The notes: generated by a model from the sequence alone, not told the origin. Shown: positions 1-47,581, numbered from the stretch's first letter. The stretch is 47,581 nucleotides of DNA from Candidatus Micrarchaeota archaeon (GCA_043803815.1 JAZDJR010000017.1:1-47581), one strand, 5' to 3'. Numbers and translations: made by a program.

Positions 1-56
1 GCCTCCAAAGAGCGGGGCGCAAGCCCCGCTGCGCCGACAAAAACAAAAATGATATT

Positions 57-326
57 TCACACTAAAAAATAGTGCGACCTCTCATCTGCGGGTCTTCCGC
101 TACGCTCCAGACCCGCAAGTATTCCCGGCCGCCTGAATAAAAAGAAAATCAACGCCGTTTGGGCCGCCCAAAAAGAAAAGAACGCAAAAAGGAAAACAGC
201 CAGTCCCACTTCTGGTGATATCCCGCCAAAACCAAGCGGTACTCCACCGGACAATTGTGCGAAAACAAGCGTTGCGAAAATAACCAAAAACAAAGGAACA
301 ATTGCCGCGTGTTTAATCCAATTCAT
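57..326 (-). CDS. Small hypothetical membrane protein (signal-like N-terminus plus one TM helix)
   Basis: 89-aa ORF with two hydrophobic stretches and a TTAAATA box just upstream; no recognisable family. Confidence 0.5.
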   Translation of the reverse strand: MNWIKHAAIVPLFLVIFATLVFAQLSGGVPLGFGGISPEVGLAVFLFAFFSFWAAQTALIFFLFRRPGILAGLERSGRPADERSHYFLV

Positions 327-406
327 GCCAAATAGTATACGATTTCGCTATTTAATAGTTTGGAAATTAAGGAATTAAAAAAAAGAAAAAGAAAAAAAGC
401 GTTTTT

Positions 407-1081
407 TTACTTGGACGCTTCTTTTCGGATTTCGTCGGCCCAATGGATAATGTCTTTTTTGAACGCCAAGGCAAACAAAACGCCTGCAATGACGGCCAGG
501 GCAATGACCAAAACCGTAAAGCCGATTCGGAACGCATCAATTAAGATAGTCGTGTTGATTCCAACCATTTGCAGGGCCAAAACAATGGTCACGTAAATGA
601 TGAGAATTTCGACTATTGCTCCGATCGTCTTTTTGTACTTATAATCGGTCGCATCCACGTGGTTTCTAAGCCAGCGCGCCAAGAGCAGTCCCAGCATCAG
701 TAAAATCAACGCGGCGATTCCGCTGTTGACTAACGTGATGAAGAACTCGGTGAACTGGCGTAAAACATTCAGTTGAATCAAAGCAACGGCTTGCGCCAAA
801 AAAATGGCAATTACATACCATTTCGTGAAGCTTCCAATCAAATGAGATACGTGGTGATTTCCGATTGCGGCTTTGAGTTTTTGCTCTTCAATCCACTGGT
901 CGATTTTCGTTTCTTCCAAGATTCGGGTTACGATGCGCTTGAGCACGATTCCCAAGGCGATACCGACAATGATCAGAAGCAACGCTCCGAACAGCCCCGG
1001 CAATACGCGAAGAAAATCCGCCCAAAGAGTCAATACCGCAACGGTAAGACCGTTTGAAAGTTCCGATAGCAAATCAACCAT
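407..1081 (-). CDS. Multi-pass membrane protein, MscS-associated/CmpX-type TM-helix repeat family
   Basis: LPGLFGALLLIIVGIALG-type helices, KIDQW loop and repeated helix pairs typical of the conserved TM_helix repeat proteins. Confidence 0.7.
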   Translation of the reverse strand: MVDLLSELSNGLTVAVLTLWADFLRVLPGLFGALLLIIVGIALGIVLKRIVTRILEETKIDQWIEEQKLKAAIGNHHVSHLIGSFTKWYVIAIFLAQAVALIQLNVLRQFTEFFITLVNSGIAALILLMLGLLLARWLRNHVDATDYKYKKTIGAIVEILIIYVTIVLALQMVGINTTILIDAFRIGFTVLVIALAVIAGVLFALAFKKDIIHWADEIRKEASK

Positions 1082-1112
1082 ATTTAAATCACTGCATAAA
1101 CAAAAACTTTTG

Positions 1113-1130
1113 AGTATTTAAACCTTTTTA
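1113..1130 (-). promoter_or_regulatory. Putative archaeal BRE/TATA promoter of the 407..1081 gene
   Basis: Minus strand AAAAAGGTTTAAATACTC about 35 nt upstream of the ATG. Confidence 0.45.
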
Positions 1131-1287
1131 AAGGCGGTTCGAATCCGAAAGAAACCAAGTCCAAACAGAGGACTAAATCCAAAAAAAAGGAAAATTCGGG
1201 CGAAACGTTCAAAAAAAAGAAAAAGAAAAGAAATAGGGGAAACGAACCGTTTTCCCTTTCCTATGACTAAATAGTTTTTTCAGGTTC

Positions 1288-1357
1288 CCAATTTTTGCCA
1301 TTGGCAAAAATTGGCCCTTTTTGGCATTGCCAAAATTGGGTTTTTGCCATGCAAAAA
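1288..1357. repeat. Three tandem related palindromes downstream of the thermosome gene
   Basis: CCAATTTTTGCCA-T-TGGCAAAAATTGG (1288-1314), TTTTGGCA-T-TGCCAAAA (1319-1335), TTTTTGC-CAT-GCAAAAA (1341-1357). Confidence 0.8.
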
Positions 1358-1366
1358 AAGCTGAAT

Positions 1367-3013
1367 CTACATGTCCATTCCGCCGCCCATGCCTTCCATT
1401 CCGGGAGGCATTCCGCCGGCACCGTGCGGCTTGGAGGTTCCCGCGATGATGTCGTCGATTCGCAAAATCATTTCCGCGACTTCGCTTGCACTCGTGACCG
1501 CCTGGATTTTGATGGCCAAGGGTTCGATGACTTTTTGGGCTTTCATGTTCGCGATTTTTCCTTCGTAAACATCGACGCCGAAATACTTGCCGTCTTTTTG
1601 CCCGTGCTTTGAGCGAAGCGAAACAATGGTGTCCAAGGGATCCATTCCCGCGCTTTCGGCAAGGGTTCTTGGAATGAATTCCAGTGTTTCCGCGAACGCT
1701 TCAATGGCTAATTGTTCTCTTCCGCCGACGGTGTTGGCGTATTGGCGCAGTTTGTGGCTAACGGCCGCTTCGGCCGCTCCGCCGCCAATCACGAATTTGC
1801 CCGAGCGGATACAAGCCGCCAAGGCTCCAATCGCGTCGTGCAAGGCGCGTTCGGCTTCGTCGACTACGTGTTCGGAACCGCCGCGAACCAGAATGGAAAC
1901 CGCTTTGGGGTTTTTGCAGCCCGAAACGAAAACCATGTTGTCCCCGGCAATTTTTTTTTCTTCGACCAAATCCGCGCGGCCCAAATCGTCCTTGCTCAAG
2001 TCTTCAAGGCGCGAAACGACTTTTCCGCCGGTGGCTTTGGCTAACGCATCCACGTCGCTTTTTTTAACGCGGCGAATCGCGACGATTCCTTCTTTGGCCA
2101 AAAAATGCTGGGCCATGTCGTCGATTCCTTTTTGGCAAATCAAAACGTTAGCGCCGCTGTCCTTGACCGAGGCCACCATTTTGCGGAGCATGTGCTCTTC
2201 CTGGTCCAGAAACGACTGCAATTGGTCGGGAGAGGTAATCTGGATTTTGGCGTCGGTTTCGGTTTCTTTTATTTCAAACGCCGCATCCACCAAGGCGATT
2301 TTGGCTGAGGACACTTTTCTCGGCATTCCCGTATGGACGATTTCCTTATCCACGATAATTCCTTTGACCAGTTCGGAGTTGTTCAGGCCGGCACCGGTTT
2401 TTTTTTCGACTTTAATCGAATCCATATCGATAACGGTCTTGTTTTCCCGTTCGTCGGCAACCATCATTATCGCGTCAACGACCAAGTTGGTCAAAGCTTC
2501 GGCTCCTTCCGCGGCTTTTCCCGTCATTGCGGTCAAGGCCAGGTCGCGAAGCAATGCTTTGTCCTTAATCGAAACGGTTTCGCTGATTTCGTCGTAAAAT
2601 TCCTTGGCTTTTTTGGACGCCATCCGGTAACCCTTGATGATAACCGTCGGATGGATGTCATCGTCCAATAATTTTTCGGCTTTTTCGAGTAAGGTTCCCG
2701 CCAAAACGGTTGCGGTAGTGGTTCCATCGCCGACTTCAGTGTCCTGGGTTTTGGCCACTTCAACCATCATTTTGCCGACGGGATGATTAATCGCCATTTC
2801 CTGCAAAATTGTAGCGCCGTCGTTGCTGATGGTAATGTCGCCGAGTTCGTCGACAATCATCTTGTCCATTCCTTTCGGCCCGAGCGTGGAGCGCACGGCA
2901 TTGGCAACCGCCTTGGCCACCAAAATATTGATTCTTTGGGCATCCTTGCCGCGGGTTCGTTTGGAACCTTCAGGCAAAAACACAACATTTTCGCTTTGTC
3001 CGGAATTGCTCAT
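1367..3013 (-). CDS. ths: Thermosome subunit (group II chaperonin)
   Basis: [33 protein letters not shown] motifs and GGM-rich tail; start reassigned to ATG 3013 behind a GGAGGT RBS (3021-3026). Confidence 0.98.
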
Positions 3014-3070
3014 TAGAATTACCTCCTTGGTAAAAAAATCGCAAAAGTTGAGTAAGTATTGATGGATATG

Positions 3071-3088
3071 AATGTTATAAAAACCTTG
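3071..3088 (-). promoter_or_regulatory. Putative TATA box of the thermosome gene
   Basis: Minus strand AAGGTTTTTATAACAT about 60 nt upstream of the start. Confidence 0.45.
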
Positions 3089-3274
3089 GTCAAACGGGTT
3101 TTTTAGCCAATTAAGGAAAGTTTTAAGGACAAACAAGGTTTTTTCCGGCAGGATTCCGCGACCATAGTTTTTGCCGGAAAAGCGGTAAAAAAAGAGACTG
3201 TTTTTTCAAAGAAACCGCGGCTTAGGTCCGATTTATTAACATTTAAGCCGTGTTCTGTAAAAGGAGCGATTTTT

Positions 3275-3592
3275 ATGAAAAAAGGAAAAACAACGAAAGC
3301 ACGCAAACCGGAAAAAATGGTTTTGGAAGCAAGCGACGAAGATTTCGACCCTGAAGCGGAATGCGATTGCCACTCCGAAGAATGCTGCTGCGAAAGCGAC
3401 GGCAAAATGGAAATGAGCAGGGAAGAAATGGGCCGAATGTTCACGGACGCGGCATCCGACGTCTGGATGAAAATGTTTTTGCAGGCCTGCGAAAAAGAAT
3501 GGCAAAAGCAAGCCGGAAAAAACATCCAAAAAATGGCGGCGGAATACGTCAAAAAATCCAAAGTGCAATGGGAACAAAGCAAAGGAAAGTAG
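3275..3592 (+). CDS. Small hypothetical protein with Cys/His-rich acidic motif (possible metal binding)
   Basis: AAGGAG RBS; CDCHSEECCC motif followed by a helical C-terminus. Confidence 0.75.
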   Translation: MKKGKTTKARKPEKMVLEASDEDFDPEAECDCHSEECCCESDGKMEMSREEMGRMFTDAASDVWMKMFLQACEKEWQKQAGKNIQKMAAEYVKKSKVQWEQSKGK

Positions 3593-3787
3593 CGTTTTCT
3601 TTTCCCTGTTTTTTTATTTCGTTTTTTCCTATTTTTTATCACGTTTTTTATCCTGTTTTTTTACCTTATTTTTTTGCGTTGTTTTTTTGCCTTACTTTTT
3701 CGGCGATTAACCGTTGGCTTCGTTTTTAATCCGTTTTCGGCTTCGAAAGTTTTAAATCCCCGAATCGCGTTAATTTGAACGATTGAA

Positions 3788-4522
3788 ATGATGGGAGAAG
3801 TTGAACGGGTTCCAACCGGCATTCCGGGACTGGACCCGCTGATTCAAAACGGCTTTGCCAAAGGCTCGGCCAATCTTGTGGCTGGAACTCCCGGCACGGG
3901 AAAAACGATTTTTTGCATTCAGGTGCTGTACAACGCGGCTTTGCAGAAAAAAAACTGCCTGTTTGTTTCTTTTGAACAATCCGGCGAAGACATCAAAAAA
4001 CAAATGGCGCAATTCGGCTGGGAATTTGAAAAAGCCACTCCATACTTCAAAATGCTGGCAACCACGTATGACGACCCCGCGTTTTTCCAGCAGTTAATGG
4101 CGGAAGTCAAAAACAAAAAACTGGACATGGTTGCCATCGATTCCTTGGCGTCGATTATTATCGACCCGTACGATGTGTTCGGCTCTCCCGATTTTGGAAT
4201 CATGAAAATGCTCAAGCAAGGCGTGAACCTGCCATTGGATGTTTCCGCATTGTCGCGCATGAAAGTCAAAAAAGTAATCGACACTGTCAAGAGAAGCGGA
4301 GCTACATCGTTACTCACCGGCGAAGTGATTCGCCAGCAAGGCGGGTTTTCGCGCGACACCATTTCCGACTTTTTGGCGGATTCGATTATTTTATTGCAGC
4401 ACAACCCCACGGCCGGCGCAACCAACCGAACGCTTACCCTGGAAAAAATGCGGTTGACCAAAATCGACGACCTGATTCACCCGCTTCAAATCACCAGCCA
4501 AGGCATCAAGCTCGTAGGCTGA
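3788..4522 (+). CDS. KaiC/RAD55-family single-domain ATPase
   Basis: RVPTGIPGLD, Walker A GTPGTGKT, VSFEQ, Walker B VAIDSL, EKMR; TTTTAAAT box upstream. Confidence 0.92.
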   Translation: MMGEVERVPTGIPGLDPLIQNGFAKGSANLVAGTPGTGKTIFCIQVLYNAALQKKNCLFVSFEQSGEDIKKQMAQFGWEFEKATPYFKMLATTYDDPAFFQQLMAEVKNKKLDMVAIDSLASIIIDPYDVFGSPDFGIMKMLKQGVNLPLDVSALSRMKVKKVIDTVKRSGATSLLTGEVIRQQGGFSRDTISDFLADSIILLQHNPTAGATNRTLTLEKMRLTKIDDLIHPLQITSQGIKLVG

Positions 4523-4582
4523 ATTTTAACGCCAAAACGGGTTCATCGGATTTTAATAAGTAAGCGAATATCCTATTTTTGC

Positions 4583-5197
4583 ATGCCGAGCGATTTGGAT
4601 TTATTTTTAGCCGAACGAAACCTGTTCTTAATCAAAAAAATCTCCAAGGGTTTTGCCGGCGACGTTTTTTTGGTGCAAAACAAACGCAAACAAAACTTCG
4701 CGCTTAAAATCGAACGGCCAAAGTCGCGCCGCCGCGACATGGTCTCCAAAGAAGTGCTGAACCTTCAAAAAGCCAATTCCGCAGGAATCGGGCCAAGCTT
4801 AATCGATTTTGATTTGGGGAAAAAAATAATTTTGATGGAATTTATCCAAGGAAAAGTGTTCGGAAAATGGGTTCTTCAAAAAAACATTTCCAAAACCGCA
4901 TTGGAAAAAACAATCGAAAGCCTGCTTTTCCAAGCAAGACAAATGGATGAAATCGGGTTGGACCACGGCCAGCTGGCTGGACCGGGAAAAAACATTTTAG
5001 TCCGCCCCAACCACGCGGTTTGCATCATTGATTTTGAAAAAGCGAGCCAAAACCGCAGGTGCCACAACGTTCACCAATTGCAAAGTTTTTTGTTTTTCAA
5101 TCCGCACTCGGATATTTCAAACCGGGTGCGAAAAGTGCTGAAAATAAAAAGCGGTGAAAAATCGGCATTTCCTGTCCCGCAGATTCGCCAAGATTGA
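4583..5197 (+). CDS. Archaeal Ser/Thr protein kinase (COG2112/RIO-Bud32-like)
   Basis: ISKGFAGDVF glycine loop, ALK lysine, MEFI hinge, DHGQL...NILV catalytic loop, IIDFE. Confidence 0.85.
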   Translation: MPSDLDLFLAERNLFLIKKISKGFAGDVFLVQNKRKQNFALKIERPKSRRRDMVSKEVLNLQKANSAGIGPSLIDFDLGKKIILMEFIQGKVFGKWVLQKNISKTALEKTIESLLFQARQMDEIGLDHGQLAGPGKNILVRPNHAVCIIDFEKASQNRRCHNVHQLQSFLFFNPHSDISNRVRKVLKIKSGEKSAFPVPQIRQD

Positions 5198-5241
5198 ATC
5201 TGAAAAATTAAAAGAAAAGAAACAGGAATAAAACCGAAAAT

Positions 5242-5667
5242 TTATTTTCTGAATTTTCGGTCGACTTCGTTGATTAAAACGTCGCACGCGGCTTTTACGC
5301 TTTCCAATTGCTTAATCAATCGGACGCGTTCGTGTTCGATGTCCTGCACGTTTTCGTAGGGTTCGACCGCTTCGCGGAGCATGCCGCCGTCCACGTACGA
5401 GTACGGGTGCGTGTTCATTTTTTGGGAAATGCGCTCCACCATTTTGCCGAGCCAGACGTTCATTTCGTCTTTGACCTGGCCTTTGATGATTTTTCCGTCA
5501 TCGAGGTGCTTTCGCATCATGTTGACGATTGTGGCGCGCGGAAAAGGAAGCTTGTCTTCGGGCAATTCAACGCCTTCTTCTTCCAGCTGTTCCATTTGTT
5601 TTATCGAATTGTCATCGCTTTCCGCGGTTTGGGTCGTGTTTTTAGGGGTTTGCTTGACTTTATCCAT
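5242..5667 (-). CDS. Histone-fold protein with acidic N-terminal tail and C-terminal coiled coil (coiled-coil histone type)
   Basis: LPFPRATIVNMMRKHLD alpha1 resembles NF-YB/histone folds; long amphipathic C-terminal helix; GGTGA RBS before ATG 5667. Confidence 0.8.
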   Translation of the reverse strand: MDKVKQTPKNTTQTAESDDNSIKQMEQLEEEGVELPEDKLPFPRATIVNMMRKHLDDGKIIKGQVKDEMNVWLGKMVERISQKMNTHPYSYVDGGMLREAVEPYENVQDIEHERVRLIKQLESVKAACDVLINEVDRKFRK

Positions 5668-5768
5668 TCTTTCACCATCCAAAAAAATTAATCAAAGACC
5701 ATATATTTTGACAATATATTAGTGCAAACTAACAATTTTAAAGCCTGCTGTGCTAAAAAAGAGGTGTT

Positions 5769-8700
5769 TTAGGGGGTGGGGGTGCAGATTTCAACGTCGC
5801 CGTTTTCCGCAAAGTCGGCCCAGTGCGTTGCGTTCGGCAGTTCGTCCAACAGCGCTTTTCGGTTCCAAAAATAGTGCAGGTCGTTTTGGCTTCCGACAAA
5901 CTGGCAGACTTTTCCTTCCTTAACCAGGTCCACGATTTGGGTTAAAGTGTTGGTGTTCCACTCTTGGGTTTGCGAATAACCCAAGGGCAAGGCGATTTGG
6001 GAATTTTCGGCAGGCAGCCATGAGTCGGGCGATAAATACGACGTTCCAACCTGGCACTGGCGAACCAAAACAGTGCTTTGGTTGGTCGGCGCGTACAGCA
6101 CGCTTTCCAAAACCGCTTTTTCGTCTTCGGCTGTTCCCAACCATAAAAATCCGCGGCTGTCGGCATTCGCGGTGCAGGCAGTTTCGTTGGGAACTTCATC
6201 CGCTTTCAAAAACAAGGGCGGCTGGTTGTTAAATCCGCGGCAGGCATTCGGGCTTCCGGCAATTCCGCTCCACGAGCCGATGGACTGATCTTGCGGAACC
6301 GAAACGTCTTGGTTGGTTTGCTGCAGCAAAAAAAATCCCTGTCCGGAATTATTCAGGGAAACGATTTTCATGGCAACCGGAGTCGCGCTGACGGAAGAAA
6401 TGACTGCGGTTCCGGGAGTTGAGCCGTTTGGAAGCGCCAGTTCGAACAATTTTCCGCGCTGCGAAATTTCATTGGTCTGCAAAAAGGTTGTCTTTGCTTC
6501 CGCGTTAAACAAACTCAAGGCGTTTCCCTGCGAATAACCGGCGACCTCGCCGGAAATCGCAAGCACGTCTCCGGCAAAATGACTTCCGTAATTGTCACGG
6601 CCGATGACGGTTTCGCCTTGGCGCTTGGTGGCGCCGACGCTTCCGTCAAAAGCAACCCAATACAGCGGATGGGGCGGATCCGGATCCAGCAATTTTTCGA
6701 GGGTAATAATTACATCGGCCGCGGGCTCTCCTAACGGAGTAAAAAACGAGTTTGGCATTCCGCGGTCAATATGGACCGTATATTTTCCGGGAGAATCCAA
6801 GCGCTGGGCGCTGCTTTGACCAATCACTTGGAAATGCAAATGCAAGGATTCCTGCAGGTACTTATGCCAGTTGTCTTTGTAAGACTGCGGCGTGTCGTAA
6901 AAATTCACGCCCATCATGTAATGATCAAAGTCCAGCAAAAAGTCGGTTGAAAAGCCGTCCTTTATCAGGTTCGCATTAAAGTCGTACGCCAAAGGACTTC
7001 CGATGTTCCTGGCTTCGAACTGGTAATTGTTTTCCAGCCGGTCAATAACCGACATTAAAAACTGGGTGGAATCGCAAAAAAAGCCGCTTGCCGCATTTGA
7101 AACGCACGAGTTGACATCGATTGCACTCCAGTTCCAAGCCAATTTGACGGAAGGCACGGCAGGGGGACCGGTTTTTCCGATAAATTGCCGGTCTTCTGAT
7201 ACGCATTCTCCGGAACTGCCCGCGTCCAGTTTTAGAATGGCATAATCGGTTTTGCTTGAATCGGATAACGGAACGATTCCACTTGTCTTGCCTGGATTTA
7301 CGCGGTCAAAAATTTTGATGCGGGCATAATTGTTCGGACCGAACAACTGCTGGTTTTGAATGTTGAACCGAACCAAGCCTTCTTTTGAAGCGGCCGAATC
7401 GTAATTGATTTTGAATGCCGAAATCGGGTCGGGCTGGACCGAACAGTTAAAACAATACAAGCCGGTTTTGGAATCCGCGGAATCAAACGCCATGATTTGG
7501 GGAAACGATTCGCCGGGATTTTCGGCAAAGCGAAACTTGAACCACAAATTATACCACAACGCGGAATCGGGGTCAACTCCGACATCAAACCGGAATTTGG
7601 GCAAATACAAATTGGGCAAGTCGGACGGAACCGCTGCACCCTGAACAACGGATAAACAACTATCGGAGCCGCTGTCGCATAAGCCGTGTCGTTCGTCCGA
7701 ATACGCATCGCAATACAATCCGTTGATTTGAGCAGGAACGCCGCTAAACGGAACCACTGATGTTCCGCAGCCGACTTCGTCCGGAGACCAGCATTTGATG
7801 TTGTTTCCGGCTGCGCCGGGATTGTTCGCGCAGCGCGTATCAATGTCATTGCATTTCCAGCCGATAGTGGAGCCTTGCCAATAGGATTGGCAAACGCTTG
7901 CATGAGGCAGGCAGGCACTTGGAACCAACTGGGCTCCGCAGGCGACATCGTTTGGGGATATTCTGCAATTATCCGGACATTCGCACTGCCAGGTAGTCGT
8001 GTTGCAGACACCCCCTTGCGCGCATTGGGTTCCTTTGTCCAAGTTTCCGCAGACTGCTTTGGGTGCGGTGCAGCCGTTGTTTGGATTGCTGCAACAGGTT
8101 GGAGGAAGGGTTCCGCAGGGATAATTTGCTTTATCATAATTCAAGCATTCGGCTGGGCATACTTCCACGCATTGGAACGTGTTCGGGTCACAGACTTGGT
8201 TTGTTTCGCAATGCAAATCTTCCGTGCACTGCACGCAGGCTCCGCTTGCGGGGTTGCAGTGCAAAGAACCGCATGTAGCGCCCGGCGTTGTGCAGGGAAC
8301 CTTAAAGGATTCCGTGAAAGGGGCAATTGAGGTGGTGGTTCCAGTTTCCAGAATGTCGCAAGAAGGGGAATCGCCGTCGCAATTCGGGCCGCTGATTTCT
8401 AAAACTCCGTCATCCGAATCGCAGGTGTTCTGGGTTTGCCATGTCACGGGGCAAAACGCGCAACTGTCGCGCCGGCCCGAAGCAACTTTTTTATTCACTG
8501 AAAAATTGAACGTGGCTGTGGTTCCCGAAATGGCGCTTGAAAAATTCGTGAGCGTGTATTGCTCGAATCGCTTTCGGTAGTCTTCCCAGTGGTTTAGGAA
8601 TTGACCGTTGACCATTTCCGGCGGAACCCAAGGGGGAGTACACGGAAGGGGCCACGGAGGGCACCAATAATCGCCGGTGACTTTATAGCACTCGTAAGGA

Positions 8701-9242
8701 AGTTCTTCCCACACTTTCGTACAGCTTGCCCCTTCGCATTTCCAGAGCATGAACGGAACGTCCTCGTAATACCATAAAGGATTGTTTGAACCATAATCAA
8801 GTTGGACGAGCATTTGCGGGAAAATAAATATGTATGAATAAGGGCCGATGTTTGAAACGCCCCATGTCCCAATCTCATTTCCTACCGAGTTCAGAAGAGT
8901 ATGATGCGTATCCCGCGAAATTGATTGGAGCGTCCGGCTTCCTCCGCTCATCATGAAATCATTGCTTGTGCTCATCGTGCGACGGCATTGACGATACCAC
9001 GGCCAGCTTCCACCGTAGGCATGGAGTCCGTATTCCTTGCTCCAGACAGAAATGCGGGCGCCGGAGGGCTCGTGAACAAGGACCACGTTGAACGATTGGT
9101 CGGGGCAGGTAGTGTCCGCTCCGTGCCACTCGTCGATTTCCACATGATACTGGGCGAAAACCCCGCCAAGAGATAGTAAAAAGATTCCTGTGAAGAGCAA
9201 CCAAGTGCGCATTTTTTTTTGAATCGAATTATTGGATTGCAT
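5769..9242 (-). CDS. Large secreted cysteine-rich surface protein
   Basis: Signal peptide ending ...VFAQ; dense Cys repeats such as CVQCTEDLHCETNQVCDPNTFQCV; start overlaps the upstream stop (TGATG). Confidence 0.8.
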   Translation of the reverse strand: MQSNNSIQKKMRTWLLFTGIFLLSLGGVFAQYHVEIDEWHGADTTCPDQSFNVVLVHEPSGARISVWSKEYGLHAYGGSWPWYRQCRRTMSTSNDFMMSGGSRTLQSISRDTHHTLLNSVGNEIGTWGVSNIGPYSYIFIFPQMLVQLDYGSNNPLWYYEDVPFMLWKCEGASCTKVWEELPYECYKVTGDYWCPPWPLPCTPPWVPPEMVNGQFLNHWEDYRKRFEQYTLTNFSSAISGTTATFNFSVNKKVASGRRDSCAFCPVTWQTQNTCDSDDGVLEISGPNCDGDSPSCDILETGTTTSIAPFTESFKVPCTTPGATCGSLHCNPASGACVQCTEDLHCETNQVCDPNTFQCVEVCPAECLNYDKANYPCGTLPPTCCSNPNNGCTAPKAVCGNLDKGTQCAQGGVCNTTTWQCECPDNCRISPNDVACGAQLVPSACLPHASVCQSYWQGSTIGWKCNDIDTRCANNPGAAGNNIKCWSPDEVGCGTSVVPFSGVPAQINGLYCDAYSDERHGLCDSGSDSCLSVVQGAAVPSDLPNLYLPKFRFDVGVDPDSALWYNLWFKFRFAENPGESFPQIMAFDSADSKTGLYCFNCSVQPDPISAFKINYDSAASKEGLVRFNIQNQQLFGPNNYARIKIFDRVNPGKTSGIVPLSDSSKTDYAILKLDAGSSGECVSEDRQFIGKTGPPAVPSVKLAWNWSAIDVNSCVSNAASGFFCDSTQFLMSVIDRLENNYQFEARNIGSPLAYDFNANLIKDGFSTDFLLDFDHYMMGVNFYDTPQSYKDNWHKYLQESLHLHFQVIGQSSAQRLDSPGKYTVHIDRGMPNSFFTPLGEPAADVIITLEKLLDPDPPHPLYWVAFDGSVGATKRQGETVIGRDNYGSHFAGDVLAISGEVAGYSQGNALSLFNAEAKTTFLQTNEISQRGKLFELALPNGSTPGTAVISSVSATPVAMKIVSLNNSGQGFFLLQQTNQDVSVPQDQSIGSWSGIAGSPNACRGFNNQPPLFLKADEVPNETACTANADSRGFLWLGTAEDEKAVLESVLYAPTNQSTVLVRQCQVGTSYLSPDSWLPAENSQIALPLGYSQTQEWNTNTLTQIVDLVKEGKVCQFVGSQNDLHYFWNRKALLDELPNATHWADFAENGDVEICTPTP

Positions 9243-12200
9243 CAGGGTTCCCCCACTATTCCAAAACCGTCCAAATTGGAAGGCTGATTGGCAGGCGCTA
9301 CGTGGGGAACCACGACGAATTCGGCAAACGAAGAATAGGTCTGGCTAAACGAATCGCCGGGCTTTGCGACAAACGCGATAATCGGAATGTAACCCAGCGG
9401 GCTTGCGGGCAAAACCGCAACGGAAACGGTTTTGGTTTCATTGGAGTGCAAGACAAAATCTGTCGGGTCAAATCCGTTTCCCGAAAAAACGATTTCAGTG
9501 GACGGATCAATCAAATCGCCGATGGTGGCATCCAAGGAGTGAAGTGAAATGCGCGTATCGGGGCAATTATTCGAAATCACTTTTATTTCATACGAATGGT
9601 TGCGCCGGGCTTGGTCAAACAGCAGGTCGACTTCCGGAGTTGCGGGGTTCGCGTCGATTTGGATGCAGTACAATCCCGCGCTTTGGGTGGGCGGAGTTCC
9701 TCCCAGAATCGAAATGCGGGCGGACGCAAAATCTTCCTTGGAAGCCTGTACAACGGCGCATTCCTGCGGGCCAATCGCATAATTTGAAAAATCGGTTTTT
9801 CCGTCCGCATCGGTAATTCCGGTTTGGTAGGACGAATCCAAGGGATTGAACTGGAAAGCGTTGATGTCCGGAGCACAGGCTTTTTGGATTTTGACCACGG
9901 CATCTTCTACTGGTTCCAATGTAACCGCATTTAATACGGTGATGGAAAGATTATGCGGAAAATTTGGGTCAAGCGAATACGAAACATGCAATTGATTTTG
10001 GCCGCTAATTTCAAACGCAATGGCCGGTTCGTTGGAACCGTCCGTTATTTCCTCGTCCGCGGAAAAAATTCCGTTTAATATGCTCTGGCTTGTTGCAAAA
10101 AGGGTTTGAAGCCGCGCCGGATGCAATACGCCGTACGAAAAACGCCCCGGCGGAACGGTTTGGTTCGCAAAGCCGTTGTCGGATACGATTTCGATTTCGC
10201 CGCCAAGAGACGAAAACGACAATGCGGCATTTGAAAACGGCTGCGAAGACAAATTGTACAATTTGTACTGCAAATCGTATTCGGAATTATTATTCAGGAT
10301 AGGAACGGGGTCGGCGGTTACTTCCACAAATTGGTTTTGGTCTTTGGGAGAATACAAAAACTGCCAGTACAAAGAATTGCAGTTCAGCTGGCAGGCGGCT
10401 TCGCCGATGACAAACCGCTTAAACGACAAACCCGAAAAAATGTTCCAGTCCGCGAAACGCGCTTTGGAATGAAAATACAAAAAAATCTCTGTTCCGTCTT
10501 GTGCATTTTGATTGGTGTCAAACGCGACGCGGATTTCATAGGTTCCCTGTCCCAAAGCCGACCAGGAAATGTTGGCTTGCTTGGCTGGCGTTTCGGAACC
10601 CACCAAAGGCGGCGGATTCGAAAACGGGTCGGAAGGGTCCAGCATTTGTGAAAAAATAATGGACTGCAGGTTTTCCAAGGGCACAACCGCGTTTTTAATC
10701 GCCAAAGGGTTTTCAAAAACCAAAAGCAATTCCTGTTTTCCCGCTTCAAAATGACCGACCGGAAGAAGATATTCCCCGCCTTCGGACAAGCCAAGCGAAA
10801 ACACCGCCCAATAGCGCTTGCCCGCTTCCATAACCTGCGCAGGTTCTCCCGCGTCATCCAGCAACTGGTTAAAAGCCAAAAAAATTTCGGCGTTGGAATC
10901 AAATCCCAACGGGCTTAAAAAAATCGGTGCGAGTTCCGTAGTCTGGTTGGCAACCACCTGATTTTCGGCTGTTGTGTGGTCCAAATAGCCTGCTTTGGAT
11001 ACTTCAAAAAAAACCATTCGGTTAACCGAAAACGAATCGGTTGTCCATTCTCCCTGCGAATCGGTCTGGCCGGTTTGCAATAATTCATTGTTGCCGTCCA
11101 AAACCGCATACGCGCGAACCGTTGCATCGGCAATCGGCTCGCTTGAATTCAAATCCAGCACGGTTAATCGGAAGCTTCCGTTCAGGTCTTCCAATTGCAC
11201 AGGAAAATTAATGCGCTGGCCGATTGGAACGATTTTTTGGACGGACGTTCCCATAGCGCCGTCTTTGATTGCAAAAACAAAATATTTTCCGTTGGAATCC
11301 AAGGCCGGCAAATTGGAAAACAACGCTTCTCCCGAATCGTTGGACAAAAACGGGCCCATCAAAGGATTTACAAAACCTGTCCGGTACAAATAAACCCTGC
11401 TATCCGAAACAAACGGCTCTTCCAGGGACGAAATAATCGCCAGGGCTTCCCCGAAATTCTTGGGATCGGTCTGGCGCGGCTGCAATTGAATAATCAGGGG
11501 AGAAGAATCGGACGAATCCTTGGGAACAATATTTGGAACCGCTTTTAACAAATACGACGCATGAAAAACAACCGCGGAAAAAACATCGCCGGCCAAAACA
11601 ACCACTGCCTGTTCGGCAAATCCGTTCAAATCCGAAGACTTGGAGGACAACAGCAAATTATTTTTATAAAATTTGACATTAGCCTGGCTGACACTCTGTC
11701 CGGTATTTTGGTCTACCAGTTTTACTAAAATTTTTTTGGCAACCAACGGCGGGTTTCCAATGTTCAGATTAACATCCGTAGTTTGGCCGCCAACAATTGC
11801 AATCGATTTTGTGGCCAGCCTGCCGTCGGATTCCATAAACGCGGTTACGGCATAGGTTCCAGCCGCCAATTCAAACACGGCGCGTCCCTGAGAATTCGAA
11901 ACGAGTTCCTGAACCGACGGCTCGCTTGCGGTTGAAACCGTCAATCTTGCACCCGTTACCGGCTGATTTGAACCGTTTGTTACTTTTACCGCGAGCATTC
12001 CCGAAGACTGAACCGCCAAAGGCACAAGCAAAAAATCCTGCGGCGTTTTGGTCACCGGAACATTGGACAAGGGCAGATACGAATGGCTTGGCTGCACACT
12101 GGCATACAATGTTCCGCATTCGGCGGTTTTATTCACTTCCACTTTTCCGGAGGAAGTTGTTTTTGGGCCGACGACTTGATTCCGGTCTTCGCACAAAAAC

Positions 12201-12775
12201 GAAACCGCCAATGTTTGGCTTGAAATCAATAATCCGGTGCCCTTGTCCTTGAATTTCAGCAGATATGTTGCCGCCAGATTCGCGGAGCTCGCAAGGTCGG
12301 GAAACAACACGACCAGCTTTGGAGTGCCGGCTGAAAGCGAAACCGTTTCGTCAAACTCCTTGAAGTTCGGCTCCTTGATTTGAACCCGAACCGATTCCAC
12401 TGATTTTTTCAACTGCACTTGCACAACGCCGGCCGAGGTCGTTCTTCCGATGACAAAAGTGCTTGCACCTTCGGGCAAAAAACTGACCTTAAAGCCGCTT
12501 AACGAAGCGCCTTGGTTATCCACGACTTTTAGGCTGGCTATAAATGCCCCTTGGTTTGCATTGGACAAAAAACCCAAACCCACTAATGCCAAGCCGAAAA
12601 TAATTCCCAAAAAAAGCAAAAAAACCAGCACAAAACTCGGAAAAAAACGGTCAATCGGGTCGATTACCGAATAAACCGGAAATTTTTCGTCGACTTTGTC
12701 CAAAAAATCGTAATAGCCGTCTTCCAGCGAAAAATAAAACTGCTTTAAGCCTTCCAAAATATCGTCAAAACCCAA
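9242..12775 (-). CDS. Large membrane-anchored surface protein with repeated carboxypeptidase-regulatory-like (prealbumin-fold) beta-sandwich domains
   Basis: One N-terminal TM helix; repeated V-x-D...P-V/I-x-x-A-x-V...T-D-x-x-G motifs. Confidence 0.8.
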   Translation of the reverse strand: MGFDDILEGLKQFYFSLEDGYYDFLDKVDEKFPVYSVIDPIDRFFPSFVLVFLLFLGIIFGLALVGLGFLSNANQGAFIASLKVVDNQGASLSGFKVSFLPEGASTFVIGRTTSAGVVQVQLKKSVESVRVQIKEPNFKEFDETVSLSAGTPKLVVLFPDLASSANLAATYLLKFKDKGTGLLISSQTLAVSFLCEDRNQVVGPKTTSSGKVEVNKTAECGTLYASVQPSHSYLPLSNVPVTKTPQDFLLVPLAVQSSGMLAVKVTNGSNQPVTGARLTVSTASEPSVQELVSNSQGRAVFELAAGTYAVTAFMESDGRLATKSIAIVGGQTTDVNLNIGNPPLVAKKILVKLVDQNTGQSVSQANVKFYKNNLLLSSKSSDLNGFAEQAVVVLAGDVFSAVVFHASYLLKAVPNIVPKDSSDSSPLIIQLQPRQTDPKNFGEALAIISSLEEPFVSDSRVYLYRTGFVNPLMGPFLSNDSGEALFSNLPALDSNGKYFVFAIKDGAMGTSVQKIVPIGQRINFPVQLEDLNGSFRLTVLDLNSSEPIADATVRAYAVLDGNNELLQTGQTDSQGEWTTDSFSVNRMVFFEVSKAGYLDHTTAENQVVANQTTELAPIFLSPLGFDSNAEIFLAFNQLLDDAGEPAQVMEAGKRYWAVFSLGLSEGGEYLLPVGHFEAGKQELLLVFENPLAIKNAVVPLENLQSIIFSQMLDPSDPFSNPPPLVGSETPAKQANISWSALGQGTYEIRVAFDTNQNAQDGTEIFLYFHSKARFADWNIFSGLSFKRFVIGEAACQLNCNSLYWQFLYSPKDQNQFVEVTADPVPILNNNSEYDLQYKLYNLSSQPFSNAALSFSSLGGEIEIVSDNGFANQTVPPGRFSYGVLHPARLQTLFATSQSILNGIFSADEEITDGSNEPAIAFEISGQNQLHVSYSLDPNFPHNLSITVLNAVTLEPVEDAVVKIQKACAPDINAFQFNPLDSSYQTGITDADGKTDFSNYAIGPQECAVVQASKEDFASARISILGGTPPTQSAGLYCIQIDANPATPEVDLLFDQARRNHSYEIKVISNNCPDTRISLHSLDATIGDLIDPSTEIVFSGNGFDPTDFVLHSNETKTVSVAVLPASPLGYIPIIAFVAKPGDSFSQTYSSFAEFVVVPHVAPANQPSNLDGFGIVGEP

Positions 12776-12999
12776 AAACCCACCGCCTGAAACAATGCAA
12801 TACTTACGGGTTTTCAGTATTAAAATGATTATGATTTTTCATTGAAAAAAAGCGATAAAAGCCGAAAAACTTGTAAAACAAACCAAGACCGAACAACCCT
12901 TAAAAATTTAAAACGGTTTTTGGCTTTTTCCTGTGCAAAAAAACACCTTAATATAGCTGCTTGAACAAAGATATTTCATACAAAAAAACGGTGTCTTAC

Positions 13000-15111
13000 T
13001 TGAATCCAAACTCCGACAAAAAAGAAATGACAATCGCAATCGTTATTCTTGTTCTTGCGGTTGCAGTCGTGGCATTGGTTGCGGTTGTTCCCACAACACC
13101 CGGCCACCCCGGCAATCCAAATAACCCTGCCGCGGATGCCCAACCAATCCCAAAATTTTCTTCCTGCTCCGCATTAAAAGCATCTTTTGAAGAAGCGCGG
13201 CAAAACGAACGGAACTACGGGTTTGGAATGGAAAAAATGCTGACCGGAATGCCCATGGCGGCTCAAAGCACGGGCTCATCCGCAGATGGCTCTTCGAATC
13301 AAGGCCCGGCCTATTCCACGACCAATGTTCAGGTCGAAGGAGTGGACGAGGCCGACATCGTGAAGACAAACGGCGAATATATTTATACTTTGACCGAGGG
13401 CGCCTTGACGATTTCAAAAGCGTATCCTGCACAAGAAGCCGGATTGGTTTCCTATACTCCGCTGAACGAAGAAAACGAAATCAATGCGGAAAACCAAGGA
13501 TATTCCGGAATGCAGCCCCAAGAAATGTTTTTGGACGGGGAATTTGTCCTTATTTTTGGAAACCAATGGATGAACATTTTTCCAGAGCCGCTTGAAAACA
13601 CAAACGCAGGTTCAGGCAGCGGCATGATGCCTCCGCGGTATTACAGCGGCAATTCGGTTACCGTAATGCAATTATGGAATGTTTCCGACAAAACAAGCCC
13701 CCGCCTTGTAAAAACTGCGGAATTGGAAGGCGAATACGTGAGTTCCCGCAAAATCGGAAGCACGGCTTTTTTTGTCATCAGCACCTCGCCGCAAAGAATC
13801 TGGACGGAAAACGTTTTGCAGGAACAAATGCTGCCCCAATACCGCGAAAAAACCGGAACCCTTTCCACCGACGATATCTTCAAGCCTTCCTGCGGCTGCG
13901 CGGACGTTGGATATTTGGAACCCACACAGCCCGAATCGTTCATTACAATCGGCTCATTGGAAATGACAAACCCAAAAGCGGAAATCAAAAAACAAATCAT
14001 TGTCGGAAGCGGTGAAAACGTCTACGCTTCGTTGAACAACCTGTACGTTGCCCAAAGCAGTTATAATTATCCGAAACTTTTTCCAATTCCAATGGTGCGC
14101 GAAATCACCAGAGGCATTTTCGAAATTGCAAACCCCGAACCGGCCGAAACAACCACGGTTCACAAGTTTTCCCTTGCCAACAACACCGTTTCGTATTTGG
14201 GTTTAATGCAGGCGCCGGGCCATATTTTGAACCAGTTTTCCATGGACAAATTTGACAATCATTTCCGCATTGCCACCACGATCGGCGAAGTATGGAACAC
14301 CCAGAAAAAATCGACGAACAATATTTTTATTTTTGACAGCGAACTGAAAAAAACGGGTTCTTTGGAAGACCTTGCGCCGGGAGAAAAGATTTATTCCGCC
14401 CGCTTTATGGGGGCGCGCGGTTATCTTGTGACGTTCAAAAAAGTCGACCCGTTTTTCGTGATTGACTTGAGCAACCCTTCCTCGCCGCAGGTTTTAGGAA
14501 AATTAAAAATTCCCGGCTATTCGGATTACCTGCACCCGTTTGACGAAACGCACATAATCGGAGTCGGAAAAAATACGATTGAAGCGTCAGACGAACTCGT
14601 TGGACAGCGCGGACTGGATTTCGCATGGTACCAGGGAATCAAAATCGCCTTGTTTGACGTAACGGACGTCGCAAACCCCAAAGAAATGTACAAAGTCGAT
14701 ATTGGAGACCGGGGAACGGATTCTCCCGCCTTGCACGACCACAAAGCGTTCTTGTTCGACAAGGAAAAACAATTACTGGCAATTCCAATTACCTTGGCGG
14801 AAATTTCAAGCGAACAAAAACAAGGAGCCGACAATTCCAACTATCCCCTTTACGGAGAATTCACGTTCCAAGGCGCCTACGTGTACAATTTGTCCCTGGA
14901 AAACGGCTTTCAATTAAAAGGAAAGATTACGCATGATTCCGGCGGGGAAAACGCATTAAAATCGGGGTATTATTACAGCGGAAACATCGGAATCCTCCGC
15001 TCGCTTTACATCGGAAACGTCCTGTACACCGTTTCCGACGCCAAGATTTTGGCCAACGATTTGGCAACTTTGGGCGAATTAAAGGAAATAAAACTGGAAC
15101 CCAAAGCATAA
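13000..15111 (+). CDS. Secreted/membrane-anchored beta-propeller domain protein (Beta_propel family)
   Basis: YSTTNVQVEGVDEADIVKT, LNQFSMD, GEKIYSARF, VDPFFVIDL, LKIPGYSDYLHP motifs; start could be TTG 13000 or ATG 13027. Confidence 0.92.
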   Translation: MNPNSDKKEMTIAIVILVLAVAVVALVAVVPTTPGHPGNPNNPAADAQPIPKFSSCSALKASFEEARQNERNYGFGMEKMLTGMPMAAQSTGSSADGSSNQGPAYSTTNVQVEGVDEADIVKTNGEYIYTLTEGALTISKAYPAQEAGLVSYTPLNEENEINAENQGYSGMQPQEMFLDGEFVLIFGNQWMNIFPEPLENTNAGSGSGMMPPRYYSGNSVTVMQLWNVSDKTSPRLVKTAELEGEYVSSRKIGSTAFFVISTSPQRIWTENVLQEQMLPQYREKTGTLSTDDIFKPSCGCADVGYLEPTQPESFITIGSLEMTNPKAEIKKQIIVGSGENVYASLNNLYVAQSSYNYPKLFPIPMVREITRGIFEIANPEPAETTTVHKFSLANNTVSYLGLMQAPGHILNQFSMDKFDNHFRIATTIGEVWNTQKKSTNNIFIFDSELKKTGSLEDLAPGEKIYSARFMGARGYLVTFKKVDPFFVIDLSNPSSPQVLGKLKIPGYSDYLHPFDETHIIGVGKNTIEASDELVGQRGLDFAWYQGIKIALFDVTDVANPKEMYKVDIGDRGTDSPALHDHKAFLFDKEKQLLAIPITLAEISSEQKQGADNSNYPLYGEFTFQGAYVYNLSLENGFQLKGKITHDSGGENALKSGYYYSGNIGILRSLYIGNVLYTVSDAKILANDLATLGELKEIKLEPKA

Positions 15112-15198
15112 CCATAACAAAAGTCGGCAAGCGAATCGAACCAAAACCGACCAATCCTTGAACATTTAAAAACTGTTTTGTTTGTGGGTAATACGAGC

Positions 15199-16287
15199 AT
15201 GCAAGTGCAGCCCAAAACCGAAAAAACGGATTCTTCAAACCGGGCTCGCCATCTCAAACCGCTTTTCCAATCCGAAAACGCCTCTTTTTACCAAGCCGAT
15301 TTTCCAAACGCACCGCAAGGATTTGAAACCTACGTCGTTTCCACCCCTGAATCCGCCAAAATGCTTTCCGACCCTTTTGTCATCGGCCAAGACTACCGAA
15401 ACGCGCTCGGTTCCGCGGTAACCGCGGCATTATCCAGGCCTCAAATCCAAAAACATTTGGAAAAACTCTCCGACTCGCAAATCAATGTCCTGCATTTTTT
15501 ACGCGGCGGATTGTCATACCAAGTTCTGGAAGCGCTTGCCAAAACCGGCCGCCCGTTTGCCAAAGGCTCATTCATGTCATCTGAACGAAAAGCGGTTCCA
15601 AGCAAAACCGAACCGAACTGCACGGAATGGAAAATCCACAAGGACCAATACATCGAACTCAATTTGGAACCCAACACCGCGCTTTTCATCGGCGATATCA
15701 CGGCTTCCGGCTCCACCATCAAAAGCGGATTAGCCAAAATACTCGAACGATTCGGCGACTCCAAAGCCGCAAGCGTCAAACAAATCGTTTTTTTTACCAC
15801 CGGCGGATTCATCACCGAAGAAATCATGCTGGACTTCCACGAAAAATTCAAAAAAACATTTCCGAACTACGAACGCACCCAGCTGGTTTTTACCGAAGGC
15901 ATTTTCCACGTGGCCGACAGCCAAAATCCCGTGCACAACAAGACTCCCGGAACCGACCTTGTCGCGTGGAACGCGGTTTTGGCCCCCGAATTCGAAGAAC
16001 TTTTGCGGCAAAACCCGTTAATCGGCCTTGAAGCCTGCATGATTTACGACGGCGGAAGCCGCTCGTTTGATTTTTCCAAGCACTTTGACTGCGCGCTCAA
16101 ATACGCGCACGAAGTCAGGGAATCCCTGGAAAAAGGAATCAACGCGTTTGACTTGATTTCTGACCGCTGGAGCGGCGCTTCCCTTCTTTCCGAAAACGCG
16201 CGAAAAAAACTTTCGGAACCAAAGACCGGCCTTGACTGGGTTAAAACACGCGAAGAAAAAATCAGACAGCTAACCAAAAACGATTAA
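15199..16287 (+). CDS. Uncharacterised type I phosphoribosyltransferase-fold protein (UPRTase-like)
   Basis: HFLRGGL (cf. UPRT ILRAGL) and PRPP loop-like LFIGDITASGST. Confidence 0.6.
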   Translation: MQVQPKTEKTDSSNRARHLKPLFQSENASFYQADFPNAPQGFETYVVSTPESAKMLSDPFVIGQDYRNALGSAVTAALSRPQIQKHLEKLSDSQINVLHFLRGGLSYQVLEALAKTGRPFAKGSFMSSERKAVPSKTEPNCTEWKIHKDQYIELNLEPNTALFIGDITASGSTIKSGLAKILERFGDSKAASVKQIVFFTTGGFITEEIMLDFHEKFKKTFPNYERTQLVFTEGIFHVADSQNPVHNKTPGTDLVAWNAVLAPEFEELLRQNPLIGLEACMIYDGGSRSFDFSKHFDCALKYAHEVRESLEKGINAFDLISDRWSGASLLSENARKKLSEPKTGLDWVKTREEKIRQLTKND

Positions 16288-16344
16288 AATTCCGTTTAAG
16301 CGGCTAAAATTTTTTTGAACTGTCTATTTTGAAAAAATAAATTC

Positions 16345-16440
16345 TTATTTTTGGTCTTGCGCTGTCGCGGCTTTGTTTCTTTTTCTTTTTTCCAAAAAAA
16401 CCGCGAACAACACAAGCAGCCAATTGAACGTAAATTTCAT
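16345..16440 (-). CDS. Putative 31-aa peptide MKFTFNWLLVLFAVFLEKRKRNKAATAQDQK
   Basis: GGTGA RBS 4 nt before the ATG; hydrophobic core and basic tail; below the ORF-track cutoff. Confidence 0.4.
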   Translation of the reverse strand: MKFTFNWLLVLFAVFLEKRKRNKAATAQDQK

Positions 16441-16460
16441 TAGGTCACCAAAAAAATAAC

Positions 16461-16510
16461 GGCCTCAGTTCGCCCATCTCTTTGCAAAGATGGTTCAAAA
16501 TAGACACCAA
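16461..16510. repeat. Cassette-boundary repeat, copy 1
   Basis: GGCCTCAGTTCGCCCATCT CTTTGC AAAGATG GTTCAAAATAGACACCAA; internal IR CCATCT-N8-AGATGG. Confidence 0.9.
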
Positions 16511-16524
16511 CCTTTCTTGTTCCT

Positions 16525-17451
16525 TCAAAGTTTCGTCGTCATCACGAGCGCCAGGGTGTAAGTCTTTTTTGAATCTGAAAATAGTTTAACTATTTTTAAT
16601 CCAGTGGATGAGAACAGTTTCGAAAGCGCTTGAGGGGTGGCCTTGTAGGAGAGCATCAGCAGAATCTTTTGTCCTTTTTTCAGGTCTAACGGCGGATGCT
16701 CGAATCTTAGGTTCTTTTTGATAACAAACCGGGTTTCGACCTGGCTCTTTTCTTTATTGAATTTGACTTCGAACGCACCATCTGCCAATTGGATTCCGAT
16801 GGAACGCAGAACATTGGATTGGATAGCAAACAAAGCCGGATTCCGGTATTTTTCCAAGAGATTTTCAGTGTTTGTTGAGACATTTTCGATTCCAATGAGG
16901 GCGTAATCGTTTCGAGTCATGCTTTCCCGGATGTTGGTAAGAACGCGGCTTTTGTTCCAGCAATTGCCGAGGGTATTTCCCAAAAACAGGAAAAGATTGG
17001 GCCGATCCCTGTGTTTATGGGAAATATTCGACAAGTTTCCTTCCTCGAAATCCTGGACCGCCGGATGGATTTGAATATTCTTGATTTTCTTGATTTCAGA
17101 ACAAGCAATATCCAGCATATCTGCACTGATGTCGATTGGAACATACTTTACCGCGCGGTCTTTAGCCATTTCTTTGAGCAGGATAGACGCCTTGGTCCCG
17201 TCTCCGCAACCCAGGTCGAACACATTGCAGGGTCCAGTGGTGCGGGAGATAGAAGCCGCGTTGTCTGTCAACAAAGCTTTTTCGGTCCTGCTCAGACCGT
17301 ATGCCCGGTCGTTGGCGGCTTTTTTCCAGAGCATCGCCCCCTTGTTGAGATATTCAAATTTCAAGGGGATTTCGCTACGACCCTGAATCGCTGTGAGGAA
17401 TTCAGAAATCTGGTCTTGGGAAGAAAAGAAATTATCCTTCATTTTGCTCAC
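16525..17451 (-). CDS. EgtD-like (L-histidine N-alpha-methyltransferase family) SAM-dependent methyltransferase
   Basis: EIPLKFEY, YGLSRTEKALL, DLGCGDGTK, YVPIDIS, FLFLGNTLGN and late SYK motif match the Methyltransf_33 family. Confidence 0.85.
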   Translation of the reverse strand: MSKMKDNFFSSQDQISEFLTAIQGRSEIPLKFEYLNKGAMLWKKAANDRAYGLSRTEKALLTDNAASISRTTGPCNVFDLGCGDGTKASILLKEMAKDRAVKYVPIDISADMLDIACSEIKKIKNIQIHPAVQDFEEGNLSNISHKHRDRPNLFLFLGNTLGNCWNKSRVLTNIRESMTRNDYALIGIENVSTNTENLLEKYRNPALFAIQSNVLRSIGIQLADGAFEVKFNKEKSQVETRFVIKKNLRFEHPPLDLKKGQKILLMLSYKATPQALSKLFSSTGLKIVKLFSDSKKTYTLALVMTTKL

Positions 17452-17499
17452 CGATATTCTTCATTTGTATGTGGAAATGAATTTCAATCCCCTTTTCGG

Positions 17500-18723
17500 T
17501 CATGCGTATTTCATCTTCTGGTTGGTCTGCCTGAGCGAGTGCAACACGAGTTGTTTCATCAGCGTGGTGAAGTTTTTGTCGTTTCGTTCTTTGGATAATT
17601 TGGTCAGGTTCATGTACGGTTCGATAAAACCAGCCGGAAACGTAATCAATGGAAATCCTTTGAGTAATAGCGTATGTACAAACAAAGCCCTAGAGGTTCT
17701 TGAATTCCCGTCGATAAAAGGATGGATTCGTTGGAATTCGTTGTGCAAATATGCAGCCAGCTCAACGGTCTCGTGCGGTTTCATTTTTTTGTAAGCGTTT
17801 TGTTTGTAATATTCGAATAAATCGTCTAGTCGCCTTGGAACTTCTTTCCAGTCCGCAGTCTTGAATTCTGGGTTCCCTTTTATTTTGACGTTTTGCATCC
17901 GGAGTTGTCCTGCTCCGGCTTCAAGTGTTCCCATTGCTTTTTCATGGAACTCGAGTACGGAACGCAAATCAAGCCCTTTCGGTTCTCTAATAAAAATATC
18001 GAGTGCTTTTTTGTAATTGGTGATTTCTTGCATTTCTTGGAACGTTCTGGTTTTGGGCGGGGTGTTTTCTTTGATAAGTCTTTCCGTTTCGGATAAAGTC
18101 GTCGTGTTTCCTTCAAGGGAAAGACTTCGATGGATGAACCGAATTTCATCGTCAATATTGACCGGTTTAGACGTTTTTTTGAAAGTAGAAAATTCTCTTT
18201 CAATTTGGTTATTCAGATTTTCTTCATCCGCTCCCTCGTATACTGGCGCAGACTTCACTTCCGCTTTTTCGCGAAACAGTTCTACAACCGTTTCCAAGTA
18301 GTGCGGACACACCACGCGGGCGGAAAACGGTTTTCGGGAGTCAATTAAAATAAAACCGTGTTTGGCCAAAAAAACCGAAATTCTTGCAACTGTTTTGTAA
18401 TCGAATGGCAGTTCGCTGTCCAATTTATTTTTTAATCCAAACTCGATGAATTCAATCGTCAAATCCAAAAACAATTCGTTGTAATTGATTCCGTCCCGTA
18501 CGCAAAAATCAATGACTCGAAGAAACTTTTTCGCCGCTTCGTTTTTCGCCACAAAATATTGCTTTTGATTCAGGGTAACCAACCCGTCTTCCAGCAACGT
18601 TTGCAAGTGCTTATGAAACGAATCATATTCGGCCGCCGTTTTGCCAAGCTTTCGTACGAGCTGGGCAGTCGTCAGGCCCTCATTAAGAAACACGGAATAC
18701 AAAAGGTCGTATTTGGAAACCAT
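17500..18723 (-). CDS. Fic/DOC-family protein with N-terminal winged HTH
   Basis: Fic motif HPFIDGNSRTSR; inhibitory-type SLSLEGN motif; N-terminal HTH-like segment. Confidence 0.92.
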   Translation of the reverse strand: MVSKYDLLYSVFLNEGLTTAQLVRKLGKTAAEYDSFHKHLQTLLEDGLVTLNQKQYFVAKNEAAKKFLRVIDFCVRDGINYNELFLDLTIEFIEFGLKNKLDSELPFDYKTVARISVFLAKHGFILIDSRKPFSARVVCPHYLETVVELFREKAEVKSAPVYEGADEENLNNQIEREFSTFKKTSKPVNIDDEIRFIHRSLSLEGNTTTLSETERLIKENTPPKTRTFQEMQEITNYKKALDIFIREPKGLDLRSVLEFHEKAMGTLEAGAGQLRMQNVKIKGNPEFKTADWKEVPRRLDDLFEYYKQNAYKKMKPHETVELAAYLHNEFQRIHPFIDGNSRTSRALFVHTLLLKGFPLITFPAGFIEPYMNLTKLSKERNDKNFTTLMKQLVLHSLRQTNQKMKYA

Positions 18724-18756
18724 ATGAATAAAGACCACCCAAAACTATAAAAACAG

Positions 18757-18809
18757 TGCTATTTGGTAGCAAAATTCCGTAAAAAACCGAAAAACAATAC
18801 CAAATAGCA
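18757..18809. promoter_or_regulatory. 12-bp perfect inverted repeat upstream of the Fic gene (candidate operator)
   Basis: TGCTATTTGGTA (18757-18768) ... TACCAAATAGCA (18798-18809), 29-nt spacer. Confidence 0.55.
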
Positions 18810-18819
18810 GTAAAATTCT

Positions 18820-18869
18820 GGCCTCAGTTCGCTCATCTGCGAGAAAAGATGACGCAAAATCTACATTAA
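18820..18869. repeat. Cassette-boundary repeat, copy 2
   Basis: GGCCTCAGTTCGCTCATCT GCGAGA AAAGATG ACGCAAAATCTACATTAA; 37/50 ungapped identity to copy 1; IR TCATCT-N8-AGATGA. Confidence 0.9.
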
Positions 18870-18889
18870 GCGAAATGAAGCGAAACGAC

Positions 18890-19318
18890 TCATCCAACCA
18901 GCGATTTGCTTTTTTCAATGAATTTTTCGGCTTGGTCGAATAATTCTGCCAGGTTTTCTTCGAATTTGACTTTGGAAACCCCGTATTGGATTTCTTGGCG
19001 CAAGCCGCGCAAAATATCAAACAGGGCAATTTGCTCTGCGGAAAATTGGCTTGATTTTCCGTATTCTTCTTCGATGTATTTTTGCAGACAGTAATGGCTA
19101 CGCTCCTTGATTCCATCCTTGAACAGCAAGGCGCGCGCCGCATGAAAAACCGCGTTGTAAAGCGCCAGGCACGCCATTTCTTTCTTTTTCAGTTTAAGCA
19201 GGTCCTCGGCTTCGTTTAAAAAAAACTCCGCCTGCTTCAAATCCTCTTTGGCCAAGGTTATGTTCTTGGGTGTTTTTTTCAGCAATCCTTTTGCAAAACA
19301 ATCATCCAATGGATTCAA
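18890..19318 (-). CDS. HEPN domain protein (MNT-HEPN module)
   Basis: LYNAVFHAARALL, ERSH and R-x4-Y (RQEIQYG) motifs; overlaps the upstream MNT gene; start TTG 19318 or GTG 19327. Confidence 0.9.
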   Translation of the reverse strand: MNPLDDCFAKGLLKKTPKNITLAKEDLKQAEFFLNEAEDLLKLKKKEMACLALYNAVFHAARALLFKDGIKERSHYCLQKYIEEEYGKSSQFSAEQIALFDILRGLRQEIQYGVSKVKFEENLAELFDQAEKFIEKSKSLVG

Positions 19319-19868
19319 GCGGCGCACCCCACATCAAAGTAGACTTGTTTTGAATTTGGTTCAATAATTCGGTTTCCTGCTTTTTCATATTGGCAATTTT
19401 TTCTTTGGTTAATACAATCAAATCAACTTCACGCTGCAACTCATTGCTTAACTGCGACTTAATTTTGCTTAATTCAACCGCGTTGGCTTTTTTTTCAAAA
19501 AAAACCGCCAAATCAATATCACTAGTAGCGGAAATCCCGCCGGTATGAGCACTGCCGAACAAAAAAACCCCTTTGGGTTTTTGCTGAACCAACTTCGCAA
19601 AAGCTTTTGAATGAATGATTTTGTCGGTCATCAGAATTCCAACCGCTTTAGCAGTTAATGGTGAATCCGAATTTAAACTGAAAACTTTCCGGTTCTTGAC
19701 GTTCTTAACAAAAACCATCTGGTTCTTCTGTAAATCGGACAGAACATTGTAGACGGTACTTGGAGCCAACCCAGTTTCTTCGGCGAGTTCCCGAAGATGA
19801 ACCCCGCGATTAATTAGTCTATCTAAAATACGAAAAGTGTTCGGGTCCAAAAACTGAGTTAATCCCAT
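19302..19868 (-). CDS. HTH-fused minimal nucleotidyltransferase (MNT antitoxin-like)
   Basis: HLRELAEETGLAPSTV HTH; GS-x10-DID (GSAHTGGISATSDID); EVDLIVL. Confidence 0.92.
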   Translation of the reverse strand: MGLTQFLDPNTFRILDRLINRGVHLRELAEETGLAPSTVYNVLSDLQKNQMVFVKNVKNRKVFSLNSDSPLTAKAVGILMTDKIIHSKAFAKLVQQKPKGVFLFGSAHTGGISATSDIDLAVFFEKKANAVELSKIKSQLSNELQREVDLIVLTKEKIANMKKQETELLNQIQNKSTLMWGAPLESIG

Positions 19869-19945
19869 AGAATAGCCATAAGTCGTTTGCCATTAAAAAC
19901 ATATCGTTTTTTTAAAAAAACAAAACGTTTCTATAAAAAACAGTT

Positions 19946-19977
19946 GGCCTCAGTTCGCCCATCTTTCGTCAAAGGTG
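19946..19977. repeat. Cassette-boundary repeat, copy 3 (overlaps the 3' end of the small ORF)
   Basis: GGCCTCAGTTCGCCCATCT TTCGTC AAAGGTG; first 19 nt identical to copy 1. Confidence 0.9.
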
Positions 19978-20147
19978 ACCCTCGGAGTCATCGTCAGTTC
20001 ATCATCGGCCAAAATAACTAACCCTGCAAAGTTGTTAAACGTTTCTTCGCGTTTCACCGTTGATTTTGGCTTTGGGAACGAAACCCGCTCGTCGGAGGAT
20101 TTTTCAAAAACGCGGCCAATTTTCTTGTTTTTGTGCGGGACAACCAT
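19950..20147 (-). CDS. Putative 65-aa peptide (MVVPHKNKK...TFDERWAN), divergent from the tailoring cluster
   Basis: AAGGAGG about 11 nt upstream of ATG 20147; no recognisable family. Confidence 0.45.
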   Translation of the reverse strand: MVVPHKNKKIGRVFEKSSDERVSFPKPKSTVKREETFNNFAGLVILADDELTMTPRVTFDERWAN

Positions 20148-20212
20148 TAAATAGCCCGCCTCCTTCTTTAGAGTGAAAAAAGCGGTTGGTGAAGCAGGAG
20201 ACAACGGTTTTC

Positions 20213-20878
20213 ATGAAACCAATAGAGAACCTGATAATAGTCGCCCATCCGGACGATGAGTTCCACTGGTTCAGTTCGGTCCTCAACAAACCCAATACTG
20301 CGATCGTTTTTTGCTTTCAGAATAAATATCCTGACAGCCCCTGCCTGTTGGAATATGTTACGGGGGTTTTTCAGGTAATGGAATATTATTACCAGAAATT
20401 AGGGATTCCTGTTTTTTGGCTTCAGACGATTCGGACGATGCGCCCGATTGTTTTCGGAAAAATAAACCCCCAAACCAGGGGTCATTTAAGAACCAACCTG
20501 CGCGCCGTTCTGTCAGTCCTGAATCCCAAATATGTTTACACGCATAACCCTTGGGGGGAGTACGGGCATTCCGAACACATGCTGGTTCATGAAGTCGTGA
20601 AGACCCTGCGGGGGGACATTCTCTTTTCGGATTATAAAAGCATGACTAAGCCGGCAAAAAACGGGAAGGATGAAATCCTTAAACAAAAACCGGACATTGA
20701 AAAAATCGCCGAAAAATACTCCAAAAAACTGGCCGCGGTCAGGTCAGAACCAGCCGACCTGCGGCTTAAGAAAAAACTGGTTGCAAAATACTTGGAATCC
20801 GGCGCGGGTTCCTCCTTGAAATATTCCCAAGAGGAAGTGAACGCCGATGAGGAACGGTTTGTCCGATACCGGAGGTAA
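20213..20878 (+). CDS. PIG-L/LmbE-family N-acetylhexosaminyl deacetylase
   Basis: IIVAHPDDE and THNPWGEYGHSEH metal-binding motifs. Confidence 0.88.
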   Translation: MKPIENLIIVAHPDDEFHWFSSVLNKPNTAIVFCFQNKYPDSPCLLEYVTGVFQVMEYYYQKLGIPVFWLQTIRTMRPIVFGKINPQTRGHLRTNLRAVLSVLNPKYVYTHNPWGEYGHSEHMLVHEVVKTLRGDILFSDYKSMTKPAKNGKDEILKQKPDIEKIAEKYSKKLAAVRSEPADLRLKKKLVAKYLESGAGSSLKYSQEEVNADEERFVRYRR

Positions 20879-21761
20879 GCCCGCCATCCTGCTGGCTTGC
20901 GACGACGCATACATGCCGGGATTGATTGCGGCTATCAATTCCGTAAAACGGAATATTCGCGGCGCCAAGATTTATCTGGTCCACGATTTGACCCCTGAAA
21001 AACTCGGGTTGGTGCAGCCCTTCATTTACAAGGCCGAAAAGTTTGATTCTTCTTTTTGGCGGCACTTGCTCCCGCGCAAAAACAACGATTCCCCGGACAA
21101 GGGGGCTCCGAGCGGATACATCAGTTTTGTCAACCAGGGAAAATACCAGCCCGACATCATAGAAGAAAGTCATTATTTTTACATGGATTGCGACGTCGTA
21201 ATCAACAAGCCCTTTTGTTTTGAAACCCCCGAAACCTTGAGTTGCCTCATCAACCGAAAAAAGTCCCTGATTCCCTTGGACCCGGAGGAAAAACCCATAA
21301 CCGACGGGTTTCGGGCCATGCAACAATTCATTTTAAGCCAAGGCGGGCAAATCGAAAGCGGGGACATTATCACGGTTTATACGGACGGCGCGTATTTCAG
21401 CAACCGGGACTGGATGGTTAATGCCCTGAGACCCGCGATACAAAAAGCCAGCCAAAACTATCCGAAGGGTCCGAAATATTTTTACAGCTTGGATTATTTT
21501 AACGCGGGAATTGCCATGCTCGGGAAACCCATAGAATCCTGGAAAATAGACGAGGCGATTCCGCTTCTTAATTTCATGAAAAAATCCGAACCCTGGTTTT
21601 TGCCCGACAAGGCCGCCGAACTATGCCACCTCATCCATTTTATCGGCAAAAAACCTTGGGAGTTCCAAAGAGGCGCGTATCCGCTTGAAGGCGGGTCGGT
21701 TTGGTGGGATTATTATTTGAATGGCCCCATGCCGCCCGTCACGCGGGGGCTGCCCGAATGA
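20847..21761 (+). CDS. Glycosyltransferase, GT-A fold, GT8-like
   Basis: LACDDAY...AINSV start, YMDCDVV (DxD), IHFIGKKPW. Confidence 0.82.
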   Translation: MRNGLSDTGGKPAILLACDDAYMPGLIAAINSVKRNIRGAKIYLVHDLTPEKLGLVQPFIYKAEKFDSSFWRHLLPRKNNDSPDKGAPSGYISFVNQGKYQPDIIEESHYFYMDCDVVINKPFCFETPETLSCLINRKKSLIPLDPEEKPITDGFRAMQQFILSQGGQIESGDIITVYTDGAYFSNRDWMVNALRPAIQKASQNYPKGPKYFYSLDYFNAGIAMLGKPIESWKIDEAIPLLNFMKKSEPWFLPDKAAELCHLIHFIGKKPWEFQRGAYPLEGGSVWWDYYLNGPMPPVTRGLPE

Positions 21762-22732
21762 AAGAAAAATTTTTGCCCCTCCTGAAAAAAATAAACCCTG
21801 GTTTGGAGCTGAAAATAACGGAAATCCAGTCGCCCGTCATGGACTTTGAAACCCACGATAATTATATGGTGAGTTATTCGGCGGGAGCACGCAACTTCCG
21901 GGCGGTAATCAAGCAAGTCCCGAAAAAAAAGCGCGAAATCATAAACCCAATCCGGTACCAAATCAAACGGGAAGCCGGCCTGTTACAGGAATGTTCAAAA
22001 GGAAAATACGGGTTTAACGTCCCGCGGGTTCTTTTTTTGGACACCAAAGGACGGGTACTGGGACGTCCGGCATTGGTCATGGAATGCATAAACGGAAAGG
22101 CGCTCGGCCCCCTGAACCTGAAAGCGGGACCTGCAAAAAGAAAAAAATTTCTTTTGACATTGGTAAACATCATGGCGGACATTCATCGGGCGGATTTAAG
22201 CCGGCTTGGTTTTTTGGATTGCCCCGATTTCGGACTTCACACGATTTCCGATTTGGAAAGGACGGCGCGGATTGCCGCAAAATTTTCAAAAACCCGCGAA
22301 AAAAAATTCGCATCCCGCTCGCTCGAAGTTTTAAAAAGAAACATTCCCAAGCGGACGGATACGGCCCTGTTGCACGGGGACCTGGTTCCGGCGCATATCC
22401 TGACAACCCCGTCAGGAAAAACATATGTCATTGACTGGGACGCCGCCATCATAGGGGACCGGAGCTGGGACGTTTTTTGGATGATGAAAGGATGCACAAA
22501 AGAAATATACGGAGCCGACCGAAATGTCATCCTAAGACTATACGAAAACCTGTCCGGCCGAAAACTGTTAAACCCCGATTTTTACGAAGCCTCTGCCCTG
22601 CTCCTGAATTATTTGTATTCAATATATGCCATCAAGAAAGAACCGCGGCACCCCTACATGAACCTCGTCGTAAAATCAATTCCAATAATAAAAAACATGC
22701 TGGACGACAAGCTGGAGCATTTTCCGAAATGA
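21758..22732 (+). CDS. Aminoglycoside-phosphotransferase (APH/choline kinase) family kinase
   Basis: VIK, RE, VPRVL...LVMECING, LLHGDL, VIDWD, GD..WD; ATGA overlap with the GT gene. Confidence 0.88.
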   Translation: MKEKFLPLLKKINPGLELKITEIQSPVMDFETHDNYMVSYSAGARNFRAVIKQVPKKKREIINPIRYQIKREAGLLQECSKGKYGFNVPRVLFLDTKGRVLGRPALVMECINGKALGPLNLKAGPAKRKKFLLTLVNIMADIHRADLSRLGFLDCPDFGLHTISDLERTARIAAKFSKTREKKFASRSLEVLKRNIPKRTDTALLHGDLVPAHILTTPSGKTYVIDWDAAIIGDRSWDVFWMMKGCTKEIYGADRNVILRLYENLSGRKLLNPDFYEASALLLNYLYSIYAIKKEPRHPYMNLVVKSIPIIKNMLDDKLEHFPK

Positions 22733-23685
22733 CCGTGCAAATAATCAATTGTTATGGAAAAAAAAGAAGCCTGTTCCGGGAACCATTGAGCAGGTCCCTT
22801 GCCCTGAACCGAACGTACAGGAAATTTGTGGCCTCGCATTTCGATTTGGACGATCCCCCCCTTTTCGGTCACGTCCAAGTCGAAACCAGCAATTATTGCA
22901 GTTTTGACTGCCCGTTTTGCCCCGTGAACCGCAACGCGAACAAGCGCGGCAGGCACAAGCTGATGCCCGATGCGCTCGTGTTCAAAATAGCCAAGGAACT
23001 GGGGGAACTGGATTTCGAAGGAAAATTATCCGTGTACAACAATAACGAACCGTTACTGGACCGCAGAATATGCCGGATAATCAAAACGTTCCGCCGCCTT
23101 GTCCCCAAGGCGACCATTGTCCTGATGACCAATGGCACGGCACTAAACGAAAAAAAAACAACGGAATTGGCCCGCTCCGGATTGGACCACCTGATAGTCG
23201 ACAATTATTCGGACACGCTGGAACTGGCCGGCAATCTAAAACGGCTCGTCGAGAATGTCAACAGGGGAAATATTGACATTGACGAAATGAACTTCAAGAT
23301 TTTACTCCGAAAAAAAAACGAAATTTTGAGCAACCGGGCGGGAAACGCGCCCAACAAAACGGTTCCCGACGCAGGATACAAAAAACTCTTCTGCGTTTAC
23401 CCTTTTGTCCAATTCAACATCAATCCGGACGGTCAGGCCACGATTTGCTGTTATGACGCCTTCTACGAAAACGTCCTCGGGGAAGTCAAAAAAAACAAAA
23501 TAATTGATGTCTGGAGAAACCAAAAATACCGAAAAACAAGGCAAAAAATACTGAAATCCCGAAGAACGCTTGTTCCCTGTTTTAAATGCGATTTCAACGG
23601 GGTTTTTTCAGAGTCAAACAAAAAGAATATCAACTTTTCCATTTTAAACAATAGGGTCGTCTGGAAAAAGGTTCCGCATGTCTGA
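22729..23685 (+). CDS. Radical SAM protein with SPASM/twitch domain
   Basis: CSFDCPFC (CX3CX2C), NNEPLLD, TNG, SNRAG, C-terminal CVYPF...CCYD...CFKC; ATGA overlap. Confidence 0.92.
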   Translation: MTVQIINCYGKKRSLFREPLSRSLALNRTYRKFVASHFDLDDPPLFGHVQVETSNYCSFDCPFCPVNRNANKRGRHKLMPDALVFKIAKELGELDFEGKLSVYNNNEPLLDRRICRIIKTFRRLVPKATIVLMTNGTALNEKKTTELARSGLDHLIVDNYSDTLELAGNLKRLVENVNRGNIDIDEMNFKILLRKKNEILSNRAGNAPNKTVPDAGYKKLFCVYPFVQFNINPDGQATICCYDAFYENVLGEVKKNKIIDVWRNQKYRKTRQKILKSRRTLVPCFKCDFNGVFSESNKKNINFSILNNRVVWKKVPHV

Positions 23686-24586
23686 AAGCAAAATCAGTAT
23701 CGTCGAGCACACAGACCCCGACTGGTCCAAAATGGCCCCTGTGTGGCGTTTTTTCGAGGTGTACGGCGGACCGGCCCGCGGCAAGTCTGAACAGGAAATT
23801 TCCGAACTAAGCTGCGCTTTTTCCCAGACGCGGATGAAAAAATTTCCCCACAAAATTGTTTCCCCCGTCCTAGTCGTCGGCGGGGGCCTTGGCATTGTCC
23901 CGCTGTGTTTGGTCAGACAGGGCCACGACGTGACTACAATAGACTCCTGCAAGGAAATGGTCCAACTAAGCCAAGAAAGAGCCGCCACGGAAAAAACAAA
24001 AATCAAAATCCTGCACGGCAGCGGACAAGACATGAACTTCCCGGAATCATCCTTCAATACCGTTATTTTTAACGGCGTCATAAGCCAAACCGCGCTGCAA
24101 TCCCCTGTTGCCGAAGAAATGATTCGCAAGAGCCACAAGTGCCTGCGCAAAAATGGAAGGCTCATGCTCATGCATTCGCAGGAAACCCGACAAAACGAGC
24201 CCAAACGGCGGCTGTACAAGACGCTTGGTTTGAACCAAGTGCCCTCAAACCACGCCTTGTTCCTAAAAGACGGTTCTTTGGAATCCGTCAGGAACAAATT
24301 CCTGGAAAAAAAAGACCTCAACGCCGTCGAAGTCAAAAAAATTTTCGTGGAACACGCCGACTTTTTGGCGCATCACCACGCCGAAATGGTTTCCCTGAAA
24401 AAAGAGCTGGCAAGACAGGGACGAGACCCCGTATCGTTTGTGGAACAGCAGTTCCATTTCGAAAAACCGTACCTGAATGACGCCCAGCAAAAATACCTCG
24501 TTCAAAAAGTAAAAAACCGTTTCAAATCCGTTGAAGCCATACTCATGGAAAACAACCGCACCGCGTTCATAACCGGGGTAAAATAA
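23678..24586 (+). CDS. Class I SAM-dependent methyltransferase (paralog 1)
   Basis: VLVVGGGLG, TTIDSCKEMV, FPESSFNTVI, LRKNGRL. Confidence 0.85.
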   Translation: MSESKISIVEHTDPDWSKMAPVWRFFEVYGGPARGKSEQEISELSCAFSQTRMKKFPHKIVSPVLVVGGGLGIVPLCLVRQGHDVTTIDSCKEMVQLSQERAATEKTKIKILHGSGQDMNFPESSFNTVIFNGVISQTALQSPVAEEMIRKSHKCLRKNGRLMLMHSQETRQNEPKRRLYKTLGLNQVPSNHALFLKDGSLESVRNKFLEKKDLNAVEVKKIFVEHADFLAHHHAEMVSLKKELARQGRDPVSFVEQQFHFEKPYLNDAQQKYLVQKVKNRFKSVEAILMENNRTAFITGVK

Positions 24587-25566
24587 TGCAAAACCATTCG
24601 GGGAAAAAAGAACCAAACTTAAGGAACATCATCGAACACATTGACCCCGATTGGTCCAAATTCGCCGTTATCTGGCCCGTCCTCGAATTGTACGAAGGCC
24701 CGGCACGCGGAAGACCCGAATTTGATCTGGCCAAGCTGGGAACCGCTTTTTCCCCCGCCAGAATAAACGAATTACCACACCCCATTGTTTCCCCCGTCCT
24801 GGTCATCGGAGGCGGCTCCGGCTTAATCCCCCTATTTTTGGCCAAGCAAGGCCACGACGTGACCTCGATAGACTCCTGCAAGGAAATGGTCCAATTAAGC
24901 CAGGAAAGAGCCTCCAAAGAAAAAACAAAAATCAAAATCCAACACTGCGACGGTAAAGACCTGGACTTTCCTGAATCCTTCTTCAACACCGTCATCATAA
25001 ACACGGGAGTAATAACCCAAACCACGCTGCACTCCGATTCGGTTGCCGAAATCCTCAAACGAAGCCACAAAATCCTGTCTCCGAATGGGCGATTACTGGT
25101 TACCCTTTGTCTGGAAACCCCCGCAAACCATTTCGAACGGCATGTGCACAAGGCACTTGGCCTGAACCAAAAGCCATCCAACTGCGTTTTATTTTTGGAA
25201 GACGGCACGCTGGAATCCGTCAGGAACAAATTCCTGGAAAAAAAGAATCTGGACGCCGCCGAAGTCAAAAAAATCTTCCGGAACACATCCGATTTCCTCC
25301 AGTTATACCACGCCAAATTTGTTGCCATCGGAAAAGAATTGAGAAAAAAAGGATACGACCCGGTTTCCTTTGTGGGGCGAGTTTTTCGCTGTGAAATGCC
25401 TTATCTCAATGGGACCCAACAGAAAGAGTTGCTTGAAAAAGTCGGTTCCTATTTCAAGATTGTTGAAAGCAAACTAATGTCAGACCACGAAACAGCATAC
25501 ATCATCGGCCAAAACAAAGTTAGCCCCGATTTAGGGAACAACCGCAGCCCAGCCCGAAAAAAATAA
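24586..25566 (+). CDS. Class I SAM-dependent methyltransferase (paralog 2)
   Basis: VLVIGGGSG, TSIDSCKEMV, FPESFFNTVI, LSPNGRL; full-length similarity to paralog 1; TAATG overlap. Confidence 0.85.
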   Translation: MQNHSGKKEPNLRNIIEHIDPDWSKFAVIWPVLELYEGPARGRPEFDLAKLGTAFSPARINELPHPIVSPVLVIGGGSGLIPLFLAKQGHDVTSIDSCKEMVQLSQERASKEKTKIKIQHCDGKDLDFPESFFNTVIINTGVITQTTLHSDSVAEILKRSHKILSPNGRLLVTLCLETPANHFERHVHKALGLNQKPSNCVLFLEDGTLESVRNKFLEKKNLDAAEVKKIFRNTSDFLQLYHAKFVAIGKELRKKGYDPVSFVGRVFRCEMPYLNGTQQKELLEKVGSYFKIVESKLMSDHETAYIIGQNKVSPDLGNNRSPARKK

Positions 25567-25754
25567 AGCATTCTCGCCTACGGGTTCTGAAAACCGATGT
25601 TTTTAATTGAATTTTCGTTTCCCGCCAAACCATTTACCTTAACAAAAACAAATAAGCGATTATTTGTTTTATTCCGCCAAAAAAATCAGCGGACTTTTTT
25701 TACCGGAACTTTTTTGGGCTGGGCCCGCTTGATTTTTTTATTTTTGTTATTTTC

Positions 25755-28334
25755 TCAAAACTGGTATTTTTTGAAAAAATAGCGCTTGGCCAATTCAACG
25801 GTAACAAAGTAAAATACCAGTATTCCAGCAATGAGGGCCAACACCGAAGCGGGCAGGCCGACAAAGCGGAACAACTGCTGGCCAAAAGACGTAAAAATAA
25901 TCAAAACTGCGACCAAGCCAGTTCCAATCGACGTTGCCAACAGCAGCATACTCGGCCTGCTTTTATAAAACGCGAGCTGGGTGCGCAAGGCAAACACTAC
26001 AACAATTTCGGACAAAGCGGATTCGACAAACCACGCGGTGCGGAATACGTCGGTTGCAACCCCCAACACCAAAAGCAAAGTTCCAATCAAAATCAAGTCA
26101 AACACGCTGCTGATAACCCCGAAAAAAACCATGGCTTTGGACAAAGCCGAATTATCGTACTTGCGCGGCTTTTTGAGCAAGGACGCATCCACATTGTCGG
26201 TTGAAACCGCCAGCATGGGAATATCGGAAACAAAATTATTCAATAAAATCTGGGAAGGCAAAAGCGGAATGAATTTCAAAAACAGGGAAGACAAGGCCAC
26301 CGTAAACATATTCCCGTAATTCGCGCTGATCGTATTCAGCAGGTATTTGTTGATATTGGCAAAAGTCTTGCGGCCCTCGATGATTCCGTCCGCAATCACG
26401 CGCAGCGCTTTTTTCAGCAAAATAATATCCGCGGATTCGCGGGCAATTCCCGCGGCGCTATCCACCGAAATCCCGACGTCCGCGGCCTTTAAGGCGGGCG
26501 CGTCATTAATGCCGTCCCCCAAAAACCCGACAATGTGCCCCTGTTTTTTCAGGGCATGCACAATGGACAGCTTATGCTCGGGAGTCACCCGTGCAAACGC
26601 GTTAAATTTCCCCGCGAAGCCGGCCAGTTCTTCTTCGGACAAACCGTCCAGCTCATCGCCGGTCACAATCCGGTCATCCACCAAGGCAAAACCGACTTCT
26701 TGGCAAACCGTCCGAGTAACCAGCGGGCTGTCGCCGCTGATGATTTTAACGTCCACCCCTAATTGCCGCAGATGATGCAAAGCCTCTTTGGCGGTTTTTT
26801 TAGGAGGGTCTAAAAACAGCAAAAAGCCGGTCAGCACCAAATCGGTTTCATCCGCAGGAACCGTCGAGGAAGCGGCTGTTTCTTTTTCGGCTACCGCGAT
26901 TACCCGAAAGCCCTGTTTTTCAAACTCTTCGACTTTTTGATGCATTTTGGAAAGCAATGCGGAAGTTAAAGCGGCGGTTTTTCCGTTCGATTCGATTTTG
27001 GTGCATTGCCGGAAAATAAATTCCGCGGCGCCTTTGACAATCAGGCGGTTTTTCAAATCCTGCTTTACCAAAACGCTCATGCGCTTGCGCGAAAAATCAA
27101 ACTCGTTTTTTTCAAGCACTAAAAATTTGACCAGATGGTGCTCGACGGACTTTGCCAGCGGGCTTTCCCAAATCGCCTTATCCAAAGGATTGGAAAAAGC
27201 CTTGTGGTGCTTTCCGATCTGGACCTCGGAACACATCAGGGCATCCACAATCAAATGCTCGTTTTTGGAGCCGTCCGCGCAGACAAAATCGTGCAATCGG
27301 ATTTCGCCTTCGGTCAAAGTGCCGGTTTTGTCCGAACACAAAATATCCATGTTGCCCAAGTCTTCCATGGACGCGAGTTTTTTGACCACGACTTTTTGCC
27401 TGGCCATGGCAACGGCGCCGTGCGATAGACTAATCGTCATGACAATCGGCAACGCTTCCGGCGTAATCCCGACCGCCAGGGCAATGGCGAACAAAAACGA
27501 GTCAAAAGCCCCTTTTCCCAAAACCGTGTTCGCCAAAAAAACAAACAAAGTCATGCAAATGATGACTTTGACCAAAAGATTGCTGATTTGGCCGATGTTT
27601 TTTTGGAACTGGGACTCATCGGACTCGGATTTCAAAAACGACGCGGTCTTTCCGAAAAAAGTGGCGCTACCTGTTGCGGTGACCACGCCGTGGCCGTAGC
27701 CGCCGGACACGGTTGTGCCCATGAACGCCATGTTTTCCAAATACTGCGGCAAGGAATGTCCAGACGGCAGGACCGAAGTGTGCTTGAGCACGGGAACGGA
27801 TTCTCCCGTCAGCACCGACTCGTCCATGGTCAGCTCTTCGGACTGGATTAAGCGGATATCCGCGGGAACCAAATCGCCGATGTTCAAAAAAACAATGTCG
27901 CCGCCGACGATTTCCTGCGAATCGATTTGCAAAAAATCGCCGCCTCGCAGCACCTTGGACTTGATAACCACAAATTTTTCAAGCTCTTCCAAGGCTTTTT
28001 CGGCCTTGTACTCCTGAAAAAAACCAAGCACCGCGTTTACTACGACAATGACCAGGATAACCGCGGCATCCAGCGTTTCGCCGAAAAAAAACGCGACAAT
28101 CGCGGCCAAAACCAAAATCAAGACCAAAGGATTCGTGAATTGCGAAACCAGAATCGAAAGCGAGTGGCGCTTTTCCTGCTTTGCAATCCGGTTTTTTCCG
28201 GTGTCCATCAATCGTTTTTGGGCTTCAGCCAAAGACAGGCCGTTTTCGGAAGTGCCTAAGCGGGACAATACTTCCGGAATCGGCAAAGCCCAATAAAGCA
28301 CTTTCAATGCAGGATTGCTATTCGCGGCTGCCAT
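25755..28334 (-). CDS. mgtA: Mg2+-translocating P-type ATPase (type IIIB)
   Basis: LTGES, AVGITPEALP, DILCSDKTGTLT, FDFSRKRMSV, GDGINDAPAL, NYGNMF. Confidence 0.88.
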   Translation of the reverse strand: MAAANSNPALKVLYWALPIPEVLSRLGTSENGLSLAEAQKRLMDTGKNRIAKQEKRHSLSILVSQFTNPLVLILVLAAIVAFFFGETLDAAVILVIVVVNAVLGFFQEYKAEKALEELEKFVVIKSKVLRGGDFLQIDSQEIVGGDIVFLNIGDLVPADIRLIQSEELTMDESVLTGESVPVLKHTSVLPSGHSLPQYLENMAFMGTTVSGGYGHGVVTATGSATFFGKTASFLKSESDESQFQKNIGQISNLLVKVIICMTLFVFLANTVLGKGAFDSFLFAIALAVGITPEALPIVMTISLSHGAVAMARQKVVVKKLASMEDLGNMDILCSDKTGTLTEGEIRLHDFVCADGSKNEHLIVDALMCSEVQIGKHHKAFSNPLDKAIWESPLAKSVEHHLVKFLVLEKNEFDFSRKRMSVLVKQDLKNRLIVKGAAEFIFRQCTKIESNGKTAALTSALLSKMHQKVEEFEKQGFRVIAVAEKETAASSTVPADETDLVLTGFLLFLDPPKKTAKEALHHLRQLGVDVKIISGDSPLVTRTVCQEVGFALVDDRIVTGDELDGLSEEELAGFAGKFNAFARVTPEHKLSIVHALKKQGHIVGFLGDGINDAPALKAADVGISVDSAAGIARESADIILLKKALRVIADGIIEGRKTFANINKYLLNTISANYGNMFTVALSSLFLKFIPLLPSQILLNNFVSDIPMLAVSTDNVDASLLKKPRKYDNSALSKAMVFFGVISSVFDLILIGTLLLVLGVATDVFRTAWFVESALSEIVVVFALRTQLAFYKSRPSMLLLATSIGTGLVAVLIIFTSFGQQLFRFVGLPASVLALIAGILVFYFVTVELAKRYFFKKYQF

Positions 28335-28376
28335 TGACAAAAAAACGCCGAATTCCTATATTAATCTGCGGTAAAC

Positions 28377-29480
28377 CTAGCGAATTCGGTGCACGGCATA
28401 GCTTTTTTCCAGGTGTTTCCAAGACCGTTCAAAAACCGCTGACCGGATATCTTTCATCAATTGGCTAACAAAAAACAGGTTGTGAAAACTCAACAATTGC
28501 AGCCCGCTTTCCTCCTTGGTCCGCACCAAATGGCCGATGTAGGCGCGCGAGTGCTCCTGGCAGACCGCGCAATTGCACTTTGTATCCAGTGGTTTGGAAT
28601 CGTTTTTGAAAGAAGCGTTTTTGAGGTTCACGTTTCCCGCTTTTGAAAACGCCATTCCGTGCCGTGCGGTTCGTGTGGGAAAGGCGGAGTCAAAAATATC
28701 CACTCCTGCTTGAACGCTTTGAATAATGTCCTTGGGGGAGCCCACGCCCATCAAATAACGCGGTTTTTCAGTTGGAAAAAGCGAAGCGTTTTTTTCCACC
28801 ATTTTTTTCATTTGTTTTTTTTCCTCGCCGATGCAAAGTCCCCCTAATGCAAAGCCGTCAAAATCAAGCGCTGCAATTTCTTTCGCGCTTTTTTCGCGAA
28901 GAGTAGGGTTTGTTCCGCCCTGCGAAACGCCGAACAGCAACTGTTTCTTGTTTTTGTGGGCCGCGAGGCAGCGTTTGGCCCAGCGAAAGGTTCTTTCCTG
29001 GGATTCCTTCAAGCGCATGGGGCTTGAGCCGTACAAGGGAACATCGTCCAGGCACATGGCTACGTCGCTTCCCAGGTTGTTCTGGATTTGGATGGCTTTT
29101 TCCGGGCTCAAAAATTCCCTGCGGTTGTCAAACGGGTTTTTGAAATGCACTCCTTCTTCCGTCAATCGGATTAAAAAATCAGGGTTCAGAATCTGGAATC
29201 CGCCCGAATCCGTGAAAATCCCTTTTTTCCAGTGCACAAACTCGTGCAGTCCGCCCATTTTTCGGATTATTTCAAGGCCCGGGCGGATTGAAAGAAGGAA
29301 AGAATTGGAAATGAAGCACTTAAAACCCATCTTGTCGAGTTCTGCCATGGAAACAAATTTGACGCTTCCTTTGGTCGCCACGGGCATGAAAAAAGGCGTT
29401 TTTATTTTTGCGTGGGCTGTCGTAAGGATTCCCGTGCGGGTAAGGCCGAGCGTTTCCGAAATGCGGAATGGTTTGGTCAT
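28377..29480 (-). CDS. tgt: tRNA-guanine transglycosylase, bacterial/eukaryotic (position 34) type
   Basis: TPFFMPVAT, TDSGGFQ, QGG, PRYLMGVG, GVDIFD, CNCAVC...HN zinc site; no PUA extension; ATG 29480 overlaps the upstream stop. Confidence 0.93.
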   Translation of the reverse strand: MTKPFRISETLGLTRTGILTTAHAKIKTPFFMPVATKGSVKFVSMAELDKMGFKCFISNSFLLSIRPGLEIIRKMGGLHEFVHWKKGIFTDSGGFQILNPDFLIRLTEEGVHFKNPFDNRREFLSPEKAIQIQNNLGSDVAMCLDDVPLYGSSPMRLKESQERTFRWAKRCLAAHKNKKQLLFGVSQGGTNPTLREKSAKEIAALDFDGFALGGLCIGEEKKQMKKMVEKNASLFPTEKPRYLMGVGSPKDIIQSVQAGVDIFDSAFPTRTARHGMAFSKAGNVNLKNASFKNDSKPLDTKCNCAVCQEHSRAYIGHLVRTKEESGLQLLSFHNLFFVSQLMKDIRSAVFERSWKHLEKSYAVHRIR

Positions 29481-30274
29481 TTTTTTCCTTGCTTTAGCCA
29501 TTTTAGGAACTCGCCGAGGCTTTGGCGCGAAATTTTTTCGTTTTTTTGCTCCAGTTTTCCAATTTCCGCTAGCCGGTAAACGATTTTTTCGGGTACGCCC
29601 AGAGCTTTGGCGACTTCGGCCAAGGGTTGGTCGGCAAACGTGTGAAATAGCAGGTGCGTGACGCGGGCGTATGCAATGACCGTTTTGTATTTTGAACCCA
29701 AATCCGAAAACCGCAGTTCGCGTCTTCCCTTTTTAATCAGGAGAAACTCTTTTTTTCTCAATAGGGGCGGGTTTTTTGCGCTGTATCCCTCAAACAATCC
29801 TTCCAGCCGGTTTTCGCGGACCATGCCCAAAAATTTTTCACCCAGTTTTTTTGGAAAAAATAAGCGGCGCTGTTTGCCGTGGCTTTCGCCGTACGAGCCT
29901 TCTAAAAGCGAAAAATCCCGTGTTTTGGAAGCTTCCTCGAATTCGCGAACCAAAAATTGCTGGATGTGCGGCAAAAAAATTTTGGAGTTGATTTGTCGGC
30001 TCTGTTGGAGAAGTTTTTGTGTCGTTGTCATAGTTTCGGGAACGGGTTGTTTTTTGGTGGGCAGGCGCGAAAGCCAGTATTCCAATTTGCCGCGCGAAAA
30101 CAACGGGCTTGGCATGTAGGCGCGGTCTTCCCAGGTGTCGGGTTTCAGTTTTCCAAGTTGGATTTGGCGCCTGGTGGCAAACGCGCTTACGGGTCTTCCG
30201 CGTTTTGCGCCTTCTTTTTCCAGTTCGCGCAAATTCAAAAAACCCGGAATTGGTTTGCGCGGTTTTCCCGGCAT
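29477..30274 (-). CDS. Hypothetical basic protein
   Basis: 265-aa Lys/Arg-rich ORF tightly packed between alaX and tgt. Confidence 0.65.
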   Translation of the reverse strand: MPGKPRKPIPGFLNLRELEKEGAKRGRPVSAFATRRQIQLGKLKPDTWEDRAYMPSPLFSRGKLEYWLSRLPTKKQPVPETMTTTQKLLQQSRQINSKIFLPHIQQFLVREFEEASKTRDFSLLEGSYGESHGKQRRLFFPKKLGEKFLGMVRENRLEGLFEGYSAKNPPLLRKKEFLLIKKGRRELRFSDLGSKYKTVIAYARVTHLLFHTFADQPLAEVAKALGVPEKIVYRLAEIGKLEQKNEKISRQSLGEFLKWLKQGKK

Positions 30275-30988
30275 TTAATTTCCCCGCAGTTTCCAGTAAA
30301 TCCGCCGGTTTTCTTTTCCCTTGTTTTCAACGCGAATCAGTTCCAGTTCTCCGATTTCACTGGTATTGGCCACGTGAGTTCCGCCGTCGGCCTGCACGTC
30401 GTATTCGCCGATTGAAATAATTCGCCACACGGCAAGGTTCGGCGGCATGATATCCTTTAGCCGCACCAGTTCAGGACGATTAATGGCTTCTTCACGCGGC
30501 AAAAAATCGATTGTAACCGGCAGATTTTGCTTGACCACGCTATTAGCTTTTTGGACAAACGAATTTGCAATATCCGCATCGAATTCCTCAACATTAAAAT
30601 CCAGGCGGGTTTGCTGCAAATCCAATTGATTTCCCGTAATCAGCGAACCGGTTTGGTCCCAAATCACTTTGGCCAAAATATGGGCGCTGGTATGCATGCG
30701 CATCAAGGCAAAGCGCCGAATCCAATCCAAGTGACATTCTACGGTTAATCCTTCCTTTAAGCCCGCTTTGTCCACTTCAACAACAACATCAGAACCGTTT
30801 TTTTTCACGGATAACACGTTAAAACGCTCGTTTCCCGCCGCAATAATGCCCAAATCAAACGGCTGGCCGCCCCCTTGCGGATAAAAAACAGTCTGGTTTA
30901 GCACCACAAACCGCTCCTTATCGACTCGAATAACCTTGGAAGAACAGGATTTTTGATAACTGTCTTTTAAAAACAATAATTCGGTCAT
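30275..30988 (-). CDS. alaX: Alanyl-tRNA editing protein AlaX-M
   Basis: TVFYPQGGGQPFD, RMHTSAH, RLDF, QADGGTHVANT, NKGK.NRR. Confidence 0.93.
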   Translation of the reverse strand: MTELLFLKDSYQKSCSSKVIRVDKERFVVLNQTVFYPQGGGQPFDLGIIAAGNERFNVLSVKKNGSDVVVEVDKAGLKEGLTVECHLDWIRRFALMRMHTSAHILAKVIWDQTGSLITGNQLDLQQTRLDFNVEEFDADIANSFVQKANSVVKQNLPVTIDFLPREEAINRPELVRLKDIMPPNLAVWRIISIGEYDVQADGGTHVANTSEIGELELIRVENKGKENRRIYWKLRGN

Positions 30989-31216
30989 GCAAGCCAAAAT
31001 AAGCCAAAACCACTAAAAAACAATGGTTCGTTCCCAAAAAAACCCCGTTATTTTGAGCGCAGAAAAAGCGTTTTTTGGGGTTAAAACCGCCTTTTTGAGG
31101 AGTTTTGGCGGGGAGATTTAAAAAGGTTTGGACGGTAATGTAATTTGAAAAAAACCAGCCCAGTACCGCATCCTTACAGCAATGGTTTTTTTTTGACAAC
31201 ACGGAGGTTGTTTAAA

Positions 31217-31390
31217 ATGGCAGATTTAGTTGTTAAATCCAAAGTAGCCGAAATGATCCGCAGCAAAGGCATGAACATGGCCGGAGACACCGTCGACGCA
31301 CTCGACAAAGTCGTCGAATGGAACCTGACCCGCGCCGTTGACCGCGCAAAAGAAAACGGACGAAAAACAGTCCGACCAGCCGACTTGTAA
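31217..31390 (+). CDS. Small histone (DUF1931/face-to-face type), 57 aa
   Basis: MADLVVKSKVAE...RAKENGRKTVRPADL with RxTxxxxD end and short alpha3; GGAGGT RBS; TTTAAAAAG box upstream. Confidence 0.9.
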   Translation: MADLVVKSKVAEMIRSKGMNMAGDTVDALDKVVEWNLTRAVDRAKENGRKTVRPADL

Positions 31391-31479
31391 GATTGTTAAC
31401 CAAAAGGGAGCCTATTTGGCTCACCTTTTTTCTATTTTTTTCGAAAACATTAAAGTATAGCAACGACTTTTGTCTGCTT

Positions 31480-32163
31480 ATGGTCAAAGTTGTGTTGGCG
31501 TGGAATCCGGACCTTAACGAAAGCGCGGTAACTTTGCCGTTAATTCTCAGGACAAGCGAATTGTTACGCTCTCACGGACAGGCAGTCAAAGTAGTGAAAG
31601 TCCCTTTTTCATTGACACTTCACAGCCAATTGAAAGCCGATGGTCCCGTACCGGCTATGGGAGTTAAACAAGTTCTCTGGTTACGGGAAAAATTTCCTGA
31701 CGCGGTTATTTTTCAGTTTCATACAACGCCGGACACTTCAGACTATTGGAGAAAAAAAATTGCCGGGGAAAAGCCCGAGCGCTTGCCTGATTTTTGGGTG
31801 CGGCGAGAACAAGCCCTGCGGGGAATTGTCGGAATAGGGGTTATACCACTTTCAAAGCAAATGTATTTCATCGAATTTCCCGCGAAATATGCGGCCGCTC
31901 ACCCGAATTTGCGGAAAATGGCCCGCGGCCGCATGGACGAATTGAATTATTTGTGGTTCGGAAACTATTTTAGGCATCAGGCAAAAAGAGAAGCATCCGA
32001 AAAAGCGGGCTACCTTTCAAACGCATTTGCAAAAGCGGCCGCAAAAAAAATTGAAAAAGCGATTTCAGCGAATACTCCTTTGACTGAACAACGGCCGCTT
32101 CGGCCGAAACAGCGAAAAAAATCATTTAACGAAAAAAGGTTGCGGCGAAGGGGGCCAAGGTAA
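31480..32163 (+). CDS. Hypothetical protein with Arg/Lys-rich C-terminal tail
   Basis: Open frame filling the gap between the histone gene and endA; start at ATG 31480. Confidence 0.6.
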   Translation: MVKVVLAWNPDLNESAVTLPLILRTSELLRSHGQAVKVVKVPFSLTLHSQLKADGPVPAMGVKQVLWLREKFPDAVIFQFHTTPDTSDYWRKKIAGEKPERLPDFWVRREQALRGIVGIGVIPLSKQMYFIEFPAKYAAAHPNLRKMARGRMDELNYLWFGNYFRHQAKREASEKAGYLSNAFAKAAAKKIEKAISANTPLTEQRPLRPKQRKKSFNEKRLRRRGPR

Positions 32164-32176
32164 CTGCCTGAATCGT

Positions 32177-32704
32177 TTACGGAACCAAGCGTCCGACCGA
32201 ATAATAATTAATCTCGTTTTCCGCATCCACTATTGCAACCAAAGGCGCGGTATGCAAAGTCTGCGCCATTCGCACCAGGCGCGAAAACTCGGGCATTTTC
32301 AAAAACTCGTCCTGCGTTTTGACCTCGATTACGAACTGCGTGTGCGCTTCGCCGGGCCGCTTTCCTTTCGGATACACGCGAAAATCGAATCCGAACTTAA
32401 AACCCGTCTTGACCACATAGCCGCGGCTGCGCAAATCGGAAAACACGACGAACTTTTTGAAAAAATTCTTTTCTTTTTTACCCGCAATCGTACGCAGCTG
32501 CCGCGCGGAAACCCGCTTGCCATTTTTTTGAATCGTAATTTTTAATTTTTCCTTTTCAAGCAGGTACAACGCTTCTTTCAAATCCAAAACCAGGTGGCGT
32601 TCTTTTCGTTCGCCGAACCCTTTTTGGTGCAAGCGGTCCTGCGAAGGCCGATGCTCGATAAGCACCTTGTTTTCAACGAGTTCGGCTGAATTATCGGATT
32701 TCAT
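32177..32704 (-). CDS. endA: tRNA-splicing endonuclease subunit
   Basis: LDLKEALYL, DLRSRGYVVKTGFKFGFDFRVY, conserved His, AIVD..NEINYY. Confidence 0.92.
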   Translation of the reverse strand: MKSDNSAELVENKVLIEHRPSQDRLHQKGFGERKERHLVLDLKEALYLLEKEKLKITIQKNGKRVSARQLRTIAGKKEKNFFKKFVVFSDLRSRGYVVKTGFKFGFDFRVYPKGKRPGEAHTQFVIEVKTQDEFLKMPEFSRLVRMAQTLHTAPLVAIVDAENEINYYSVGRLVP

Positions 32705-32744
32705 ACAACAACCAAAGGAAAACCAGCTTAAAAATATAGCGAGT

Positions 32745-33170
32745 TTACGCCTTAAACGAAACCACGGACGGCGAAAAGACTTTTACTTCCACCAAAGGAC
32801 AAGCGGTTTTTTCGCGGATTTGCTCCCGCAATTTTTGGTAATACTGGTTTTTTTGCTCAACCAAAAAAATCGCGGAACAGGATTTCAATTCAGCCAATTG
32901 GGCGATTAACCGAACGGTCTCGCCCCATTCAACTATTGCTTCGCTTTTTTTTCCCGAAGCCACAACCAAAGCCGCGATTTCTTCTGCCAATTGCGTCGCA
33001 ACCTTGATTTCATGAATCGCAAAACCGGGATTCCCGACGATTCCCGACTGGTCGATTACCGCAAGCACCACGACTTCGTCGGCTTCGGCGGTTACCCGCT
33101 CCAAAAACGACGGGTTGTTTTCCAGTTTGGACAAAACCGGAACCAAAACAACCGACTTTTTTTTAGCCAT
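32745..33170 (-). CDS. Hypothetical protein, universal-stress-protein-like alpha/beta fold
   Basis: VVLVPV start, EVVVLAVID, IVEWGET...IAQLAE pattern. Confidence 0.55.
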   Translation of the reverse strand: MAKKKSVVLVPVLSKLENNPSFLERVTAEADEVVVLAVIDQSGIVGNPGFAIHEIKVATQLAEEIAALVVASGKKSEAIVEWGETVRLIAQLAELKSCSAIFLVEQKNQYYQKLREQIREKTACPLVEVKVFSPSVVSFKA

Positions 33171-33172
33171 TT

Positions 33173-34012
33173 TTACACCAGCTTGAACTGCCCCTTGGTT
33201 TTTTCAAATACCTGTCCGTCTTCTTTTAAAAATTCGCACGAAACCAAAACCAGTTTTTGGGAAAGATTGGTTGCCAAAGCGATTTCACTCGCGGTTGCGG
33301 CTTTCTTTTGGCTTTCCAAAAACGAAACGATTTTGGCCTGCGACGCCAGATAAACCGCTTTTCGGATCGCCAAAAAACTCCCGTCAAACGATTTCAAGCC
33401 CTTGATTTCCCCCGCCTTAAAATCATACTCGAACACTTGGGAAAACTCGCGCGCATTCTGGTCGCCGATTAAAACCGCAAAACCGTTTTTTTGGAAATCG
33501 GTTTCCGACCAGCCGCTACTCGCATCTGATTTGACGGGTTCATTCGGAACCGAAAGTTTTTTTTCGTTTAAGCGATAAATAGATTTTTTGTAGGACGGAT
33601 TTAACTTGAACTGTTCCACGATTCCTTGCCGAACTAACTCGTTAAAACGCTTTAATTCAATTTCGTTCAATTCTTTTTCAAATTTTCCGACGACGCGCAC
33701 TTGCAGGGCTTTTTTGTCGTTTAAAACCGAAAAAATTTTTTCATCGATTTTGGCGTTGGAACCTGACAAAACCGGCTTGGCCTGCAACACCGGTGCCACC
33801 GCAGGCGTAATAATGACCGCTCTTTTTTCAACCGCAACCTGTGGCGCCAAATTTTTCGGGTTTTCGGTTTCCAATAAGACCCAAACCCCGTCTTTGGCTT
33901 TGGCCAGTTCGAATTCGCGGTCGGTTAACGCGTCCACCTGGCTTCGCTCGCTTTGCGAAAAAAACAGCCGATACTCGTTTCCCAAGCGTTTGATTCTAGC
34001 CATGCCAACCAT
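33173..34012 (-). CDS. Hypothetical protein with C-terminal winged-HTH
   Basis: C-terminal ASEIALATNLSQKLV...LKEDGQVFE wHTH-like pattern. Confidence 0.6.
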   Translation of the reverse strand: MVGMARIKRLGNEYRLFFSQSERSQVDALTDREFELAKAKDGVWVLLETENPKNLAPQVAVEKRAVIITPAVAPVLQAKPVLSGSNAKIDEKIFSVLNDKKALQVRVVGKFEKELNEIELKRFNELVRQGIVEQFKLNPSYKKSIYRLNEKKLSVPNEPVKSDASSGWSETDFQKNGFAVLIGDQNAREFSQVFEYDFKAGEIKGLKSFDGSFLAIRKAVYLASQAKIVSFLESQKKAATASEIALATNLSQKLVLVSCEFLKEDGQVFEKTKGQFKLV

Positions 34013-34275
34013 ACCATTTTACACGTAAAAGCGTTAAAAACCGTAGTTTTTACGGCAATCACCGCCGCCAACTCAACCTTCGGTTAATGCAAAAGTAATA
34101 CAATAATCGGCAGTTCATTTCCCGAAATTCCAAAAAAAAGCGGCTGCCAATAACCGTTACATGGCGAATAAGGATTAAAAACTGCGGACACAGCTAAAGT
34201 ACTGAAAGACAGATAAATAGTCAAAGTTAAAGCGAATCACGGATAGGTACTTGTATTGGAAAAGAAGGAAACAAA

Positions 34276-35733
34276 ATGACCGTTGATTTTGAGGAAATCC
34301 TGAACCGAAAAACCTACAAACAGGCCGCCGCAGGCATAATGATTACCATCAGTATTCCCGGCGAGTTTTTTTTGACGCGCTATAAATTGGAGCCAGGTTT
34401 TGAAATGTCATATCCGGGGGATGTGATTTATGTTTCATCGCACGGGCAATTATCCCATTATATGCCCGTTGACCGCGTCCGACCGGTGATGCAACGATTA
34501 TTGCAGCGCATGGAATCCGATTCCCAATGGGTACACAAGCGATTTTTAGCCATGAAAAAAGTGTCGAAAGGAATGGAAACGGCGGGTGAAACAGCCATCA
34601 AGGCACCCGGTCGTTTCCTGCCTGAAAAGCCGAAATCCGTAATCGCGGCATTCAAAGCGTTCCTAAAACCAGTGCGCGGTTACTGGAAAGAGTCCGCATT
34701 TATCGATATCTTCGACCCGTTCCAGGAAGAAGTCATGGCATTTGTATTCGGCAGGCACAGAAAAAATATTTCGCTTGAGGACGCACAAACCCTGTTTTTG
34801 CCAAACGTATCGATTTTGGAACAGGAAAAAAAAGCATTTTCAAAAATCCGCGCGGAATACTTGAAAAACGGCGGGAAACGTTCCTCCAAACTCCGTATGC
34901 TTTTGCAGCGCCATGCGAAGAAATACTGGTGGATTCAGAACGATTACCAAATTGCAGTAAAGCTTTCGGCGGACGATTTTGCAAAACGGCTCGACGAAAA
35001 GGTCGAAAAAAAACCCGAAAAACAGCTGGCCGCCAAGAAAAAAGAACTGGTAAAAAAATACCGGCTTGACCTATCCACCTTGCGGCGCCTCGGGCAATTC
35101 ATCGACCTTGCGTACATGCGGGATGTCCGCAAGAAGCTCACGCAGATTTCCAATTATTATCACCTCAAGTTTTATCGCCGCATCGGGAAAATATACAAAA
35201 TTCCGGAACGCCAAAGCAACTTTGTAATATTCGACGAATACAGCGCGTTCGTGCGAAAGGAGCCTTCTTTATTGCTGGCCCTCGCGGAGCGTGACCGCAA
35301 CGGAGCATGGGTTTGCGCGCAGTACGAAACGAACACGTATGAAGTCATCACCAAAGACGCCAAGACATTGAACGGACGAATGGATGCCCGTTTTTCCGGC
35401 GGCGAAATTCTCTACGGAAACCCCGCAAGCCTCGGAAAAGCCATCGGACCGGCCTGCATTATCAGAAATCAGGCGGAATTTTCAAAATTTAAGGAAGGCG
35501 ATGTGTTGATTACCAGCATGACAAGGCCGGAATTTGTCCCCTTGATGCGCAAAGCGGTCGCAATCATCACGGATGAGGGCGGCATCACGAGTCATGCCGC
35601 AATTGTGGCGCGCGAACTTGGAAAACCCTGCATTATCGGAACCCAAACCGCGACCAAAGCATTCAAGGACGGCGACTTGCTCGAAGTCAACGCGGACCAC
35701 GGCATGGTCAAAAAACTCGAGAAAAGACCGTGA
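34276..35733 (+). CDS. PEP-utilising-family protein: helical substrate-binding-like domain plus phospho-His swivel domain, no ATP-grasp
   Basis: C-terminal MTRPEF...TDEGGITSHAAIVARELGKPCIIGT. Confidence 0.9.
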   Translation: MTVDFEEILNRKTYKQAAAGIMITISIPGEFFLTRYKLEPGFEMSYPGDVIYVSSHGQLSHYMPVDRVRPVMQRLLQRMESDSQWVHKRFLAMKKVSKGMETAGETAIKAPGRFLPEKPKSVIAAFKAFLKPVRGYWKESAFIDIFDPFQEEVMAFVFGRHRKNISLEDAQTLFLPNVSILEQEKKAFSKIRAEYLKNGGKRSSKLRMLLQRHAKKYWWIQNDYQIAVKLSADDFAKRLDEKVEKKPEKQLAAKKKELVKKYRLDLSTLRRLGQFIDLAYMRDVRKKLTQISNYYHLKFYRRIGKIYKIPERQSNFVIFDEYSAFVRKEPSLLLALAERDRNGAWVCAQYETNTYEVITKDAKTLNGRMDARFSGGEILYGNPASLGKAIGPACIIRNQAEFSKFKEGDVLITSMTRPEFVPLMRKAVAIITDEGGITSHAAIVARELGKPCIIGTQTATKAFKDGDLLEVNADHGMVKKLEKRP

Positions 35734-38700
35734 AAAAAGGGTTTTTAACCAAAACGAAGGTTGTTGAAATGAGTATGGAACTGGCACGCGACTTCAAAAA
35801 CCTGGGCAAAAACGACGCCGCAATCGCCGGCGGAAAAGGCGCTTCACTAGGTGAAATGACCCAAGCAGGCATTCCCGTTCCGCCCGGATTCGTAATTTTG
35901 GCAGGCGCGTTCGAGCAATTCATCGAAGAAGCCGAACTAAAAGCCGACATTGACTCGGTTTTGCACAACGTCAACCACGAGGAAATGCACACGGTCGAAA
36001 AAGCCTCCGAAAAAATCCAGGCGTTAATTCTGGAATCCAAAATGCCCAAAGACATTGAAAAAGAAATTCTTATCCGCTTTAAAAAACTCGACGCACAGTT
36101 CGTCGCGGTGCGTTCAAGCGCCACGGCCGAAGACAGCCTGGAAGCGGCTTGGGCCGGACAGCTTGAAAGCTATTTGAATACCACGAAAAAAACGCTATTG
36201 GAAAACGTGAAACGCTGCTGGGCCTCGCTTTTCACTCCGCGCGCGATTTTTTACCGATTTGAAAAAGGATTGCACGACAAGCACATTTCCGTTGCCGTGG
36301 TCGTGCAAAAAATGGTGGAAAGCGAAGTTTCCGGAATCGGCTTTTCAGTTCACCCCGTAACACAGGACTACAACCAGCTCATCATCGAAGCAGGATTCGG
36401 GTTGGGAGAAGCCATTGTTTCAGGTTCGGTTACGCCGGACAACTACATCGTTGAAAAAAAAGGCTGGCAAATTCTGGACACGCACGTTTCCACTCAAACC
36501 CGCGCGCTCGTGCGCAAAAAAAACGGGGGAAACGAATGGATTGACCTCTCCGAAGAAAAAGGCGGACAGCAGGTCTTAAACGAAAAACAAATCCTGGAAC
36601 TTGCCAAGCTCATTGTCCGCATCGAACAGCACTACGGCTTTCCCGTGGACACGGAATGGGCATATGAAAAAGGAAAATTCTACATTGTCCAAAGCAGGCC
36701 GATTACCACCCTGGCCAAAAAAGCGCCGGCTGGAAAAAAAAACGACGAATTGACAAGACCGGCTGAATCCGCGCTAACATGGTACAAGCTCCTTGCACGT
36801 CCGGATGTTGATTTGCCCACTATTTCGCAAATTGACGTCGTTTTCTACGGACTTATCTGGGAAGCGGTTCAGAAAAAAGAGGAATTGCTGTTTACAGAAT
36901 TAAAGAAAAGGCAGTTAACTCATTACATCGGCAACGACCCAAAATTTGTTGGACGGTTTGCATACAAAAAGTATTTCAAAAAGCCGGCACAAGTTATCGA
37001 TTATTACAAAAAAGGACGCGTGTTGCTGGCCAATAACAGAAAAGAAACCGCCCGTTGGTCAGGCATTCTGCAGAAGGAAGAAAGCGACGGTAACCTGCTC
37101 TCGGCATTTAAAAATTTTCGAAACAGCTACAAGCCGGTCAGCGAAATTTACAGCATTATCTCCTGGTTTGCCATTGAAACATGGCAGGAAGACTTTGACG
37201 ATTTATTGAACGGACTGATTCAAAAAAACGGCCTTGAAAAGCAACGCGAACAAATCCTGCTGTCAGCCTATAAACCGTGGAAAAAAACCGCACTCATTGA
37301 ACTGCAGGAAAAACTCGCTAAAGGCCAGTCCCCCGAAAAACTTGCCCAAGAATACCAATTTTTGCGCAGCTGGGTCATTATCTGGTTTAACCCAATCACG
37401 ACGGACTGGATTAAAAGCCTCCAAACCCCGGCAAAAAGCAATAGAGCTGTTTTTTCCTTTCAAAAACTGGTTTCATTGCTAAAACCATCCAAAGAAGAAA
37501 AAGAATTCTTGGAAGTGGCACCCCATATCGTTTTTTTCAAGGATTGGAGGGACGATGTCCGAAGAATGCACGCTTTTTCATGGTCGTTCCTTTTCGATGC
37601 TATTGCAAAGCGATTCGGGATTTTGCGGGAAGACCTCGGATATTTGACATTGGAAGAAATCGAAAGGATTATCCAGTCGGGAACAGTCCCTGTCGAGCTC
37701 GTTAACCAAAGAAAACAAAAAGGTTGTATTGTAACCTTAAAACAGGCGGAACCGTTCCAATTAAGAGTTATAGACGAAGTTTCCCCGCGGTTCGAAGCGA
37801 TTATTAAAAGTGTCGAACAACAAAACCAAAACAAATTCGTTTCGGGAAAAATCGCTCAAAACGGAATCGCCCGCGGAATCGTGAAAATACTCAGGAGTTA
37901 CCACGATATCAAGCACGTTCAACAAGGACAAATTTTGATTGCCAACAGCACCCATCCGAACTATTTGCCGGCAATGCAAAAAGCGGCCGCATTTGTAACC
38001 AATGAAGGCGGGTTAATCAGCCACGCCGCAATTGTAGCCCGCGAAATGAAAAAACCCTGCATTGTCGGAACACAGATTGCCACCAAAGTATTCAAGGATG
38101 GCGACTTTGTCGAAGTAGACGCCAACCAAGGAAAAGTTTTTCTCGTGCAGGACAGTCCCGTTGCCGCGTCAGAACAACAATCCGAAGTCCCAAAATTCAG
38201 GGAGAAACTATTCGTCGGCAACGAGGAGTGGAATATTTTTGTTACGCGCAACATGTCCTTTTGGCACCAGTACCTGAGCAATTACGGGCATTTTCACATG
38301 CCACACAAATGGGACATGAAGATACCGCTTCGTTTTCTTGTTCTGACGGAAGGCGGGACTCACACCACGATATTTAAGACACCTGAAAACGCGGGAGCTT
38401 TTGACAGGGATGTTTTGGAAGCGTTTTCTTCCTTAAAACGCATTCAGTCCATCCGAAAAAAATATTTGGTGTTTGGAAAACGCCTTTTGTCTTTGCAAAA
38501 AACCTGCCAAAAAGCATTTACGGTTTCAAACTGGAAAAAATTCAGTGACGCTTACGCGCTTTATACGCACGGGCTAGCCGTAACAGCAACCATGGGCCGG
38601 ATTGGAACGGAAAAACTTTTGGAAAAACTTGAAAAAGCGGGGATTTCCAAAAGCAAGTTACACGAAACGGTTTCGGTTATTACGTATCCTAAAGAGCACA

Positions 38701-39668
38701 CCCCTTTGTTTGAATCCGGTTTGGACTTGCTTTTGATTGGTATTCTAGCGCAGGCCAAAAAAGCCAATGAAAAAAAAGTCGGGACATTGCTTGAAAAATG
38801 GCTTCAAAAATACCGGCATATTCCAGTGAATTTTTGCGACGAGCCATGGACGTTGGAAGATGCCCAAAAGCAATTGGACGCGTTTTTGCAAAAGGATTGT
38901 GCCAAAGAGCACAAGGAACTGGAAAAAAGCCATCAAAAGCGGATACTTGAAGCAAAAAAAAGGCTTGTTGCACTGGACGACCACGAAATAATGATTTTGG
39001 CGTTGGGTTTGCAGGAAGCCACGTTTTTGAACGAATATCGCAAAAACATTTTCAGCAGGATTTCGCTGGAAATCCGGCCGCTTTTTTCCAAAATCGCGGA
39101 AAAAGCCGGTTTGCGGGACTGGCACGAATGTTTTTACCTGTTGCCGGAAGAAATCGACTCGGTTTTAAAAAACAGGCTGAAGGATGCACAGCCGCTTTTG
39201 GACAAGCGACGGGCCGTGGCCATGGTTACGCGCAAAAACGGAAAAATAGAGTTTTTGGATGAAAAAGAAACCAGGCGCGTCAAAGGGTTCATCCACGAAT
39301 TGCACCAGAAAAAGCATTCCGTTTCATCGGAAGGAACCGAAGTTTCGGGTTTTAGCGCCAACGGCGGTAACGTTCGGGGAACCGTCCGGATTATCATGGA
39401 TACGCACGACTTTGACAAGCTAAACGCGGGCGACATACTGGTCACGGCCATGACTTCGGTGGAATTCATCCCCGTCATGCAAAAAGCCGCGGCTTTTGTC
39501 ACCAACGAAGGCGGAATCACAAGCCACGCGGCCATTGTTTCCCGCGAAATGAACAAGCCGTGCATCATCGGCACCAAAAACGCGACGCAAATCCTCAAAG
39601 ACGGCGACTTTGTCGAGGTGGACGCGGACAAGGGAATCGTACGAAAAATCGGAAAGCCAAAACCCTAA
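35730..39668 (+). CDS. Rifampin-phosphotransferase-like dikinase: ATP-grasp plus two [helical domain + phospho-His swivel] modules
   Basis: AGGKGASLGEM, VAVRSSATAED, GLGEAIVSG, DTEW, QSRPITT; two SHAAIV[AS]REM.KPCI motifs; no PEP-binding TIM barrel. Confidence 0.9.
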   Translation: MKKGFLTKTKVVEMSMELARDFKNLGKNDAAIAGGKGASLGEMTQAGIPVPPGFVILAGAFEQFIEEAELKADIDSVLHNVNHEEMHTVEKASEKIQALILESKMPKDIEKEILIRFKKLDAQFVAVRSSATAEDSLEAAWAGQLESYLNTTKKTLLENVKRCWASLFTPRAIFYRFEKGLHDKHISVAVVVQKMVESEVSGIGFSVHPVTQDYNQLIIEAGFGLGEAIVSGSVTPDNYIVEKKGWQILDTHVSTQTRALVRKKNGGNEWIDLSEEKGGQQVLNEKQILELAKLIVRIEQHYGFPVDTEWAYEKGKFYIVQSRPITTLAKKAPAGKKNDELTRPAESALTWYKLLARPDVDLPTISQIDVVFYGLIWEAVQKKEELLFTELKKRQLTHYIGNDPKFVGRFAYKKYFKKPAQVIDYYKKGRVLLANNRKETARWSGILQKEESDGNLLSAFKNFRNSYKPVSEIYSIISWFAIETWQEDFDDLLNGLIQKNGLEKQREQILLSAYKPWKKTALIELQEKLAKGQSPEKLAQEYQFLRSWVIIWFNPITTDWIKSLQTPAKSNRAVFSFQKLVSLLKPSKEEKEFLEVAPHIVFFKDWRDDVRRMHAFSWSFLFDAIAKRFGILREDLGYLTLEEIERIIQSGTVPVELVNQRKQKGCIVTLKQAEPFQLRVIDEVSPRFEAIIKSVEQQNQNKFVSGKIAQNGIARGIVKILRSYHDIKHVQQGQILIANSTHPNYLPAMQKAAAFVTNEGGLISHAAIVAREMKKPCIVGTQIATKVFKDGDFVEVDANQGKVFLVQDSPVAASEQQSEVPKFREKLFVGNEEWNIFVTRNMSFWHQYLSNYGHFHMPHKWDMKIPLRFLVLTEGGTHTTIFKTPENAGAFDRDVLEAFSSLKRIQSIRKKYLVFGKRLLSLQKTCQKAFTVSNWKKFSDAYALYTHGLAVTATMGRIGTEKLLEKLEKAGISKSKLHETVSVITYPKEHTPLFESGLDLLLIGILAQAKKANEKKVGTLLEKWLQKYRHIPVNFCDEPWTLEDAQKQLDAFLQKDCAKEHKELEKSHQKRILEAKKRLVALDDHEIMILALGLQEATFLNEYRKNIFSRISLEIRPLFSKIAEKAGLRDWHECFYLLPEEIDSVLKNRLKDAQPLLDKRRAVAMVTRKNGKIEFLDEKETRRVKGFIHELHQKKHSVSSEGTEVSGFSANGGNVRGTVRIIMDTHDFDKLNAGDILVTAMTSVEFIPVMQKAAAFVTNEGGITSHAAIVSREMNKPCIIGTKNATQILKDGDFVEVDADKGIVRKIGKPKP

Positions 39669-39950
39669 TTTTTTGTTTTTAACGGCAAAAGAGCCGTTTT
39701 TTGGTTTTGGACCGCGATTTTTTCCGATTTTTTTTCGGAAAAAGAGCAATGCCAATTTCGAAAGAAGAAAAAGAACGGATAGTGCGGTTCTTGCTATCGC
39801 CAAGGGCAAAGGCATGAGGTACCTACCAGCCCCAAAACGCGGTTAATTTCCAACCAATTCAATCCTTTTTTTGTTTCAGCGCGGTTTTGGAAAAATCACC
39901 GGCATTTGAATTTGCCTTGTTTTTTAATGGTTTTCGCGAACAGTCTTTTT

Positions 39951-41897
39951 ATGCGGCCATTTGAACTGACCAGCGATTACGGACCCAAAGGCGACCAGCA
40001 ACAAGCCATTGACGCGTTAGCCAAAGGAATTGAAAAAGGCGGAAAATACACGCTAATGGGGGTGACGGGTAGCGGAAAAACATTTTCATGCGCGAGCGTC
40101 ATCCAAAAAGTCCAGCGCCCGACACTCGTATTATGCCACAACAAAACCCTCGCCGCGCAGCTTTACAACGAATTCAAAAGTTTTTTTCCCAAAAACTCGG
40201 TGCACTATTTTGTTTCGTACTACGATTATTACCAGCCCGAAAGCTACCTTCCCGGAAAAGATGTTTACATTGAAAAAGACGCGCAAGTCAACGCACGAAT
40301 CGAACAGCTCCGCCTCGAAGCAACAACCGCGCTACTTACCCGAAAAGACGTCATCATTATATCGAGTGTCTCCTGCATCTACGGAATCGGAGACCCGCAA
40401 ACATTCAAAGAACTCAACCTGCACTTAACCAAAAACCAAGTCATGACCAGAAAAAAACTCATTGAAACACTCGTGTCACTCCAATACGAACGCAACAGCC
40501 AAGCGTTCGAACCCGGAATGGTACGCGTCCAAGGAGACATCTTGGATGTCCGATTCGGATACGGAGAAGACTTCGTTCGAATCGAATTATTCGGCGACCA
40601 AATCGAAAACCTCGAAATGCGAAAAGCCTTGACAGGAGAACTCATTGAAAAACTCGAAGACATCACGATTTACCCCGCCAAACACTTTGTCGTCCGCGAC
40701 GAACAAGTCAAACACGCAATCGCATCCATCCAAGCCGAACTGCGCGAAAGGCTGTCGCAACTCGGCGAACTCGAACGAACCCGCCTCGGACAGCGCACCA
40801 AATACGACTTAGAAATGCTCGAGGAACTCGGCTACTGCAACGGAATCGAAAACTACTCCCGCCACTTTGAAAACCGAAAAGCAGGAGAACCCCCATTTTG
40901 CCTTTTGGATTATTTTCCCAAAGACTTTTTGATGGTCATAGACGAAAGCCACGTAACACTTCCGCAAGTGCACGGCATGCACGGCGGAGACCGCTCACGC
41001 AAAAAAAACTTAATCGACCATGGCTTTCGCCTGCCCAGCGCATACGACAACCGCCCCCTAACCTTTGAAGAATTCGAAAAATACCTAAACAACGTCATTT
41101 TTACCAGCGCAACACCCGCGGACTACGAAATCCAAAACTCCAAACAAGTAATCGAACAAATCGTTCGGCCAACAGGCCTCGTCGACCCGCAAATCGAAGT
41201 GCGCACGGTGGAAAACCCAATCAAAGACCTCATGGCCGAAACCATTGCCATGGAACAAAAAGGATTCCGAACACTTGTGACCACCTTAACCAAAAAAATG
41301 GCCGAAGACCTCACCGAATACTTTGCTCAACACGGAGTTCGCGTACGCTACCTGCACTCCGAAATCGACACACTCGAACGAACCGAAATCATCCGCCAAC
41401 TGCGCCTCAAAAAATTCGACTGCCTAATCGGAATCAACCTTTTGCGCGAAGGACTCGACATTCCCGAAGTCGCGCTTATCGGAATACTCGATGCGGACAA
41501 AGAAGGATTCCTTCGCAACGCACGAAGCCTGATTCAAACAATCGGCCGCGCCGCAAGAAACTCCGAAGGACGCGTCATTTTATACGCCAACAAAACAACC
41601 GACTCCATGAAAAACGCGATGGATGAAACCAACCGCCGCCGCGAAAAACAACTCGCCTACAACAAAGAACACGGCATTACCCCCCAGACGATTATCAAAT
41701 CCATTCCCGAAGGAACAATCGAAATCGAAGACGTCGAACACGTGCCCCACTCCAACATTCCCGCCTTATTGGTCGAACTGGAAGCCGACATGAACCTAGC
41801 CGCGGAAAAACTCGAATTTGAAAAAGCCATCGTGCTTCGCGACCGAATCCAAAAACTCGAAAAACGCCTCAAAGCAAAAGAACCGACCGAAAATTAG
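39951..41897 (+). CDS. uvrB: Excinuclease ABC subunit B
   Basis: GVTGSGKT, FVSYYDYYQPE, DESH, GINLLREGLD, QTIGRAARN, C-terminal UVR domain. Confidence 0.98.
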   Translation: MRPFELTSDYGPKGDQQQAIDALAKGIEKGGKYTLMGVTGSGKTFSCASVIQKVQRPTLVLCHNKTLAAQLYNEFKSFFPKNSVHYFVSYYDYYQPESYLPGKDVYIEKDAQVNARIEQLRLEATTALLTRKDVIIISSVSCIYGIGDPQTFKELNLHLTKNQVMTRKKLIETLVSLQYERNSQAFEPGMVRVQGDILDVRFGYGEDFVRIELFGDQIENLEMRKALTGELIEKLEDITIYPAKHFVVRDEQVKHAIASIQAELRERLSQLGELERTRLGQRTKYDLEMLEELGYCNGIENYSRHFENRKAGEPPFCLLDYFPKDFLMVIDESHVTLPQVHGMHGGDRSRKKNLIDHGFRLPSAYDNRPLTFEEFEKYLNNVIFTSATPADYEIQNSKQVIEQIVRPTGLVDPQIEVRTVENPIKDLMAETIAMEQKGFRTLVTTLTKKMAEDLTEYFAQHGVRVRYLHSEIDTLERTEIIRQLRLKKFDCLIGINLLREGLDIPEVALIGILDADKEGFLRNARSLIQTIGRAARNSEGRVILYANKTTDSMKNAMDETNRRREKQLAYNKEHGITPQTIIKSIPEGTIEIEDVEHVPHSNIPALLVELEADMNLAAEKLEFEKAIVLRDRIQKLEKRLKAKEPTEN

Positions 41898-41960
41898 ACT
41901 CCAATCGACGCCCGAAGGGCCGACAAGACGGATAGTTCTAACGCCATTCAAATCAATTTT

Positions 41961-42329
41961 TTATAACTGAATCGTGTTTTCGTCCGCGAAGTGCCGGTCA
42001 CTGGAAACGATGGGAAGATTGTATTGCCGGCCGGTGGCAATGATAAGACAGTCCACGAGTCCGATATTGGCATGGGCTACTCGTTTTTGCACTTTAAGCA
42101 CTCCGCCGGTCTCCAATATCCCGCGGTCCAAATCCAAAACAGTGGATAACTGGTGTATCAAATCAAGAATCGTCTTCCGGTCCAAGTTCTCCCTTTCCGC
42201 CCACTCCGAAATCTCGGCAATAGAAATTGCCGAAGTAAAACACTCTTTTTCGGTCAAAAAAGTCCTGACTCGGGCGCCTTTTGGGGTTTTTAAGAAATAT
42301 TCAATCCACGCACAGGTATCCAAGAGCAT
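41961..42329 (-). CDS. vapC: VapC-type PIN domain toxin
   Basis: LLDTCAWIE, SIAEI, GLVDCLIIAT, SSDRHF. Confidence 0.92.
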   Translation of the reverse strand: MLLDTCAWIEYFLKTPKGARVRTFLTEKECFTSAISIAEISEWAERENLDRKTILDLIHQLSTVLDLDRGILETGGVLKVQKRVAHANIGLVDCLIIATGRQYNLPIVSSDRHFADENTIQL

Positions 42330-42539
42330 TCAAAAAACCCTGTCGTTATGGTCGCGCTTGAACGGTTTGGCACCCTTGGCAATGCCAAACCCTTTTTCGA
42401 TTAAAGCCAGATTTTTTTTCAAAATCGCCACTTCAATCACCTCGTCCTTTTTGATCTTGTCTTGTGCCATGACCTCGCTTGGAATCAAAACCCCGAACGA
42501 AGAGCCCACCTGCCGAACCTTTGCCTTAAACACCTGCAA
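42330..42539 (-). CDS. vapB: AbrB/MazE-fold antitoxin
   Basis: KVRQVGSSFGVLIP motif directly upstream of the PIN gene; TTG start behind GGTGGTG. Confidence 0.88.
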   Translation of the reverse strand: MQVFKAKVRQVGSSFGVLIPSEVMAQDKIKKDEVIEVAILKKNLALIEKGFGIAKGAKPFKRDHNDRVF

Positions 42540-42690
42540 AACACCACCATTATAACTTATTATAACAACTGAATTTAAATCCATTGGATAGAATAAGTCC
42601 GGCCAAAAGGTATTTTTAACAAAGAAAAATTCGTCGATTGCCAAACCCTGCAAAACTTATTCGGGCCGATTTTTCGGGCAACCGAATTTT

Positions 42691-44259
42691 TTATTTCACG
42701 TACTTTATCGTCTTGTCCATCACTTTTAGTTTTCGCTCTGCAATCCGCTCGATAAAAAAACGGTCATGCGACACCGCCAAAATTGCGCCGTCATAATTCA
42801 AAAACGCCTCTTCCAAAATTTCGCGAGCCTCAATATCCAAATGATTCGTAGGTTCGTCCAACAAAAGCAGGTTCGGCTTTTCAATCAGGATTTTGAGCAA
42901 GTTCAGCCTCGACTTTTCACCCATGGACAAATTGGCAATCGGCTTGTATACTTCCTCGTCTTTTTTAAAACCCATCATGCCCAAATGCCTTCTCGTTTCA
43001 CCCAAATCATCCAACATCGCAAAAATCTCGTCATAAACGCTTCCGTTACTCGTCAAATCCTTTAACTCCTGGTCCGCATAACCGATTTTGGCTTTCACGT
43101 CCAATAGCACCTTTCCGGATAAAGGCGAAACCCTGCCCTTGATTGTCTTAAACAACGTGGATTTTCCCGTGCCATTATCGCCGATTAAAATCACGCGCTG
43201 GTCCTTTCCCACCTTAAAATTAATGTTCGACAACAAGGGCTTGTCATAGCCAATCGTCAGGTCTTTTGCTTCCACAATAATCAACCCATGAATCGGCGAG
43301 GCCTCAAAATGCGTCTTAAACTTGGTCTGGTCCAAATCAGGCCGTTCCACCAATTCGCGCTTTTCCAGCAACTTTTCGCGGTACTTTCCCTGCGAAACCT
43401 TTTGCGGACTCTTGCCGATGCGCGCAATCTTGTCCTTTTCCGCAGCCAAATACCGCTTTTCCTGCGTAAACGCCGTCATCTGGCTGGCATACGTTCCCTC
43501 GCGGCTGACTTTGTACTGCGAATAATTCCCCATAAACTTCAACAATTTGCCGTTCTCGATTTTGATAATCGTATCGCACACCCTGTCCAAAAAAAACCGG
43601 TCATGCGACACAGCCAACACAGTTCCCTTAAACGAAACCAAAAAATGCTCCAAAATCGCCAAACGCTTAAAATCCAAATGATTCGTCGGTTCATCCAGCA
43701 ATAAAAATTCCGCGTCACTTGACAAAATCCTGGCTAACGAAACAATCGCGCGCTGTCCGGTGGATAATTCCGCTATTTTTTGGCCCAGCCAAGACTCGGG
43801 AACCTCGAGCAAATGCAGAATCGATTTTATTTTGGCGTTCGGAATTTTGGACTCGTGGTCGTTAATTTTGGACTGGAGTTCCACAAACCGGTCCGAAAGT
43901 TTGGACAATAATTCGTGGTTTTCGTATACCGCGGGGTCGGACATTTGTTTTTCAATGGACTTTATTTCTTCTTCAAAATCGCCTTGGTGGTGGACTTGGG
44001 CGGTTTCATTGATTGCTTCCCTAACGGTCTTATTCAAATCCAAGTCCGTGTTTTGGGCAAAATGAACCGCTTTTCCATCAAACGCAATTGAGCCAGAATA
44101 ATCGATTTGCCCCAAAATCGCCTTTAAAAACGTGGTTTTGCCCGAACCGTTTCTTCCAATCAATCCCGCCTTGGAACCATCCGACAAGCCGATGGAAACA
44201 TCGTTCAAAATCTCTTTTTTGCCCAAGGTTATGAAAACATTCTTGACAGAAAGAGCCAT
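42691..44259 (-). CDS. ABC-F family ATPase (ribosome-associated)
   Basis: Two NBDs (GRNGSGKT, GDNGTGKS), each with LLLDEPTNHLD and SHDRFF; GNYS linker; no TM segments. Confidence 0.92.
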   Translation of the reverse strand: MALSVKNVFITLGKKEILNDVSIGLSDGSKAGLIGRNGSGKTTFLKAILGQIDYSGSIAFDGKAVHFAQNTDLDLNKTVREAINETAQVHHQGDFEEEIKSIEKQMSDPAVYENHELLSKLSDRFVELQSKINDHESKIPNAKIKSILHLLEVPESWLGQKIAELSTGQRAIVSLARILSSDAEFLLLDEPTNHLDFKRLAILEHFLVSFKGTVLAVSHDRFFLDRVCDTIIKIENGKLLKFMGNYSQYKVSREGTYASQMTAFTQEKRYLAAEKDKIARIGKSPQKVSQGKYREKLLEKRELVERPDLDQTKFKTHFEASPIHGLIIVEAKDLTIGYDKPLLSNINFKVGKDQRVILIGDNGTGKSTLFKTIKGRVSPLSGKVLLDVKAKIGYADQELKDLTSNGSVYDEIFAMLDDLGETRRHLGMMGFKKDEEVYKPIANLSMGEKSRLNLLKILIEKPNLLLLDEPTNHLDIEAREILEEAFLNYDGAILAVSHDRFFIERIAERKLKVMDKTIKYVK

Positions 44260-44422
44260 ACCACTAAAACTTTGGGCAAAAACCTTAAAACCACAGGCAA
44301 AACGCGAATTCCGTTCACAATATACCAAAAGCAGCCGCAATAAAATCCCGAAGGATTTTATGCGCACAAAAACCACGGTTTTTGTTGCGCCGAAGGCGCG
44401 AGGAAACGGATGGCTCAAATAA

Positions 44423-47263
44423 TTAATAAGAAAGTTTTATTTCTTTTAAATGATTTTTTACTTCACATATAAATTTACTTTTTGAGCAATCCATAGTATA
44501 GAAAATTAAAGTATCCATAGCGCGAGTAGCCGCAACATAAAATAATCTTCTTTCTTCTTGTTCCTGATTAATAGGATTCGAATCTATTGCCGGCGCTAAT
44601 ATGTCCGGATTTTGCAATTCACAGGGAAAACCGTATTTATCTTTTACAACATCTAGAACGATTACAATTTTTGACTCCCTGCCCTTCGATTGATGAACTG
44701 ACATGAACTTTAAATTCCCAGAATTTGAATATTTTTCTGAAAGAATTATTCCTTTTTTTTCGAAGCCTTTAGTAGTTCTTGAACTAAATAGGAATTTCTT
44801 GAGTGAATCCTTGAAAGTATCATTACATCATTTAGTGGAAATGTAGAAGCCAATTCAATGCAATGTTCAGCCATTTGGTGATAATATTCTTTTTTGAAGT
44901 CTTTTTTATGGGAGAGTGAATATACTGTGATTTCTTTTTCCACGGTATTATTCGCTTTAATTTTTTTGCTACGCTGAGAAGCCCCATTCATTTTAATGAT
45001 TGCATTTCCAAGTTCAACAATTGATTTGTTACTTCTATAATTAGTCGTTAAATAATTTATAGTTGGGGAACAAAAATAATTTTCAAATTGTAAAAAATAC
45101 TCCAAATTAGCGCCAGAAAAAGCATATATCCCTTGCCAATCATCCCCAACACAAAACAATTTGCACCCAGCATTTTTTTTCATAAGTTCTTTAATAAGGT
45201 TAAACTTTGGTTTGCTAAAATCTTGATACTCATCTACCAAAATTTGGTCAAATTTATTTCTATAAAGCTGTTTGTTTTGTTGTAACTTGGCGATGGCCAG
45301 ATTAATCATATCATTAAAATCGATTTCCCCATTTTCACTAAGTGCTTTTTGATATAACTTAAAAATTTGATTCGCGATATTCCCAAACGCAATTATTTTT
45401 TCTGACCAAATTTCAGACTCGAGTCTTTCTTTAATTTTTTCAGGGGTTAGAGAATATGTTTTCGCTATTTTTATAAAATCCGCACAGTTATTCGATAAAG
45501 TATATGACTTTTCTTTAAGCGATTCAATAAATTCCGAGTAACTTAACTTTTTAATAACAAAAGTATCACCAGGGTTCTTTTCTTTTAGGGTTTTAATAAT
45601 TTTTTCTTTTAATTTTTCGTAAAATTTTGAATCGTTAAATTCATATGTAAAAGTTTCTACAAGGGAATATTTTTTTTGTGTTTTAAATTTATTAATTTTT
45701 AAAGTTCGGAACCGATTATAATCATCTGACGATGTTTCAAACCAATCGGGCACTTTTTTATTTCTATCGAGTGCCCAATGTTCAATGATAATATCATAAT
45801 CTTCTAAAAAAAAGTCGGGTTTAGGGATTTTTTTTTGTTCCATCATCACCAGTATAATTCATCCAATCCTGGGGCTTTTCATATAGTACATTTATTTTTT
45901 TATCGTTAATTTTATGGGTGAGTAAAAAGTTGAAAATTGCTTTTTCTTCTTCGCTTTTAACTTTTTTTCCATTTAAGGCAGTTAATTCAAGGGAATTCAT
46001 GTACTGCTTGTATTCTTTCCAGCCCACGAGGTCCTTCACGAAATCTTTTCTCGTTTTTACTAATTCCTCATTTGTGTATTTTTCAAAGTAATCCAACGCC
46101 ATTTTTTCGAAAGCCGGGTCTTTTAGTTCATTTTCAAAAAGCCCCCCAATAAACTTCTTGTAATCTGAAGACACTGTTTCATCATTTTTATCATTTTCAA
46201 ACTTTAATGTCGGCCTCTTACCCGCATCTTTTAAAATATCATACCCAAGAGAATGAAAAGTTCTGATTTCAGATGTTAGCCCATATTTTTCTTTCAAGCG
46301 TTTTTTGATTTGTTTTGCTGCACTATTTTGAAAGGCAAGTGCGAGGATTCGTTCCGGTTTTATTCCATCGGGCTTTCTTTCTATTAAATAGGCAATTCTC
46401 GTTGTTAAAACTTCAGTTTTACCCGCACCAGCACCAGCAACAATAAGATTATGTGAATCATCAACTACTATCGCTTTTCTTTGCGCGGGATCAAGGTTTA
46501 GTCCCGATTTGTTGAACAGCTTTTCATATTCTTTTACTCTTTTTTCTATAAAAATCTGGTTATAACTCAAAATAAATTTTTCAGCGATTTTAATTTCATT
46601 TTTTACTAGTTCGCGGGCGTTTTGAATTTTTTTTTCTTTAATTTGTGATATTTTTGATTCATCAACGTCATAACCATACTCTTTAATGTGGCTTAACCAG
46701 TATTTTTCTTTTGATTGTACCAAGTAGGTCTGACTTTGTTTAATATTTTTTTGAATTGAGCGGATTTTTTCTAGAAAGTCAGCTAATTTTTTTAAACGCT
46801 GGTCGTTAAGTATTTTTTTTTGAGCACCACCAAAATTCAATAAACATTCGTCAACCTCTTTTTCAGTTTTTGTTATAAGCGTGTCTAATTCAGAATTAGC
46901 TTTTCTGTAAACCAACTCAGCAAGTTCTACATCCCCCTCAGCCCAGATAATATTATCTCTTAACTCAGATATTTTTTTTACCAATTTTTTTCTTCTTCGT
47001 TCCAATTTAAGTTTTTCTTGCTGTAATTTACCAAAGATTACCAAGTAATCTAAAATTTCTTTATTGCTTTTTTTTTGAAGAGAATCCATTTCAGATACTG
47101 CTTTTGTATAAATTAATTCAGCAAGTTCGGTATCCCCCTCTATCTCAATTACACTGTTTTTTAGTTTTTTAAATTGGATTAACAGATTTTTTTTTCGTTC
47201 TTTTTCAACAATACCATCAAAGAAGTTTTCCACAAACAGTTTGAATCTAGTTATAGGGTTCAT
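44423..47263 (-). pseudogene. UvrD/helicase IV-like SF1 helicase with inserted PD-(D/E)xK nuclease-like domain, split in three frames (45821-47263, 44746-45849, 44423-44704)
   Basis: AGAGAGKT, RTFHSLG, KSEEE...PDF...IEHWA, ILVDEYQD, VGDDWQGIY, NYRS, SVHQSKGRE, EERRLFYVAATRA; both breaks lie in poly(A) tracts. Confidence 0.85.
46826..47152 (-). repeat. Internal tandem duplication (201-nt period) in the helicase N-terminus
   Basis: VIEIEGDTELAELIYTKAVSEMDSL versus IIWAEGDVELAELVYRKANSELDTL; ATCCCCCTC at 47132 and 46931. Confidence 0.85.
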
Positions 47264-47581
47264 ATATTATACGCCGCAATTTCTATTCAATATGCCATTT
47301 ACTAACACTCTGTTCATTTTTAGCTTTTTCGTGAATAAGTTCTCTTATCTCTTCGGGAACGCGTATTTGTATAAGTCAGCATTCTTCTTATTCACCGGCA
47401 CTGCGGGGTGCAAAGTAATATTGGCTCTGGTTTTGGAATATAGCTGTTACGTGACAGCGGATATGACTCCGCTTTTTAGTTTTTTTCTGAATGTTTGATT
47501 GGGTGTTTGGTATTTTATTCCTGAGTGTGGCGTTTTGTTGTACTCGCGCTGGTAGCGCGACAACAACACGTTGGCGTGGCC

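Follow-up and report, generated by a model that had tools for sequence, protein, structure and literature searches.

Putative integron-like stacks of toxin–antitoxin cassettes behind a C/D box sRNA gene in an archaeal order

The locus and its gene content

The window analysed here is a stretch of 47,581 nucleotides from a Candidatus Micrarchaeota archaeon, and all positions are counted from its first letter. The region of interest begins with a predicted C/D box sRNA gene (19944..20012), which is followed in the sense direction by cassette A (18866..19943) and cassette B (16507..18819), all on the minus strand. Cassette A comprises a gene encoding an HTH protein with a nucleotidyltransferase (MNT) domain (19302-19868) and a HEPN gene (18890-19327), and it has its own AT-rich upstream region. 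The HTH-MNT/HEPN pair is type II toxin–antitoxin-like. In cassette B, a winged-helix + Fic gene (17500-18738) precedes the gene of an EgtD-like SAM methyltransferase (Methyltransf_33, 16525-17451). These Pfam assignments, with all genes on the minus strand, agree with the gene content that an earlier note on this DNA had given for the segments between three copies of a repeated element.

Both gene types recur among relatives, which are designated below by G numbers. The MNT/HEPN pair also forms a site-bounded cassette in G069, in G071, and twice in G156, while HTH-Fic homologues (43–64% identity) are the only gene of a cassette in G114, G156, and G165 and are found next to a site in G001. A perfect 11-bp inverted repeat (GCTATTTGGTA ... 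TACCAAATAGC, 29 bp apart) is located at 18758..18808, between repeat copy 2 and the Fic start codon; it is probably the operator of the HTH-Fic protein rather than a component of the repeated site.

The repeated element

The pattern GGCCTCAGTTCGCYCATCT-N6-AAAGRTG is found in the window at 16461 (copy 1), 18820 (copy 2), and 19946 (copy 3), always on the plus strand and without mismatches, and it gave no match in 100 dinucleotide-preserving shuffles. The spacings are 2359 and 1126 bp, and the 6-bp centres (CTTTGC, GCGAGA, and TTCGTC) are all unlike. The three co-oriented repeats with these positions, spacings, and centres had been described in the earlier note, as had the arms CCATCT/AGATGG versus TCATCT/AGATGA and the CAAAAT..ACA extension common to copies 1 and 2, which were found again on reading the sequence. 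The note had also proposed a search of the genome. The assembly (1,083,160 bases, 36 contigs, 85.6% complete) contains no copy beyond these three when up to three mismatches to the 19-mer or to the 18-mer core are allowed; the motif is not genome-wide.

The three repeats are not, however, equal copies of one site with inverted arms, as had been supposed, but are of two kinds: copy 3 forms the end of an RNA gene, whereas copies 1 and 2 represent a longer, different site that has only the last 19–20 bases of the sRNA gene in common with it. The inverted-arm layout holds for copies 1 and 2 and fails for copy 3, whose supposed spacer and right arm are the C′ box region of the sRNA. The sRNA gene is referred to as the class A site and copies 1 and 2 as class B sites; their order in the window is A-B-B.

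The C/D box sRNA gene

Archaeal C/D box sRNAs are defined by a C box (RUGAUGA) near the 5′ end and a D box (CUGA) near the 3′ end. By its box order, guides, and stem, the segment 19944..20012 on the minus strand can be assigned to this kind and is predicted to be an rRNA-methylation guide. In the sense direction, the 5′ half of the terminal stem, TTGGCC (20012-20007), is followed by the C box AUGAUGA (20005-19999), the D′ guide (19998-19986, 13 nt between C and D′), a degenerate D′ box CCGA (19985-19982), a loop (19981-19973), and a degenerate C′ box UUGACGA (19972-19966), the boxes being identified by sequence reading. Then come the D guide AAGAUGGGCGAA (19965-19954), which spans exactly 12 nt from C′ to D, the D box CUGA (19953-19950), and the 3′ half of the terminal stem, GGCCAA (19949-19944), which pairs with TTGGCC. 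The conserved 19-mer is the D guide, the D box, and the 3′ stem half of this sRNA, and the structured RNA that the earlier note had offered as an alternative is therefore partly right, namely for copy 3.

The C and D boxes are both kept in the sRNA copies of 34 relatives. The D′ and C′ boxes, degenerate in the window's genome, read CUGA or CAGA and RUGAUGA-like in relatives. The terminal stem covaries across relatives: at least three consecutive pairs are formed in 31 of the 34 class A copies, and the mean is 4.88 pairs, compared with 2.74 when partners are shuffled (2000 shuffles, maximum 3.76). There are 22 distinct variants of the stem, and the compensatory ones include GCC/GGC, GGCT/AGCC, GCTCGGT/ACCGAGC, and GTGTGCGGA/TCCGCACAC.

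The D guide can form 8 of 8 pairs with the genome's own 16S rRNA at positions 1353-1360, which is a decoding-centre segment, and the D′ guide 11 of 12 pairs at positions 1006-1017. A fibrillarin gene is present in the same genome (E 1.5e-71). The contiguous pairs between the D guide and 16S rRNA are few, eight here and nine in relatives with GGA, and their small number has been counted against the interpretation given below.

An Rfam scan of the region, another proposal of the earlier note, returned no family at its gathering threshold, and sub-threshold matches were obtained at copy 3 only. The best of these by E-value is RF01139 sR2 (19948-20009, minus strand, E 0.0072), which is matched over the full model (1-57) at 26 bits, the gathering score being 42 bits. 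Five more snoRNA-type families match the same spot, of which four are C/D box families (sR1 and sR3 are among the matches) and one is a scaRNA. Since the gathering threshold of every Rfam family is missed, the sRNA has the character of a C/D box RNA and is a member of no curated family. It resembles the archaeal sRNAs sR1, sR2, and sR3 in its four boxes, 12-nt guide, covarying stem, and rRNA-matching guides; it differs from the curated families in its score and in the degenerate C′ and D′ boxes.

The cassette-end sites

A class B site measures about 46 bp and consists of a conserved arm, about 3–8 variable bases, and the 19-nt core. In copy 2 (18820..18865, minus strand), the arm TGTAGATTTTGCGTCATCT and 8 variable bases lead in the sense direction to the core AGATGAGCGAACTGAGGCC (18838-18820), and the whole fits the class B consensus; neither a C box nor a C′ box is seen in it on sequence reading. 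Copy 1 (16461..16506, minus strand), at the distal end of the array, has the core AGATGGGCGAACTGAGGCC at 16479-16461, also preceded by an arm, TGTCTATTTTGAACCATCT, and 8 variable bases. The arm consensus TGTAAnTAAnnCnTCATCTTTCGG is an imperfect inverted copy of the left half of the core and is common to 40 unique class B sites despite their unrelated cargo. The sites have a single stem of 6–9 bp.

Nothing in the sRNA corresponds to the cassette arm, and the identity between classes A and B lies entirely to the right of the centre. The earlier note had likened the conserved inverted arms around a variable spacer to the layout of tyrosine-recombinase sites. Strand crossover in the variable centre of copies 1 and 2 seems unlikely on this comparison because copy 3 has no sequence there in common with them.

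Distribution and architecture of the arrays

The core has been found in 54 of the 196 genomes of the order, where a reversed-pattern control gave one match, and in 57 of the 215 genomes of the class, where the control gave none; it was found in 0 of the 19 class genomes outside the order. In a strict census, 73 loci carry sites, and within each locus all sites lie on a single strand; in 26 of 26 multi-site loci, all sites are direct repeats. Both site classes occur together in 21 loci (the window and 20 further ones), and in all but three of them (18 loci) the sRNA is ahead of every class B site; this polarity is broken in G016, G156, and G165. In 35 other loci, the sRNA stands without any cassette site within the stretch fetched, as judged by comparison between species, and cassette-free sites thus exist in relatives, in keeping with the cassette reading of the earlier note.

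Class B sites always follow the last gene closely on its 3′ side and are in sense orientation. The array units are 0.4–2.4 kb long with one to three genes each, and the deepest stack, in G156, reaches up to 10 units. The cassettes carry their own regulators and upstream regions, and their cargo consists mostly of toxin–antitoxin pairs; across the arrays, it includes MNT/HEPN, HTH-Fic, RHH+MazF, HicAB, MqsA-like proteins, and a GT2 glycosyltransferase. One inter-site segment of 5.4 kb in G114, whose opposite strand encodes a Na+/H+ exchanger and a P-type ATPase, looks like ordinary chromosome.

Whole-cassette differences between relatives

Comparison of relatives, which the earlier note had also suggested, shows that the genes between the copies vary cassette by cassette and that their order is not fixed. 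In G069 and G071, which belong to the same genus, the flanks are 81–85% identical. Both arrays contain the MNT/HEPN cassette (92% identity), in second place in one and in first place in the other, together with one cassette that is private to the genome, and homology ends at the sites. Cassette-wise differences of the same kind distinguish G110, G112, and G114. G156 and G165 belong to different families and can be aligned only in the sites and in two cassettes (92.7% identity over 973 bp and 86% over 1402 bp), between which G156 has an extra cassette. Cassettes that are 86–93% identical occupy different array positions in genomes of different families. In the GT2 cassette of G156 and G165, the last 45–95 bp, including the arm, are unlike.

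The earlier note had named a genome-wide motif, a match to an Rfam family, and a fixed gene order as outcomes speaking against its reading. None of them was found in full: the motif is not spread over the genome, the order varies, and the Rfam matches stay below threshold.

Recombinase candidates

The note had placed the recombinase elsewhere than in the array, and Pfam does not find one in or beside the array of the window. A Pfam scan of 30 array or flank proteins gave no recombinase and no Phage_integrase match, and tblastn with two integrases gave no match in 18 further array loci. The window's genome encodes two tyrosine recombinases, both on other contigs. One is Xer-like (299 aa). The other is 37% identical to a clade of integrases that adjoin the sRNA in relatives, and its own close homologues were not found beside the core.

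This sRNA-adjacent clade has been found in two genomes only. In G105, the gene of a 414-aa Phage_integrase protein begins some 50 bp beyond the 3′ end of the sRNA and on its strand, and a 62%-identical orthologue lies about 50–60 bp 3′ of the sRNA copy in G117, which belongs to another family. Five other members of the integrase family have a same-strand tRNA gene 59–124 bp ahead of them, as calculated by coordinate subtraction. The census counts 59 class B sites versus two integrase-bearing inserts.

Probable insertion of cassettes at the sRNA gene and alternative explanations

The three repeats are the tail of an sRNA gene and the end sites of two toxin–antitoxin cassettes stacked behind it, and we consider it probable that integrase-less cassettes have been inserted site-specifically into the 3′ end of the sRNA gene. 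The last 19–20 bases of the gene (the D guide, CUGA, and the 3′ stem half) would serve as the attachment core, and each cassette would bring its own site of about 46 bp, made up of the arm, variable bases, and core. A Campbell-type insertion at the sRNA core would leave the sRNA intact at the head, the inserted cassette downstream of it, and the cassette site at the far end. Further rounds of insertion would pile up cassettes that all have the orientation of the sRNA; the window would show two of them, HTH-MNT/HEPN followed by HTH-Fic with the methyltransferase. The enzyme would most likely be a tyrosine integrase acting in trans, of the family whose genes follow the sRNA in G105 and G117 and tRNA genes at other loci, and the cassettes may be mobile at present. 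Against this reading speak the arrays in which no recombinase was found, the occurrence of the sRNA-adjacent integrase clade in two genomes only, the lack of a cassette-like arm in the sRNA, the three breaks in polarity, the chromosome-like segment of G114, the unlike ends of the GT2 cassette, and the unequal RNA folds of copies 1 and 2. The comparison with relatives supports cassette stacking with copy 3 as the primary site, much as the earlier note had proposed it, and the array can be described, as far as sequence comparison goes, as a cassette stack of integron-like form, with further examples across an archaeal order.

Alternatively, the arrays might be fossils, in which integrase-bearing elements integrated serially at the sRNA gene and then lost their integrases and most of their genes, leaving immobile units. 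The integrase-bearing inserts that follow the sRNA at once in G105 and G117, the position of the integrase family beside tRNA genes elsewhere, and the arrays without an integrase are in line with such an origin; tRNA-adjacent integrases are the classic situation for tandem islands. We nevertheless regard it as unlikely: units with the same ends recur as discrete modules in other positions and families at 86–93% identity, the 59 class B sites face only two integrase-bearing inserts, and random deletion is not expected to give units of one to three genes with identical arm ends. Moreover, the arm of about 25 nt is kept in 40 sites beside unrelated cargo and even where the same cargo type has diverged to 29–64% protein identity, which argues for selection on the site. 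Very unlikely, in our estimate, are Xer/dif-type modules, in which the host XerA would bind the inverted arms around 6–8 bp in copies 1 and 2 and exchange would occur in the variable centre, as in pdif modules or Xer-exploiting elements. The sites are direct repeats in all 26 multi-site loci, and the centres differ between every pair of sites within an array, while classical tyrosine-recombinase exchange needs identical centres; in addition, the head site lacks a left arm, and all identity between the classes lies right of the centre. These points outweigh the inverted arms that class B sites do show around a short variable centre, the Xer-like recombinase of 299 aa encoded in the genome, and the lack of a recombinase in the cassettes themselves.

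Class B sites could also act at the RNA level if the cassette transcript ended in a decoy or half-sRNA hairpin sequestering the D guide and then the D box, with a role in RNA 3′-end formation, stability, or sRNP protein binding, the arrays having arisen by another route. The constant place and sense orientation of the sites, close behind the last gene, would suit such a role, and the core is RNA-functional within the sRNA; yet class B sites have no C or C′ box, which leaves the D box without a k-turn partner. The fold of copy 1 is significantly better than that of shuffled sequences (z −2.65), but that of copy 2 is not (z −0.13), and the arm does not compensate changes in the core, remaining CATCT where the core has AGTTGG. 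As whole-cassette indels with breakpoints at the sites would also be left unexplained, we give this reading little credence. Finally, the core reads R-W-A-N-stop in an 84-codon ORF (19950-20204, minus strand), and the N/D difference between lineages (AAC vs GAC) looks conservative, so that the copies might be leftovers of the 3′ ends of a small-protein family. This is exceedingly improbable: in copies 1 and 2, the frame is closed by a stop that lies nine codons upstream or inside the motif itself, Pfam gives no match for the ORF, and its G002 counterpart has only 45 codons. Furthermore, the synonymous positions are all fixed across families, and positions following the stop covary with positions some 60 nt upstream, in the manner of an RNA stem.

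Comparison with known systems

The stacks behind the sRNA gene share with integrons a head site followed by a one-directional stack of small recombinase-less cassettes, co-oriented and site-ended, whose content varies (here between relatives). In both, a conserved repeat, imperfectly inverted around a variable centre, closes each cassette, the cargo is rich in toxin–antitoxin genes, and cassettes are common to distant hosts. Integron arrays without a nearby integrase are known as CALINs, according to PMC9668308, and the arrays here are like them in this respect. Here a C/D box sRNA gene provides the head site with its 3′ end, in place of a site beside intI, and the Phage_integrase Pfam scan finds no IntI-type gene adjoining any array seen. 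The attC sites of integrons have an R″/L″-L′/R′ structure with the cores GTTRRRY/RYYYAAC; the corresponding bases here are GTYCGCC, and the sites of about 46 bp have a single 6–9-bp stem. Head and cassette sites share 18–20 nt rather than 7, the cassettes bring their own regulators and upstream regions, and no Rfam model reaches its gathering score in the region. No description of such a cassette stack was found in a literature search.

The pdif modules of Acinetobacter plasmids, which depend on XerC/XerD, have sites of alternating orientation with 6-bp centres of identical length. They resemble the present cassettes as small toxin–antitoxin or accessory modules that have short sites with inverted arms and a 6-bp centre and no internal recombinase, but here the sites are all direct, the centres are all different, the head site is one-armed, and the common identity lies outside the centre.

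Integrative elements use the 3′ ends of tRNA and tmRNA genes, and non-autonomous CIMEs accrete beside ICEs in streptococci. As in these elements, the end of an RNA gene would here be the attachment core while the gene stays intact, and direct repeats of this end bound the inserts. In G105 and G117, the RNA gene is immediately followed by a tyrosine integrase gene; none was found in the window or in the multi-cassette arrays covered. The tandem accumulation of integrase-less, att-flanked units is like that of CIMEs. The difference is in the target, a C/D box sRNA gene, for which no report as an integration target was found in the literature search; its use as an insertion platform would be the new aspect. 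The units are also distinct in their size of 0.4–2.4 kb, in the arm of about 25 nt carried across unrelated cargo, and in stacks of up to 10.

The Repeat Copies and the Genes between Them

The 32-nt pattern matches the forward strand of the window three times, at 16461, 18820 and 19946, and has no match in 100 shuffles of the window. The spacings, variable centres and arm details described for these copies in the earlier note are borne out by the window sequence. No further copy is present in the assembly, which comprises 1.08 Mb in 36 contigs and is 85.6% complete, even when three mismatches are allowed. Every gene between them lies on the minus strand, so the sites are best read on that (sense) strand, where a conserved 19-mer, AGATGGGCGAACTGAGGCC, is found 3′ of each gene group. 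According to Pfam, these minus-strand genes encode an HTH and nucleotidyltransferase (MNT) protein (19302–19868), a HEPN protein (18890–19327), a winged-helix and Fic protein (17500–18738) and an EgtD-like methyltransferase (16525–17451).

A perfect 11-bp inverted repeat, GCTATTTGGTA / TACCAAATAGC, whose arms lie 29 bp apart (18758–18768 and 18798–18808), is located upstream of the HTH-Fic gene and is probably the operator of the HTH-Fic protein. Similar palindromes follow the sites of other cassettes, e.g., TTATATTTAAATATAA in G156, the genome of a relative.

A C/D Box sRNA Gene at Copy 3

Copy 3 is the 3′ end of a C/D box sRNA gene on the minus strand (19944–20012). Read in the sense direction from 20012 to 19944, the sequence is TTGGCC-G-AUGAUGA-(13 nt)-CCGA-(9 nt)-UUGACGA-(12 nt)-CUGA-GGCCAA, and its parts follow one another, from 5′ to 3′, as terminal stem, C box, D′ guide, D′ box, loop, C′ box, D guide, D box and terminal stem, the boxes being those of the textbook definition of C/D RNAs. 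Within 16300–20200, the top Rfam match by E-value is sR2 (RF01139), an archaeal C/D sRNA, at 19948–20009 on the minus strand (26 bits, E 0.0072, full model); weaker matches at the same place are sR3, sR1, SNORD109A, snoR77Y and SCARNA18, all under the gathering score. A match to a known Rfam family, named in the earlier note as a refutation of its idea, was not seen at the gathering threshold, which no family passes; sub-threshold C/D matches occur at copy 3 only.

Covariation of the terminal stem was assessed in 34 copies from relatives that carry C and C′ boxes. At least three consecutive pairs between the bases 5′ of the C box (one skipped) and those 3′ of the D box are formed in 31 of them, with a mean of 4.88 pairs versus 2.74 with shuffled partners (maximum 3.76 in 2000 shuffles), and many compensatory variants occur (GCC/GGC, GGCT/AGCC, GCTCGGT/ACCGAGC, GTGTGCGGA/TCCGCACAC).

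Both guides find partners in the 16S rRNA of the same genome: the D guide forms all 8 of 8 pairs with positions 1353–1360 of 1486, and the D′ guide 11 of 12 with positions 1006–1017. By the N+5 rule, the methylation target is the C paired with the fifth guide base before the D box, and from an alignment of the conserved 1400 region, the predicted target of the D guide is presumably the equivalent of E. coli C1402; a second methylated position is predicted within 1006–1017. The decoding-centre segment in question (G000:C4:56905-58390, position 1353–1360, G000 being the window's own genome) reads CGCCCAUC, with A in place of the usual G, and is matched by a U in the sRNA guide. The genome encodes fibrillarin, and the rRNA models are archaeal. 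In the genomes of one family, f15 (loci L054–L061), the sRNA keeps the D guide (UGAUGGGCGAA) and its D′ guide is unlike that found elsewhere in the order; of the two guides, it is thus the D guide that is conserved.

An 84-codon ORF (19950–20204, minus strand) overlaps the sRNA and ends in R-W-A-N-stop. It has no Pfam match, its counterpart in the relative G002 spans only 45 codons, and it is probably spurious and not a gene, which gene callers may nevertheless annotate.

Cassette-End Sites

Copies 1 and 2 have just the last 19–20 nt (the core) in common with the sRNA and lack both C and C′ boxes. In both, the core is preceded by an arm, TGT.(A)TTTTG..C/TCATCT, and then 8 variable bases. From 40 sites without a C′-like box, out of 91 unique strict sites in the fetched loci, the consensus of such cassette-end sites (class B) is tgTAAnTAAnncnTCATCTTTCGGnnnAGATGGGCGgACTGAGGC; the left half of the core recurs, inverted and imperfectly, in the arm, and the centre is hypervariable. 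Since the arm is found there, the layout of inverted arms around a variable spacer, which had been attributed to all three copies, is retained for copies 1 and 2 and has to be given up for copy 3. The arm does not follow changes in the core, as sites with the core AGTTGG keep the arm CATCT. Compared with shuffled sequences, the predicted RNA fold of copy 1 is better (z −2.65) and that of copy 2 is not (z −0.13).

In one family, gene-less units of 84 and 184 bp have been noticed after the sRNA (L047, G139:C24, 1401–1686; L048, G123:C5 region, 7944–8044). They end in the core, and the arm that precedes it (GTCCGCGTGTGAACGGAGCGAGCCGTTC) is quite unlike the usual one; some of L047 consists of N.

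Several other readings of the repeat were considered. The core was taken at first for the coding end of a protein C-terminus (RWAN-stop), a reading that was then dropped, as copies 1 and 2 carry a stop 9 codons before the motif or inside it and the bases past the stop covary with others some 60 nt upstream. A tRNA fragment was rejected as ARAGORN finds no tRNA in the window. The repeats might have been operators; the 11-bp palindrome upstream of the Fic gene is, however, distinct from them, and no gene lies downstream of copy 1. Finally, a long attC-like site with a second inverted core was sought as a GCGAAC...GTTCGC pair downstream of the sites, and the pair was therefore taken as chance when it was seen after copy 1 only.

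Distribution across the Order

With at most one mismatch, an 18-mer core is present in 54 of 196 genomes of the order (a reversed-pattern control gave 1 match). Of the 215 genomes of the class, 57 contain it, and the 19 genomes that lie outside the order all lack it (control, 0 matches). Viral contigs gave no exact match to the 18-mer, and 8 metagenome contigs have the same architecture as the genomic loci. A strict census comprises 73 site-holding loci, 65 from genomes, most of which are incomplete MAGs, and the 8 metagenome contigs. In every one of the 73, all sites lie on one strand; 35 loci have the sRNA only, 17, mostly short contigs, have class B sites only, and 21 have both.

Where both are present, the sRNA is 5′ of all class B sites in 18 of the 21 loci. 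The exceptions are G016, with a truncated first copy at the contig start in which the D′ guide is still visible, G156, with an sRNA-like copy in mid-array, and G165, where such a copy is at the far end. As many as 11 sites occur within 9.6 kb in G156. The genes between sites are mostly co-oriented with the sRNA, as are 14 of 16 ORFs in G156. Several contigs start or end exactly at the sRNA or a site (G020:C30, C44 and C45, loci L126–L128; G104:C25; G167:C89), which suggests that assemblies break at the repeat and that counts of arrays from MAGs are too low.

Cargo and Exchange of Cassettes

The cargo assigned by Pfam includes MNT/HEPN, HTH-Fic, RHH with MazF, an MqsA-like pair, HicB/HicA in G001, HicA in G069, an RHH/UPF0175 protein and a GT2 glycosyltransferase; many cargo proteins have no Pfam family, and the assignment of a 152-aa protein of G001 as an acetyltransferase was not borne out. 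The MNT and HEPN proteins of the window are 29–63% identical to their counterparts in G069 and G156, and its Fic protein is 43–64% identical to those of G114, G156, G165 and G001.

Comparison of loci among relatives suggests that the cassettes act as discrete, exchangeable units. In G069 and G071, of the same genus, the upstream flanks are 81–83% and the downstream flanks 85% identical, the downstream homology starting at the last site in each. The MNT/HEPN cassette, 92% identical between the two, occupies the second position in the array of G069 and the first in that of G071, and each genome has one private cassette. Three genomes that belong to one genus have the upstream flank (G110 and G112) or the downstream flank (G110 and G114) in common and differ in array contents. 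A Fic cassette that immediately follows an sRNA copy is common to G112 and G114, and in G114 the flank common with G110 starts right behind the last site; about 675 bp past the last detected site of G110 are not shared. Between G156 and G165, which are of different families, only the sites and two cassettes align over the 20 kb and 11.9 kb compared. The GT2 cassette is 92.7% identical over 973 bp from the first base of the core, and its last 45–95 bp, the arm included, do not align; the Fic cassette is 86% identical over 1402 bp, from site to site. Relative to G165, G156 has an extra cassette between these two, and two cassette types are present twice within G156 (92–94% identity). Variable content and order of the genes between copies and empty sites among relatives, by which the earlier note proposed to judge its cassette idea, are thus seen.

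A 5.4-kb inter-site segment of G114 (L045, 6503–11933) carries, on the opposite strand, a Na+/H+ exchanger and a P-type ATPase homologous to that of the window at 25755–28340. It may be a very large cassette, or the sites may also be involved in chromosomal rearrangement.

Proposed Cassette Insertion into the sRNA Gene

Site-specific insertion of cassettes into the sRNA gene is a fairly probable explanation of these comparisons of sequence. A cassette circle bearing arm and core would recombine with the core at the sRNA end; insertion would restore the 3′ end of the sRNA and leave arm and core at the far end of the cassette, and repeated insertion at the head would build a stack. Because pairing with the 16S decoding centre is needed, the core could not be changed by the host, and the D box and stem would also be under constraint there; an unchangeable core would therefore be a lasting target for insertion, just as the ends of tRNA genes are.

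In G156 and G114, the sRNA copy that heads the array has a degenerate C box and a generic GGC tail and lacks a stem, and just upstream of it lies an intact paralogue with a private terminal stem of 8–9 bp and no cassettes (tandem copies at 4740–4930 of L041, G156:C54, and 4080–5150 of L045, G114:C42 region). The arrangement fits strand exchange within the core, left of the stem bases, and the crossover is predicted to be inside AGATGGGCGRACTGA. It looks as if the array-head sRNA has lost its function in these genomes and the spare upstream copy does the work.

Among known systems, the closest are integrons, pdif modules and the tandem accretion of integrase-less elements at tRNA-type attachment sites. 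The conserved stem and hypervariable centre of class B may be likened to a folded attC. The adjacent intI that helps to define integrons was not found among the flank and array proteins scanned, nor were the attC core at the sites or the alternating site orientation that defines pdif modules. Integration at RNA-gene ends agrees in its features, except for an integrase within the arrays themselves. If cassettes do insert into the sRNA gene, a system that is still active, mobilised in trans and integron-like can be proposed only tentatively. It is conceivable, rather than probable, that an archaeal analogue of integrons has evolved independently, with an essential guide RNA gene for rRNA methylation as the place of capture. 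Free-standing cassettes with folded sites of ~46 nt, in which arm and core form a conserved stem and the loop is variable, would be taken up there, stacked, reshuffled and passed between families by a trans-acting tyrosine integrase derived from tRNA-targeting integrases. Such a system, if true, would provide archaea of small genome size with a common stock of genes for toxin-antitoxin pairs and defence. A literature search, with texts available in part, returned no paper that connects integration with C/D box sRNA genes; the archaeal attC arrays of PMC9668308 could overlap these genomes.

The hosts have genomes of ~1 Mb, and their gene exchange is little understood. An order-wide platform collecting toxin-antitoxin and accessory cassettes would be a concrete vehicle for it, defined by sequence (an 18-nt core plus arm) and easily searched. 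C/D box sRNA genes would join tRNA, tmRNA and a few others as attachment targets, a short natural att pair with a candidate integrase clade would be available for experiments, and annotation of this sRNA is possible in 54 genomes or more.

Candidate Recombinases

The flank and array proteins and loci examined include no recombinase within an array or next to one, and the 8 metagenome contigs with the array architecture gave no match to the two query integrases. The window's own genome encodes two tyrosine recombinases, both on other contigs than the array: a Xer-like protein of 299 aa (contig C7) and an integrase of ~400 aa with a zinc-ribbon tail (contig C29). The family of the latter occurs in 101 of 196 genomes, families without the motif included, so that its occurrence is uninformative in itself.

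A 414-aa integrase of G105 begins ~50 bp 3′ of the sRNA and has the same orientation. Its sole close relative (62% identity), in G117 from another family, is ~50–60 bp 3′ of an sRNA copy; both have Phage_integrase and SAM-like domains, and both loci are at contig ends. A search of genome contigs for relatives of the G105 integrase returned its own record and proteins of at most 38% identity only. ARAGORN located 11 tRNA genes in 36 integrase loci scanned, several of which duplicate one place; at five distinct places, a same-strand tRNA gene ends 59–124 bp before the integrase match, by coordinate subtraction. As some of its members sit behind tRNA genes or, in G105 and G117, behind the sRNA, the C29-type family looks like integrases of elements that insert at the 3′ ends of RNA genes. 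For one clade the target would be this sRNA, and the C29 protein itself is only 37% identical to that clade.

Genomic Setting of the Array

In G002 (L007, G002:C15), the sRNA adjoins homologues of the window genes at 400–5700, and homologues of this gene block also neighbour arrays in many other genomes. In the window, the sRNA and the array are ~14 kb from the block; the locus has therefore been rearranged here.
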